Numbered from the stretch's first letter, positions 1 to 64,000 are shown. The stretch: DNA of 64,000 bases from Marsupella aquatica (GCA_973895155.1 CCZZQB010000054.1:1-64000), one strand, 5' to 3'. Numbers and translations are program-made. The notes: generated from the letters alone by a model not told the origin.

Positions 1-1152
1 TCGGCAATTACCTTGGGAGTAAGATAGAAATCCTTCCCATATATCCTCGTGGAATTGGTCTCGGGTTCCCATGACCCCACGAATTCTAATAGGTCTGACT
101 CCGGTACCTCCGGCTTCAGCCATGGTAATCTTACAAAGGCCTCCAAGCCGGATCCGGCCATGAAGCCTTGGTACTTCTTGGTCTGCATGGCCGTAAAGCA
201 TGCATCCTCCTCCCGTGCAAAATGTAGTTGCACCTCCACCGGTAGGGTTGCCGCCCAGCCCTTCCAGGTGTCATCCCTGGTTGGAATGGCCTTGATGGGA
301 TCGACCTCCTCCTCTTCGGCTTCTCCCTGCCTCCTGCTCTGCTGCTCGGCTGGCCTCTTTGGTGCCGCCGACCTCGTTCTTTTTGCCGGGGTGGCTTCAT
401 CGTTGACGGCCCCCTTCCTCTTCATCTCTGCTGCCGTGGAGGTTTCTCCTAGCACCGTTGCCTGGGTCCACCTTTCCGTGCTACCCTTTAATTCCCAGTG
501 TATGTCATTGCAGTTCTTGATGGCCTCTCGGATGCCGACGACGCTGTCTTTGCAAAACAGAAGATCGTCGAGTTGATTGGAAGTAGGCGTCCACAGGAAC
601 TCGTCCTTGATGAGTTTGCCTCCTAAGAAAGCCGTCTTGTGCAGCTCCCACAATCGAGCGAGCTCCTGCCGTTCTCGAGCTGCCCTTTCTGACTCCTCGT
701 CCTCGTAAGTCTTGATGTACTCAGTTGCCCGTTCGAACAGGCATCCCCAGAAATATGCCGCTTGATTGACGTTGCTCATACCCTCCTTAGGTCGATCGTC
801 GGTATCTACTCTCTCCCCGAGTGCTTGCCTAAGCAGCTGACAGTAGTTGGCCTCCCGTAGTCGTCTGCCTAGTTCGTGCTCGCAAATGAGCCACCATCTC
901 CTGCAAGCGCTCCTTACCCCTCTCCTCCGCCGGTCCTTCTTCCCGTTGATCCTTCCTAGCCGCCGACGCTTAACGCGCCCTAACCCTAATCGGGTTCTCA
1001 CCCTCAGCCTTACCTCCGGCCTCGGCCCGGGTTCCATGGTTGCCCCTAATTGTTTATATTTTCCTTGTTTTGTCCCTATACTAAGGTGTTCCTAGGGTGC
1101 CTTCCTGCTTTACCCACTTAACCGGCCGAGTGATTCCTGTCTAGGCATCACA
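1..1152 (-). mobile_element. Family A Ty3/gypsy LTR, 5' part (young copy, continues left of window)
   Basis: Reverse complement starts TGTGATGCCTAGACAGG at 1152, as do the LTRs at 24450 and 36731; near-identical to 3806-4959. It interrupts an older A LTR (adjacent 5-mer CTTCC; other TSD outside window). Confidence 0.9.
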
Positions 1153-3328
1153 CTTCCAATCAGCTCGACGATCTTCTGTTTTGCGAAGATAGAGTCGTCG
1201 GCATCCGAGAAGCCATCAAACGCTGCAACAACATACACTGGGAGTTGAAGGGTAGCACGGAGGGGTGGACAAAGGCAACCGTGCTAGGAGAAACCTCCAC
1301 GGCAGCCGAAATGAAGAGGAAGGGAGCCGTCAACGATGAAGCCACCCCGGAAAAAAGAATGAGGTCGGCGGCACCAAAGAAGCCAGCCGAGCAGCAGAGC
1401 AGGAGGCAGGGAGAAGCTGAAGAGGAGGACGATCCCATCAATGCCATTCCAACCAGGGATGACACCTGGAAGGGCTGGGCGGCAACCCTACCAGAGGAGG
1501 TGCAACTACATTTTGCACGAGAGGAGGATGCATGCTTTACAGCCATGCAGACCAAGAAGTACCAAGGCTTCATGGCCGGATCCGGCTTAGAGGCCTTTGT
1601 AAGATTACCATGGCTGAAGCCGGAGGTGCCGGATTCAGACCTATTAGAATTCGTGGGGTCATGGGAACCCGAGACCAATTGCACGAGGATATATGGGAAG
1701 GATTTCTATCTTACTCCCAAGGTGATTGCCAAAGTGTTTGGCTTGCCGATGGGCAATAAGACCAAAGTTGATACCAAGAAGACCTTGCCTGACAAGGAGT
1801 TCCGGTCGTTCCCCGGGCCATCAACGAAGAATGGCTTCTTCCGGAACACCTGCACCAACCCGCACATAGGAGAGATGATCGACTTCTTGCGGGTGACCAT
1901 GCATTGTAACTTGCCGAGGGCAGAGATCGGCAAGGCACAGGTCTATCTAGCAGAGAGGCCAGACCCAAGCCGGGACTACAACGGGTACCTCCTCAACCAA
2001 TTGAAGAAGATCTTAAAGGAGGAGCAGCAGGTAATCGGCGTGGGGAGCGTGTCGCGGCTTGGCTATCACATGCCGCTGTTGTGTCGGTATGCCAGAGGTC
2101 AGACCTTTGCCCCAGTACTTCCCCTACAGGTAAGGGCACCCGAGGAAGCTCCAGCACCGAGGCCGGTAGCAGAGAGGCCTCAACCACCTGTTAGCCCTAC
2201 GATTGAGCATGTGTTTAGGCCAAGGAAGGAAGACTTGCCGATGCAGCAACCAAGCATGCAGAATCTGCTGAAGATGCTGGAGAAGGAAAAGATGGCACTG
2301 GCACCAGCTTCGGCAGCGGCACCAATACAGGACACTGCCCCAGAGTTCAACCTAAGCAGACTTAGAAGGGAAAACCCCTTTACCGGAAACAAGGAGAGAA
2401 TCAGGCCAGAATCCAAGCCAGGTGTTTGAATGTACGTGGGAGTCTCAAGCTCTGAATCTGAGGCAGAATTGCCTGAAGCTCCTACCAGCGAAGAGGAGAG
2501 GGAGAAGCCGGAAGTCCAAGAGGTGGAGGAGGAAGTGGAGGACTGCAGCCATGATAACTCCGGCTATGGGTCGGACCATCACGTTCCAGGAGTAAGGACC
2601 TGTGGCCGGTTTGTCCCCACACTTCCAAGGGTAGTTCGAGGGGACCCCAACCAGCAGAGTAGCCCCGAGTCTCCCCCACCAGATGTTGCTCCCCCGAGCT
2701 TTGACGGCATAAAGCAGACGGCACAGGAATTTGAGGAGCGACTTAGGGAAGCAGAGGAGGCAGCCCTGGCTAGGGAAAAGGATTTGCCAGGAGGAGATTG
2801 GTCGGAGGACATCAGGCGGCTAGCCAAAAAAGGAAGCAAACCTCTAGCCACGATTGAAGAGGTCCGCAAGACGGCTTGGGAGCAGAGGCCACGTTGGGCG
2901 ATGCCGATCACTTCTACTTACTCCACCTACGCTAAGAATAGAGCCATGGAGTATGGTGAGATATGTGGGGAACTTGCGCTCGACATCTTTGGGGAGGAGT
3001 TGGAGGTAGGACCCTTTTTCCATAGGGAGCAGTTGGAGAAGCACCAATTAGAAGAAGCGGTGGCTTTAGAGAGAAGCAAGAAGGATGAGGTCATCCAGCG
3101 GCTTAGGAGGATGGAAGCCGAGATTGAAGATCTAAGGGCGGCCATGAAAGCCCAGGATGAACTACGGATTAAGCGGCATGAGCTGAACATCATGCAGGGG
3201 CAGTTGGACACCGCGCAGGCTGATAATCAGACTATCAAGGATAAAATAACTCAGACCCAGGGAGAATTGGCCGACGCAATCAAGGACAGGGAGAAATGGA
3301 AGAAGGAGCTGAGAGACGCAGAGGAGAG
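1153..3328 (+). mobile_element. Older, diverged family A LTR fragment (A')
   Basis: Colinear with 26414-28597 but with many substitutions; truncated at both ends. Confidence 0.85.
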
Positions 3329-3341
3329 GGGAGGGGTGTGA
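1245..3341 (+). pseudogene. A' LTR-encoded ORF (394 aa + 303 aa in one frame, split by TGA where A1 has CGA)
   Basis: ORFs 1245-2429 and 2430-3341 match the 700-aa and 450-aa ORFs of A1, and read through the GPFFHREQ junction that is frameshifted in A1. Confidence 0.8.
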
Positions 3342-3442
3342 GTACAAAAGTAGTCAAGGGGACTACCTCTCTAGAAGTGGAGAGTTGAAACTACTTATGT
3401 ATGGAGTGATTAGACATGTAGGCACATTTCAGAAGTTTTGTC
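3322..3442 (+). mobile_element. ~120-bp fragment of family B LTR joining two oppositely oriented A fragments
   Basis: Reverse complement of ~21443-21565; junction microhomologies AGAGGAG (left) and AAGTTTTGTC (B) vs AAGTCTGACC (A) (right). Confidence 0.8.
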
Positions 3443-4844
3443 CTCTGGCATACCGGCACAACAGCGGCATGTGATAGCCAAGCTGCGACACGCTTCCCAT
3501 GCCGATTACCTGCTGCTCCTCCTTTAAGATCTTCTTCAATTGGTTGAGGAGGTACCTGTTGTAGTCCCGGCTTGGGTCTGGCCTTTCTGCCAGATAGACC
3601 TGTGCTTTGCCGATCTCTGCCCTCGGCAAGTTACAATGCATGGTCACCCGCAAGAAGTCGATCATCTCTCCTATGTGCGGGTTGGTGCAGGTGTTCCGGA
3701 AGAAGCCATTCTTCGTTGATGGCCCGGGGAACGACCGGAACTCCTTGTCAGGCAAGGTCTTCCTGGTATCAACTTTGGTCTTATTGCCTATCGGCAAGCC
3801 AAACACTTCGGCAATTACCTTGGGAGTAAGATAGAAATCCTTCCCATATATCCTCGTGCAATTGGTCTCGGGTTCCCATGACCCCACGAATTCTAATAGG
3901 TCTGACTCCGGTACCTCCGGCTTCAGCCATGGTAATCTTACAAAGGCCTCCAAGCCGGATCCAGCCATGAAGCCTTGGTACTTCTTGGTCTGCATGGCCG
4001 TAAAGCATGCATCCTCCTCCCGTGCAAAATGTAGTTGCACCTCCACCGGTAGGGTTGCCGCCCAGCCCTTCCAGGTGTCATCCCTGGTTGGAATGGCCTT
4101 GATGGGATCGACCTCCTCCTCTTTGGCTTCTCCCTGCCCCTTGCTCTGCTGCTCGGCTGGCTTCTTTGGTGCCGCCGACCTCGTTCTTTTTGCCGGGGTG
4201 GCTTCATCGTTGACGGCCCCCTTCCTCTTCATCTCTGCTGCCGTGGAGGTTTCTCCTAGCACCGTTGCCCGGGTCCACCTTTCCGTGCTACCCTTTAATT
4301 CCCAGTGTATGTCGTTGCAGTTCTTGATGGCCTCTCGGATGCCGACGACGCTGTCTTTGCAAAACAGAAGATCGTCGAGTTGATTGGAAGTAGGCGTCCA
4401 CAGGAACTCGTCCTTGATGAGTTCGCCTCCTAAGAAAGCCGTCTTCTGCAGCTCCCACAATCGAGCGAGCTCCTGCCGTTCTCGAGCTGCCCTTTCTGAC
4501 TCCTCGTCCTCGTAAGTCTTGATGTACTCAGTTGCCCGTTCGAACAGGCATCCCCAGAAATGTGCCGCTTGATTGACGTTGCTCATACCCTCCTTAGGTC
4601 GATCGTCGGTATCTACTCTCTCCCCGAGTGCTTGCCTAAGCAGCTGACAGTAGTTGGCCTCCCGTAGTCGTCTGCCTAGTTCGTGCTCGCAAATGAGCCA
4701 CCATCTCCTGCAAGCGCTCCTTACCCCTCTCCTCTGCCGGTCCTTCTTCCCGTTGATCCTTCCTAGCCGCCGACGCTTAACGCGCCCTAACCCTAATCGG
4801 GTTTTCACCCTCAGCCTTACCTCCGGCCTCGGCCCGGGTTCCAT
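3429..4844 (-). CDS. N-terminal 471 aa of the family A LTR ORF (PMD-like region), truncated
   Basis: ORF track; MEPG...RQALGERVDTDDRPKEGMSNVNQ is continuous here (no frameshift). Confidence 0.7.
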   Translation of the reverse strand: MEPGPRPEVRLRVKTRLGLGRVKRRRLGRINGKKDRQRRGVRSACRRWWLICEHELGRRLREANYCQLLRQALGERVDTDDRPKEGMSNVNQAAHFWGCLFERATEYIKTYEDEESERAARERQELARLWELQKTAFLGGELIKDEFLWTPTSNQLDDLLFCKDSVVGIREAIKNCNDIHWELKGSTERWTRATVLGETSTAAEMKRKGAVNDEATPAKRTRSAAPKKPAEQQSKGQGEAKEEEVDPIKAIPTRDDTWKGWAATLPVEVQLHFAREEDACFTAMQTKKYQGFMAGSGLEAFVRLPWLKPEVPESDLLEFVGSWEPETNCTRIYGKDFYLTPKVIAEVFGLPIGNKTKVDTRKTLPDKEFRSFPGPSTKNGFFRNTCTNPHIGEMIDFLRVTMHCNLPRAEIGKAQVYLAERPDPSRDYNRYLLNQLKKILKEEQQVIGMGSVSQLGYHMPLLCRYARGQNF

Positions 4845-4959
4845 GGTTGCCCCTAATTGTTTATATTTTCCTGGTTTTGTCCCTATACTAAGGTGTTCCT
4901 AGGGTGCCTTCCTGCTTTACCCACTTAACCGGCCGAGTGATTCCTGTCTAGGCATCACA
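3443..4959 (-). mobile_element. Family A LTR, 5' ~1.5 kb, inserted in the integrase of element B
   Basis: LTR start TGTGATGCC at 4959 directly follows B integrase codons LYDSR; flanking 5-mer CCGAC (4960-4964). Confidence 0.9.
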
Positions 4960-4964
4960 CCGAC

Positions 4965-5757
4965 TATCATAGAGTAATACCAACTGTCTAGCAAGTAAAG
5001 AAGTAGGCTTCTTCAACTTCTTGTCATGATGTTTCTTTACTTGAGCTTGCTTCTTCTTCAATTGCTGGCTTGCCTCTTCCCTGATTTCCTCCAACTCCTC
5101 CAGCTGGTAAGCTCTCTCCATCAAACTCTGGTCAGCCTCCATTCTCTCCTCCACACTCACCCTCAAAGTAGGCACTTTAAACTCAACAGGTACAAGTGAG
5201 TGTTGTCCAAATACTAGGTAGAAATGACTATGGCCGGTTGTGGTCTTGAAAGCAAGGTTGTAGGAGTACACAGCTGAGTATAATTTGTCATCCCAATCAG
5301 TCTTGTGTGCCGCCACGGTTTTGTTCAAGATCTTGCCAATAATCCCATTAGCTCTCTCAGTCAATCCATTTGCCTTGGGGTGATAGGGAGTGGTCTTCCG
5401 ATGCTTAATCAAGTACTGAGTAGTGAGCTCCTCCACCACCTCATTCAAGAAGTGAGTCCCCCTATGACTAACCAATTCAAGAGGTGGCCCAAATCTGGTA
5501 AAAATCTGCTGATACATAAACCTTGCTACTATGAGAGCATTGTCCTTGCTTGTTGGTCTTGCCTCTACCCACTTAGTAGCATAATCAGTTGCAAGAAGGA
5601 TGTATCGATTCCTTCTAGACCTGGTCACAGGAGTGATGGGACCTATGAAATCTATACCCCATTTCTCAAAAGGTGCAAGAGGTAAAATGGTGGTAAGAGG
5701 GTGATGCCTAGAGTGAGCTGGTTTACCTGTCCTTTGGCAAGGGTCACATCCCCTCAC
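4965..5757 (-). pseudogene. pol: Element B integrase core (truncated by A insertion)
   Basis: PFEKWGIDFIGP, ELVSHRGTHF, TTPYHPKANGLTERAN; frameshift in the HHCC finger near 5850. Confidence 0.9.
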
Positions 5758-5765
5758 AAAAAGAC

Positions 5766-6900
5766 TTACATCCTTATGAAGTGTTGGCCACCAATACCCT
5801 GCATCAAGGATCTTCCTTGTTGTTGTTGCACTTGCATAATGGCCACCAGCTCCTCCTCATGCATAGCCCTCATCACAATGGAGATTTCCTTCTGCTCCAA
5901 ACACCTCCTTAGTCTCCCATCAACTCCTTCCTTGTGAAGGACACCCTTCACCAATAAGTAGGGTCTGACTTTCCGCAGGAAAACAGCAGCCTCCTCTTGA
6001 TGCAAATCTCTTGGTAGTCGGGTTGTGAGAAGAAGTTGGATGATATCCAAGTACCATGTATCCCCTCCACTTCCCACATGAAAGAGGTCTTCATCTGGAA
6101 ACTGATCATCCACCTCCTTCAAGTCTTCTTCTCCTTCAATCCTTGAGAAGAAGTCTGCATTCCCATGCTTCTTACCAGGCCTGACCCGCACCTCATAATC
6201 AAACTCTTGGAGCAACAAGATCCACCTTGCCACTCTACCAGTTACATCAGGTTTATTCACCATATACTTGAGAGCATTGTGATCAGTATGGAAGACCACC
6301 TTGTAGCCCAACAAGTAGTGCCTAAACTTCTTACAAGAGTAGATGATGCCTAGAGCTTCTCTATCGGTTGGTGAGTAATTCTTTTCAGCAGGTGCTAAAA
6401 GTCTACTTGCAAAATAGATAGGGTGATCCTTATTCTGGTCATCAAGTTGACTGAGCACCACACCAATACAAAAACCAGACACATCCACATACACATGGAA
6501 TTCTCTACTCCAATCAGGTGCTATCAAGATAGGAGCTTCAATCAACCTGTTCTTCAACTCCTGGAAACTTGCTAGCCTCTCAACTGAGGGTTCGACCTCA
6601 GCCCCCTTCTTAAGCATGCTGGTTAGGGGTAAAGCTACTTTAGCAAAGTCCTTAATGAACCTTCTATAGTAGTTTAAACATCCCAAGAATCCCCTTAACT
6701 CTGTTACTGAAGTTGGAAACTGGACAGCCATCCAAACAGCCACCTTTTCTTGATCCACTTCGATGCCTTTCTTGGATACCTTGTGACCAGGTAGTATCCC
6801 TTCTTCCACACCAAAGAAGCACTTCCCTGGGTGAAGCTTCAAACCAACTTCCCTACATCTTTGGAAGGTCATCCTCAAATGTTCAACATGGTCCTTCCTC
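5766..6900 (-). pseudogene. pol: Element B RT C-terminus and RNase H
   Basis: LKLHPGKCFF, FHVYVDVSGFCIG, SPTDREALGIIY, VFHTDH, ARWILLLQEFD; rejoins 17324 in frame (FAIFG/RRKDHVEHL) once copia D is removed. Confidence 0.9.
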
Positions 6901-6905
6901 CTTCC

Positions 6906-7102
6906 TGTTGTAAACCCTAGTTTACCCCTTAACCATAGGGCGAGAACCCTTAACCATAGTATGAGAACTCCTAACCATAGGACCAGTATAAGGGCATTTG
7001 CCTACCATGTAACCAAGGGGATATATATATCCCCTCATCAATAGTAATGGATCTATCTTGTTGGAGTATCTTTGAGTGTTCCTTTAGTTGTCTATTACAA
7101 CA
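6906..7102 (+). repeat. Copia D 5' LTR
   Basis: TGTTGTAAACC...TTACAACA, repeated at 17122; contains three AACCATAG repeats and the palindrome GGGGATATATATATCCCC. Confidence 0.95.
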
Positions 7103-7116
7103 CGTTATCAGCACGA
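7103..7116 (+). promoter_or_regulatory. Copia D primer-binding site, half-tRNA-iMet type (CGTTATCAGCACGA)
   Basis: Directly abuts the LTR; lacks the TGG start of a tRNA 3'-end PBS; resembles the Bianca-lineage PBS as I recall it. Confidence 0.65.
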
Positions 7117-7466
7117 GCCAGTCTCTAAAATCATTTTTTTTTCAAGCAGATGCAATCGAGTTTTACACGAGGAGAATGCTCGTAAAGTGGCATTTTTTTT
7201 TAGAAACTGCCATAACCGTTTTTTTTTTCTTGGTCTCCATTCTTTTGCCTCAGAGTTGAATTTTTTTTACAAAACACGAAATTTTTCACATAGAGCATCA
7301 ATTCGGGACCAGCATATCGAGAGTCCAAAGGACTAATACTTTATTGGCATGATTGAAAGCTCCCTCAGCTCCATATACAAGCTTCCAACCGGTCAATTGT
7401 ACAATCGAGATACTTCACTCGATTCAATCTTCACCAAAGTTCTTAAATCAACTGACATCCCGAATA

Positions 7467-10008
7467 ATGAATACAGTCGAAAAATTATTATGGCCAGCAC
7501 TTAAAGTCGACGGATCCAACTATTTGACGTGGATCACAGATGTCGAAACTTACTTTACATCACAAGACCTTGAAGACACCTTAGATACCGACATCGATGT
7601 CACGCTCAAACAAAAGGCTAAGGCAGCGTTTCTACTCAGGCAACATCTAACCCCTCAACTAAAGAATGAGTATATGAACGAAATTAATCCAAGAAAACTA
7701 TGGGATCTCCTCAAAGCCCGATTTGATCATATGAGGGAGATATGGCTCCCAGAGGCAAGAAGGGATTGGCATAACCTGCGCGTCATGGACCACACCACAA
7801 TTGCCAATTACAATAGCGCACTGTGCAGAATTACATCTCAATTAGAAATGTGTGGACATCCAATAAATGACATAGATAGAATCGATAAGACACTATCGAC
7901 ATTCCCTGAATCTAATATCACATTAGGTACACAATATAGGAACATGCGTTTCACTAAGTACTCAGATCTGATTGCTCACTTACTTGTGGAAGAGAAGCAA
8001 CAGATCGTGGCCTTGCAAAACGCCAGAAAGCGCCCAGCAGGATCAGACCCCCCACCACATCGACCTGAAACCCACTACACCAATTATGAAGACAAACAAC
8101 GAGGAAATTACCGGGGCGGACGAACTCAATTCAGAGGCGGAAGAAACCAATTCAGGGGCGGGAGAAATCAATTCAGAGGACAAGGCAAACCTTATAACCG
8201 ACCCTCCGGATCCAATAACACGTGGCGCAGAGGCACCATGAATAATAGAGGAAGAGGACGAAGCAACCAATACGACACTGCAAACAATTCCCAGAAAATG
8301 TGTTACCGATGTGGCAAAATTGGCCACATTAGAAACGCATGTGCAGCCACAGAACAAGAGGCCCACAGATACATAAACGACAGAAATAAGTCCAGACAAA
8401 ACCCCCAAGGACATTATATGGAGATAGAAGAAGAATTGATTGCCTCTCAGAGAGAAGAAACACAAGAACAGATAGAAGTACATACCTCTCTTACTGACTG
8501 GAAATACCCGACATTAGACGACCCTGATACGGGCATCATCGACAGCGGAACCTCACATACTATCTTAAAACACAGCAAGTATTTCGAGGCCATCACCCCA
8601 TCATCCCGCGCTATCACCACCATAGCAGGACTTAATCATATAGAAGAAGGCAAAGGACGAGCCACATTTATACTACCAGGAGGAACTAAAATCACCGTGA
8701 AGTCAGCAATTTATGCCCCGAAAGCAACCCGAAACCTCATCAGCTTCCAGGATATCAGATCCAATAACCTCCAACTGCGCACGAATACACAGGGCAAAAC
8801 AGAGACATTACAGATCATACAAGACATACAGGGTAAGCCATCCATTAAAGAAACATTTGCATTGATCCCCCCAGGCCTATACGCAACCAGTATCCAAACA
8901 TTCCATATACACCAAGAATCAGAGGATATGACATACATCTGGCACTGTCGACTGGGCCACCCGGGTACCACTATGTACAACAGGATTATAAGGGACTCCA
9001 AAGGAATCCCCAAGACAGTCAAGCCAAAGGTAAAAACAGCCTGCATAGCGTGCTCACAAGGAAAAATGACCATACGACCATCAATACCAAAAACAATATT
9101 TTCAATACCACAGTTCCTAGAGCAGATCAATGCAGATATCTGCGGACCTATAGACCCCCCGAGCGGCCCTTTCAAATATTTCCTGGTAATCATCGACTCA
9201 TCAACTAAATGGCTGCAGATTTCATTGCTATCTACCCGCAACTTGGCATTTGCGCGGATCTTAGCACATATTCTTAAATTAAGAGCACAGTTCCCAGAGT
9301 ATCCTACAAGAAGATTAAGAGTAGATGGAGCTGGCGAGTTCACATCAAGAACATTCGACGACTTTTGCTGGGCAGCGGGCATCGATACTCAATATCCAGT
9401 TCCCCACGTTCATTTTCAGAACGGTATAGCTGAGTCGGTTATTAAGAGACTTCAAATGGTGGCAAGACCACTGTTAATGAAGTCAAACTTACCCACATCA
9501 GCATGGGGACATGCCATCCTTCACGCAGCTGCACTAATCCAATATAGACCGTCAGCATATAACTCTAAGACACCATACCACCTGGCGTTCGGCATACCAC
9601 CGGACCTGTCCCACCTACGCGTTTTCGGATGCCAGGTAATGGTGCCTATCTTAGGACCAAAGAGAACAAAACTCGGACCCCAACGGAATGCAGGTATCTA
9701 TGTTGGGTTTGACTCTACTTCGATCATTAGATACCTTGAACCGACTACGGCAGACCTGTTCAAGGCAAGACATCAGGACTGCCATTTTTATGAAGATCAA
9801 TTCCCACAGCTCACGAATACAGCATCAACACAATCCAAGGACACAACGAAAATGCCCATAAATTGGAAAGCAGACCAAAACAGAAATGACCCCAGAACCA
9901 AGCAGGCAGACGAAGAAGTCAGAAGACTTCTCCACCTACATGAAATGCTCGAAAAGATTCCAGACTCATTTAACAACGCTGCAAATGTCACAAGATCCCA
10001 CAACTTAG
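7467..10008 (+). CDS. gag-pol: Copia D gag-pol, 5' part (gag, CCHC knuckle, protease, GAG-pre-integrase, integrase)
   Basis: CYRCGKIGHIRNAC, IIDSGTSH, IWHCRLGHPG, INADICGP, RVDGAGEF, QNGIAES, KLGPQRNAGIYVG; in frame with 14546 after removing E. Confidence 0.95.
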
Positions 10009-10430
10009 TGTTGGGGTATTTACTCTTACGTCTAGGTTAGGTATGACGTGGTTGGTACAACAACGTGGGTTGGTACAACTACGTGGTTAGGTACAACTAC
10101 GTGATTAGGTACAACTATGTGGTTAGGTACAACTACGTAATTAGGTACAACTATGTGGTTAGGTACAACTAAGTTGCACACTATATCATAAGAGGCATGT
10201 GTGCTTGGAGAGGTAGAACCAAGGCTCATTGTTATGGAGCCACTTGAGAGATAGGGAGAGCTTACACTGTGGAGACTCGGTATAGCCGACGGGCTTAGAG
10301 TTCAGTAAAGCTCTCTTGTGTGTTCCCGTGGACGTAGCCTCAAGGAGGTGAACCACGTATCTCTTGTGTCGACTATTGTGCGTTGGATGGTTCATGGGCT
10401 TGCCGTTGCGATCGTCGTCTATGCTCAACA
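10009..10430 (+). repeat. Copia E 5' LTR
   Basis: TGTTGG...CTCAACA; repeated at 14120-14540. Confidence 0.95.
10047..10171 (+). repeat. 7 x ~18-bp tandem repeat (YGTGGTTAGGTACAACTA) in E LTR U3
   Basis: Direct reading; also present at ~14157-14281. Confidence 0.9.
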
Positions 10431-10432
10431 AT

Positions 10433-10444
10433 TGGTATCAGAGC
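10433..10444 (+). promoter_or_regulatory. Copia E PBS (tRNA-iMet, TGGTATCAGAGC)
   Basis: Canonical plant iMet PBS 2 nt after the LTR. Confidence 0.95.
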
Positions 10445-11136
10445 ATGCTTGGGAGGTGACGTGTGTTCGTGACGGGATTTCATGACGGTTTTTCCAGCGT
10501 TGAGTGTTGGTGGATTTTCCAGAGTTCCATCGCATGGAACTTGGAGTTTATGGGCTCAACGGATAGATCAGGGCAAGAGCTTTCTAACGGTGTGAAGAAA
10601 TCGTTGAACGGAGCTCGTGGTGCAGAGAGATCTAAGTTTTCGTCGTTCTGGATTTTGTGAAGAAAGTTGGCAATCGACTCGGAGGGAGAAGCGTCAAGTG
10701 TTTTGACTCAACGGAGAGATTGAGGCAAGACGATTGTTTTTGAGTCCGGGATTGGCTCTTTGATGCAAAGAGGAAGGCTAAGCAAAATCAATTACCTTGT
10801 TGGACTTGGTGACGGCACCAAGTGCAATTGATCAACATTCGTTGTTGACAAGTGAGGTCGTAGCCATTGAAGTTGGCAATGCAGCACACCAATCACATCG
10901 CAATTCCGACAACGGGTTGTACTTGGTATTTCGGTTATTCCCTGAGGTGGTCAAAACGGGGGAGTTTCCCAAGGTTTTACCCACCTCGACCGAAATTTGA
11001 ATAACTTTTCCGTCAAATTTCGATTTTGATTTTGGTTTTCAGTATTGGACTCCTAGCTTTGTGGGCTACGCGGCGGTGTTGAGTTTCGAGTTTTTTGAGA
11101 AGTTGTGAAAAACAACATTTTTTGTGACTTTCTCAT

Positions 11137-11613
11137 ATGAGTGATTCGGAGGAGTTTTTCGAAGACGTGGAACTTGAAGCACGAGGATCACCACGGAGGT
11201 TTCAGGGGCAGAGAGAGGAGCAGGAGGAAGAGCACGTGACACCGATACCATCACCGGTGCGGCGTGTGGTGGAGGAAGCAGTACTACTACCGGAGCTCAC
11301 GGTAAAGAAGAAGATGGGGACTTTCAAGCTTGGGGGACCCAAGTATGAAGTGACAAAGTATGATGGGCGCTCTGACTACTTGCTATGGGAGAAGCAGGTG
11401 AAGGGAGTGCTTTATGCGTCAGGGATGGGCCAACTGCTGAGCCCTCGTGAAGACGATGTTGATGAGAAACAATGGGACCGCATGCAGGAGCAGGGAGTGT
11501 GGTGTGTTACACTCTATCTCATGCCTCCCATCATCAAGCAGTTAGGTGCACATAAGGATTGCATGTCCTTGTTTGCGGAATTGCAGAGCAAGTATCACCG
11601 CAAGGAGTTGTAG
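11137..11613 (+). pseudogene. gag: Copia E gag N-terminus, truncated
   Basis: KYDGRSDYLLWEKQVKGVL copia gag N-terminal motif; ends at the junction with an internal LTR fragment. Confidence 0.85.
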
Positions 11614-11841
11614 AACCAAGGCTCATTGTTATGGAGCCACTTGAGAGATAGGGAGAGCTTACACTGTGGAGACTCGGTATAGCCGACGGGCTTAGAGTTC
11701 AGTAAAGCTCTCTTGTGTGTTCCCGTGGACGTAGCCTCAAGGAGGTGAACCACGTATCTCTTGTGTCGACTATTGTGCGTTGGATGGTTCATGGGCTTGC
11801 CGTTGCGATCGTCGTCTATGCTCAACAATTGGTATCAGAGC
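11610..11841 (+). repeat. Internal third LTR fragment (218 bp, 3' half of E LTR) plus second PBS
   Basis: 11610-11827 matches 10213-10430; followed by ATTGGTATCAGAGC. Confidence 0.95.
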
Positions 11842-13928
11842 AGAATAAGACCAAGTTGGATCCTACCTCCAGGAAATGTGTTTTTCTTGGGTACCAGAGT
11901 GGTGTGAAAGCCTATAGGCTATGGGATCCTATTGCCTGTAAGCTCGTTGTCAATAGGGATGTTTCCTTCAATGAATCCAGATTATTGAAGGAGGGGGAGA
12001 ATACTCAGGTCTCCCGTACTGACAAAGGAAAATCTCCTATCCCGGATCTCGTTGAGGGGGAGATTGGTTATGAGGTGCATGACCGGAGAGAAGGAGTTGC
12101 TCCAATTATGGAGCTGGTTCCTGTGCCAGAGGAACCAGAGGAGTTTGTTGATGCTGGTGAGCAGCAAGTGGATGCTGTTGAGCTTCAAATTGTACCAGCA
12201 CACGCAGATCAACCGGAGTCATCGGCTAGAAGAACATCTGGTCGCACTGTACGCGCTCCATCAAGGTATGGACAGTGGGTTGATTCATCTCAACTGCAAG
12301 AGGATGATTTTACAGCTGATGATGAGGGTGATGCGTTAATTTTGGAAGAAGGAGAACCTTCTTCATTTCATGAGGCAAGTGCTTCAAAGGAGAAGCAGAA
12401 GTGGACTGCAGCAATGCAAACAGAGATGCAGTCACTAAAGGACAACAAAACTTGGGAGCTTGTTAAGCTGCCTAAGGGTCAGCAAGTGGTGGACAGCAAG
12501 TGGATTTACAAGCTGAAGGATAATTCCATAGGAGGTGGATCGAAGGTCTACAAGGCTAGATTGGTAGCAAAGGGATTCACACAAGAGGAAGGTGTGGATT
12601 ACAATGAGGTCTTCTCACCAGTTGCTAATTACTCTACAATACGACTATTGTGTGTACTTGTTGTAATGTTTGGTCTGCTCCTAGATCAGATGGATGTTGT
12701 CACAGCTTTCCTCTATGGCACATTGGAAGAGGTGATCTTCATGAGACAACCGCTAGGTTTTGTGAAGAGAGGACAGGAGGAATTGGTTTGCAGATTGCTG
12801 AAATCCTTGTATGGGTTGAAGCAGTCACCAAGACAGTGGAACAAGCGGTTTGACGATTGGATTCGGTCACAAGGTTTTCACAGAAGTGTATTTGACCCTT
12901 GTGTGTATTTGAAACCGGTGAAGAATGTTGTCTTTGGGTTCATTGTTTTAGTACTTTATGTGGATGACATGCTAATTGCAGCCAAGGATAGGTCTGAGAT
13001 TGTTAAGCTCAAGGCACTGCTTAGTGCAGAGTTTAAGATGAAGGACTTAGGGCCAGCTAAGAGGATTTTGGGTATGGAGATCACTAGGGACTTGGAGGCT
13101 GGCAAGCTATGGTTGACGCAGAGCAGTTATGCGAGGAAGGTAATTGCAAGGTTCAACATGGAGAATAGCAAGCCAGTAAGTACCCCGTTGGCTCCACACT
13201 TCAAGTTATCATCAGCGTTCTGTCCTACGGATGACACAGAGAAGGGGTTGATGTCAAAGGTTCCATATGACAAGGCAGTGGGGAGTCTCATGTATTTGAT
13301 GACTTGCACTAGACCTGATCTTGCCATGGCTATGGGCAAGGTGAGCAGGTACATGTCGAATCCAGGGAAGATACACTGGGAAGCAGTGAAGTGGATTATC
13401 AGGTACTTGAAGGGTACCGTGGATCATGGTCTTTTATTTGATGCGAATGCAAAGAATGCTAGATCATTGATTGGCTATGTAGATTCTGACTATGGACAAG
13501 ATTTGGACCGAAGGAGATCAACAACAGGATACGTGTTCACACTTGGCGGTGGATGCATAAGTTGGAGGTCTACTTTGCAGAAGTGTATTGCTCAGTCTAC
13601 TACAGAAGCGGAGTATGTTGCAGCTGCGGAAGCGATTTGGTTGGATAGACTTATCACTGAAATGGGATTGCCACAGGGGAATGTGAAGCTCCATTGTGAT
13701 AGTCAAAGTGCGCTCCACCTTGCTGTGAACCAGGTGATGGACAGCAGAGTGAAGCACATTGACGTCAGGTACCATTTTATCAGGCAGGCTGTGTCTGATA
13801 ATTTGTTTGAGCTAGTCAAGATTGATGGTAAACTCAACCCGGCTGACGCATTTACCAAAGTGATTCCTTTGGAGAGTTTCTCTAGACACCGTGACGTATT
13901 GCAGGTTTTGCAATTGCATCACAAGTAG
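11842..13928 (+). CDS. pol: Copia E integrase C-terminus, RT and RNase H (open frame)
   Basis: KLDPTSRKCVFLGY, YKARLVAKGFTQ, QMDVVTAFL, SLYGLKQSPRQW, LYVDDMLIA, GYVDSDY, TTEAEYVA, KHIDVRYHF. Confidence 0.95.
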
Positions 13929-14119
13929 AGTTTTCTTAAACATTCATTGTAATTACTGATATATGCTCTTCCTCATTCCTATGTATTAGGCTACGGCTTA
14001 GTTCTGGTTTGCTCTAGTTAGAGAGGGAAACCGGTTTGGTTTCTGTCCAGAACTTCCCGCTGAGGGATCATATACATTGGCAGTATTACTCTCCCCTAGA
14101 CCAGAGTCAAGGGGAAGAT

Positions 14120-14540
14120 TGTTGGGTATTTACTCTTACGTCTAGGTTAGGTATGACGTGGTTGGTACAACAACGTGGGTTGGTACAACTACGTGGTTAG
14201 GTACAACTACGTGATTAGGTACAACTATGTGGTTAGGTACAACTACGTAATTAGGTACAACTATGTGGTTAGGTACAACTAAGTTGCACACTATATCATA
14301 AGAGGCATGTGTGCTTGGAGAGGTAGAACCAAGGCTCATTGTTATGGAGCCACTTGAGAGATAGGGAGAGCTTACACTGTGGAGACTCGGTATAGCCGAC
14401 GGGCTTAGAGTTCAGTAAAGCTCTCTTGTGTGTTCCCGTGGACGTAGCCTCAAGGAGGTGAACCACGTATCTCTTGTGTCGACTATTGTGCGTTGGATGG
14501 TTCATGGGCTTGCCGTTGCGATCGTCGTCTATGCTCAACA
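14120..14540 (+). repeat. Copia E 3' LTR
   Basis: Direct repeat of 10009-10430, preceded by purine tract AAGGGGAAGAT. Confidence 0.95.
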
Positions 14541-14545
14541 CTTAG

Positions 14546-16617
14546 CAGCTAATGCGCCATCGCGAGTACAAACCTCCTCGACACCGGCCAATGTAACAGC
14601 CCCCAGAGCAAAGCGAGGCAGACCACCAGGGATCAAGGACTCCCAGCCTCGCCAACATAAAACTCCAGCAGCAAACTTGGGTACACCCGCGCTGGAACCA
14701 GCGATCACACTTAACGTGACAGCGATAAATCAAAACGACCCACTGAGCGAAGAAAACGAGGAAATGTCAATCACATACATGCAAACAGGTAACATATATA
14801 AACGACCGACAACCCAAATTGATGAACAATTTGCCTATAACGTAATACAGGAAATCACCAACGATATTCCTGATCCGCTCACTATAAACGAGGCAAAGAA
14901 ACAACCAGATTGGCCAAAGTGGCAAGCAGCAATACATACCGAGATGGACGCCCTCATCAAGCGACAAGTATTCGGACCATTTAAAATGGCATTACCAGGT
15001 ACACATTACACCGACTCTCGATTTACATTCTTGAAAAAACGAAATGAGAAAGGCATAGTAGTAAGATATCGAGCCCGGCTAGTAGCCAAAGGCTACACAC
15101 AAATCCCGGGCAGGGACTACGATTTAACATACTCACCAGTAATGGACGCTACTACATATCGCTATCTCACAGCACATTCAGTCCACCATAAACTGGTTAA
15201 TAACCTTATGGACGTGGTAACCGCGTACCTTTACGGCACACTCGATACTGAGATATACATGACTGCCCCCCCGGAACTGATAGAGAGGGTCAAGCAGCAC
15301 ATTCAGGGGGAGACGTCCCAGAACCTGAATACAGAGATTAAAAAGGGCATCAGCCAAATAATACCTGATGGGGATACAAAGGCCCTCTTGATGCAAAGTG
15401 GAAATACACAGGCAATGCATACCAGAGGAAAGAAATTAACAACAAAACTAACAGTCCAAGTGTTACGTTCCATCAACGGACTTAAACAGAGCGGCAGAAT
15501 CTGGTATCAGAAATTCCAGACAGAGATGCTCGCCCTCGGATTTACAAATAGCGGACTGGCACCCTGCATCTTCATCAAAAAGCATATGGACGAAGTCCTG
15601 ATACTAGCACTGTACGTGGACGATGTGAACTTATTCGGGACTAAACAGATGATGAAAGACACAATACATACACTGAAAGGAGTCTTCGAGATGAAGGACC
15701 TTGGAAGACCCAACCACTGCCTAGGCCTGCAGATCGAACACTTAGAAACAGGCATATTCCTTTACCAATCGACATACACGCAGAAGATACTTCATCAATT
15801 CAACATGCAGAAATCCTACCCTGTCTCCACCCCGATGGAACTCAGATCTCTAGACCCGATCAAAGATATGTTTCGGAAGCGCCAAGAAGACGAACCCATA
15901 CTGGGATCAGAAAAACCGTACCTATCAGCGATGGGTGCCCTTATGTATCTAGCGAACCAGACGAGACCTGACATATCGTTCGCCGTCAGTCTCTTAGCGA
16001 GACACAGCGCACAGCCCACCATCAGGCATTGGAACGGCATCAAGAGGATCATGAGATACCTACAAGGGACGATCGACCTTAGACTATTCTTTCCTAAGAA
16101 TAGCCCCGATACGCTTACCGGTTACACTGATGCCGGCTACCTGTCGGACCCCCAGGACTCCAAATCACAGACTGGGTACGTGTTCTTACAGGGGACGACA
16201 GCAATATCTTGGCGAAGTTCAAAGCAAACGATGACCACAACGTCATCCAACCACTCGGAAATCATAGCGTTATACGAGGCGTGCAGAGAAGCTGTATGGC
16301 TACGAAGCATTATCAATCATATTAGGTCCAGCACCGGTAAACCACAGATAACAGAGCCAACCACAATCTACGAAGACAATAAGGCGTGTATCGACCAGAT
16401 AACCAACGGAATCCTGAAGACCGAGAGGACCAAGCATATTGACCCCAAGTATTTCTTCACGCAAGAACAACAAGGGAAAAGTATCAATGTTGCATGGATC
16501 AAATCTCAGGACAATCGAGCAGACATGTTTACGAAACCACTACCAGCCGGATTGCACAGAGCGCACCTCGAAGGTATAGGCATGAGCAGATTGTCCACGA
16601 TCAAGCCCACCTCATAA
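14546..16617 (+). CDS. pol: Copia D pol, 3' part (RT, RNase H)
   Basis: YRARLVAKGYTQ, MDVVTAYL, GLKQSGR, LYVDDVNL, GYTDAGY, SSNHSEII, TKHIDPKY; joined to 7467-10008 it gives one 1,537-aa ORF. Confidence 0.95.
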
Positions 16618-17121
16618 CACTGAAGCTCGAAAGGATTACCCAACGACGAAACTGTCGCCCGATGAAGCCGCCTCCAGATGCCCGACCACCACACTCGGCG
16701 AGCGCCACACCACATCCCCGACGTGAAACAACGCAAACCAACGCAAAAACGCCCGACTTGGCCTCACTAACCCAAAGCACAACACGAAGCGAAGCGCAAT
16801 ACGCAAAACGACATGAAGAACAACACGAGACGCACACCAGGCAACGAGCTGAGGGGGAGACTAGACACCCATTAGGAACATTCACATAACCCCACTTAGC
16901 ACATACGATCAACACTAACTAAGACATGGCAAAAAGGCTTAACCAGGACATTAGATATGGGAAACCACCTATATAAGTGATGGTAGCACTCTTTCCTCGA
17001 GAAGAAAGCGGCGAGGTTTTAATGAGGCTACATCACACAGGTGGACCCCTAAACCGGATTATACCCTAGGTTCAAGAGATGTGGTTACTTTATGCTCCTC
17101 CATAAACTAACCAAGGGGGAG

Positions 17122-17318
17122 TGTTGTAAACCCTAGTTTACCCCTTAACCATAGGGCGAGAACCCTTAACCATAGTATGAGAACTCCTAACCATAGGACC
17201 AGTATAAGGGCATTTGCCTACCATGTAACCAAGGGGATATATATATCCCCTCATCAATAGTAATGGATCTATCTTGTTGGAGTATCTTTGAGTGTTCCTT
17301 TAGTTGTCTATTACAACA
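17122..17318 (+). repeat. Copia D 3' LTR
   Basis: Identical by eye to 6906-7102. Confidence 0.95.
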
Positions 17319-17323
17319 CTTCC

Positions 17324-19483
17324 AAAAATAGCAAAGTCATCTATGAATACTTCCAAGAACTTTCTCAAGTAGTCATGAAAGATATTCATCATCAACCTTT
17401 GGAACATACCAGGGGCATTACAAAGACCAAAAGGCATCCTCCGAAAGGCATAAATCCCCCACTCAGTAGTAAAGGCTGTCTTCAACCGGTCCTCCTTCCT
17501 TATCCAAATCTGGTTGTAACCTGAGTACCCATCTAGGAAGCTATACACTTCCCAACCAGCTACTAAGTCAAGTACCATATCAGTAAAGGGGATGGGATAG
17601 TGGTCCTTCTTAGTGGCCTCATTGAGTTTCCTAAAGTCTTGGCAAACTTGGATCTTAGGCTTACCATCCAAGCCTGGTTTCTTTGGTACAATGACAATTG
17701 GGGAAACCCACTCACTATTCAACACAGGATAGATGAAACCTGCTTCCAACAATTTGTCTATCTCTTCTTTCACCATCAAGGAGTACTTGGGATTCATTCT
17801 ATATTGCCTTTGTCTCACAGGTGAAGCTCCTAGCATCAAGTCAATTCTATGCTCACCAAGTTCAGGGTTTACACCAGTAAGATCCAAATGACTCCAAGCA
17901 AACACATCCACATATTCACCTAGCAAATCTTGGATAGTTTTCTCTTCACCTGATCCCAAGGCATTTCCCAAGTTGAAGGTCTTGTCTTGCTGGACAGCGA
18001 TGGTTCTGTACTGCTCAGCTCGAATCACCTCCATCTTGTTCCTCATTGTGGAGTCAAAAGTGTCTTCAAGTTGTGCCAATCTCATACCTCCATAGACTGG
18101 TGCATTTTCAGCACTTAACTCCTCCTTCTCCTTGCTTGAATGCTGGTCTTCCTGAGTCTCATCCTCCTCTACGTTTGCAGCCTCCAATTGGTCCTCCAGC
18201 TCCTTTATCTTGAGCTTCAACAATGCCAGGTGTTTAGCCTTCACCCTCTGGTCATGAGTCCCCTTCTTGATCTCAACTTGGGTAGCACCCTTGCTGCTCT
18301 GATCAGCCTCTTGAGCCACTATGATAGTGCCTTCTTTGTTGTTCTCCTTGGATGAGGTGGCAGCTGGCTTCACCTCCTCTAGACTGGTCATTTCACTGAT
18401 ATTGGGCAGAGGTGAATGGTTGGGAAGAGCCTCCTGCTCTTGCTCCTCTCCAAACACTTCTTCTTCAGTCCATTGGCTCACCATGTTCAACATGTATACC
18501 TCATCCTCATCAGATGCAAATTCGGTACTCAACTCATCGGAAAGTTCAGAATCATATTCATCCAACTCATCAGTAGTCTCTCCTTGATGCTTGTCATGAC
18601 CCCATGAAACTGAAGTGGCAGGTTTGCCAAATCTAAACTCCTTCTTGCCCCAATCAGTTACCACTTGGGCTCCATACAACCAAGGCCTTCCAATCAAGAT
18701 TGGGTAAGTAGAGGGCCTTGCTGGTCTCATTACCAAGTAATTCAACAAGAACTCCTACCCCCCAATGAGAGTAGGTACTTGAGTGAGAGTCCCCACTGGT
18801 AGCACTCTTGCTCCATTTGCTAGTCTCATTGTCCTTGCTGTTGGCTGAAGTTTCTTGAAACCTAGTTGTTGGGCAGTAGCCTCAATCATGATATTCACAC
18901 CTGAGCCTCCATCAACTGGTACATACGAGAGTACACACCCATTCACTTGAACATCAATCTCAGGTGCTCCAAGGTCTTCACAAACCATCATCACATCAGC
19001 TGGGGTCCCAACCTTTGGAAGCTTCCTCCTTCTCCTTCCTACCAACATCTCCTTCAGTTGCCTCCTATACAAAGGGTTGTCTTTGATCAGCTGCCCCACT
19101 ATAGCAGTAACCAAACAATCTTTCACATCCTTCTTGATGTCATAAGAGGGTACCTTGTTGGTCTCCTTCTTCTCCTCCACCTCAGCTTCTTCCTTCAAAG
19201 CTTTAGCAACCTTCAGGTCTTTGTTGATGGCCTCTTGATGCTCCTTAGCCTCCATCTCCTCTAGTTGCCTCTTGACTTCCTCATTCACCTTGGGATAGAA
19301 GAGCTTCGGATGGTCCCTCTTGTAGTCACTATCTTCAGCTGGTGGGACTTGAACTTCTGCTCCAACTTCAACTTTGGTTGGTGACTCTAGTGAGTGCTCC
19401 TTTCTTTCCTTCCTCTTCTTCCTCTCTTCCTCTCTTCCACTCTTTCCTTCTTTCTTGTGGACCTGGTAGACACCTTGTAACAC
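17324..19483 (-). pseudogene. pol: Element B protease and RT N-terminus (in-frame TAG at 18755)
   Basis: VPVDGGSG, SEWVSPIVIVPKK, DFRKLNEATKKDHYPIP, LDGYSGYNQI, MPFGLCNAP, FIDDF. Confidence 0.9.
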
Positions 19484-21306
19484 ATAGCTTCCTCCTCAGG
19501 TGTCTCCATTCCCGGTAGATCTGGCTGGTTCTCCCCACCAGCAACTTGTGTCACTCCATCTTTGGCCTCCTCTTGCCATTCCATACTCAAGAAGTTCACT
19601 ATGGCTTCAGTAGGAGCTTTGGCAACTACTGGTGGTGGTGCTTCTATCCTTCCTACCATCATCTTGGCAGCAGATCCAATAGGACAGTTGGCTGTGGTAT
19701 GACCCTCCCTTTTGCACACAACACAAAGAGGATAGGGAGCTCCTTGTCCCTGCCTCCTTGGTTCAGGGCAACTGTTGGAATAGTGCCCTGGTTTTTGACA
19801 ATTCCAGCAGATCACCACGGTAGTTTTTGCCATTCCCCCAGGTCCTTGAGGTACCATTTGATCCACCATCCTTGGTTGAAGACCAGGCATAAGTTGAGGT
19901 GCCATGGGTGGAGCTGGTCTTCCTTGCAAAGTTCTTGGGCCTCCTGAAATCTGGTACACCATCTCCGGGGCTTCTTCATAGAAGTAGTCCACCACTTCAC
20001 TTGCTTGATAAACCTCACTGGGCTCTTCATTGACATATTGAACTTGATTCCTCCAACCTTGGCACTCTTGAGGTGTATGGCCAAAACTCTTGCACTTGAC
20101 ACACCATACATGAGCTCTATTCACCGGCACCTTTCTCCTATCAGGTTGCATACCAGCAAAGTGAACTGATAGGGCCTTGAGTTGGTTGGTGATCTCACTC
20201 ATCTTGGTGTCCATCACCTTCTTCTCTTTGCTTGCTGGTGTAGAACCTTCCAGCAAGTTGAAGGTTGCAGATTTGTGGTGCTTACCACTTGGCTTCTTCT
20301 TGCTGGCTCTCCTCTTTTGGTCGCTTTTTTTCTTTGCCTTCTTCTTTTTCTTCTTCTTCTTCTTTTCAGAGTCCTCCTCAGAATCAGCTTCTGAATCTGA
20401 TTCTGAACTGGAAGTACTCTCCTCAGATTCTGAATCAGAAGTATCTTCAACTGAACTACTTGAGTCACTTGAGCTAGAAGAAGAATCACTATGGGAAAAT
20501 CGCTTCTTCTTTCTCCTACTCTTGGAACTTGAGATCTCAGCACTCCTATAAGACTGAGCTGCCTCAATGGCCTCCTCCAAAGTATTAAGGTGGGCTTGCC
20601 TTACTGAGACACCCATCTTCTTGGGTAGGCTTGCCACAAACCATGCCAACAACATGGAGTCTACTGGTCTAGGGTCAAGCTTGGTAGCTAACCTTTGAAA
20701 CCTTTGTAGAAACCTCCTTACCGACTCCTTGGATCCCATTCTGATCTCTCCCATCTTGATCAAAGCTTCTGATTCTTCTCCCACCTTCCTAAACTCCTGC
20801 AAGAAGGCTAGCTTGAAGGCATCCCAATCATTCTTGGTGGCATTTGATAGGTTGTTGAACCAAGGTCTTGCTTCTCCTCTCAAGACACCCGCCAAAGTGG
20901 TCAACTTAATATCAAACTCTCCATTGGTTTGGGCTGTCCCAATGAAGTCCTCCAACCAAGCATCAGGATCCTCCTTGGGCTTGCCATGGAATGTCTTGTA
21001 TTGAAATCTTGCTCTTTGAGTCACCACCATGGCTGCCTCTTGCTCTTCACTTGTGTCGGTAGTAGAAGAGGATGTAGCACTCCACCCTACACTGGGTTCT
21101 ACTTCAGCTTGCAAATGAAGGTCCTCCCAATCTGGTTGCTCCAACTGGTCACCAAAGTTGAAACTAAGAGAGGCTTCTCTTAGTGCTTGACTCCTTGTAG
21201 TGGGCATGCCACTCACAATCACCTTCTTATCTCCCTCCTCTTGAACAACCAACCTGCAAACACACCTCCAAGTCTTGTGGCTCCACTCCCACAATACAAA
21301 TTGCAA
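19387..21306 (-). CDS. gag: Element B gag (capsid-like domain and zinc knuckles), frameshifted relative to protease
   Basis: FHGKPKEDPDAWLEDF, LRGEARPWF, CVKCKSFGHTPQEC, CWNCQKPGHYSNSC, CVVCKREGHTTANC; first ATG at 21207. Confidence 0.9.
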   Translation of the reverse strand: MQFVLWEWSHKTWRCVCRLVVQEEGDKKVIVSGMPTTRSQALREASLSFNFGDQLEQPDWEDLHLQAEVEPSVGWSATSSSTTDTSEEQEAAMVVTQRARFQYKTFHGKPKEDPDAWLEDFIGTAQTNGEFDIKLTTLAGVLRGEARPWFNNLSNATKNDWDAFKLAFLQEFRKVGEESEALIKMGEIRMGSKESVRRFLQRFQRLATKLDPRPVDSMLLAWFVASLPKKMGVSVRQAHLNTLEEAIEAAQSYRSAEISSSKSRRKKKRFSHSDSSSSSSDSSSSVEDTSDSESEESTSSSESDSEADSEEDSEKKKKKKKKKAKKKSDQKRRASKKKPSGKHHKSATFNLLEGSTPASKEKKVMDTKMSEITNQLKALSVHFAGMQPDRRKVPVNRAHVWCVKCKSFGHTPQECQGWRNQVQYVNEEPSEVYQASEVVDYFYEEAPEMVYQISGGPRTLQGRPAPPMAPQLMPGLQPRMVDQMVPQGPGGMAKTTVVICWNCQKPGHYSNSCPEPRRQGQGAPYPLCVVCKREGHTTANCPIGSAAKMMVGRIEAPPPVVAKAPTEAIVNFLSMEWQEEAKDGVTQVAGGENQPDLPGMETPEEEAMCYKVSTRSTRKKERVEERKRGRRGRKERSTH

Positions 21307-21313
21307 AGAGTTA

Positions 21314-21331
21314 TCCCTGGCAGCGGCGCCA
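21314..21331 (-). promoter_or_regulatory. Element B PBS (tRNA-Asp-like, TGGCGCCGCTGCCAGGGA)
   Basis: 2 mismatches to the Asp-type PBS TGGCGCCGTTGCCGGGGA typical of Athila. Confidence 0.75.
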
Positions 21332-21335
21332 AAAA

Positions 21336-23338
21336 CAAGGGTGGGACTCTATGTCAAACACTTGTCAAGGAGCTTAAGCGGCTTTTCTCCCCAAAAGACT
21401 ACCTAATACCTGATCCATATCATACCAGGGTCACAAAGGATTGACAAAACTTATGAAATGTGCCTACAATGACTAATCACTCCATACATAAGTAGTTTCA
21501 ACTCTCCACTTCTAGAGAGGTAGTCCCCTTGACTACTTTTGTACTCACACCCTTCCCCTCTCCTCTACTCCAAGGATCAGCAAGGGGGATCTCCGCTCCA
21601 AGCTGTCACCTTAGAGAAGAGTCTCACACAAACACCCAAGAACCAAAGTACTTTCCTCTTCAAGCTTAAGTCTCCTCAAGACCCTCAAAATAGTGTTACC
21701 CCTCAACCTTGCCCCCTGGCCTTGGTTTGGGTCCACACATCCCCTTTGAGCTCTAGAGAAGGCTCCTCTATCTAAGGACTCTTCCTCTTGTTCTTACTTC
21801 TTGTTAACACCATACACCAAGCAAAATACTTTCCACCCTCAAGCTATAATCCTCTCTAAGTCTCCAAGTAGTGCTCTACCTTAACCATGCCTCTTGGCCT
21901 TGGTTTTGTACTGGCACATCCCCTTCAAGCTTAGACCAAGATTACATCATAGCATGGACTCTTCTCTTGCTCTCATATGCTTCAAATGCACTCACACTTA
22001 ATGGTCATAATGAAGATTGGCAAGTCTTCTTTTATTGCATCACCTTTACAACAAAATTTCACTACACATTCTCCACACTAAGCATGGACCACCTCTCCCT
22101 TCTCAAGCTTAGCCCTACCTTGGCAAGGTAGAGATTCCACTTAAGAGATGAGACTCCCGGTCCCTAACAAATGAAAACTTCCTCCTTATATACTATTCTC
22201 CTTCCACACCACACCAAGGTAGCCCACCAAGGACCAAGGACCAAAGTAGCCCACCAAGGACCAAGGACCAAGGTAGCCCATCAAGGACCAAGGACCAAGG
22301 ACCAAGGTAGAGGACCAAAGTAGCCCACCAAGGACCAAGGTAGCCCACCAAGGACCAAGGACCAAAGTAGCCCACCAAGGACCAAGGACCAAGGACCAAG
22401 GTAGCCCACCAAAGTCCTACTAACTACCAAAGTCACACTACAATGAAAGTCCAACTAACTACCACTCCCACTCAAGCTCCTTCACCTTGTGATTGCCTGG
22501 TCTATTCAACCATCTCCTAGCCGCCCTTGTGCTTGACTTATTCCTGCCTTGTGGTAGCCTCGTCGAAGCATTTTTACACTTAGTCGGATTTCGTTATTTG
22601 GGAAAAACTATAATTCCCCGGCCCATATTGTACCCACCGCCAAAACTCACCCATAAGGCCAAAAGGACTTTTGAGTAGATCCATAGATTTTCTTGGCATA
22701 GGGCTATGTCCTGGTTTACTAAGATCTAAACAAAACCCTATAACAAATTTTCTAAAATTAGGTAAAGAGGGTTAATTCTTATGTTTTCCAAAATTCTTCT
22801 CAACTTTGAGATGCTCCCAAAACGTAACCGAAGGTAACCAAGTTCTCCCACAAGTTTCCAGGGATAGAGTGGACCATATTTAACCTATTTTGCAACTTGG
22901 AACCCCTAACTTTTCCCATCAGCTATTTTTCCCGAGACCCGCTATTTGGTAACTTTAAGTTTTGCCAAAATACTTACAACTCCTAGGTTAAGACCCCACT
23001 TGACTTTGTGACTTTTATGTGTGGTCTAGGGACTACCTAGCACCTATAGGGTGAGTCTTAGCAAAACTTATCACTCAAAAGTATCGGTCATGCCTTCGGC
23101 CCGACTTGCCGACTACCATAACTTTTTTCCACCCTTACCAAATAACTTACTCAACTCTTGATACTTCTAAGAGAAACATGTCCTCTCCCTCAATTTATTT
23201 CCCTACTCTACTTCCCTAGTTATTAAGTTACCTTAAACCTAACAACTCCGCTAATCACTAAACTATGTAATTACTACTCCTTGAAAGCAAAAAACTGACG
23301 CATTTCCTACTCAAGCCTCCCTTGAGCCATTCCACACA
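21336..23338 (-). repeat. Element B 5' LTR (~2.0 kb)
   Basis: TG start at 23338 abuts the older A LTR (5-mer AAGCA); PBS-proximal end lacks a clean CA, so that boundary is approximate. Confidence 0.7.
22213..22414 (+). repeat. Compound tandem repeat (ACCAAGG 7-mers interleaved with TAGCCCACCAAGG) in B LTR
   Basis: Direct reading. Confidence 0.9.
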
Positions 23339-24449
23339 AAGCAGCCCGCCAGCCACGATGGAGGAAATCCGCAAGGCAGCTTGGGAACAAAGGCCGCGGT
23401 GGTTGATGCCGATGACTTCTACTCACTCCACCTATGCTAAAGAAATAGCCATGGTGTACAGGGAGATGTGCGAGGAACTTGCACTCAGCATCTTTGGGGA
23501 GGAGTTAGAGCAGGGACCTTTTTTCTAGAGGGAGATGTTGGAAAAATGCCGATTAGAAGAAGCGGTGGCTTTGGAGAGAAGAAAGAAAGACGAGGTCATC
23601 CGTCGGCTTAGGGCAAGGGAAGCCAAGGTGGAAGACCTGAAGGCGGACAGGAAAACCCAAGATGAGCTGCGGATTAAGCGGCATGAGGATTTAGGATAAA
23701 CTGACTCAAACCCAAGGGGAGTTGGCCGATGCGGTCAAGGAGAGGGAGAAGTGGAAGCAAGAGCTGAGGGATGCAGAGGAGGCCCACATAGCAACCAACA
23801 ATCGGGCCATGGCGGAAACCCAGAGAAGGGAGAGGGCGTTGAAGGGGGAGCTCAATGATATCCGCGGAGCCCTCTAGGAGAAGGAGGCCGAGTTAGGGAA
23901 ATCCTATCAAATGATTATTGTGCTGCGGCAGGAGCTTGCATCCTTGACGGCCAGCTTCAAGGCCGACCTGCGTGAGAAAGACGACCAACTTGATCAAACT
24001 TATGCCAAGATGAATAAAATGGAGTCTGAGGTCGTAATGAAGCTCAACAAGGAGCTAAGAGCAACCCAGGAGGAGAGGGCTACCTTAAGGAAGGAGTTGG
24101 AGGAAGCCCAGAAGGAGCTGGAGGAGGCGCGCAAGGACCTGGACGAAGTGCAGGAGGAGTTGGAGGAAAGCACAAGGAAGATGGAGAACTTACAACGGCA
24201 AGCTGACAACCAAACGGAGCGGCTAAAGAAACAAGCCGCAATATTTAAGTGCTTGGCGTCATCAAGTCCAACTCCAATTGGGGCAACCAAGTTGCAAGGA
24301 GTACTACTGGCCGAAGGACAAGCCGCGACACTCGCACCGGTGCCGGAAGGAAGTGGCAAGGGGAAGGGACCAGCTGCCGAACCAGGGAAGAAGAAGAAGC
24401 GGAAACCTTCTGGATCAGGGAGTAATGCGGCAACTCAAGCCGTCGTGAC
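23339..24449 (+). mobile_element. Oldest family A LTR (A''), left segment, with decayed ORF
   Basis: Homologous to ~28105-29283 with stops and indels; continues at 41397 after removing A1. Confidence 0.85.
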
Positions 24450-24498
24450 TGTGATGCCTAGACAGGAATCACTCGGCCGGTTAAGTGGGTAAAGCAGG

Positions 24499-25889
24499 TG
24501 TCGTATAGTGCTAAGTATCAAAAGTGACTCTTCTCACCTAAAACCAGGGTTTCGATCCCTTTAAGAACAGATTTCAGAATGAATTGTATAACTTTTATCA
24601 CTCCGAGTGATTTAGAGTCTTGAGCTCTATGTTGACTTCACTTCTCAATAAAAAAAATCGAATAAACAAACAACAAAGTAACTGAACTTCTGATTTATGA
24701 ATTAGAGAAGAAATGAGTAAGGATTTAGAGACTACAAGCTGCTACTGCCACTCCTTCAGAAAGGATTTGGGCTCAGTATAGACATGAAATCTATCTCATA
24801 ATTCATCCATCTCACTCTTCAAAACACAAAGGTTAATGATAATGGAATTCTCAATCTGATGAAGCAGAAGCTTTCTGATTGCAAATGAATGATATGATTT
24901 AAAATGCCGTCAACATGGTTTGACATCAGCGATACACAATTCAGTCAAACTCTAAACCATATTCCAGAATCAAAGCAACAGTACTAACTACTCTGAGAAT
25001 CAGAATTTACTTCTCATTTATCATTAACTATTCTTGAATTGGCTAGCGAATCCCGACTCTGCAAGCAAGCCTAGCAGTGAATTCAATACGAGTTTCAGAA
25101 ATCTGCAACTGAATTCAATCACCACAGGAATCTCTTGAATTCAATCTTAACTTCAATCAATATAGCTTTACTTCCATACAAAACACTCACAGCATGCCTT
25201 GTTACAATGGAAGGAGGAGAAAACTATTCAGAAGACTCAATTCTGAATACAGTATTAACTCTATTTCTCTCTACTTCAAATGAGCATTCTACTCTGTCTT
25301 ATAAGTGCTGGAATCCTAAAATGGAGGAGGTAAGAACAGTCGTGCCTTTCCAAGCTTAAAACTAAACAAGGGAGAAGCACAGCATAAGTACTTCAACAAG
25401 GGTGGTAGAATACTACTTTACTAGTAATCTACTTCAAAAACTAAGTGTTGAGCGGACGCTGCTAGAAGCGTCGGGAGAATCTGGACGCTGCTAGAAGCGT
25501 CTTAAGTAAAACCAACGGACGCTGCTCACACTGCTCACAGCGTCAATACTAGGGTGGACGCTGCTCACAGCGTCGTGTGTTGAAGCTGACGCTTTCCACA
25601 GCGTCGGTCGAAATCCTCATAGAGTCTTGGTGGCGGTCGGGCGCTGCCAAAAGCGTCATGAGGAGGTTGGACGCTTCCGCAGCGTCTTGAGTAAAAGAAA
25701 CGGGCGCTGGTCACAGCGTCGGGCAAAGTACACTAGGAATCGTCAGGAAAGCCGGAGATGTCAAATATTTCTATAAGTGTCCAGAACAAGTAAATGTTGG
25801 CCGGAAGGTGTCTAAAGTGTAAGTAAATCTTGTGATATGCTAAAAATAAACAAGTTTCCAGAAAAAATTGCAGGGACACCCATACCACA
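24499..25889. mobile_element. Solo LTR of unrelated family C (1,391 bp)
   Basis: TGTCGTAT...ATACCACA near-inverted termini; TSD GCAGG (24494-24498, 25890-25894); absent from the 3' LTR of A1. Confidence 0.9.
25455..25720. repeat. Array of 8 palindromic units GACGCT-N5/6-AGCGTC with non-repetitive spacers
   Basis: Units start at 25455, 25484, 25518, 25557, 25588, 25640, 25670 and 25703; two units begin GGCGCT; the unit at 25518 has a 15-nt loop (9-bp duplication). Confidence 0.85.
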
Positions 25890-25960
25890 GCAGGAAGGCA
25901 CCCTAGGAACACCTTAGTATAGTGACAAAACAAGGAAAATATAAACAATTAGGGGCAACC

Positions 25961-28900
25961 ATGGAACCCGGGCAGAGGCCGGAGGTAAGGCTGAGGGTGA
26001 AAACCCGATTAGGGTTAGGGCGCGTTAAGCGTCGGCGGCTAGGAAGGATCAACGGGAAGAAGGACCGGCAGAGGAGAGGGGTAAGGAGCGCTTGCAGGAG
26101 ATGGTGGCTCATTTGCGAGCACGAACTAGGCAGACGACTACGGGAGGCCAACTACTGTCAGCTGCTTAGGCAAGCACTCGGGAGAGAGTAGATACCGACG
26201 ATCAACCTAAGGAGGGTATGAGCAACGTCAATCAAGCGGCACATTTCTGGGGATGCCTGTTCGAACGGGCAACTGAGTACATCAAGACTTACGAGGACGA
26301 GGAGTCAGAAAGGGCAGCTCGAGAACGGCAGGAGCTCGCTCGATTGTGGGAGCTGCAGAAGACGGCTTTCTTAGGAGGCGAACTCATCAAGGACGAGTTC
26401 CTGTGGACGCCTACTTCCAATCAACTCGACGATCTTCTGTTTTGCAAAGACAGCGTCGTCGGCATCCGAGAGGCCATCAAGAACTGCAACGACATACACT
26501 GGGAATTAAAGGGTAGCACGGAAAGGTGGACCCGGGCAACGGTGCTAGGAGAGACCTCCACGGCAGCAGAGATGAAGAGGAAGGGAGCCGTCAACGATGA
26601 AGCCACCCCGGCAAAAAGAACGAGGTCGGCGGCACCAAAGAAGCCAGCCGAGCAGCAGAGCAGGAGGCAGGGAGAAGCCGAAGAGGAGGAGGTCGATCCC
26701 ATCAAGGCCATTCCAACCAGGGATGACACCTGGAAGGGCTGGGCGGCAACCCTACCGGTGGAGGTGCAACTACATTTTGCACGGGAGGAGGATGCATGCT
26801 TTACGGCCATGCAGACCAAGAAGTACCAAGGCTTCATGGCCGGATCCGGCTTGGAGGCCTTTGTAAGATTACCATGGCTGAAGCCGGAGGTACCGGAGTC
26901 AGACCTATTAGAATTCGTGGGGTCATGGGAACCCGAGACCAATTGCACGAGGATATATGGGAAGGATTTCTATCTTACTCCCAAGGTGATTGCCGAAGTG
27001 TTTGGCTTGCCGATGGGCAATAAGACCAAAGTTGATACTAGGAAGACCTTGCCTGACAAGGAGTTCCGGTCGTTCCCCGGGCCATCAACGAAGAATGGCT
27101 TCTTCCGGAACACCTGCACCAACCCGCACATAGGAGAGATGATCGACTTCTTGCGGGTGACCATGCATTGTAACTTGCCGAGGGCAGAGATCGGCAAAGC
27201 ACAGGTCTATCTGGCAGAAAGGCCAGACCCAAGCCGGGACTACAACGGGTACCTCCTCAACCAATTGAAGAAGATCTTAAAGGAGGAGCAGCAGGTAATC
27301 GACATGGGGAGCGTGTCGCGGCTTGGCTATCACATGCCACTGTTGTGCCGGTATGCCAGAGGTCAGACTTTTGCCCCGGTACTTCCCCTGCAGGTAAGGG
27401 CACCCGAGGAAGCTCCAACGCCGAGGCCGTTGGCTGAGAAGCCTCAACCACCTGTTAGTCCTACGATCGAGCAGGTGTTTAGGCCCAGGAAGGAAGACTT
27501 GCCGATGCAGCAACCAGGCATGCAGAGTCTGCTGAAACTACTGGAGAAAGAAAAGAAATCGGCATCGGCAACAACAACAACGGCAACGGCAACAATGCAG
27601 GACACTACTACAGAGGTAGGCCTACACCGGCTCACAAGAGAAAACCCCTTTGCTGGAGACAAGGAGAGAATCAGGCCGGAATCCAAGCCAGGTGTTCGAA
27701 TGTACGTGGGAACCTCAAGCTCCGAATCTGAGGCAGAATTGCCTGAAGCTCCTACCGAGGAAGAGGAGAGGGAGAAGCCCGAAATCCAAGAGGTAGAGGA
27801 GGCAGTGGAGGACTGCAGCCATGATAATTCCGGCTATGGGTCGGACCATTACGTTCCAGGAGTAAGGACCTGTGGCCGGTTTGTCCCCACACTTCCAAGG
27901 GTAGTGCGAGGGGACCCCAACCAGCAGAGTAGCCCTGAGTCTCCCCCACCAGATGTTGCTCCCCCGAGCTTCGACGGCATAAAACAGACGGTGCAGGAAT
28001 TTCAGGAGCGAATCAAGCAAGAGGAAGAGGCCGCCCTGGCTAAGGAAAAGGATTTACCAGGAGGAGATTGGCCGGAGGACATCAGGCGGCTAGCCGAAAA
28101 AGGAAGCAAACCTCTAGCCACGATTGAAGAGATCCGCAGGACGGCTTGGGAGCAGAGGCCACGATGGGCGATGCCGATCACTTCTACTTACTCCACCTAC
28201 GCTAAGAATAGAGCCATGGAGTATGGTGAGATGTGTGGGGAACTTGCGCTCGGCATCTTTGGAGAGGAGTTGGAGGTAGGACCCTTTTCCATAGGGAGCA
28301 GTTGGAGAAGCACCAATTAGAAGAAGCGGTGGCTTTAGAGAGAAGCAAGAAGGACGAGGTCATTCGGCGGCTTAGGAGGATGGAAGCCGAGATTGAAGAT
28401 CTAAGGGCGGCCAAGAAAGCCCAAGATGAACTACGGATTAAACGACATGAGCTGAACATCATGCAGGGGCAGTTGGACGCCGCGCAGGCTGATAATCAGA
28501 ATATCAAGGATAAACTGACTCAGACGCAGGAAGAGTTGGCCGACACGATCAAAGAAAGGGAAAAGTGGAAGCAAGAGCTAAAGAATACAGAGGAGGCCCA
28601 CATAACAGCCAACAGCCGGGCCATGGCGGAGACCCAAAGAAAGGAATGGGCGTTGAAAGGGGAGCTCGAGAAAATCCGCGGAGCCCTTGAGCAGAAGGAG
28701 GTCGAGTTAGGGAAATCCTATCAAGGGATTATGGCGCTGCAGCAGGAGCTTGCGTCCCTGACGGCCAGCTTCAAGGCCGACCTAAGGGAGAAGGACGAGA
28801 TGCTCGAACAGACTTACGCCAAGATGAACCAGATGGAGTCTGTCATCATTGCAGAACTCGACAAGGAGCTAAGAGCAACCCAGGAGGAGAGGGCTACCTT

Positions 28901-29585
28901 GAAGAAGGAATTGGAGGAAGCCCACAGGGAGCAGGAGGAGGCCAAAAACGAGCTGGAGGGGGCACGTAAGGACCTGGATGAAACCCAAGAGGAGTTGGAG
29001 GAAATCACGAGGAAGATGGAAAACCTACAGCGGCGGGCCGACAACCAAACAGAGCGGCTGAAGAAACAAGCCGCAGTATTTAAAGGCTTAGCTGCAGCAG
29101 GTCCATCTCCTGTTGGGACAAACCAGTTACCAGGGGTGGTAATTGCCGAAGGACAAGCCGCGCCACCTGCACCAATGCCGGAGGTAAGTGGGAAGGGGAA
29201 GGGACCAGCTGCCGAGCCACCAACGAAGAAGAAGCGGAAACCTTCAGGGTCAAGGAGTAATACGACTTCACAGGCCGTGGTGATCAAGGAGGTAGACCCA
29301 GCACCGACCCCAGACAGGGTCACGGCTAAGGATCCAACTACCCTAGGGGAAGGGGAGGCCGAAGCCGTGGGAGTGGCTGAAGCCGAAGCCGTGGGAGTGG
29401 CTGAAGCCGAAGCCGTGGGTATTACCGAGGCCGGTGTCGAGGCCGAAGCCGAAGGTGGACCCAGTCAGGCCGATGGAGAGTTGACTCGGTCAAGGGCAGG
29501 TAATCTGTCAGTAGGCGGGCCAACGGCAGTGGCTAAGGAGGAAGTATTGGGGGCGTCCATTGAGGATCCACCACCGGTGTCGTGA
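25961..29585 (+). pseudogene. LTR-encoded ORF of A1 5' LTR (PMD-like N-terminus, coiled-coil C-terminus), two frameshifts
   Basis: ORFs 25922-26191, 26218-28320 and 28233-29585; 1-nt deletions in a G run (~26180) and a T run (~28286) relative to other A copies; consensus ~1,208 aa. Confidence 0.8.
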
Positions 29586-30510
29586 CGGTGCAAGGGCGCC
29601 GTTCCTTTTAGGGAGGGCGGACGTGGAGGGAGGAGGCGTGAGTGGGCAGGGCGGGCACGGATCTCCACGTTTAGGATTAGGATCAGAACCAGGAGCGGCC
29701 CTGACACTTAGCTTAGTGGGATTGCGGTCCCACTGGTAGGAGCAACACTTGTGCTCCTGCCTTGCTGTACATAGGTAGATTCGGGCAAGTAGATTATTGT
29801 TAAGTAGATTAGGCTTACGATGCAAAGAATGGCGGATCCACTACCAGGATAAGTACCTGGGCAGCGGGGAGCTCAGGGCCTCTTCTTTAGCAAGTTTTTA
29901 GTTTGCACCAGCCGGGCTGGGATCAAGTAGTACGAGAAGCTCTCGGTTAGTCATACAGTGACCCTTGTGTATATTCATGTTTCCTCATGCCTAAGAGCTG
30001 AATAGAGTTGGCCTCACGGCTTAGTTCGCAGAACTTGTGTATGAGATGTACTGTTTGTATGGCAAGTGCATGGTATGACTCAGTCAGAATGAGTCAATTT
30101 GCTATTTGTGTGTCGCATTAACTTGTGTGAAGAGTGCCCACATCAACAGAAGGAAGGAAAGTAAGCAGGGGAGTGAGAGTTGGATGTGTCGAGCTGAGAG
30201 AGGTCTTAGCGGCTTAACCAAGCCTATTGGGGATCATTCCGGCGGCGGAATCCAAACATACCTAACAAGACGGAGGGGAAGACAGGGGAAGACAAGGGAA
30301 GGCCTATATTAGGCCGGCTACGTATCTCATGACCCGATGAAGGATCTGTCCAGTATATGTGTGTAAAATGTTAATAGTAGTAGTAGAAGGTTAGCAGCGT
30401 CCCATGCCGCTAAGCCGCGGAAACGGCCTCGCCAAGCACGAAACCTGCGGGAATCGGCTTGAGCTGGGGGGTTTCTTGGGGTTAGGGAGCCATGGGACGC
30501 ACCACATTTT

Positions 30511-30528
30511 TGGCGCTAGATGGAGGGG
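30511..30528 (+). promoter_or_regulatory. A1 PBS (tRNA-Asn-like, TGGCGCTAGATGGAGGGG)
   Basis: 4 nt after the LTR end; 1 mismatch to the complement of the plant tRNA-Asn 3' end as I recall it (TGGCGCTAGAAGGAGGGG). Confidence 0.75.
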
Positions 30529-30575
30529 GCATTTCTTAAGCCGTGAGATATGAAGTTAGAACGGAAGCGTAGGTA

Positions 30576-33569
30576 ATGACTGACCTTACGCCGAGGGAAG
30601 AAAGAGTGATTCAACGGGAGAGAGCTCGACTGCAGCAGCTCGCCGGGTGGCATGATACACAGCGACTGAGAGGGGCAGAAAGAGCTGGTAGCTCCGAAAC
30701 TGGAAGTGGCGTCGAAGAAGACATACCAGAAGAAGAGTCGGTAAGGAGAAGTGAGTCTCCAACCGACATGGGGGAACCAGAGGCACGGCCAGACGAGAGG
30801 CCAGGGACCAGATTGAGCCAGCGGTCGCGCATACATTACAAGGCATTTCATGGGAGAGGAGATGAGGATCCGGACGAATGGTTGGATGATTTCGAGGGAA
30901 CCGTTGCAGCAAATGGAGAATCGGCCATCAAGATGCAGATTCTTCCCGGCCTGTTCAAGGGTGAGGCTAGGCCTTGGTACAGAGCATTAGATGTGGAAGA
31001 TCAAGCCATCTGGGATATCTTCAAAACACTCTTTGTTAAGGAGTTTCGACCCATTGGAACTTCAGAACTAGCAGTACTGAAGTTGGGACAACTTCGGTTC
31101 AAGGAGAACAAATCCTTCAGGAAGTTCTTGCAACGCTTTCAGAAATTGGTAAGACGTACAAAGACCAATGCATCTGAAGGTATGCAACTTCAATGGTTGG
31201 TGAATGCTTTGCCACAGAAGATGAGTTTTGCAATTAGGAAGGAGAACCCGGAGACCTTAGCCGAAGCAATTAAGGATATTCAATTATACATTAATGCAGA
31301 TATCACAAGCCGGAAGAAACAGCTTAAGTCTGAGAGTTCCTCATCAGAGGAGGGATCACCCCATAAGAAAAAAGATAAGAAGAAGAAACATTCCAAGAAG
31401 TCTAGAAGTGATAGGTCAAGCTCGGATAGTGGGAGTAGCAAGAGTGAGTCATCTTCTAGTTCTGAAGAAGAAAAAACTAGGAAAAGGAAGGGCAGAAGGA
31501 GAGGGAAGACGAAAGTCAAGATGGAGGCTAAGCCACCAGATAACATCGTAGCCCTTACCGAGCAACTTAAGGCTATCATTGCAGAGGTAAAACCAAAGAA
31601 GAAGGTAGTACAGGAGGATAGCTCTGTATGGTGTGCCTTATGTTATAAAACCGGACACCATAAAGATGCTTGTCCTAAGCTTAATACTAATCATGTTCGG
31701 CATGTGGCCGAGATCAGACCATGTCAGGGAGAAGTAGAGTACTTTTTGGGAGATGCCGCTGATAGTGTTTTCGGCATCAGTGAGACTGGAGCACGAGACC
31801 TATCCAACAGACCTGCATCTCTGTGGTCAGGGTTAAGGAACAATCCAGGAGAGATGTATCCTCGGATTATTCAGAACCCGTCAGTACCTCCTAGGCCGAA
31901 TGTGCAAAGATTTGCGGCGTGCTATAATTGTGGTCAACCTGGCCATTTTGCTAGAGAATGCCCGAATGCACGCAAACAGGGTGATGGACAACCAGCTCAG
32001 CTATGTATGGGATGCCGACAGGAAGGTCATATGCTAGGGCAATGTCCTACTTGGTTGGCAGGCCTGGCCGCAAATCATAAGCTTTTGCCGATCAAGATCT
32101 TACCGCCAGGTACTACCCCCGGAGGAGTTCAAATCAACCACATCGAACTAGGATGGCAAGAGGATGCCGAGGCAGAGTTCATACCATCTGATGATGAGGC
32201 CGAAGCCCTATCAACCTTCTCAGAGGAGGATTTAGATCATGATTGCTACCGGGTCTCTACTCGATCTACCAGAAGGAAGGAAAGGTGGGATGGGCTGGCC
32301 AAAAATAAAGGGAAGGTTACGGAGGAAAGGATCGACTCTTCGTCAACATCAACAGAAGGAGAAGGGAGGGCTCCGGCAATACAGGTAAGCCATGAGCCCA
32401 CCAGTGAAACCAATCCTTCACAAGATAGCGACTTCAATCGAGATCATCCTAAGTTGTTCTACCCCTCTGTTACGGCTAGTGTTAAGGAACAACTAAGAGA
32501 ATTAGAAACCCTGGAGAATACCGAAGCCATTGCCAAGGATGTAAAACGAGCAAAAGCATTGTTTGCTTCGGAAGACCCAACAGCTGTGGAGACTAGCGTG
32601 GCAAAACTGGCCGAATCCAAGACGGAAACACCACCAGAAGAGAAGCCGATTGTTCCCTATGACCTGGCTAAAGATGTACTAGAATCTAGAGTCTCGGCAA
32701 CAGTAGGTCAACTATTGAAAAATAGCCCGTACTTCCGGAAGCAATTAAGGAAGGCTATTCTCGGCAAGCCGAGATTACCCAAGGTAGCAACCAGATCCGA
32801 CGTACTAATGATAGAAGAAGATCAAGGAGCCCCAGCATTACCATTAATGATTCAAGGAGAATTATTACTACGGGTACCCATCGATGGAGGATCAGGGGTA
32901 TGTATTATGATTGATTCAACAGCAAAAGGGTGGGGTCTAACACCGGAGATGACTGGAAGAGTGTTGAACATGGCCAATGGATATCAGGTCATTCCGACGG
33001 GAGTGTTAACCGGCATCAAGACAGAGATAGGAGGTATCTTCTTTAGCATTAACTATGTAGTAATGAAGCCGGTAAATCCTACGTCATTCCGGCTATTGAT
33101 TGGTAGGCCATGGCTGTACCTAGCCGAGGTAATAGAAGATTGGGGTAAAAAGCAGTTCACTTTCGGGACCCCCTCTATCACGGTATCCTGGGACACTAAG
33201 GATGACCGTAGGAAAAGCATAAGGGAAGTAGATGGGTACGATAGTGGACTGGAGTCAGCCGATGAAGTACGTTGGTTAGAATGCTTCACTAACCTAACCG
33301 AAGAAGGTGTCTTTGGACCAGAGGTACCCCCCAGCGGATTATGGCAAGAACCAACGGAAGGTGACTTGGAAGAAGAAGACGAAGAGGTCGAGGACTGCTT
33401 TACAATAGAATCCACCTTTTTAGCTGCAATTCCGGAGGAAGTTAAGGATGTAGACCAATTGGATGAAACGGCTAAGTGGGGAGCAGTAGCAGGGACAGTG
33501 GATTTTCTGCAGGCGTTGTGGCAGAGCCGACGGGGTCCACAACGCCATCGATCATCGGCAAGAAATTAA
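30576..33569 (+). CDS. gag: A1 gag-protease polyprotein (997 aa)
   Basis: FHGRGDEDPDEWLDDF, FKGEARPWY, three Cys/His knuckles (CALCYKTGHHKDAC, CYNCGQPGHFAREC, CMGCRQEGHMLGQC), VPIDGGSG, LLIGRPWL. Confidence 0.95.
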   Translation: MTDLTPREERVIQRERARLQQLAGWHDTQRLRGAERAGSSETGSGVEEDIPEEESVRRSESPTDMGEPEARPDERPGTRLSQRSRIHYKAFHGRGDEDPDEWLDDFEGTVAANGESAIKMQILPGLFKGEARPWYRALDVEDQAIWDIFKTLFVKEFRPIGTSELAVLKLGQLRFKENKSFRKFLQRFQKLVRRTKTNASEGMQLQWLVNALPQKMSFAIRKENPETLAEAIKDIQLYINADITSRKKQLKSESSSSEEGSPHKKKDKKKKHSKKSRSDRSSSDSGSSKSESSSSSEEEKTRKRKGRRRGKTKVKMEAKPPDNIVALTEQLKAIIAEVKPKKKVVQEDSSVWCALCYKTGHHKDACPKLNTNHVRHVAEIRPCQGEVEYFLGDAADSVFGISETGARDLSNRPASLWSGLRNNPGEMYPRIIQNPSVPPRPNVQRFAACYNCGQPGHFARECPNARKQGDGQPAQLCMGCRQEGHMLGQCPTWLAGLAANHKLLPIKILPPGTTPGGVQINHIELGWQEDAEAEFIPSDDEAEALSTFSEEDLDHDCYRVSTRSTRRKERWDGLAKNKGKVTEERIDSSSTSTEGEGRAPAIQVSHEPTSETNPSQDSDFNRDHPKLFYPSVTASVKEQLRELETLENTEAIAKDVKRAKALFASEDPTAVETSVAKLAESKTETPPEEKPIVPYDLAKDVLESRVSATVGQLLKNSPYFRKQLRKAILGKPRLPKVATRSDVLMIEEDQGAPALPLMIQGELLLRVPIDGGSGVCIMIDSTAKGWGLTPEMTGRVLNMANGYQVIPTGVLTGIKTEIGGIFFSINYVVMKPVNPTSFRLLIGRPWLYLAEVIEDWGKKQFTFGTPSITVSWDTKDDRRKSIREVDGYDSGLESADEVRWLECFTNLTEEGVFGPEVPPSGLWQEPTEGDLEEEDEEVEDCFTIESTFLAAIPEEVKDVDQLDETAKWGAVAGTVDFLQALWQSRRGPQRHRSSARN

Positions 33570-36500
33570 ATACCAAGGGATCGGCATACAAGCCGATTAC
33601 GAGGGCAGAACAAATTGAGGCCCTATTAGAAGCCGAGAGAGCACAGCGGCCTAACTCGCAGGAGCAAGAGGTGGATGAGATGGACAGACACGATCCAGAG
33701 CCAAGGCAGGAAGGGGAGCCGGCCACTAATTCAAAACTGAATAGACCGGTAAGGGGACAATCTATGGACACCAAGGAAGGGACCGACTCGGCTAGTCCAG
33801 CCGAGATCCCAGTTTATGGAGGTATGAGATTAGAGAGACTGGAAGCCGAACTGGACCCGAATTTGAAGAAGCAGATTAATATGATCCAAGCACGGCAATA
33901 TCGGAAGCTCGACTTAGGAGAGGGAAGAGAACTGAACTTAGGGAGAAACCTAGCACCTGAGCTCGAGAAAGAGATCAGTGACTTATTGATTGAATTTCAG
34001 GATGTGTTTGCATGGAGTCACCAAGATCTAAAGGGCGTAGATCCAACACTAGGGGAACATCGAATTGATCTCATGTTAGGAGCCAAATCATTTCGACAAC
34101 CAATTCGAAGGATGAACCCGAAGTACTCCCTGCTGGTCAAAACAGAAATCGACAAACTAGTGGAAGCTGGATTCATCACTCCAGTCCTGCATTCAGACTG
34201 GGTGTCTCCAATTGTGATAGTTCCCAAGAAAGCTGGACCCGATGGTAAACCCAAGATCCGGGTTTGTCAGGATTACAGGAAGCTGAATGAAGCAACATTA
34301 AAAGACCATTTTCCTTTACCGTTTACTGATATGGTACTAGACATGGTAGCCAGTCATGAACTATATTCATTCATGGATGGATACTCTGGTTATAACCAAA
34401 TCAGGATTCGGCAGGAAGACCAAATCAAGACGGCCTTCATCACGGAATGGGGGATCTATGTCTTCAATCGTATGCCGTTTGGACTCTGCAACGCACCAGC
34501 TATGTTCCAACGATTAATGGTGAACATTTTTCATGATTACTTGAGAAAGTTCATGGAAATCTTCATTGATGACTTTGCAGTATTCGGGAAGGCATCGAAA
34601 CATGCTAAATACCTCAGGAAAACCTTCATGAGATGTAGGGAGGTGGGTCTCAAGTTACACCCAGATAAATGTTTTTTTGCAGTAACCGAGGGGGTGCTAC
34701 TAGGTCACAAGGTATCAAGGAAGGGCATTGAGATTGACAAAGGTAAGCTAGCAGTATGGCTAGATATCATGCAACCTAAGAACATAAAGGATGTAAGATC
34801 CTTCTTGGGATGCATTGGTTACTATCGCCGGTTCATCAAGGATTTTGCCAAGCTGGCTTTACCATTAACCAATATGCTCAAGGCAGGAGCAGACTTCGAA
34901 CCCACACCCGAACGAGTCACAGCGGTGGTAGAATTGAAGCAGATGTTAGTAGAGGCCCCAGTCATGATAGCACCGGACTGGAACAAAGATTTTCATGTTT
35001 TTGTAGATGTCTCGGGCTTCTGTATTGGCTCAGTACTAAGTCAGTTGGATGAGAAAGGAAGGGACCATCCCATATACTTCGCAAGCCGTCAGCTTGCCGA
35101 TGCCGAACGGAAATACTCTACCACGGAAAGAGAAGCATTAGGAGTCATTTATTCTTGTAAAAAGTTTAGGCATTATTTACTAGGGTACAAGGTAATCTTT
35201 CATACTGATCATGAAAGTTTGAAGTACCTAGTCAATAAGCCGGACCTTACAGGCAGAGTAGCAAGATGGATTTTGCTATTACAGGAGTTTGACTATGAGC
35301 TGAGGATCAAGCCGGGAAAGTTACATGCCAATGCCGACTTCTTTTCAAGGATCACAGGTAAACCTGCCACGGATTGCATCGATGATCGATTCCCCGACGA
35401 GGAGCTATTCGTTGTGGAAATAGCTGGTACATGGTACCCTGAGATTTTACAATTTCTCAGCACTTCCAGATTACAGCCAGGATTAAGCCGAGAGCAAGCC
35501 GCAGTCTTTGTGCGGAAGGTCAGACAGTATCAGTGCATTAAAGGCATACTGCACAAGCATGGAATCAACGGCATGATTCAAAGGTGTTTGGAAAAGAGAG
35601 AGGTAAAACGAGTCCTACGGGCCATGCATGGAGAGGAGGCCGGAGGACATTTTGCCCCAGTAACCACGTCTAAGAAAATATTAAATGCCGGTTACTGGTG
35701 GCCCACCTTGCACAAGGATGTCTATCAGTTTATCAAACAATGCGATCCTTGTCAACGAGCGGGAGGACCAAGGGCGTCCACCAGGCATCCACTGCACCCT
35801 ATTCTACCTCTGGCACCATTCGAGAAGTGGGGTATTGATTACATTGGACCTCTGAAACCACTGACCCACCCTCGACGGAACAAGTACATAATCCTGGCTA
35901 CGGATTATGCAACTAAATGGGTAGAGGCCAGACCAACAACGAAGGATGATGCAATTACTACGGCTAGATTCATGTATGAGCAGATCTTCACCAGGTATGG
36001 AGCACCCCTAGAATTAGTTAGTGATAGAGGAACCCATTTTTTGAATGATATAATTAGTCGTTTAAATGAGCAGTATTTAGTTAAACATAGGCCTACTACT
36101 CCCTACCATCCAAAGGCAAACGGGTTGACAGAACGAGCAAACGGAATCATAGGAAAGATATTGAACAAAACAGTAGCTCAGAACAAACTCGATTGGGATG
36201 ATAAATTGTTTGCTGCTGTTTTTGCTTACAATCTGGCCTATAAATCCACTACCGGTCATACACCCTTCTTCTTAACCTTTGGACAAGAAGCCCTGGTACC
36301 CATGCAACTTGACATACCGACATTTCAAGTTACAATTGAGGAAAGAGCCTCAGCGGAGGAGAGCCTAAAGGAGCGAGAATATAGGTTAGAAGCTTTAGAG
36401 GAAGCGAGAATGATTTCAGCCGAGAGAGTAGAATATAGACAGAATATCATGAAGCAGCAGTATGATAAAAGGTTAAAAGTAGTTAGTATTCATACCGGTG

Positions 36501-36742
36501 ATCTTGTGCTACTTTATGACAGTAGGTATAGTAGGTTTCCAGGAAAGCTTTACACTCGCTGGTTAGGACCCTTTAGAGTAACCATGATGTTCCCCAATGG
36601 CTCCGTGCAATTGGCCAACATTACGGGAGAAGTATATCCAGTTCGCATCCATTATGACCGCCTCAAGAAATACTATATGGACGAAGATGAAGTTGTTCGC
36701 GAGGACGCTTCACAATTAAGTGGGGAGCTATGTGATGCCTAG
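33476..36742 (+). CDS. pol: A1 pol (RT, RNase H, integrase with GPY/F motif), -1 frame relative to gag-PR, no lesions seen
   Basis: DYRKLNEATLKDHFPLP, MDGYSGYNQI, FIDDF, FVDVSG, HHCC finger, WGIDYIGP, SDRGTHF, TERAN, WLGPFRV. Confidence 0.95.
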   Translation: MGSSSRDSGFSAGVVAEPTGSTTPSIIGKKLNTKGSAYKPITRAEQIEALLEAERAQRPNSQEQEVDEMDRHDPEPRQEGEPATNSKLNRPVRGQSMDTKEGTDSASPAEIPVYGGMRLERLEAELDPNLKKQINMIQARQYRKLDLGEGRELNLGRNLAPELEKEISDLLIEFQDVFAWSHQDLKGVDPTLGEHRIDLMLGAKSFRQPIRRMNPKYSLLVKTEIDKLVEAGFITPVLHSDWVSPIVIVPKKAGPDGKPKIRVCQDYRKLNEATLKDHFPLPFTDMVLDMVASHELYSFMDGYSGYNQIRIRQEDQIKTAFITEWGIYVFNRMPFGLCNAPAMFQRLMVNIFHDYLRKFMEIFIDDFAVFGKASKHAKYLRKTFMRCREVGLKLHPDKCFFAVTEGVLLGHKVSRKGIEIDKGKLAVWLDIMQPKNIKDVRSFLGCIGYYRRFIKDFAKLALPLTNMLKAGADFEPTPERVTAVVELKQMLVEAPVMIAPDWNKDFHVFVDVSGFCIGSVLSQLDEKGRDHPIYFASRQLADAERKYSTTEREALGVIYSCKKFRHYLLGYKVIFHTDHESLKYLVNKPDLTGRVARWILLLQEFDYELRIKPGKLHANADFFSRITGKPATDCIDDRFPDEELFVVEIAGTWYPEILQFLSTSRLQPGLSREQAAVFVRKVRQYQCIKGILHKHGINGMIQRCLEKREVKRVLRAMHGEEAGGHFAPVTTSKKILNAGYWWPTLHKDVYQFIKQCDPCQRAGGPRASTRHPLHPILPLAPFEKWGIDYIGPLKPLTHPRRNKYIILATDYATKWVEARPTTKDDAITTARFMYEQIFTRYGAPLELVSDRGTHFLNDIISRLNEQYLVKHRPTTPYHPKANGLTERANGIIGKILNKTVAQNKLDWDDKLFAAVFAYNLAYKSTTGHTPFFLTFGQEALVPMQLDIPTFQVTIEERASAEESLKEREYRLEALEEARMISAERVEYRQNIMKQQYDKRLKVVSIHTGDLVLLYDSRYSRFPGKLYTRWLGPFRVTMMFPNGSVQLANITGEVYPVRIHYDRLKKYYMDEDEVVREDASQLSGELCDA
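33500..33559 (+). promoter_or_regulatory. Candidate -1 ribosomal frameshift signal (G GAT TTT, 5-nt spacer, 10-bp stem, possible pseudoknot)
   Basis: Heptamer 33500-33506 is in the correct phase; stem GGCGTTGTGG 33512-33521 pairs with CCACAACGCC 33537-33546; loop GCCGA can pair with TCGGC 33555-33559. Confidence 0.65.
36718..36728 (+). promoter_or_regulatory. A1 polypurine tract
   Basis: AAGTGGGGAGC just upstream of the 3' LTR TG at 36731. Confidence 0.8.
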
Positions 36743-39700
36743 ACAGGAATCACTCGGCCGGTTAAGTGGGTAAAGCAGGAAGGCACCCTAGGAACACCTT
36801 AGTATAGTGACAAAACAAGGAAAATATAAACAATTAGGGGCAACCATGGAACCCGGGCAGAGGCCGAAGGTAAGGCTGAGGGTGAAAACCCGATTAGGGT
36901 TAGGGCGCGTTAAGCGTCGGCGGCTAGGAAGGATCAACGGGAAGAAGGACCGGCAGAGGAGAGGGGTAAGGAGCGCTTGCAGGAGATGGTGGCTCATTTG
37001 CGAGCACGAACTAGGCAGACGACTACGGGAGGCCAACTACTGTCAGCTGCTTAGGCAAGCACTCGGGAGAGAGTAGATACCGATGATCAACCTAAGGAGG
37101 GTATGAGCAACGTCAATCAAGCGGCACATTTCTGGGGATGCCTGTTCGAACGGGCAACTGAGTACATCAAGACTTACGAGGACGAGGAGTCAGAAAGGGC
37201 AGCTCGAGAACGGCAGGAGCTCGCTCGATTGTGGGAGCTGCAGAAGACGGCTTTCTTAGGAGGCGAACTCATCAAGGACGAGTTCCTGTGGACGCCTACT
37301 TCCAATCAACTCGACAATCTTCTGTTTTGCAAAGATAGCGTCGTCGGCATCCGAGAGGCCATCAAGAACTGCAACGACATACACTGGGAATTAAAGGGTA
37401 GCACGGAAAGGTGGACCCGGGCAACGGTGCTAGGAGAGACCTCCACGGCAGCAGAGATGAAGAGGAAGGGAGCCGTCAACGATGAAGCCACCCCGGCAAA
37501 AAGAACGAGGTCGGCGGCACCAAAGAAGCCAGCCGAGCAGCAGAGCAGGAGGCAGGGAGAAGCCGAAGAGGAGGAGGTCGATCCCATCAAGGCCATTCCA
37601 ACCAGGGATGACACCTGGAAGGGCTGGGCGGCAACCCTACCGGTGGAGGTGCAACTACATTTTGCACGGGAGGAGGATGCATGCTTTACGGCCATGCAGA
37701 CCAAGAAGTACCAAGGCTTCATGGCCGGATCCGGCTTGGAGGCCTTTGTAAGATTACCATGGCTGAAGCCGGAGGTACCGGAGTCAGACCTATTAGAATT
37801 CGTGGGGTCATGGGAACCCGAGACCAATTGCACGAGGATATATGGGAAGGATTTCTATCTTACTCCCAAGGTGATTGCCGAAGTGTTTGGCTTGCCGATG
37901 GGCAATAAGACCAAAGTTGATACCAGGAAGACCTTGCCTGACAAGGAGTTCCGGTCGTTCCCCGGGCCATCAACGAAGAATGGCTTCTTCCGGAACACCT
38001 GCACCAACCCGCACATAGGAGAGATGATCGACTTCTTGCGGGTGACCATGCATTGTAACTTGCCGAGGGCAGAGATCGGCAAAGCACAGGTCTATCTGGC
38101 AGAAAGACCAGACCCAATCCGGGACTACAATGGGTACCTCCTCAACCAATTGAAGAAGATCTTAAAGGAGGAGCAGCAGGTAATCGGCATGGGGAGCGTG
38201 TCGCGGCTTGGCTATCACATGCCACTGTTGTGCCGGTATGCCAGAGGTCAGACTTTTGCCCCGGTACTTCCCCTGCAGGTAAGGGCACCCGAGGAAGCTC
38301 CAACGCCGAGGCCGTTGGCTGAGAAGCCTCAACCACCTGTTAGTCCTACGATCGAGCAGGTGTTTAGGCCCAGGAAGGAAGACTTGCCGATGCAGCAACC
38401 AGGCATGCAGAGTCTGCTGAAACTACTGGAGAAAGAAAAGAAATCGGCATCGGCAACAACAACAACGGCAACGGCAACAATGCAGGACACTACTACAGAG
38501 GTAGGCCTACACCGGCTCACAAGAGAAAACCCCTTTGCTGGAGACAAGGAGAGAATCAGGCCGGAATCCAAGCCAGGTGTTCGAATGTACGTGGGAACCT
38601 CAAGCTCCGAATCTGAGGCAGAATTGCCTGAAGCTCCTACCGAGGAAGAGGAGAGGGAGAAGCCGGAAATCCAAGAGGTAGAGGAGGCAGTGGAGGACTG
38701 CAGCCATGATAATTCCGGCTATGGGTCGGACCATTACGTTCCAGGAGTAAGGACCTGTGGCCGGTTTGTCCCCACACTTCCAAGGGTAGTGCGAGGGGAC
38801 CCCAACCAGCAGAGTAGCCCTGAGTCTCCCCCACCAGATGTTGCTCCCCCGAGCTTCGACGGCATAAAACAGACGGTGCAGGAATTTCAGGAGCGAATCA
38901 AGCAAGAGGAAGAGGCCGCCCTGGCTAAGGAAAAGGATTTACCAGGAGGAGATTGGCCGGAGGACATCAGGCGGCTAGCCGAAAAAGGAAGCAAACCTCT
39001 AGCCACGATTGAAGAGATCCGCAGGACGGCTTGGGAGCAGAGGCCACGATGGGCGATGCCGATCACTTCTACTTACTCCACCTACGCTAAGAATAGAGCC
39101 ATGGAGTATGGTGAGATGTGTGGGGAACTTGCGCTCGGCATCTTTGGAGAGGAGTTGGAGGTAGGACCCTTTTCCATAGGGAGCAGTTGGAGAAGCACCA
39201 ATTAGAAGAAGCGGTGGCTTTAGAGAGAAGCAAGAAGGACGAGGTCATTCGGCGGCTTAGGAGGATGGAAGCCGAGATTGAAGATCTAAGGGCGGCCAAG
39301 AAAGCCCAAGATGAACTGCGGATTAAACGACATGAGCTGAACATCATGCAGGGGCAGTTGGACGCCGCGCAGGCTGATAATCAGAATATCAAGGATAAAC
39401 TGACTCAGACGCAGGAAGAGTTGGCCGACACGATCAAAGAAAGGGAAAAGTGGAAGCAAGAGCTAAAGAATACAGAGGAGGCCCACATAACAGCCAACAG
39501 CCGGGCCATGGCGGAGACCCAAAGAAAGGAATGGGCGTTGAAAGGGGAGCTCGAGAAAATCCGCGGAGCCCTTGAGCAGAAGGAGGTCGAGTTAGGGAAA
39601 TCCTATCAAGGGATTATGGCGCTGCAGCAGGAGCTTGCGTCCCTGACGGCCAGCTTCAAGGCCGACCTAAGGGAGAAGGACGAGATGCTCGAACAGACTT

Positions 39701-41391
39701 ACGCCAAGATGAACCAGATGGAGTCTGTCATCATTGCAGAACTCGACAAGGAGCTAAGAGCAACCCAGGAGGAGAGGGCTACCTTGAAGAAGGAATTGGA
39801 GGAAGCCCACAGGGAGCAGGAGGAGGCCAAAAACGAGCTGGAGGGGGCACGTAAGGACCTGGATGAAACCCAAGAGGAGTTGGAGGAAATCACGAGGAAG
39901 ATGGAAAACCTACAGCGGCGGGCCGACAACCAAACAGAGCGGCTGAAGAAACAAGCCGCAGTATTTAAAGGCTTAGCTGCAGCAGGTCCATCTCCTGTTG
40001 GGACAAACCAGTTACCAGGGGTGGTAATTGCCGAAGGACAAGCCGCGCCACCTGCACCAATGCCGGAGGTAAGTGGGAAGGGGAAGGGACCAGCTGCCGA
40101 GCCACCAACGAAGAAGAAGCGGAAACCTTCAGGGTCAAGGAGTAATACGACTTCACAGGCCGTGGTGATCAAGGAGGTAGACCCAGCACCGACCCCAGAC
40201 AGGGTCACGGCTAAGGATCCAACTACCCTAGGGGAAGGGGAGGCCGAAGCCGTGGGAGTGGCTGAAGCCGAAGCCGTGGGAGTGGCTGAAGCCGAAGCCG
40301 TGGGTATTACCGAGGCCGGTGTCGAGGCCGAAGCCGAAGGTGGACCCAGTCAGGCCGATGGAGAGTTGACTCGGTCAAGGGCAGGTAATCTGTCAGTAGG
40401 CGGGCCAACGGCAGTGGCTAAGGAGGAAGTATTGGGGGCGTCCATTGAGGATCCACCACCGGTGTCGTGACGGTGCAAGGGCGCCGTTCCTTTTAGGGAG
40501 GGCGAACGTGGAGGGAGGAGGCGTGAGTGGGCAGGGCGGGCACGGATCTCCACGTTTAGGATTAGGATCAGAACCAGGAGCGGCCCTGACACTTAGCTTA
40601 GTGGGATTGCGGTCCCACTGGTAGGAGCAACACTTGTGCTCCTGCCTTGCTGTACATAGGTAGATTCGGGCAAGTAGATTACTGTCAGGTAGATTAGGCT
40701 TACGATGCAAAGAATGGCGGATCCACTACCAGGATAAGTACCTGGGCAGCGGGGAGCTCATGGCCTCTTCTTTAGCAAGTTTTTAGTTTGCACCAGCCGG
40801 GCTGGGATCAAGTAGTACGAGAAGCTCTCGGTTAGTCATACAGTGACCCTTGTGTATATTCATGTTTCCTCATGCCTAAGAGCTGAATAGAGTTGGCCTC
40901 ACGGCTTAGTTCGCAGAACTTGTGTATGAGATGTACTGTTTGTATGGCAAGTGCATGGTATGACTCAATCAGAATGAGTCAATTTGCTATTTGTGTGTCG
41001 CATTAACTTGTGTGAAGAGTGCCCACATCAACAGAAGGAAGGAAAGTAAGCAGGGGAGTGAGAGTTGGATGTGTCGAGCTGAGAGAGGTCTTAGCGGCTT
41101 AACCAAGCCTATTGGGGATCATTCCGGCGGCGGAATCCAAACATACCTAACAAGACGGAGGGGAAGACAGGGGAAGACAAGGGAAGGCCTATATTAGGCC
41201 GGCTACGTATCTCATGACCCGATGAAGGATCTGTCCAGTATATGTGTGTAAAATGTTAATAGTAGTAGTAGAAGGTTAGCAGCGTCCCATGCCGCTAAGC
41301 CGCGGAAACGGCCTCGCCAAGCACGAAACCTGCGGGAATTGGCTTGAGCTGGGGGGTTTCTTGGGGTTAGGGAGCCATGGGACGCACCACA
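36731..41391 (+). repeat. A1 3' LTR (4,661 bp)
   Basis: Direct repeat of the 5' LTR with only scattered substitutions. Confidence 0.95.
36846..40470 (+). pseudogene. LTR-encoded ORF of A1 3' LTR (same two frameshifts)
   Basis: ORFs 36807-37076, 37103-39205 and 39118-40470. Confidence 0.8.
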
Positions 41392-41396
41392 GTGAC

Positions 41397-42939
41397 CAAG
41401 GAGGTAAACCCGGCACCAACCACAGGCAGGGTCACGGTAGAGGATCCAACTACCCTAGAAGGTGGGGATGGCAAAGCCAAGGCCAAGACACTCAGTGATG
41501 AAGCCGGGGTAACGGATCCACCACTAGAGCATGTCGGGGAGGCCGTAGCCGTATTAGAGGCCGTGGTCGATGCTGAGGGCGAAGCCGAGGGTGGACCCGG
41601 TCAGGCCGCGGGTGAGTTGACTGGGTCTGGGGCAGGTAATCTGTTAGAGGATGGACCTACGGTAGTGGTTGCGGAGGAAGCATTGGGGGCGTCCATTGAG
41701 GATTAGCCACCGCTACCATGACGGTGGTGGAGGGCCACTCCTTTTAAGGAGGGCGGACGTGGAGGGAGGAGGCGTGAGTGGGCAGGGCGGGCTCAGATCT
41801 CCAAGTTTAGAATTAGGATAAGGACCAAGAGGCGGCCCTGACACTTAGATTAGTGGGATTGCGGATCCACTGGTAAGAAGAACACTTGTGCTCCTGCCTC
41901 GCTGTACATAGGTAAATTATAATTAGGATAGATTAGGCTTACACTACAAGGAATTAGGCAGATCCACTACCAAGATAAGTACCTGGGCAGCGAGGAGTTG
42001 AGGCCTTCTTCTTTAGCAAGTTTTTAGTGCACCAGCAGGGCTGTGAAACTTGTGTATATTCATGTTTCCTCATGCCTAAGAGATGAATAGAGTTGGCCTC
42101 AAGGCTTAGTTTGCAAATCTTCATTGAATGGTAGCAATTTTATAAATTTTGTTCCCCCACAAAAAGCCCCACGGGAAGGGCGCACAAACAGGCAGCAAGG
42201 CCAAGAAGGCAACATCCAGTAGGGTAGCAGCCCAATCACACCGACACAACAAAGGGCCAGGCTTCCGCCTCAACCCAACACCCCCGCGCCCGGACAGAGC
42301 ACAACAGGGAGGGCACCCCTAAATACACAAAGAAACACATCACACGGCCAGTCCAAATTTGGAGAGCACGGCCAAGAAAGCAACAAAAGGCAGCCAACAA
42401 GCGGCCCATCACCCAAAAGAGATCAATCTCCCACCACCGCCAACCCAACCCCTACGAAGACTGTCAATCCAGTTTGCAGATCTTGTGTATGAGAAGTACT
42501 GTTTGTATGGCAAGTGCATGGTATAACTCAGTCAGAAGGAGTCATTTTGCTATTTGTGTGTCGCATTAACTTGTTTGAAGATTGCCCGCATTAACCAAGA
42601 AGGGAGTAAGCAAGGTAGTAAGAGTTGGATGTGTCGAGCTGAGAGAGGTCTTAGTGGCTTACCCAAGCCAATTGGGGATCATTCTGGCGGCAAAATCCAA
42701 ACATACCTAAAGGAAGACCAAGAGAGGAGGCCAAGGGAAGACATAGAAGAGGCCGACTACGTATCTCATGACCCGATGAAGGATCTGTCCAATATATGTG
42801 TATAAGTTGTTTGTAGAATGAGGTTAGCAGCGTCCTATGCCGCTAAGCCGCAGAACCGGCCTCACCGAGAGCAAAACCTACGGGAATCGACTTGTGCAGG
42901 GGGGTTTCTTGGGTTTAGGGAGCCATGGGACGCACCACA
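41397..42939 (+). mobile_element. Oldest family A LTR (A''), right segment to LTR end
   Basis: Continues the decayed ORF and ends GGGACGCACCACA at 42939, directly against transposase coding sequence. Confidence 0.85.
42122..42470 (-). mobile_element. 349-bp insertion with 14-bp TSD, probable truncated non-LTR retroelement
   Basis: Flanked by AGTTTGCAAATCTT (42108-42121) and AGTTTGCAGATCTT (42471-42484); absent from other A LTRs; G/T-rich on the minus strand. Confidence 0.55.
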
Positions 42940-43509
42940 GGAGGAAACTCAAATACAACATTTCCATTGTACTTGTTTGGCAAACAAGGAACTTGCTCGT
43001 GTTGGAAGTCCCCTGCCGCGATAAATCTTGACAGTTCACTATGTCCCGTGGCCTTGAGTAAGGCATCCATTGCACTCCGCCGGTAACCTTATGGACACCT
43101 CCGGAGGTGGCCACCGGTTCACTCTTAAGGCAACTAGAGTCTGGAACTTTGTACTTCACAGGAGGATTGGGCGCAACATCATCATCTTCACTCTAAGATA
43201 TTTCAACAACCTGGGTCAAAATGTTCTCAACAACCGATTGAAGAGGAGTAAGTTGGACATGAAGCGAGTAACAAAGTTCGACATTCATGTGCCAGAAACG
43301 TATTCCTCATCCACATCAAATGTCGCAGCACGTTCAAGTCCTGCACTCATTGACTCCTCATGAACAATCGACGCAATGTCATTGATTCTCAAATCGAATC
43401 TCCCACACAGGTAGGTTTCGCTTACTTGCTTGTAAGTATCATAAACTTGCATGGGAACCTTGACGACGTCCCCAGTACAAGCACGTGTAATAACAATTGA
43501 GCGCAACAT
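42940..43509 (-). pseudogene. Transposase N-terminal fragment, copy 1 (cut by A'' insertion)
   Basis: SIVITRACTGDVV..YLCGRFDLRINDI and HEQVPCLPNKYNGNVVFEFPP match 53411-53990. Confidence 0.8.
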
Positions 43510-44473
43510 TGTAGATGAATGAAGTTAAAGCCACTGGAAATTCATGCACTAAGCCAATCCCGGCCGTATGGGTTGCTTATACCACCCCTTCAAAGAGCAC
43601 CGGCCGTTAAAAGAGTTGTTTCAATACGACAGAGAACACGCACAACTTTGCGTCCGTTGAAATCATAAATGAAACATTTGTCCTTTTTGCCCGACAAGTG
43701 CGGGTGTCAGGAATATTTATAACATGAATACGACTAGATAATATCCTATACAAGTGCGTCCATTTCATTAGCGTTGGGCGCTACCTAAAAAGCATCTGAA
43801 TAACAATGACTTAATTTGAAAAGTCTTGTGACTAGTGCCTGGCGCTAGCATAATCATACACGCAATATTCATGAATTGTTTTTGCAAAATATTCCATTAC
43901 AAGCATTTTTAAGTTCAAATACAGTAAATTGGTACTAGCGCTGCACTCGGCGCTAGTATTGATACAATATACTTAATACCTTAATATCAAGTAAAGTTTA
44001 GTTACTATGGTTGAGAAGAGTACATTTGGAAGTTTGTTAACAATATCTGGTACTAAAATGCAACATTAATCAAATGATTCACATGGCTAGCGCTGGGCGC
44101 TAGCATTTGTTCACCAATAAGTTTTTGAATTTAGTGGTCACTTCTTTGTTAGCGCCTGGCGCTGGCATTGCATGTCTGTCTGAAAGGTGTGGAGACAACG
44201 GTAACATTTAACGGTCACTATTGTTTAGCGTGATGATCACGCCAACATTTTAGCGTAATTCACATTAATACTTCTCACGATTTCTAAATTGTCGCCTTCT
44301 GTCACGGATAAGTAATATTGAATCTCGTCGTTCACAATGAGTAACGTCTGATTACAAAGAGGGGAATAGAGCTCATTGATCGGATATAATACGGATGCAA
44401 TTGTTAATATGGTACGAAGAATTGGTAATCGGTCGTGAGAATTCTGTTCATAGACCTTTCATCATAAAGACGA

Positions 44474-45690
44474 TGGATGCAGTCCCCTCCTCGTCGAGGG
44501 GGTATAGTGTGGTTGGGGATTGGGATCGTGGGTATTGCGAGTCTTCTGAGTCTTCATTCTCTGGTTCAATGTATACACGTCGAGTAACAAGGTCCACCGC
44601 ATCGCTTATTCCAATCTTTGGTATTTCATTTGCCAAGCCAGTGAGAATGAAAATGGAGAATCTTGATACATTTGCAATTCAAGATGTTTCATTTTCGGAG
44701 ATCGATCTTATTTCAAAACACGTCATGTCTTTTGGGAAAGATTTCAGAGGTTTTGACAAAGAGCCTTCACAAATTCCGCTATGTCGATTGGTGCATATGG
44801 AGGTTGTCCGAACTCTGCAGAAAGATAGCTCTTCCATCGACAAGCTGAAAGACTCTTTCCGTAGCATGGGATACAATTCTTCAATTGGAATGAGGTTTAT
44901 GTTCAGCCCACTGATGCTGAGGGAGTGCTTCTCACCTGTACTCAAGAAATTTGTGATAGTTGGGATCCAATATGGACATCTGAGAATGAGAAATTTGAGG
45001 AAGAATATGCTGCCGACCCAGATTTTCTGGTTTTGAAGGATAGAATGTTCTCCATTTTTTACGGGAACCATAGGCTTTACTCATGGACACTTGTCACATA
45101 GGAGAATCCCCAAAACCCAAAGTACCACCCGCGAGTGCTTTGTACAGTTTTCAATGGGGACAAGGGTTCACTGATAGAAATCAAAGTTGCTATGCACATC
45201 GTAACCAGTAAGAGTTCTCTTTTGTGCATAACTTTGTGAGTCATTGTGAATTGTTAATTCTTTCTAGCATAACTTTCTGAGGCCATGTTTTACAAGCGCC
45301 TGACGCTGCTTATATGTTCTCATTTTGTTCTTTTATTTCAGGCTTGGACAAGCCGTTGTGGAACCCTCCTGGATCCTAGACGTCGATTGAATTAAGTGGA
45401 TCTTGATGCACGACCTGGAGTATTATAGTAAGCTCATCGACCCAACGAATTACAAGAAGTTTGAGCAGATCAGGATGAAGATGCAGAAGGAATCCTGGTA
45501 CACAAAGAAGATGCCTCAGGAGGCTCTTGTGTACATTCTATGTCAAGATAAGATTAAGTCGAATTCAAACCAGTTCAAGATTGACATGGAGTCCGTTGCG
45601 GCCCTCGGTACCCCTTGGTCGGTCGAGGAGGTTTCCAAAAGGCATGCTGTTATGATGAAGGAAGCAACGAGGTGTTTACAAAAGGCAGGA
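44474..45690 (+). pseudogene. ParB/Srx-like gene copy 1, N-terminal exons
   Basis: IPLCRLVHMEVVRTLQ..IDKLKDSF..FYGNHRLYSW (45060-45086); GT-AG intron ~45209-45340; SWYTKKMPQEALVYILC. Confidence 0.75.
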
Positions 45691-46868
45691 AAACAGGAAA
45701 CAGGCATTCATAACAGAAACTGGTAACAAGGAAAAAGACTGGTAACAGGAAAATTCTAGTCTCAAACTTTTGAAAAAAATTTCTGGTAGCACCCGGCGCT
45801 GGTAAAAATAGCGCCGACGGCGAGGTTTTTTTAAAAGACACCAAAAAAACAAACAGGAGTAAATATAAGAAACTCGTACCGGTAGGAACTCTCCACGGTT
45901 ATTGCTAGCGCCGAGCGCTGTGAAGAGTCTATAATTTGTACCAATTGCACTCTCGGAGGATATTTAATGAAGGGGGTTATGAAATGTTTGATCTCGGAAT
46001 GCTATTTAAGTCAATTATAATTAACCAAAACCTTTCAGTAGCGCCTGGCGCTACTACAGTAATCCCAGTTGACAACCATCGTCTATTCTAGCCTCCTCCC
46101 GATCAGGGTCTTTCCAGAAGACATCTAGCTGCAAAGATCCATGACTATTCCCGCCAGTTCACCTAATACCATAAAATCAGACGGAAAACAAAACATTCAT
46201 GCAACACAGCCCGGAAAGAATCGATCCACACCCAAGAACCCTTAGAAAATTGGGAAGCGCCCGACGCTAACCAATATTGCACCTGAGAACATGTCTTCAC
46301 AACTCAAACTTCAAGAATCTGAAATAAAATATAATAGTGACAGTATGTTTGAGGAGCGCCTGGCGCTAGTAAAAGTTGAAAGGGCTTAAAATCAGCCAAT
46401 TCATCGAAATGGTTACATATTGAAACATTAAATGATGTATTTGAAGAAAACCCCATTGCTACCTATAAACTACCAGATGTTTTTGATGCGGAGCTTTCAG
46501 ATTTGTCTGTGGACTCGGCTTTGTCATCAATGTACTTGCTTCGGGAAACATCATCTATATAAGGGTTGCTCATGAACTTCCTGTCTGCTCCCCTCTGAAG
46601 ACGTAGATCTTTTGTTTCCCAACAAAAAGTTCTAATTTTGTCAACCCTCCTAGCGGCATTTTCAGCGTATGAGGGAAAAACAAACGGCTTCTCAGGATTG
46701 ACAATTATATTCCTAGCTAGTCTCCTCCGGAGTTGGAAATGCTTCCTCAGATTCCATTCTGACCTGATCCAGTAAAACGGAAAAACATATGAGTTTAGGA
46801 GATAAGAGAGCAAGAACCCAGAATTGTCAACAACACTTGAAAGGATAAAGAAGCTTACTGGAAGAACA

Positions 46869-49800
46869 TTACTCGTCTGATTCTTCGCTCTTCTCCGAAG
46901 AATCTTCCTCCTGTGTTTTCTCTGTGTCATCTCCGACGTCTCCAGAGGTACCTTCCTCTTCGTCATAATCAAAATTGAGAACAGATCGGAGCCTATCTTT
47001 CTTTTTGCAACCACTTAAATTGGTCGGAACATGCCTGGGATCAAGAAGTTCTAAGAAAACCCTTGATGCGGTCTCAACAAACTCACGCCTATTTTCCAAC
47101 CCAATCACAAAATGACCAGAAAAATCACCAGCAATGAATGTGCTTCCTGAACCTACAGTCCAGTCAAGGACAATATCTCCAGGAAGAGTAAAAAGCTCTA
47201 TCACTGACTGCATAAAACCAACCGAAAGACAGGCGTTCCCAACAAAATCCAACTCCGGGCAATGATCTGTCTTCAAGGTTTGGAGCCCAATCAAGTTAGA
47301 GATCGAAGGATCTTCACTTATTGATAGAGGCTTAAACCTTCGATCCTTTGGTACCTTTCCTTTTGAAGAAGTTCGACAAAATATGTCTAGCCTAAGGGTA
47401 AATACCTGCACGCATCACACACGTTTGGCTCAAATTATCAACCGATGGGTAATGTTCGAGAACTACAGCAAAGACTAAATTAGCACCGGGCGCTGTCATG
47501 AGGTTTCCATCCTAAAGGAGGAATCCTCATATTTTGTGAAGGAAGTTGAAACCTATTTTACTTCTAACTTGGGCAAGTTGACTTGACTTGAGCTAACTTG
47601 ACCAAGGTGAAGGAGGAAGTAGAGTTATGAGGGTCAAGGTAGGGATGAGGTCAAGCCTACCCACCCTTGTTACTATTGTGGGGTATGTTTTTCATTTGTG
47701 ACCAGCGATTAAGTTATCATTTGGCGGATTGGCGGAATGGAGGTTGCTTGCTCAACAAGCAAGGTATTTAGGGTTTTGGCAACATGGTGACCAGGTTCAT
47801 TGAATACATGGAGGAGGTGACCAGGTTCAAGGCATGTAAGAGGGTTTGGTCCAAGTGCATCAGTTTTGTGAGATTTGGACCAGATTCAGATTTTTGTGTT
47901 AAATGGACCAGATTCAATGTATCTACTTCAACGGTGGATCTTGGTTTTGGTTAATGGATGGTTTGGATTGAAGGTGGAGATGTGAGTTAGGGCTTGGTGG
48001 AGGTCGTGGCTTTTTCAAAAATGTCGAAGCTCATTTGGTTTACAAGTTACTAAGGAGGGGTTTTTTGGCTCATTTTTGGCCGTTTGATCTAATTGGTGTG
48101 AGATTGAGGGCTGTGATTCAACGAGGATTAAAACCATAAGTGGAGGGGCTTGTGGGTGCTCTGGGCCTTCCCACGTGGGTACTAAAGGAGGAAGTTCGAG
48201 TGGCCAAGAGTTCGGAGGTTAGATGCTGCTGAAGTGCTGCCGTTTTGCCATTTTGGAGTGTTAAGTCCCATTTTTAGTTGTAGGAGCGAACCTCTTGAGG
48301 GGAGCTCGAGCATGAGGCATGAGTGAAGGGGGAGCCCTCCTCCTTGGCCATGGCCTTAGGATTTTGAGGGTAGGAGATGTAGAGGCAATTTTGTGAAGAG
48401 ATAGATGGAGTAGAAGCTTTGAATGTGAAGAGATTGAGTTTTGTGACGGTTTTTCTAGGGATTTGGAGAGAGGTTTCGAATGTAGGAGAGGCTGACTCGA
48501 AGCCTTAGGAAGGAGGTAGGATGTGAGTAGGAAGTATAAGGGGCTTGCATGAGAGATTGCCCACAAGAAGGCATACTCGAAGTAGGTTTGTTGCTTCAAG
48601 TTTTGAGGAGAATGGACTTGTAGGAGATTTTCGAAAGCTTAGAGGAGATGAGACCTAATCTTGTTGAAGCTTGGGAGTCTTGCATTAGAGATGGCTCACT
48701 AAGAAGGCCTACTCTCTTGTAAACTCCTTGACTTGAAGCTTCGAAAGTAGATTTGGTTGATAGAAGGAAGTATGAGAGAAGGAGACTAGGGTTTTGAAGC
48801 TTGGATAGGCTATGGAGGGATTTTGAATGCTTGGTTGATGATTAGACTTGGTGATGATTCATTTTTTCTAGGAGGGTCTTGCTTGTGACCCATGTTTTTA
48901 CTTGGAGACCATGATGCTACATGTGCCTTCTTGCTATGCATTTAGAGGAGAGGTATCCTCGTTTTTGAGATGTGTGTTGATGCCTTGCTTTGGCTATGAG
49001 TGATGGAATGGTTAGAATGAATGTCTTCATGCCATTTTCGAATGTTGTTGTGAGCTTGAAGGTGTTTTTGAAAGTAGATGGGTTGGATGAAGGTACTTTC
49101 AAAAGTAGTTATTATGCATGAGGGAAGTTGCAAGAGTAAAGAGTGAAGGCATTTTTGATTGATGGAATGGGTTGTTTGTGGATTGTACTTGGTGGTTCTA
49201 CTAGAGGAAGGGACTAAGGTCAATTCCATGTTTGTTAAGGAGTTTGTTGACCAACCCTAGGTCATTTTTCGAAAGTAGTTTTCCATGTTTCAACAGTTGG
49301 ATGTTTGAATGGTGCATAGAGATCCCTTGCATACCTTTGGATGTCCCACTTGTCTTAGCCACAACCAAGAGTGACCCGTAACTTGACCACATTGATGTAA
49401 GCTTGAACTTGTGTACCTTAGAGGGTTGCAAGGGATTGTGTGCAATCAAGTGTTGGAAAAGGAATGGTGACCAATTGAATGTTGGGCTTAGACTTGTGAG
49501 GATTACATTGGGAAGCTTGAACTAGTTATTTTGATTGTGATTGGATATGAGTATGTAAATGGCTTGAGTTTCGAAAGCATGCTTGCTTGCTTGTGATGAT
49601 GTGGATGAAAGGTTAGGGTAGATACTTTGTCTTGTTTGCAACCGTTTCCTATCTCTCAAGCAGCCATACACCCTGCGTGTCCCTTGAGGCCCTTTCCCAC
49701 CTCTTTGCTTATCCTCAGGACAGCGCTAACAATAAACAAGAGATGCAACGATCTATACCTGAATATTGGTGTTTGCTCTGTACATGGGCATAGACATGAT

Positions 49801-52785
49801 GACATTGTGAGAATTGACACAATGGAACTTTTTTGACTGCTGGCATGCTGAAATGACCTGCGAGACCTGGTCATGGTCATCTAAATACAAGATTGCAAGC
49901 ATGCCATCATCAGAAAGGAAAGGGTCCATCGCTTTGAAGAAAGAACTGGGAACTGTGTGGTCTGGTACATTCCACTTTGGAACCCGACGGTCCATGAGCG
50001 TAGGTTTAAGTCCAGTAGGAAGATAGATGAATCCTGCATTGACACCAAACGATCTTTCTTTTCCTCCTCTGATTACTCCCTTTACTCGGGAACCCGACTT
50101 GATTAAGTCCCGTCCCCATTTCTCTGCATCAGTCATCCAATCTGGTTTCGCTGCTTTGTTGAAAGCAGTATCAATAAATTCTTGGATACTTGTTTCCACC
50201 ATGCAATGCCTAGAAGATTTGCTCTTGAAGGTTCCCACATCTCTCTGAACACCAGTTCCAGCGGCATCATCTGGGGAAAATTCTCCAGCTTGAATTGCCC
50301 TTTTCTTCTTCTTCTTTGTATTGGTTGCATCAAGAGGGACGATCTCTTTCGCTTTGTCAATTGGAGTTACTGGGTCTGACTGGGCACCGGTATTGGCTTC
50401 GGAAGGCTCCAGAGTGGCATCTACTTTTGTTTCATTGGTTGCAGCATCAGACTTTCTCCCACCTAAAGGAAAAAGAGTAGAATTTATTCAATGCTAAATA
50501 ATAGCACCAGTCGCTGTCCAAACCAATTGAAAAAACAAACCAATAGACATAGTCATATAGCAGCGCTTGGCGCTAACCAAAATGTGAAGCTACAAGCTGA
50601 ATGACAACTTAAGTTTTTTGGCGGACCGCGTTGAGGTACTCGGTGCCGCAGCTTTGGTTTTTGCTTTGGCTCTGGGTTTACGACTTCGATCAACATGAAC
50701 AACCGTAGTTTTGCACACCGATTGCAATTCTGCCGCCGACTTGCTCACATCACCTTTGATTCCTGCTTCATGTCGGACACAAACTTGGGAGGGACCTGAG
50801 ACTTTGAAAGCTTATGAAATGCGTCTTTCTCAATGTCTCTAAATGGAGAGTCCCATCTATCGGTGTCCAAATACCAAGGACAATGAATTCTCTCCCATTC
50901 TGACAGTTTCCTTGGTGGAAGACACCCTTCAGCGGGATACATTGAATACACATCGGCCAGTATGTCTCCTTCGGGAACAACGATCCACTTTTGGAAAGCA
51001 GCAGGGTATGCCCAAAAGTAATTTGGCTTCACAATCTCCATATGCATGAAGAAATGGTACAGGTATCATTTGGCCCTCTTCTGATTCTTGAGGGTGTAGT
51101 CAGCCTTGTCGGGATACTTGGAAGGCCACATTGTATTAAAAAACTTGCCTTTCACAGCGTCCCCAAATTTCTTGAAGTCATTTGAGACTATTTCAATAAG
51201 CGATTCAATCGACTCACACTCCCACTCCTGCAACCGATTGGCGTGGACTATATCATTGACCTGGCGTAGGGAGGTTTGTAGCAAACCAATAGCGATTCCC
51301 TCCACAGTGTTCCAAGTTTTCTAGGTATGGCACCGTTGCTTCACTGGATCGTCATTAACGCTCTGTGGATGGAAGAATTGTTTCCTCAGCTCCGGTGTAC
51401 AATGGGCAACCAGAAGGGTACTCCTCAGCTTGGGGTCGAGGGCAAAGACAGCGGTAACCAATCTTGCTCGATCCATTGTACAGACAATTGCATCCGGATT
51501 CTTCTCTCTCTTATTCTTCTCTGTGAGGGGGTACATCTCAGCACATGTCCGCATGAAATCCTCAAAAGTGGGGCTTAACAGAGGAGTGATTTTTGACACC
51601 TTTATCGCCCAATCCTTTGTTGCCTCCATCATCGCTGCATGTCTTTTTGAAATCTCTGCGGGAGACCAAGGTGTACCCTGAGCGGCAGCATGTTCCAGAT
51701 CCATCTTAAACTGTCTAGAATTAGACTTGATCTTATTCTCACACAAGATGTACAGAAGCGCTTCTTGAGGCATTTTTTTCGTATACCACGATCCCTTCCG
51801 TGTTTTCTGCATGATCTACCCAAACTTCTTGAAGTTTGCAGCGTCAATGATAGACTTGTAGTAATTCAGTTCATTCGAGAGAATTTGGTTGATACGGTCT
51901 GCATCAAGTATCCAAGAGAGTTCGACCACTACCTGCCCAAGCCTGAAAACGAGAGAGGGAGTCAGTAGCGCCCGACGCTAGTGAAACACTATGATCATAG
52001 ATTAGAATAGAAATATATTGGAAGAGACACTTATTGGTTAACAGTGTGCATTGCCGCCTCAATCTCGATCAAGGACCCCTTTTCTCCCTTGAATATTGTG
52101 CACTGGACACGAGGATGGTATTTCATATCATCTGGATTCTCCTTTGTGACGATGGACCATGCGTAGAGTTGATGGTTTCCATCAAACACAAAAAACATCT
52201 TATCCTACAGGACGCAGAAGTCAGGGTTGGCAGCGCATTCCGCCTCAAACTTTTCGTTCTCTGCGACCCAAATTGCATCCAGGAAGCACGAATCTCTGGC
52301 GTGCAGATCTGGACTTCTCCATTGGAATCTGTTGGTTGGACGTAAAACAGCATGCCGATCTTAGGATTGTATCTTGTGCTCTGAAAGGAGTCTTTCAGCT
52401 TCTCTATCGAAGGGCTTCCCTTCTGTAATGTCCGTACTACTTCCATATGAAGTAGTCGGCACATTGGAATCCTTGGCGGATCCTTGTCATGTCCTCGGAA
52501 ATCTTTTCCAAATGACATAATGTGTTTGGAGATCACATCGTAAACAGTCAGCAACGTCTCTCCAAAGACCTCCATAGCAAACGAATTAGAATCATCCATC
52601 TTCCCTCTCTTGCTATTCGGGAACAATACAGCGGGTTGTGCTTCAGGGGCTCGCGAAGCAGTGGATCAAGTCACTCGACGACTATACACAGATCCTGAAA
52701 ATGAGCACTCAGATGTTTGCGAGGGGACGACCTCTCTGTGTCGGTTTCCACTAAAGCATTGAGAGGAGGATAAGGCAGGGTCCAT
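46869..52785 (-). pseudogene. Spliced gene: ParB/Sulfiredoxin-like domain fused to a beta-class N6A/N4C DNA methyltransferase-like domain
   Basis: FDGNHQLYAW (52157-52183); GFIYLPTG..KWN..FFKAMDPFLSDDGMLAIL (~49890-50035); IELFTLPGDIVLDWTVGSGSTFIAG..VIGLE (~47095-47200); phase-0 intron 49758-47406 joins NTNIQ/VFTLRL in frame; several stops and frameshifts. Confidence 0.75.
47494..49722. mobile_element. Solo LTR of family G (2,229 bp) inside the last intron of the methyltransferase gene
   Basis: Termini TGTCATGAGG and CCTCAGGACA (9/10 inverted match); 4-bp TSD GCGC; removal restores a 120-nt intron and an intact palindrome. Confidence 0.85.
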
Positions 52786-53410
52786 TGCTCGCACAAGGGC
52801 GAAGGAAGCACTGACGACCACCGCGCTCTTTCCGTACTGCAAACGGAAAAAACCCGTCACACAGCTTCGATCGTACTGTACTTAACATGGGAAATAAGAA
52901 GAATCTAGAGCACAGAGCATGACATATACGCTAAGGAAACTGAACTCCTAGCCTGGATCTATGACACATGTCGTTATCTTATTTGACAACACATAAGGGG
53001 ATCAATGTATTGAGGGTCATGCAACCTATAGTTACCGTTGAATATGACCGTTGAAAGGAAAACCTGACGTTAGATGGACCCCAACCTTTTGGATTGTTAT
53101 GAATAGCGCCAGGCGCTAAACATAAATTGACTTTGCATGGACCTCTACTTTTGCAATGTTTTTAATAGCGCTTGGCGCTATTCATCATCTGATATTTCTA
53201 GAACAAAAGGGTTCTTCCTAAATAACGTTTTTTGTTAATGTCGTTGATTGTAAATGACGTTGATATAATGACAAAATACATATATGGTGTTAGAGGATTG
53301 TCTTATTATAATGGCTTTAGGGAACTGTTAGTCAGGATCGATAACAGTCCTCGTCGGTGGAATTTTGATTCATAATTTTCCTACACTCATTCGCTTCCAA
53401 GGCTTCTGTG

Positions 53411-56400
53411 ATGTCTCAGTCAATCGTAGTTACCCGTATGTCCACCGGTGACATTGTTTCCATTCCAGTGTCTGTGGCCGAAAGGTACAGGCAAATAAGT
53501 GAGGTTTATCTTTGTGGAAGGTTTGATTTGCGCATGAATGACATAAAGGCAATCGTTCAGGAGGGAACGGAAGCCAATGACTTTGAATCTATCGCACTTT
53601 TTGATGTCGATGACGGGGTGAGATTTTGGCACCTTAATGTTGGGTTGCGCTACTCCATTGTTGTTCGGGAACCAAATCAAGGAGATTGGCAATCCCCTCA
53701 GAGGGATCCGGTGGATGTAGTTGCTCTTTCCGATAGTGATGATGAGGAGCCACCAAGGATCCCCTTCGTGGAGCCTTCGGCGCCTGAAGTGGTCTTGGTC
53801 AAAGAGGAGATGCCATCGTCGCAATCCCATATTGTATACCGGAGAAGTGCAATGGACGCGCTGCTCAAGTCAACTGGGTCCAACAAACTTTCAAGGTTCA
53901 TTTCGGCTGGAAACTTCCGGCATGAACAAGTACCTTGTTTGCCACCGAAGTACAATGGAAATGTAGTGTTTGAGTTGCCTCCATTGTCGGGAATTCTTTC
54001 AAAAGGATCCCGTCTACAGGACATGGACCAAACCAAGGATTGCTACATCTGGACTAGAATATTTCCTACCACTACAAACGTGCAGCCCAAGAAATACTGG
54101 GAATTCGGTAAAGTCACTTGTACTGGATTTATTGAGTGCAGGAATAAAACTTGTGACTACTTCCGCCGAAGAAGAGGAGGAATGCAAAGGCATGGGCTGG
54201 TACCCCAAAACTTGGAGGCTCTCACCGTGTTGGATCGTTCATTGAGCAGGGTGGAGTTGTTTGTCATTATTGCCAGCAGCTCCCTTTTTGTGTAGAGGCA
54301 TGCTCTGCAAGACTGTTTTATATGTATCCTCAAGTTCTGCTTGACTCAAATACCTGTAGTCACATGTCTTGCCTTGCGATTCATACGGGCACCCACAACC
54401 ATCCTTGTCGTAAGGTATTTTCCCGGAGTGCGGAAAAGGTAGTTGAAGATGTCATAAAAAAGAAATTGGAAGGCAATCCAACTTGGACGCCTGCCAGGAT
54501 TAAAAATGTAGCGACAGGATCTTTTGTACAGTCTTTGTGTGAGAGCCTAGGTGAGATTGAAGATATCGAAGAGACAGAGATTTTCCAGTCTCTAATGGTA
54601 GTTTCTACTCCACAGAAGTTTGCATCTCTTTTCAGGAGTGTTAGGCAGGACCAGAAAGGCCGTGGAGAGTTGGATTTTCTTGTTCGGTATCAAAAGAATA
54701 TCAACATGCCTTTTCTACACAGGTACATCCTTCCAGGTCAAGGATCTCAAGAAGACAAACCTCACATATTTAAGATGACTTCCAAAGGCCATGGGTCTGG
54801 GGTGGATCTTTTGCGGCAAATGCAACCTGGAGGGATGCTTGAAGGTGCCTGGGTAAGCTTCGATGTCATGAAATGAATGACCAAGGATTGGGTGACTTTT
54901 AGCGCACACGTTTACGATCACAATTACCGCGCATTGTGTACAATATTTACTTGCGAGCTAAAAGCTGAGGACACGGCGTCATTCGAGAAGGCTTGGAGAT
55001 TAATGATTGAGGTTTCCAAAGAGAATGGGTTAGATAATCCAACCATTCATGGCTTCATGGCAGACAATGCCCAAGCCGGATGGTTAGCAGTCCGAAATGT
55101 TTTTTTTGGAGGGCACCCAAACCCTGAACGAGAGAGGACGGACGCTTTTCATTTTTACCAAGCTTTTCATCGCCATTCTGTTGAAGGAGTGTTGGAAGAG
55201 AAGCAGGCGAAACATCAAATGCTATGGGATAAATTACGGAATGCACCGACATTTGTAGAGGCTTACCGACTTTCAAGAGAGATTGACCTATGGTGGTAGT
55301 CGGGTAATTGCTTACTTGGAAAGAAGTGTTTACAAAAGATAGCAAACAGGAAACAGGATTTAATAACAAAAACTGGTAACAAGAAAAAAAACTAGTAACA
55401 GGAAAATGGATGGAAATTTTTTTTGAATTTTTTTTTGAATTTTTTTTTTGAAAATTTTTTTTTTGAGAAAAAAAAAGTTTTTTTTTTGGTCAACCAGTTT
55501 TTTTTGCTACAGCCCAAAGCTAGCCAAAAATGTTGCATTGTTAATTTTTTTTGGAAATAACATGTTTTATGAGACATTTTTAAATTGTCATTTTTCCTGG
55601 TAACAGTGATTTTTTCTTGGTAACAGCATTTTAAAAACAGGAAAAAAAAATCTTGTTTACCTGTTTCTTGTCTTCGTCGCTATACCCCCTGGAAAGCTCC
55701 GAATGCTTCAAAGTTGGATATCGTGGTGGGTCGTGCGTTGGAGGCAGTGGGGAAATTTTATTCGCTTGGTGAGTAATAGCGCTTGGCGCTAGTAATATGC
55801 AAGTCAGATTGCTTTGTAGAAGTACATTTTTCAGATGACATTCCTCAACATTCCATCCAAAGAATCCAAATAATGTAATTGATTCTCAAATATTGACCTA
55901 TTTATTTTCATAAACATGTGATTACACAATAATATTGATGGTTTTGTCTAAATGTTCTGCCTAGCGCCTGGCGCTAGTATGTTTTGCGGATTCTTACCAG
56001 TGTTTATGCTTTGTCGTTCTAGGACAAAAGTGCTGAAGAAGGCGCTAGGATTCCTAACTATACCGGGTCAGAGTCTGTTCATGCGGGAATGAAAGCATGG
56101 GTAATGAAAAAAAAAGTTGGGCTCTTTGAGGCATGTGAAATGGATCAGAATCGAGCTATATCGCAGGTTGCAGCATATACCACATATCGGAAAGGATTGA
56201 GTAGAGGAAGAGGTCCTACAATATGGGAACTGGCTTTCCGTTCAGCTGACCAGGCAGGTTCCCCAGAGCTGTTCGAGGATGCGATGAACATGCTCCTCTC
56301 CAATGCAGCTGAGTTTGACTTGGAGAGAAGCGTTCCTCTCAACGGAGATGTTACAAAGTCTGTCAAGAGGAAAGGACCTGCAACTGGGATTGTCTCGCCA

Positions 56401-57546
56401 CAAGACTCCCACCGACATGATAAAGTCCTTATCACATCGCCGAATACCAGATCAATCAAGCGTAAAAATCTGCACCACACAATGTTTGCTTCCATATCGG
56501 AAGAAAAACCTGATGACATTTCCGTTGTCAATCTCTCAGGAAGTGATGATTCGAGGGATGTAGATCGTGATGATTTCAGTACACCGCAGAGTCGACATCA
56601 ATCACGTTCAACACAATACCCACAAAGCGCCCCCGCTGTACTTCAGCAGACATTGCTCCAATCTCCAGTTCTTGAAACAGAATTCATGCAGGGTTCATGG
56701 CATCTGTGTCAGACATCAAGATTTGGGGCCGGTCCACAGTGCAACACGTCATTTGGCGGTAGTTCCGAGAGAGACGAGGGTCGAAATAGAGTGAAGAAAG
56801 TTGGGTTCCCCTCATCAAACAATGTCATTGGAATTGTTGTCAAAGGACAATGCATGTTCAGGGGGGAACCCATAGCCAAAATGATATGGTTCTGCCCAAA
56901 CAACACATGCTATCGGGGCCGTCCCCGCCGTGGTGTAGTGAACCTGCCCTCCGTTCCTGATGTTCTTCCTGTTATAAAAGGAACAAATGTTTCGGAAGCT
57001 GAGATGAAGTATCTTGTTGACCAGGGAATACCTATAGCCCGAGGAAGAGACGGTCCTCTACCTCCACCATCACTTTTCGAGCTTTGAATCAATGTAAACT
57101 TATTTCCAGAGAGAGTGAATCTTTTGGAACCCACTGTTCGTCTCCAAAGTCGGAATGGAAAGAACACGGTTCCTCGATCGACCTTGACCCATGGTCACAT
57201 GAAGAGGATTGAATCTGCAAGAAAAGAGACCATGTCCGTCTAGGGACAATGGGATGTTTCTATTGGGAACTCATGGGGGAAGCAATTCAAAGTACAAACA
57301 CATGAGAATCTAAGGACGCCGAATAGTTACTTTGTGCAGATTTGTATTTTCCCGACTTGTTCTTGTGAGGATTTCTATCGTCGACATTCTCGCAGACATC
57401 CATATATGCCTTGCAAACATTTGTACTGGGTTTTCCATACCGTTTTCAAACTAGACGTTGAGGAATCTACTTTGACCAGCCAACCAATTCTCACAGTTGG
57501 AGAAGTCCGACTGATCTTGGAGAGGGAGAATGCTCATGGTTTATAG
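53411..57546 (+). pseudogene. MULE-type DDE transposase with GCM-like Zn domain and C-terminal SWIM finger
   Basis: CTGFIECRNKTC..CHYC..CVEACSAR..HTGTHNHP; WVSFD (D1), FMADNAQAG (D2), AFHFYQ (CxxH position), PNYTGSESVH (E); CSCEDF..PCKHLYW; GT-AG intron ~55769-56023; stops and frameshifts. Confidence 0.8.
55324..55687. mobile_element. AT-rich MITE-like insertion in the transposase
   Basis: Flanked by CTTGGAAAG and CCTGGAAAG (9 bp, 1 mismatch); removal restores ..NCLPGKLRMLQSW..; its 5' ~90 bp recurs at ~45672-45760. Confidence 0.6.
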
Positions 57547-57730
57547 AGAAGTATATATTTGTCCTATACTTGAAACGGTTATATTAGTTTTTGTCGTATT
57601 ACAACGATATAGTTTTATGTTAGCGCCTGGCGCTAGGATGGAAGTCTTCCTTATTATCATTTACTTCATTGTAATCCTATCACTACAAATGATATTTTAA
57701 ATTTGTGTTTCCTGTTAGAATATATTTAAC

Positions 57731-59206
57731 TGTGATGCCTAGACAGGAATCACTCGACCGGTTAAGTGGGTAAAGCAGGAAGGCACCCTAGGAACACCTT
57801 AGTACAGTGACAAAACAAGGAAAATATAAACAATTAGGGGCAACCATGGAACCCGGGCAGAGGCCGGAGGTAAGGCTGAGGGTGAAAACCCGATTAGGGT
57901 TAGGGCGCGTTAAGCGTCGGCGGCTAGGAAGGATCAACGGGAAGAAGGACCGGCAGAGGAGAGGGGTAAGGAGCGCTTGCAGGAGATGGTGGCTCATTTG
58001 CGAGCACGAACTAGGCAGACGACTACGGGAGGCCAACTACTGTCAGCTGCTTAAGCAAGCACTCGGGGAGAGAGTAGATACCGACGATCGACCTAAGGAG
58101 GGTATGAGCAACGTCAATCAAGCGGCACATTTTTGGGGATGCCTGTTCGAACGGGCAACTGAGTACATCAAGACTTACGAGGACGAGGAGTCAGAAAGGG
58201 CAGCTCGAGAACGGCAGGAGCTCGTTCGATTGTGGGAGCTGCACAAGACGGCTTTCTTAGGAGGCGAACTCATCAAGGACGAGTTCCTGTGGACGCCTAC
58301 TTCCAATCAACTCGACGATCTTCTGTTTTGCAAAGACAGCGTCGTCGGCATCCGAGAGGCCATCAAGAACTGCAACGACATACACTGGGAATTAAAGGGT
58401 AGCACGGAAAGGTGGACCCGGGCAACGGTGCTAGGAGAAACCTCCACGGCAGCAGAGATGAAGAGGAAGGGAGCCGTCAACGATGAAGCCACCCCGGCAA
58501 AAAGAACGAGGTCGGCGGCACCAAAGAAGCCAGCCGAGCAGCAGAGCAGGAGGCAGGGAGAAGCCGAAGAGGAGGAGGTCGATCCCATCAAGGCCATTCC
58601 AACCAGGGATGACACCTGGAAGGGCTGGGCGGCAACCCTACCGGTGGAGGTGCAACTACATTTTGCACGGGAGGAGGATGCATGCTTTACGGCCATGCAG
58701 ACCAAGAAGTACCAAGGCTTCATGGCCGGATCCGGCTTGGAGGCCTTTGTAAGATTACCATGGCTGAAGCCGGAGGTACCGGAGTCAGACCTATTAGAAT
58801 TCGTGGGGTCATGGGAACCCGAGACCAATTGCACGAGGATATATGGGAAGGATTTCTATCTTACTCCCAAGGTAATTGCCGAAGTGTTTGGCTTGCCGAT
58901 GGGCAATAAGACCAAAGTTGATACCAGGAAGACCTTGCCTGACAAGGAGTTCCGGTCGTTCCCCGGGCCATCAACGAAGAATGGCTTCTTCCGGAACACC
59001 TGCACCAACCCGCACATAGGAGAGATGATCGACTTCTTGCGGGTGACCATGCATTGTAACTTGCCGAGGGCAGAGATCGGCAAGGCATAGGTCTATCTGG
59101 CAGAAAGGCCAGACCCAAGCCGGGACTACAACGGGTACCTCCTCAACCAATTGAAGAAGATCTTAAAGGAGGAGCAGCAGGTAATCGGCATGGGGAGCGT
59201 GTCGCG
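57731..59206 (+). mobile_element. Family A LTR, 5' 1.5 kb, interrupted by element F
   Basis: Starts TGTGATGCC; homology stops at GTCGCG 59206. Confidence 0.9.
57807..59090 (+). pseudogene. A LTR ORF N-terminus (427 aa, continuous across the first A1 frameshift; premature TAG from CAG)
   Basis: ORF track; first ATG at 57846. Confidence 0.75.
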
Positions 59207-59567
59207 TGTGACGGGTACCCCGTCACGGGAAGTCACACATAACTGGTTGCAAAGGCCGATACCTTGTTAATAGTCAATGTAAATAAGCCATTTTTTAATT
59301 TTTAGTTAATTCCGTCATTATAGGTTGATGATGCCCCAGGTGACTTTATATTCTTTCTCTCATAATAGTTCTAAGATTTGCGGCGACCTAAGTGGGCAAA
59401 TATTTTGGGACCTTGAAACTAGCCAGGACCAGCCCCATAGGACTTACCGTTTTGCTTCAAGAGCTATTGTTGAGACCCCCATTGCAAAGTCAGGAGAGGG
59501 GGGGGTTTTTTTAAATAAATCCCTCCTCAGGAGGGCGAGTCCCATTAGTGGCCGTCCGAGAGAAAGA

Positions 59568-59940
59568 GGGGCTGCCTCGCGAGCCCATAGGGCTGCGTGC
59601 CCGGGCGATTAATGGGGCTCCGCGAGCTGAAGGGGCTGCCTCGCGAGCCCATAGGGCTGCGTGCCCGGGCAATTAATGAGGCTCCGCGAGCTGAAGGAGC
59701 GCAAGCGAGCGGGGGGGGGGAGTTAAAGGGCCTCCCGCGAGCTGGGAGGATCACGCGAGCGGGGGGGAGTTAAAGGGCCTCCCGCGAGCTGGGAGGATCA
59801 CGCGAGCGGGGGGGAGTTAAAGGGCCTCCCGCGAGCTGGGAGGATCACGCGAGCGGGGGGGAGTTAAAGGGCCTCCCGCGAGCTGGGAGGATCACGCGAG
59901 CGGGGGGGAGTTGAAGGGCCTCCCGCGAGCCGGGAGGAAT
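59568..59940 (+). repeat. GC-rich tandem arrays: 2 x 64 bp followed by 5 x 47 bp
   Basis: 47-bp unit GCGAGC-G7-AGTTAAAGGGCCTCCCGCGAGCTGGGAGGATCAC starting at 59705, 59755, 59802, 59849 and 59896. Confidence 0.9.
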
Positions 59941-60360
59941 GGCCGCGCGCCCTGCATAGGGCCGCGCGCAGGAGGACGCAAGGGTAAGGCCCGAGAAATG
60001 GGCCGGGGCGCATGGCGAAGGCGCCAGGAGTTTTTTCGGTTCTATTTTTTTTCCTTCCTTTTTCTTTCCCTCTTCCTTTTGCACGACCCTCTCATTGCCG
60101 AAAGCAAAAACGGGGTTCTTCTCTCTCTTGCCGGAAGCTCTCTCCAGATTCTAATTATTTTTGAAGCTCTCTCTTTCATGGTGGATTAGTGGGGCTTGCT
60201 GGCGTCATTCTTCCAGGCATTAGTGGCGGCCGCACGGAGTAGTGACGGGAAATTGAGAGAATTTAAGTGATCGGGCTACGGGGGCTGTTTCGGGCCAGGG
60301 AATTGACATTGCCACGGGTGACGGGATTGGTGATTGAGAAATTGATTTCGGGATGCATGG

Positions 60361-62217
60361 ATGCTAGATCAACCAGAGTTTAGTGCGTCACGCATTCGGA
60401 GATACAAGGCTGCTTACCGTGACTACGTGGAGACTCGGATTACACGGGAAAGGGAAGAGAGAGAAGTTATGATGAGCACGGGATTGGCAGCGGGTTCCTC
60501 ACCGGTGGGTAGGAAGATTTTTCGTCGAATTTATCCCAAGACCTCCACCAAGGTGATGGAGGATTGTCGGAACATTTTCCAAGCCACCGGGCTTACAGAA
60601 TTCATGAAGGTGGAGATTACCATCCCTTCAGGGAAGAGCTGGGACATTGAGGCCGGGATGGAGTTCCGAACGGAGGGAATCTACTTTGAATGTCTCAAAC
60701 GTGTAGTGCCCCATGTGGAGTTGGCTAAGCTATTGTTTCTTGAGAATCAGAAATTCTCATTCACACCTCGGAATATCAGGGGAGAACTCACGTTGAAAAT
60801 GGTGGCCACTTGGGTGACCAATCCTACCTCCACCACCGCCATCCCTCTTTCTGCTGTCAAGGATGTTGAGTATAAGGGCTTCCTGGCCAAGGTGCATCAA
60901 CGGGTTCTTGGCAACGTGCAATCCGGAGTGCTGAATGAGGAGCATTTCGTGGTAGCTATGGACATCAAGAACTACCCAGCCCATGTGTACGGATGGTGGT
61001 GCTACGGATTGAAGAAGCTATTGGCCGCTGAGCCCGGGAGTGTGAAACCAGGTGGGGCTGTACATTTGATGGGGTCATTTGTATTGGCCAGGGCAGAAGG
61101 GTTGATTGGTTCTCCGGGGCATGAAGACACGGGATCATCTCTCACCACGGAGATCCGGAGTATTGCCACTACCGTTTTAGGGAAGCTCACGGAGGAATCA
61201 TTGTTTGCTGGTGGGGAGGATAATAGAGAAGAAGAGAACCAGGAGGATGATTGCACATTGGAGTGGCTTGAATCACTCGTGGGAGATCCGAAACAGCCTC
61301 TGGAATACAACATTCCGGATGTTTACTTGGCAGAGCTACGGGATTTCAGAGAGGGAGTCCACGAGGGACTCAAGCTAGTCCACGCATTGAGGGAGTCTCT
61401 CAAGCACGCCACAGTCAAAGTAGAGACGTTAGAGCAGAGCATCCTGTCACTGAAGGAGGTGATCAAGACCAAGGAGCAGACCATTCATGAGAAGGTCAGG
61501 CACATCAATGCAGCTCACGTAGAGATCACCAACTTGAAGGGAGCTTTGTCCACCAAGGCCAAGGAAGCAGAAGAAGTAGGAGCGTTGAGGCAAGCATTGG
61601 CCAAAGAGAAGCAAAATTCTGGAGAAGTGATGGAGTGGAGGAACCAGGTGGGAGCACTACGGAGTCAGGTGGCAGCCTTTGAGACACGAGCGAAGAGAAG
61701 TGAGGCCCTGAGTCTAGGGAAACGGAAGAGTCCCGGCACACCTGGCTCCACACTTTCCCCGGATGTGATCTCCCAAGCTATCGAGATGGTGGTGAAGGAG
61801 GTTAGTGGGAAGTATGGACCCTTGTTGGATGGAGCCAAGAAGAGTCAGGAGAAGAGTAAGAGCTTGGAGAAGAAGCTCCGGGAGGTACGGAAATCGTTAC
61901 GGGAGGCTCAGGTCAGTACGGGGATGCCACCCAGGTCTGTCACCCCCGGGACTCCCATGGCCACGGGGCAAGTTCTACCGTTGGAGTTGCGGTCCGGAGA
62001 AGAGGCTACCCTCTGGAAGGACACAATTGGTGAGGGGTACATCAAGGCGTGGCAGGCCTTGGCTGCTTTGAGGAAGCGCGGGAGCAGCAGCACTAAGAGT
62101 ACTCCGTCGAAGAAGAAGAAAAGTACGGTGGCACTCACTCCCGTGAGTGATGAGGAGGAGGACCACTCACGGGGCACAAGTCCGGGCACCGAGAGCGAAG
62201 AAGAAGAGGAGGATTAG
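60361..62217 (+). CDS. 618-aa accessory ORF (globular N-terminus, coiled coil, basic/acidic tail), antisense to F integrase
   Basis: Intact ATG-to-stop ORF preceded by a CT-rich leader; architecture parallels the A LTR ORF. Confidence 0.7.
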   Translation: MLDQPEFSASRIRRYKAAYRDYVETRITREREEREVMMSTGLAAGSSPVGRKIFRRIYPKTSTKVMEDCRNIFQATGLTEFMKVEITIPSGKSWDIEAGMEFRTEGIYFECLKRVVPHVELAKLLFLENQKFSFTPRNIRGELTLKMVATWVTNPTSTTAIPLSAVKDVEYKGFLAKVHQRVLGNVQSGVLNEEHFVVAMDIKNYPAHVYGWWCYGLKKLLAAEPGSVKPGGAVHLMGSFVLARAEGLIGSPGHEDTGSSLTTEIRSIATTVLGKLTEESLFAGGEDNREEENQEDDCTLEWLESLVGDPKQPLEYNIPDVYLAELRDFREGVHEGLKLVHALRESLKHATVKVETLEQSILSLKEVIKTKEQTIHEKVRHINAAHVEITNLKGALSTKAKEAEEVGALRQALAKEKQNSGEVMEWRNQVGALRSQVAAFETRAKRSEALSLGKRKSPGTPGSTLSPDVISQAIEMVVKEVSGKYGPLLDGAKKSQEKSKSLEKKLREVRKSLREAQVSTGMPPRSVTPGTPMATGQVLPLELRSGEEATLWKDTIGEGYIKAWQALAALRKRGSSSTKSTPSKKKKSTVALTPVSDEEEDHSRGTSPGTESEEEEED

Positions 62218-63134
62218 ATAGGCGTACGGACGTGGGTGTACGGCCTCCAGATTTCCAACATTTTAGTGGGGGGTCACTCATGGGCTTGTTGGGATGAGCT
62301 CGCGGAGCTGATTCCAACAAGAGGCGGCGCTCCTCAAACGGAGCCAGGATGAGCAAGTTATGGCCTGGAGAACTTATGTTTTTGCGGTACGGAAACGGCC
62401 ATAACTCAGGCGTCTGAAGTCCGTTGAGGGAGCGACTTAGTGATTCGGAAGCAGGAAAAGAAGAGCTATCCAGGGGTGAGCTCAGGTGTGCACTTGGAAG
62501 GGCACCTAGTTTCGGCCATTTTGGGGTGCCTCTCACTTTCAGGGTTCACGTGTACTGTTGGGGCGCCGTCGAAGGCACCGTCGGCCCCCTTGTTTTGGGT
62601 TTAGGGTTTTAGCAGCATGTGTGTGCCGCATGCTCCTCTTCAGTTTAAGGATTTCTCTTAGTGCAAGGTTTTAGCGGCGCCGCTAGGGTAGCCGCCACCG
62701 TTGTGACCCTGTGAGGGGTGCTTTGGTGTGATTTTTCAGTATTTAGGGGGATAGCCCCGAAGTAGTTAGGGGGACTCAGTGTGAAGTTAGCAAGGAGGGA
62801 TAGAGTGGAGCCTGAGGAGTTTGAAAGCGTGTTCAGAGTAGTGAGGGGGAGCCATACTCATTGTCCGGAGAGGCAGGAGTTGAGTAGACGGCAGGAGGCC
62901 GGGTTACTCATGCAATGTGTATCGTTTTTCCCAAGAGATATGGATCTGTACATTTGACTTGATGGGCTTTTGTTGTGTGTTCCTTCTCCCTTTTTCGCTT
63001 TCCGAATTGTGTTCTCCCGTTCTATGATTTGAAGAAACTTGCTTGGTTTGAGTCGGCCTTGTGAGTAGGGGTGGTGACAGCACTCTTTGGGTGACTCCGA
63101 GTGAAGGTGTAGTGGGGTAGTCGGCAGGACTTGA

Positions 63135-64000
63135 TCAAAAGCTGTGGGGTGAGGGTAGTCGGTAGACTTGATCAAAACCTACATTTCCGGGAGCGGAAAC
63201 CAAAATACTCATCCTGGTGTGAAAAGAATCCAAATAGCGTCCCTCCACGACCCCGTAATACGATACCAACGGTTTAAGCGAAGAAAAGTGCGGTTTGCAC
63301 GTATTAACCGTTGGAGAGGCAAGTGACATAAGTGTGGTCTTTTGTTTTTGCCCCTCCGTGTAGTACTTCTTTAGGCGCTCTTGATTGATCCGTGTGTTGA
63401 GTAGTTGCCCCTCCAATGTCTTGAGTTGAACCGAGCCGTTGGAGTAGACGGCATCCACTACGTAGGGTCCCATCCACCGTGTATGCAACTTCCCGGGGAA
63501 ATGCATGAAGCGGCTATCGTAGAGGAGCACCAAATCTCCCTCCTCAATGGACACACGACGGAGACGGGAATCGTAATGTGACTTGCGTTTGCCTTGCTCC
63601 TGCTCCGTATGTGTCAAAGCCTCTTCTCGTGTCTCCGTGAGTTGCTCCAACTGTTGGATCCGTGAAGCGACACTTTCTTCTGCCCCTTCCCTTTCCCGTG
63701 TTAGGATTCGAATGGTTGGAACCTCAAATTCCACCGGCACAAGAGAGTGTTGTCCAAACACAAGGAAATAGGGGCTGTGGCCCGTGGTAGTCTTGTGAGC
63801 CAGGTTGTAAGCGTAAGTGGCAGCCAACAACTTCAAATCCCAATCGGTCTTGTGAGCGGATACCGTTTTGTTGAGGATCTTGCCCATGATCCCGTTGGCT
63901 CTCTCAGTGAGCCCGTTGGCTCGAGGGTGGTACGGAGTGGTCTTCCTATGTGAGATCAAGTAGTTCTCCGTCAAACGTTCAATCGTATGATTGAGGAAGT
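63135..64000 (-). CDS. pol: Gypsy integrase C-terminal part (element F)
   Basis: TTPYHPRANGLTERANGIMGKILNK, LVLLYDSR, WMGPYVV, RLKKYY. Confidence 0.92.
   Translation of the reverse strand, partial: FLNHTIERLTENYLISHRKTTPYHPRANGLTERANGIMGKILNKTVSAHKTDWDLKLLAATYAYNLAHKTTTGHSPYFLVFGQHSLVPVEFEVPTIRILTREREGAEESVASRIQQLEQLTETREEALTHTEQEQGKRKSHYDSRLRRVSIEEGDLVLLYDSRFMHFPGKLHTRWMGPYVVDAVYSNGSVQLKTLEGQLLNTRINQERLKKYYTEGQKQKTTLMSLASPTVNTCKPHFSSLKPLVSYYGVVEGRYLDSFHTRMSILVSAPGNVGFDQVYRLPSPHSF

Follow-up and report, generated by a model that had tools for sequence, protein, structure and literature searches.

Transposons that carry epigenetic tools of their own are rare; those known are Arabidopsis MULEs with VANC, fungal KDZ elements with TET/JBP, certain retrotransposons with C5-methyltransferases and the red-algal elements with PAG genes. 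As in VANDAL21 (Hiun)/VANC21 of Arabidopsis, the element described here is a member of the Mutator superfamily with accessory coding capacity (one or more genes) beside the transposase and a short family-specific motif in its non-coding regions, often arranged in tandem repeats and differing between related families (PMC5735166). The VANC21 motifs are located in the introns, intergenic and terminal regions of VANDAL21 (PMC5735166). This likeness is read from sequence alone, and there are clear differences: the motif is a palindrome here but a directional 9-mer in VANDAL21, the accessory protein, with its amino-methyltransferase segment and DGNHR motif, is set apart from VANC by description, and the host is probably a liverwort rather than a eudicot. 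In red algae, Plavaka, Mutator, Zisupton and Fanzor elements carry PAG2 (N6-adenine methylase plus SET) and PAG3 (ParB N-terminus plus 2OG oxygenase), and the ParB-domain gene PAG3 adjoins inverted-repeat arrays; the authors proposed that the protein acts on the element encoding it, by binding and modification (bioRxiv 10.1101/2025.02.11.637652). Transposon-borne accessory genes with ParB and N6-methylase domains are already known from these elements. Compared by description only, they share amino-methylase and ParB-like modules with the present locus; here, however, both modules would reside in one protein, if the ParB label holds, and the host lineage is different. SET and 2OG-Fe(II) domains were matched in no exon or relative. 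A bacterial-type PF01555-class domain in a eukaryote is likewise found in MpDN4MT1a/b of Marchantia, itself a liverwort, and in N4CMT of bdelloid rotifers (bioRxiv 10.1101/2021.02.12.428880; PMC8885841), MpDN4MT1 being without extra domains (PMC8885841). Those are active host genes, whereas the gene examined here is transposon-borne, multi-domain and decayed; this comparison, too, is by description, and no descent is claimed in either direction.

In the window (the whole 64,000-nucleotide stretch of DNA that was analysed), two genes diverge head to head from a spacer of ~0.5-0.6 kb, one on the + strand (53411-57546) and the other on the − strand (52785/52881-46869). Another pair, diverged and in inverted orientation, occupies 43524 to ~42936/42940 (− strand) and 44474 to 45668 (+ strand), with 65-76% nucleotide identity to the first. 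Both pairs had been foreseen by the original prediction and were confirmed. Copy 1 (46869-57546) is near full-length, while copy 2 (42940-45668) is truncated to ~200 transposase codons and, from the accessory gene, the first 1.5 exons; tblastn with pieces of copy 1 found no methylase part in it. The predicted limits of the interval, 42940 and 57730, were exact, as they adjoin the 3′-end of one LTR (42939) and the 5′ start of another (TGTGATGCC at 57731). Since LTR retrotransposons adjoin both outer ends, the TIRs and TSDs of the element are masked and not readable, and inverted matches between the candidate element ends did not exceed 11 bp. The region is a nest of transposons. Both window copies are pseudogenes, and so are all observed copies with sequence from more than one exon. 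With a probability of roughly 0.6 for the explanation as a whole, we consider the interval to hold two dead copies, one nearly complete and the other truncated, of a transposon whose family is autonomous, two-gene and Mutator-type and uses an accessory protein and its own palindromes for self-recognition. The features are the following.

42940-43524, − strand: N-terminal fragment of the copy 2 transposase (~codons 5-206 of copy 1; 52-80% amino acid identity by tblastn; inverted repeat I2), ending at 42940 against the degenerate 3′-end of an LTR
43525-44473: head-to-head spacer of copy 2, palindromes at 43834, 44089 and 44151
44474-45668, + strand: fragment of the copy 2 accessory gene; frameshift at ~44900 and stop at 45099-45101 in exon 1, palindrome at 45295 in intron 1, exon 2 ending after codon KEAT at 45668
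45669-46868: non-coding stretch that separates the copies and includes the 3′ flank of the accessory gene in copy 1, palindromes at 45788, 45907, 46040, 46256 and 46355; at its start, 89 bp match the MITE's left end (55320-55407)
46869-47411, − strand: terminal exon of the accessory gene in copy 1, closed by a TAA stop (46869-46871); it encodes the motif X/I segment ..LPGDIVLDWTVGSGST.. and an acidic tail; relative P0134
47412-49752, − strand: intron of 2.3 kb bounded by canonical GT..AG, palindrome at 47482
49753-50238, − strand: exon positioned for the methyltransferase catalytic half, matched by no library; candidate motif IV YLPTG
50590-51937, − strand: middle exons with no recognisable domain, palindrome at 50562 in the adjoining intron
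51938-52033, − strand: intron 1, palindrome at 51967
52034-52881, − strand: exon 1, interrupted by two stops (52666-68, 52205-07) and a frameshift (~52279); it contains the ParB-like motif ..KMFFVFDGNHQLYAW..
52882-53410: head-to-head spacer of copy 1, palindromes at 53105 and 53167
53411-57546, + strand: copy 1 transposase pseudogene with a Cys/His-rich N-terminal region, a DDE core and a C-terminal SWIM-like finger (57334-57546)
55322-55689: MITE-like insertion of 368 bp in the transposase exon, imperfect inverted ends of ~85 nt
57547-57730: 3′ flank of the copy 1 transposase, palindrome at 57622, stopping where the LTR starts (57731)

The + strand gene is predicted, from sequence and structure-model comparisons, to encode a DDE transposase belonging to a rare and divergent clade of the Mutator/IS256 superfamily. 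Its copy 1 core reads ..VSFDVMK*..HVYD.. and ..GFMADNAQAGW..RERTDAFHF.., and the N-terminus bears a conserved Cys/His-rich block. The reading frame is broken by a frameshift (54155-54156), by in-frame stops at 54874-76, 55297-99, 57085-87 and 57241-43 and by the MITE, which is flanked by a 9-bp target-site duplication (CTTGGAAAG / CCTGGAAAG, 8/9) that doubles the codons (L/P)-G-K relative to L004. Judged against this uninterrupted relative, there is a single real intron at ~55772-56049, containing the palindromes at 55778 and 55963. Most of the introns earlier assigned to this gene are thus frameshifts, in-frame stops or the 368-bp MITE, whereas those of the accessory gene proved to be real, as the GT..AG ends of the 2.3-kb one illustrate; the sequence of the latter is not repeated elsewhere in the window.

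The class assignment relied on relatives. The three top Foldseek matches of the AF2 model of relative P0121 (core pLDDT 70-90) were the IS256-family ISCth4 transposase (probability 0.91-0.99, E 4.5e-3 to 9.3e-3), ranking above Hermes and RAG1, and the NCBIfam profile transpos_IS256 matched P0121 with an E of 1.2e-4 and P0118 with 0.15; these values are modest, and the proteins scored were relatives instead of the broken copy in the window, P0121 being only 34% identical in the core. The same model contains a four-stranded sheet at residues 232-275, where pLDDT is ~70-79 (211-250) and then <50 (251-285). The SWIM finger scored 23.7 bits in P0121, above the Pfam cut-off of 19.6, and a sub-threshold 15.6 bits in the window piece 57334-57546, which has the pattern CxCxxF...CKH in common with L004. 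The DDE core, the D/CxxH following the second D, the third catalytic region ..ES..H.. and the C-terminal SWIM finger are features of IS256/Mutator transposases (ISCth4 6xg8, 6xgx; plant MURA, FAR1/FHY3) as well as of this family. ISCth4 ranked first by structure and IS256 first by profile. The clade, however, is very small, and none of the Pfam models MULE (PF10551), Transposase_mut, FAR1 and the MuDR DNA-binding domain DBD_Tnp_Mut gave a match at E<=1 with the window pieces or 16 relatives. Consequently, of the MULE-type DDE transposase first proposed, the DDE enzyme with IS256/Mutator as its nearest kin and the SWIM finger of the family stand, while the Pfam MULE domain went unmatched, and the proposed GCM domain (PF03615) was not detected, Pfam giving no GCM, WRKY or FAR1 match with the transposase pieces or the relatives; what is present is the conserved Cys/His-rich block and, in the P0121 model, the four-stranded sheet. 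Among 1.8 billion cluster representatives, 103 relatives of the transposase were recovered, the named hosts being Calypogeia fissa and Riccia sorocarpa; by sequence, the closest named relatives of the element are in liverworts. An ordinary bidirectional pair of host genes that suffered an inverted local duplication and then decayed, with no transposon involved, would agree with the fact that the termini and TSDs of the element itself were not demonstrated. Against this, the + strand protein has a DDE/RNase H core nearest to IS256 transposases, fragmentary relatives of it are present in multiple copies across several genomes and metagenomes, the region is a transposon nest and the 65-76% identity is too low for simple local duplication of a conserved host gene, which makes a host gene pair barely credible.

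On the − strand, the last exon is predicted to encode the AdoMet-binding portion of an N6/N4 amino-methyltransferase of the prokaryote-type beta class, with motif I (FxGxG) and motif X placed C-terminally, as is usual for that class. Pfam PF01555 (N6_N4_Mtase) matched only its ~55 C-terminal residues (E 6e-8; score 33.3 bits, cut-off 26.7; profile positions 163-219/221). In the PDB, the segment matched the DpnA-like M1.HpyAVI (5hek, E 1.7e-5) and also CcrM and M.MboIIA; PHROG and the PADLOC type II methyltransferase gave values of ~1e-8, and NCBIfam and tblastn against phages agreed. The best PDB matches are N6-adenine enzymes, but the specificity of PF01555 enzymes is not readable from the AdoMet-binding segment (PMC8885841). 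No close bacterial relative of the segment was present, the one match in 5.8 billion proteins being a eukaryote-type fragment. What the gene has in common with prokaryotic and phage beta-class enzymes is the motif X/I AdoMet-binding segment (E 1e-5 to 1e-8); it differs from them by its many introns, ~600 extra N-terminal residues, the acidic tail and the unmatched catalytic half. The exon at 49753-50238 gave no match in the profile, PDB, PHROG, NCBIfam and PADLOC searches and no pairwise similarity to three phage methyltransferases, and its candidate motif IV, read in one decayed copy only, is YLPTG and not (D/S)PP(Y/F). Since the catalytic half is unrecognisable and the candidate motif IV is not DPPY, methylase activity is doubtful. 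Of the bacterial-type DNA methyltransferase originally predicted, the C-terminal AdoMet-binding segment is therefore retained, and the catalytic half matches nothing.

The N-terminal region of the accessory protein had been described as ParB, and this label is unproven: no Pfam, PADLOC, PDB or phage match was obtained with the window pieces, with piecewise profiles or even with the intact P0135, and what points to it is the DGNHR motif together with one sub-threshold match to the ParB-superfamily model TIGR03187 DGQHR (E 0.13). The pattern, recognised by eye, is FSVFDGNHRLYSW, conserved in P0135, window copy 2, L001 and L003 and reading DGNHQ in copy 1. A DGxHR / GxxR box follows a beta-strand and is preceded by an I-P-x-x-R-L..R.. 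segment, also by eye and not by statistics. The single-sequence AF2 model of P0135 was unusable (pLDDT 31.7); homologues are too few to be aligned. Pfam recognised no domain in any of the non-methyltransferase exons. Exon 2 (51294-51937), which contains two in-frame stops, is 66-70% identical to P0001 and to the L006 ORF.

The genes were correctly predicted to travel as a unit, as is apparent from the two diverged window copies and from the Riccia sorocarpa locus L003, where the front (ParB-like) exons, the only ones of the accessory gene to be detected (− strand, 6779-5799), lie head to head with a transposase on the + strand starting at 9731. The − strand gene might instead be passive cargo, a fragment of a host or bacterial gene captured in the manner of Pack-MULEs, playing no part in how the element works and with the methylase part as a dead relic. 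The recognisable methyltransferase sequence is indeed limited to ~55 residues outside the catalytic half, the methyltransferase part was not found in the Riccia locus and the accessory-gene family is very rare in sequence searches. However, linkage and orientation have been kept in copies with 46-70% protein identity and in another liverwort species, exon 1 forms an intact 281-codon ORF in P0135, the gene is itself divided into several exons joined at canonical splice sites, and the position of intron 1, along with the palindrome in it, is conserved in four copies, including L001 and L006. Considering these data, passive cargo is highly improbable.

A family-specific palindrome of 13-15 bp is present in every non-coding compartment of the element, that is, in the bidirectional spacer, the introns and the 3′ flanks. 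The 13-bp sequence AGCGCCNGGCGCT, often in the form TAGCGCCNGGCGCTA, occurs 17 times in the window with at most one mismatch, compared with 0.02 copies expected, and all of these lie within 43834-57634. The window palindromes were found only inside the element and only in its non-coding parts (spacers, introns and flanks); coding blocks, which make up 58% of the span, contained 0 of 13 (P 1.3e-5). All one-mismatch variants are C>T or G>A transitions, and the spacers of both copies have a pair of palindromes 62 bp apart (44089/44151 and 53105/53167). Palindromes of other sequences occupy the same compartments in relatives: TAACGGNNCCGTTA 21 times in L004, GGAGAGNCTCTCC nine times in L002, TCCCGGGNNNNCCCGGGA 11 times in L010, TAGCGTNNNACGCTA-like sequences six times in the spacer of L003, and two copies in L011. 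Some of the relatives' palindromes sit in tandem repeats. The palindromes had not figured in the original prediction.

The distribution among relatives also bears on which protein would bind these sites. Palindromes accompany the transposase in 6/6 relatives with enough flanking DNA, while the accessory gene was seen in at most three lineages, L002 having only a motif-level candidate at a different position. The presence of palindromes around transposase relatives with no visible accessory gene suggests that the transposase may be the binder: the palindromes would then be sites of its own N-terminal zinc-finger region, serving transposition or the activation of cognate copies, and the accessory gene would be independent. 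Tandem palindrome arrays directly upstream of the transposase gene in L004 and L010, resembling subterminal repeats, are in line with this, and according to a 2026 preprint, the AtMu1 transposase activates cognate copies sequence-specifically (10.64898/2026.08.24.746577). However, the palindromes here lie deep inside the element and in introns of both genes, and the L004 and L011 sequences are too short to reveal or exclude an accessory gene. Moreover, known elements have their transposase binding sites concentrated at their ends, and palindromic sites fit dimeric HTH or ParB-type binders; both points count against the transposase, which we regard as a possible but rather unlikely binder.

In the preferred reading, the two-gene transposon with self-recognition, the palindromes are putative recognition sites for a dimeric DNA-binding protein encoded by the element, most likely the accessory protein acting via its N-terminal ParB-like region. 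Through these sites the protein would recognise its own element along the whole length and would then alter the state of the element, epigenetic or transcriptional; amino-methylation would be one means, and binding alone would be the other, should the catalytic half really be degenerate. This would follow the logic of VANC/VANDAL anti-silencing of Arabidopsis MULEs and that proposed for red-algal PAG2 and PAG3. Both copies would later have been inactivated by transition mutations, the MITE insertion and nearby LTR retrotransposon insertions. Of the two-gene transposon with a DNA-modifying or anti-silencing module envisaged by the original prediction, the linked pair, the transposase and the methyltransferase segment are upheld, but not the ParB domain and the catalytic half. 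A more far-reaching and improbable version is that a ParB-like/amino-methyltransferase fusion nucleates on co-evolving palindromes scattered through all non-coding parts of the element and writes 6mA/4mC on it or shields it, thereby escaping silencing or timing transposition, and that such elements possibly brought bacterial-type amino-methyltransferases, the ancestors of MpDN4MT1 among them, into bryophyte genomes.

As the window copies are dead, the value of the finding lies in the family rather than in the locus, and since each lineage has its own palindrome, the family would offer a simple, testable protein-DNA recognition pair. It would also belong to the plant group in which sperm function is known to depend on a bacterial-type 4mC methylase. 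To the few transposons with epigenetic tools of their own, a Mutator lineage of liverworts that combines a methylase-related accessory gene with a co-evolving palindromic "address label" would contribute a land-plant example.

The original prediction placed a head-to-head pair of genes, a transposase and an accessory gene, in two mutually inverted copies inside 42940-57730, and this layout was borne out:

52881/52785 to 46869, minus strand, copy 1 accessory gene
53411-57546, plus strand, copy 1 transposase gene
43524-42936, minus strand, copy 2 transposase fragment
44474-45668, plus strand, copy 2 accessory-gene fragment

Since the two copies were only 65-76% identical at the DNA level and 46-80% at the protein level, they are old relatives rather than products of a recent duplication. 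To trace the decay of the transposase gene, it was compared with P0118 and with the second ORF of locus L004, both of which are uninterrupted. Four in-frame stops (54874-76, 55297-99, 57085-87, and 57241-43) interrupt copy 1, in addition to a frameshift at 54155-54156 and a 368-bp insertion (55322-55689); of its gaps, only the one at about 55772-56049 matches an intron, which L004 has as well. For the accessory gene, P0135, P0001, and ORF 2 of L006 served as uninterrupted references; against these, the copy 1 gene is broken by a frameshift near 52279 and by four stops, at 52666-68, at 52205-07, and twice in exon 2. Its predicted introns proved real, including one of 2.3 kb (47412-49752); a foreign insertion at this place was ruled out by the GT..AG ends and by the lack of any repeat of it elsewhere in the window. 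The accessory gene of copy 2 breaks off after codon KEAT at 45668 and has no methylase part, and no remainder of this copy was found in the window beyond the LTR elements. The element is represented here by dead copies only. In-frame stops were present also in the copy of Riccia sorocarpa and in the Logan contig L001, and many of the changes were CGA-to-TGA type transitions, a pattern that would be expected of silenced, methylated repeats.

Linkage of the two genes outside the window was judged at the Riccia sorocarpa (L003) and Calypogeia fissa (L002) loci, the remaining relatives being on short contigs. In Riccia, ParB-like exons (6779-5799, minus strand) and a transposase starting at 9731 (plus strand) are arranged head-to-head as in the window, and no methylase part was detectable downstream. 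In Calypogeia, the transposase gene has a CACTA element upstream, and tblastn detected no accessory gene; a same-strand ORF with FVAIDGNQRLRAW that follows 5 kb downstream is no more than suggestive. The claim that the two genes travel as a unit is thus supported by linkage in two species, though it may not be universal. L005, a distantly related locus in an ENA assembly, has neither palindromes nor an accessory gene and was uninformative.

MULE, Transposase_mut, FAR1, and GCM domains were sought in the window pieces and in 16 relatives of the plus-strand gene, with no Pfam match, and when every raw ORF piece of the two genes, from either copy, was run against Pfam, the methyltransferase C-terminus and a weak match to SWIM were the only results. 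The core exon was then the query of an exhaustive HMMER search of 1.8 billion cluster representatives, which returned just 103 relatives, ORF-sized fragments for the most part; those with a name all belong to two liverworts, Calypogeia fissa and Riccia sorocarpa (46-48% identity). The family shares a Cys/His-rich N-terminal block, the core motifs ..FD.., ..HVYD.., ..GFMAD.A.A.W..R.V..RER(S/T)(C/D)xFH.. and later ..ES.H.., and a C-terminal SWIM finger, CxCxxF...CKH, which exceeded the Pfam cut-off in P0121. The AlphaFold model of this single-ORF relative, built from 31 sequences, had a confident core (pLDDT 70-90), and its top three Foldseek matches in the PDB were the IS256-family ISCth4 transposase (probability 0.91-0.99, E 4.5e-3 to 9.3e-3), followed by Hermes, RAG1, and retroviral integrases. 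NCBIfam transpos_IS256 was also the best match of the P0121 sequence (E 1.2e-4), P0118 matched it weakly, and the family profile matched no PDB sequence. As IS256 represents the Mutator superfamily among prokaryotes and P0121 shows these IS256 matches, we accept, on modest scores, that the plus-strand gene probably encodes a Mutator-superfamily DDE transposase of a small divergent clade. The predicted MULE type was hence supported by the IS256/Mutator matches of P0121 and by the SWIM finger, but not by any Pfam MULE or GCM match.

The minus-strand gene had been predicted to be a ParB-methyltransferase fusion. Its last exon (46869-47411), which reads ..ELFTLPGDIVLDWTVGSGSTFIAG..GLENRREF.., exceeded the gathering threshold of PF01555 (E 6e-8), the match covering the C-terminal end of that profile, where AdoMet is bound. 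The same exon matched the DpnA-like adenine methylase 5hek (E 1.7e-5), CcrM and M.MboIIA, several PHROG and PADLOC type II methylase models (approximately 1e-8), and about 30 phage methylases. The exon at 49753-50238, where catalytic motif IV is expected in the beta-class order, had no library match; seen in one decayed copy only, it also lacked pairwise similarity to three phage enzymes, which are stand-alone methyltransferases without ParB. By eye, the candidate motif IV of this decayed copy is YLPTG, in the place of DIPY or DLPY in the three phage enzymes. The methyltransferase assignment stands for the C-terminal segment; the exon expected to form the catalytic half matches nothing. The suggested link to MpDN4MT1 was not supported: this enzyme has no extra domains (PMC8885841), and the best matches of the segment are adenine enzymes. 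Word-indexed protein searches gave two matches for exon 2 and one each for the methyltransferase exon and exon 1, all of them short Logan or SRA fragments.

As for the ParB part, P0135 provides an intact relative of exon 1 (281 aa, 64% identical), and the conserved stretch IPLCRLVHMEVVRTLQK...KDKMFSVFDGNHRLYSW of this exon resembles the ParB/Srx pattern. Profiles of the two halves of the exon matched no PDB sequence, and P0135 gave nothing significant against Pfam, PDB, PHROG, NCBIfam, PADLOC, or phage genomes. In NCBIfam, a sub-threshold match to TIGR03187 (E 0.13) fell on exactly this motif; we take its DGQHR domain to be a DndB-type member of the ParB superfamily. As the profile, PDB, and phage searches were empty and this was the sole pointer, calling exon 1 "ParB-like" is a reasonable guess rather than a result, and the predicted ParB domain was not assigned by Pfam, PADLOC, PDB, phage, or piecewise profile searches. 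Metagenome scans with P0135 and P0118 and viral scans returned nothing useful, and Rfam had no match.

The non-coding parts of the element contain a palindrome that the original prediction did not mention, AGCGCCNGGCGCT, often TAGCGCCNGGCGCTA, at 17 sites with at most one mismatch, compared with 0.02 expected in the whole window, and all sites lie within 43834-57634. In all 11 imperfect palindromes, the difference was a C>T or G>A transition. Coding blocks supported by homologues cover 58% of the copy 1 span, and none of its 13 palindromes overlaps them (P 1.3e-5). Each bidirectional spacer holds two palindromes, separated by 62 bp in one copy as in the other, and the spacer of copy 2 has a third one at 43834. 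The palindrome in intron 1 of the accessory gene was found in both window copies and in the Logan relatives L006 and L001, and further palindromes are located in other introns and in both 3′ flanks. In more distant relatives, the equivalent compartments hold palindromes of other sequence:

L004, TAACGGNNCCGTTA, 21 sites against 0.01 expected; upstream as tandem repeats of 64 and 96 bp, with others in the intron and around a downstream RING-finger ORF
Riccia, TAGCGTNNNACGCTA-like, 6 sites, spacer
Calypogeia, GGAGAGNCTCTCC, 9 sites
L010, TCCCGGGNNNNCCCGGGA, 11 sites, an upstream 45-bp array accounting for 10
L011, GCCAGCGNNNCGCTGGC, 2 sites, after the stop

The RING-finger ORF of L004 (5669-6190; zf-C3HC4_3, E 5e-11) lies downstream of an intact transposase with palindromes all around it, and may be a different accessory gene of that lineage. 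The L010 tandem array (7035-7481, 10 units) precedes a distant relative of the transposase by 2.7 kb, and a CACTA (Transposase_21) ORF is found upstream of the array. Downstream of the Calypogeia transposase, three related ORFs with weak F-box-like matches (13031-13576, 18891-19442, and 20189-20734) and an ORF with a ParB-like DGNQRL motif (17778-18164) were observed; the latter and two of the three F-box-like ORFs lie within or directly after the palindrome stretch.

Because the palindromes outlast the divergence of their flanks, avoid coding sequence, and vary by lineage, they are best read as putative binding sites of a co-evolving, element-encoded dimeric protein. The main rival to their being read by the accessory protein is that the transposase reads them.

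The search for TIRs at the candidate ends of copy 1 found inverted matches of at most 11 bp, and both outer ends of the element adjoin LTRs. LTR mapping showed that 42940-57730 fills exactly the gap between two LTR sequences:

41392-42939, degenerate LTR with its 3′ end left of the interval, 75-85% identical to the 4.6-kb LTRs of a young Gypsy element
from 57731, LTR right of the interval, starting with TGTGATGCC, 98.7% identical

The window outside this interval consists of Copia and Gypsy elements. The young Gypsy retrotransposon occupies 24448-41391; its LTRs (25889-30506 and 36774-41391, 4.6 kb each, 99.6% identical along that stretch) hold long ORFs of 700 and 450 aa without Pfam match, and the left one is interrupted about 50 bp after its start by a 1.39-kb insertion (24499-25888). 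The first 1.2-1.5 kb of this LTR is repeated at 1-1155 (minus), 3485-4959 (minus), and 57731-59206 (plus) in partial copies of 98-99% identity with a common start at the TGTGATGCC end. Beyond 59206, the right-hand copy passes into unrelated sequence, and G-rich tandem repeats (64-bp and 47-bp units, identity up to 100%) follow at 59544-59948. A 427-aa ORF in LTR sequence (57807-59090, plus strand) had no Pfam match; the ORFs inside the LTRs, at 26218 and 37103, are of its family. The stretches 7353-16617 and 17300-21306 hold Copia-type polyprotein ORFs (gag, integrase, RVT_2), apparently a tandem pair of partial copies, together with a Gypsy-type gag ORF (19387-21306), which is adjoined by two more ORFs on the minus strand.

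The insertion in the transposase exon (55322-55689, 368 bp) is a MITE in which AACAGG and TGGTAACAG motifs are frequent and whose ends form imperfect inverted repeats of about 85 nt. A 9-bp target site duplication is the signature of Mutator; the 9-bp duplication of the MITE, CTTGGAAAG/CCTGGAAAG, corresponds to repeated codons, (L/P)-G-K, relative to L004. The left 89 bp of the MITE also occurs at 45666-45754, exactly at the homology break of copy 2. This repeat may mark the terminus of the family, in which case copy 1 would sit inside copy 2, or the same MITE may have inserted twice. When nesting at 45669 was examined with the 89 bp as terminus, no matching 9-bp duplication was found, and the right end adjoins an LTR.

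Taken overall, the observation behind the original prediction was confirmed in part and its interpretation supported in part. The best explanation is a two-gene Mutator-type element whose accessory protein would read the palindromes and would modify or protect the element. In VANDAL21, the MULE-encoded accessory protein VANC21 binds a family-specific motif and lifts silencing from the entire element, and this motif has become abundant in introns, between genes, and in terminal regions, frequently within tandem repeats (PMC5735166). The anatomy described here resembles that system in its logic. Red-algal Plavaka, Mutator, and Zisupton elements carry PAG2 (N6-methylase and SET) and PAG3 (ParB and 2OG oxygenase), in the neighbourhood of inverted-repeat arrays (bioRxiv 10.1101/2025.02.11.637652), and the anatomy in the window agrees with the proposal made for these genes. 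ParB-HTH/adenine-methylase fusions have been catalogued in chlorophytes and chytrids, as have eukaryotic methylases derived from phage ParB-terminase loci (PMC4738411). As far as the searched literature shows, the Marsupella element would be the first land-plant example of such an element.
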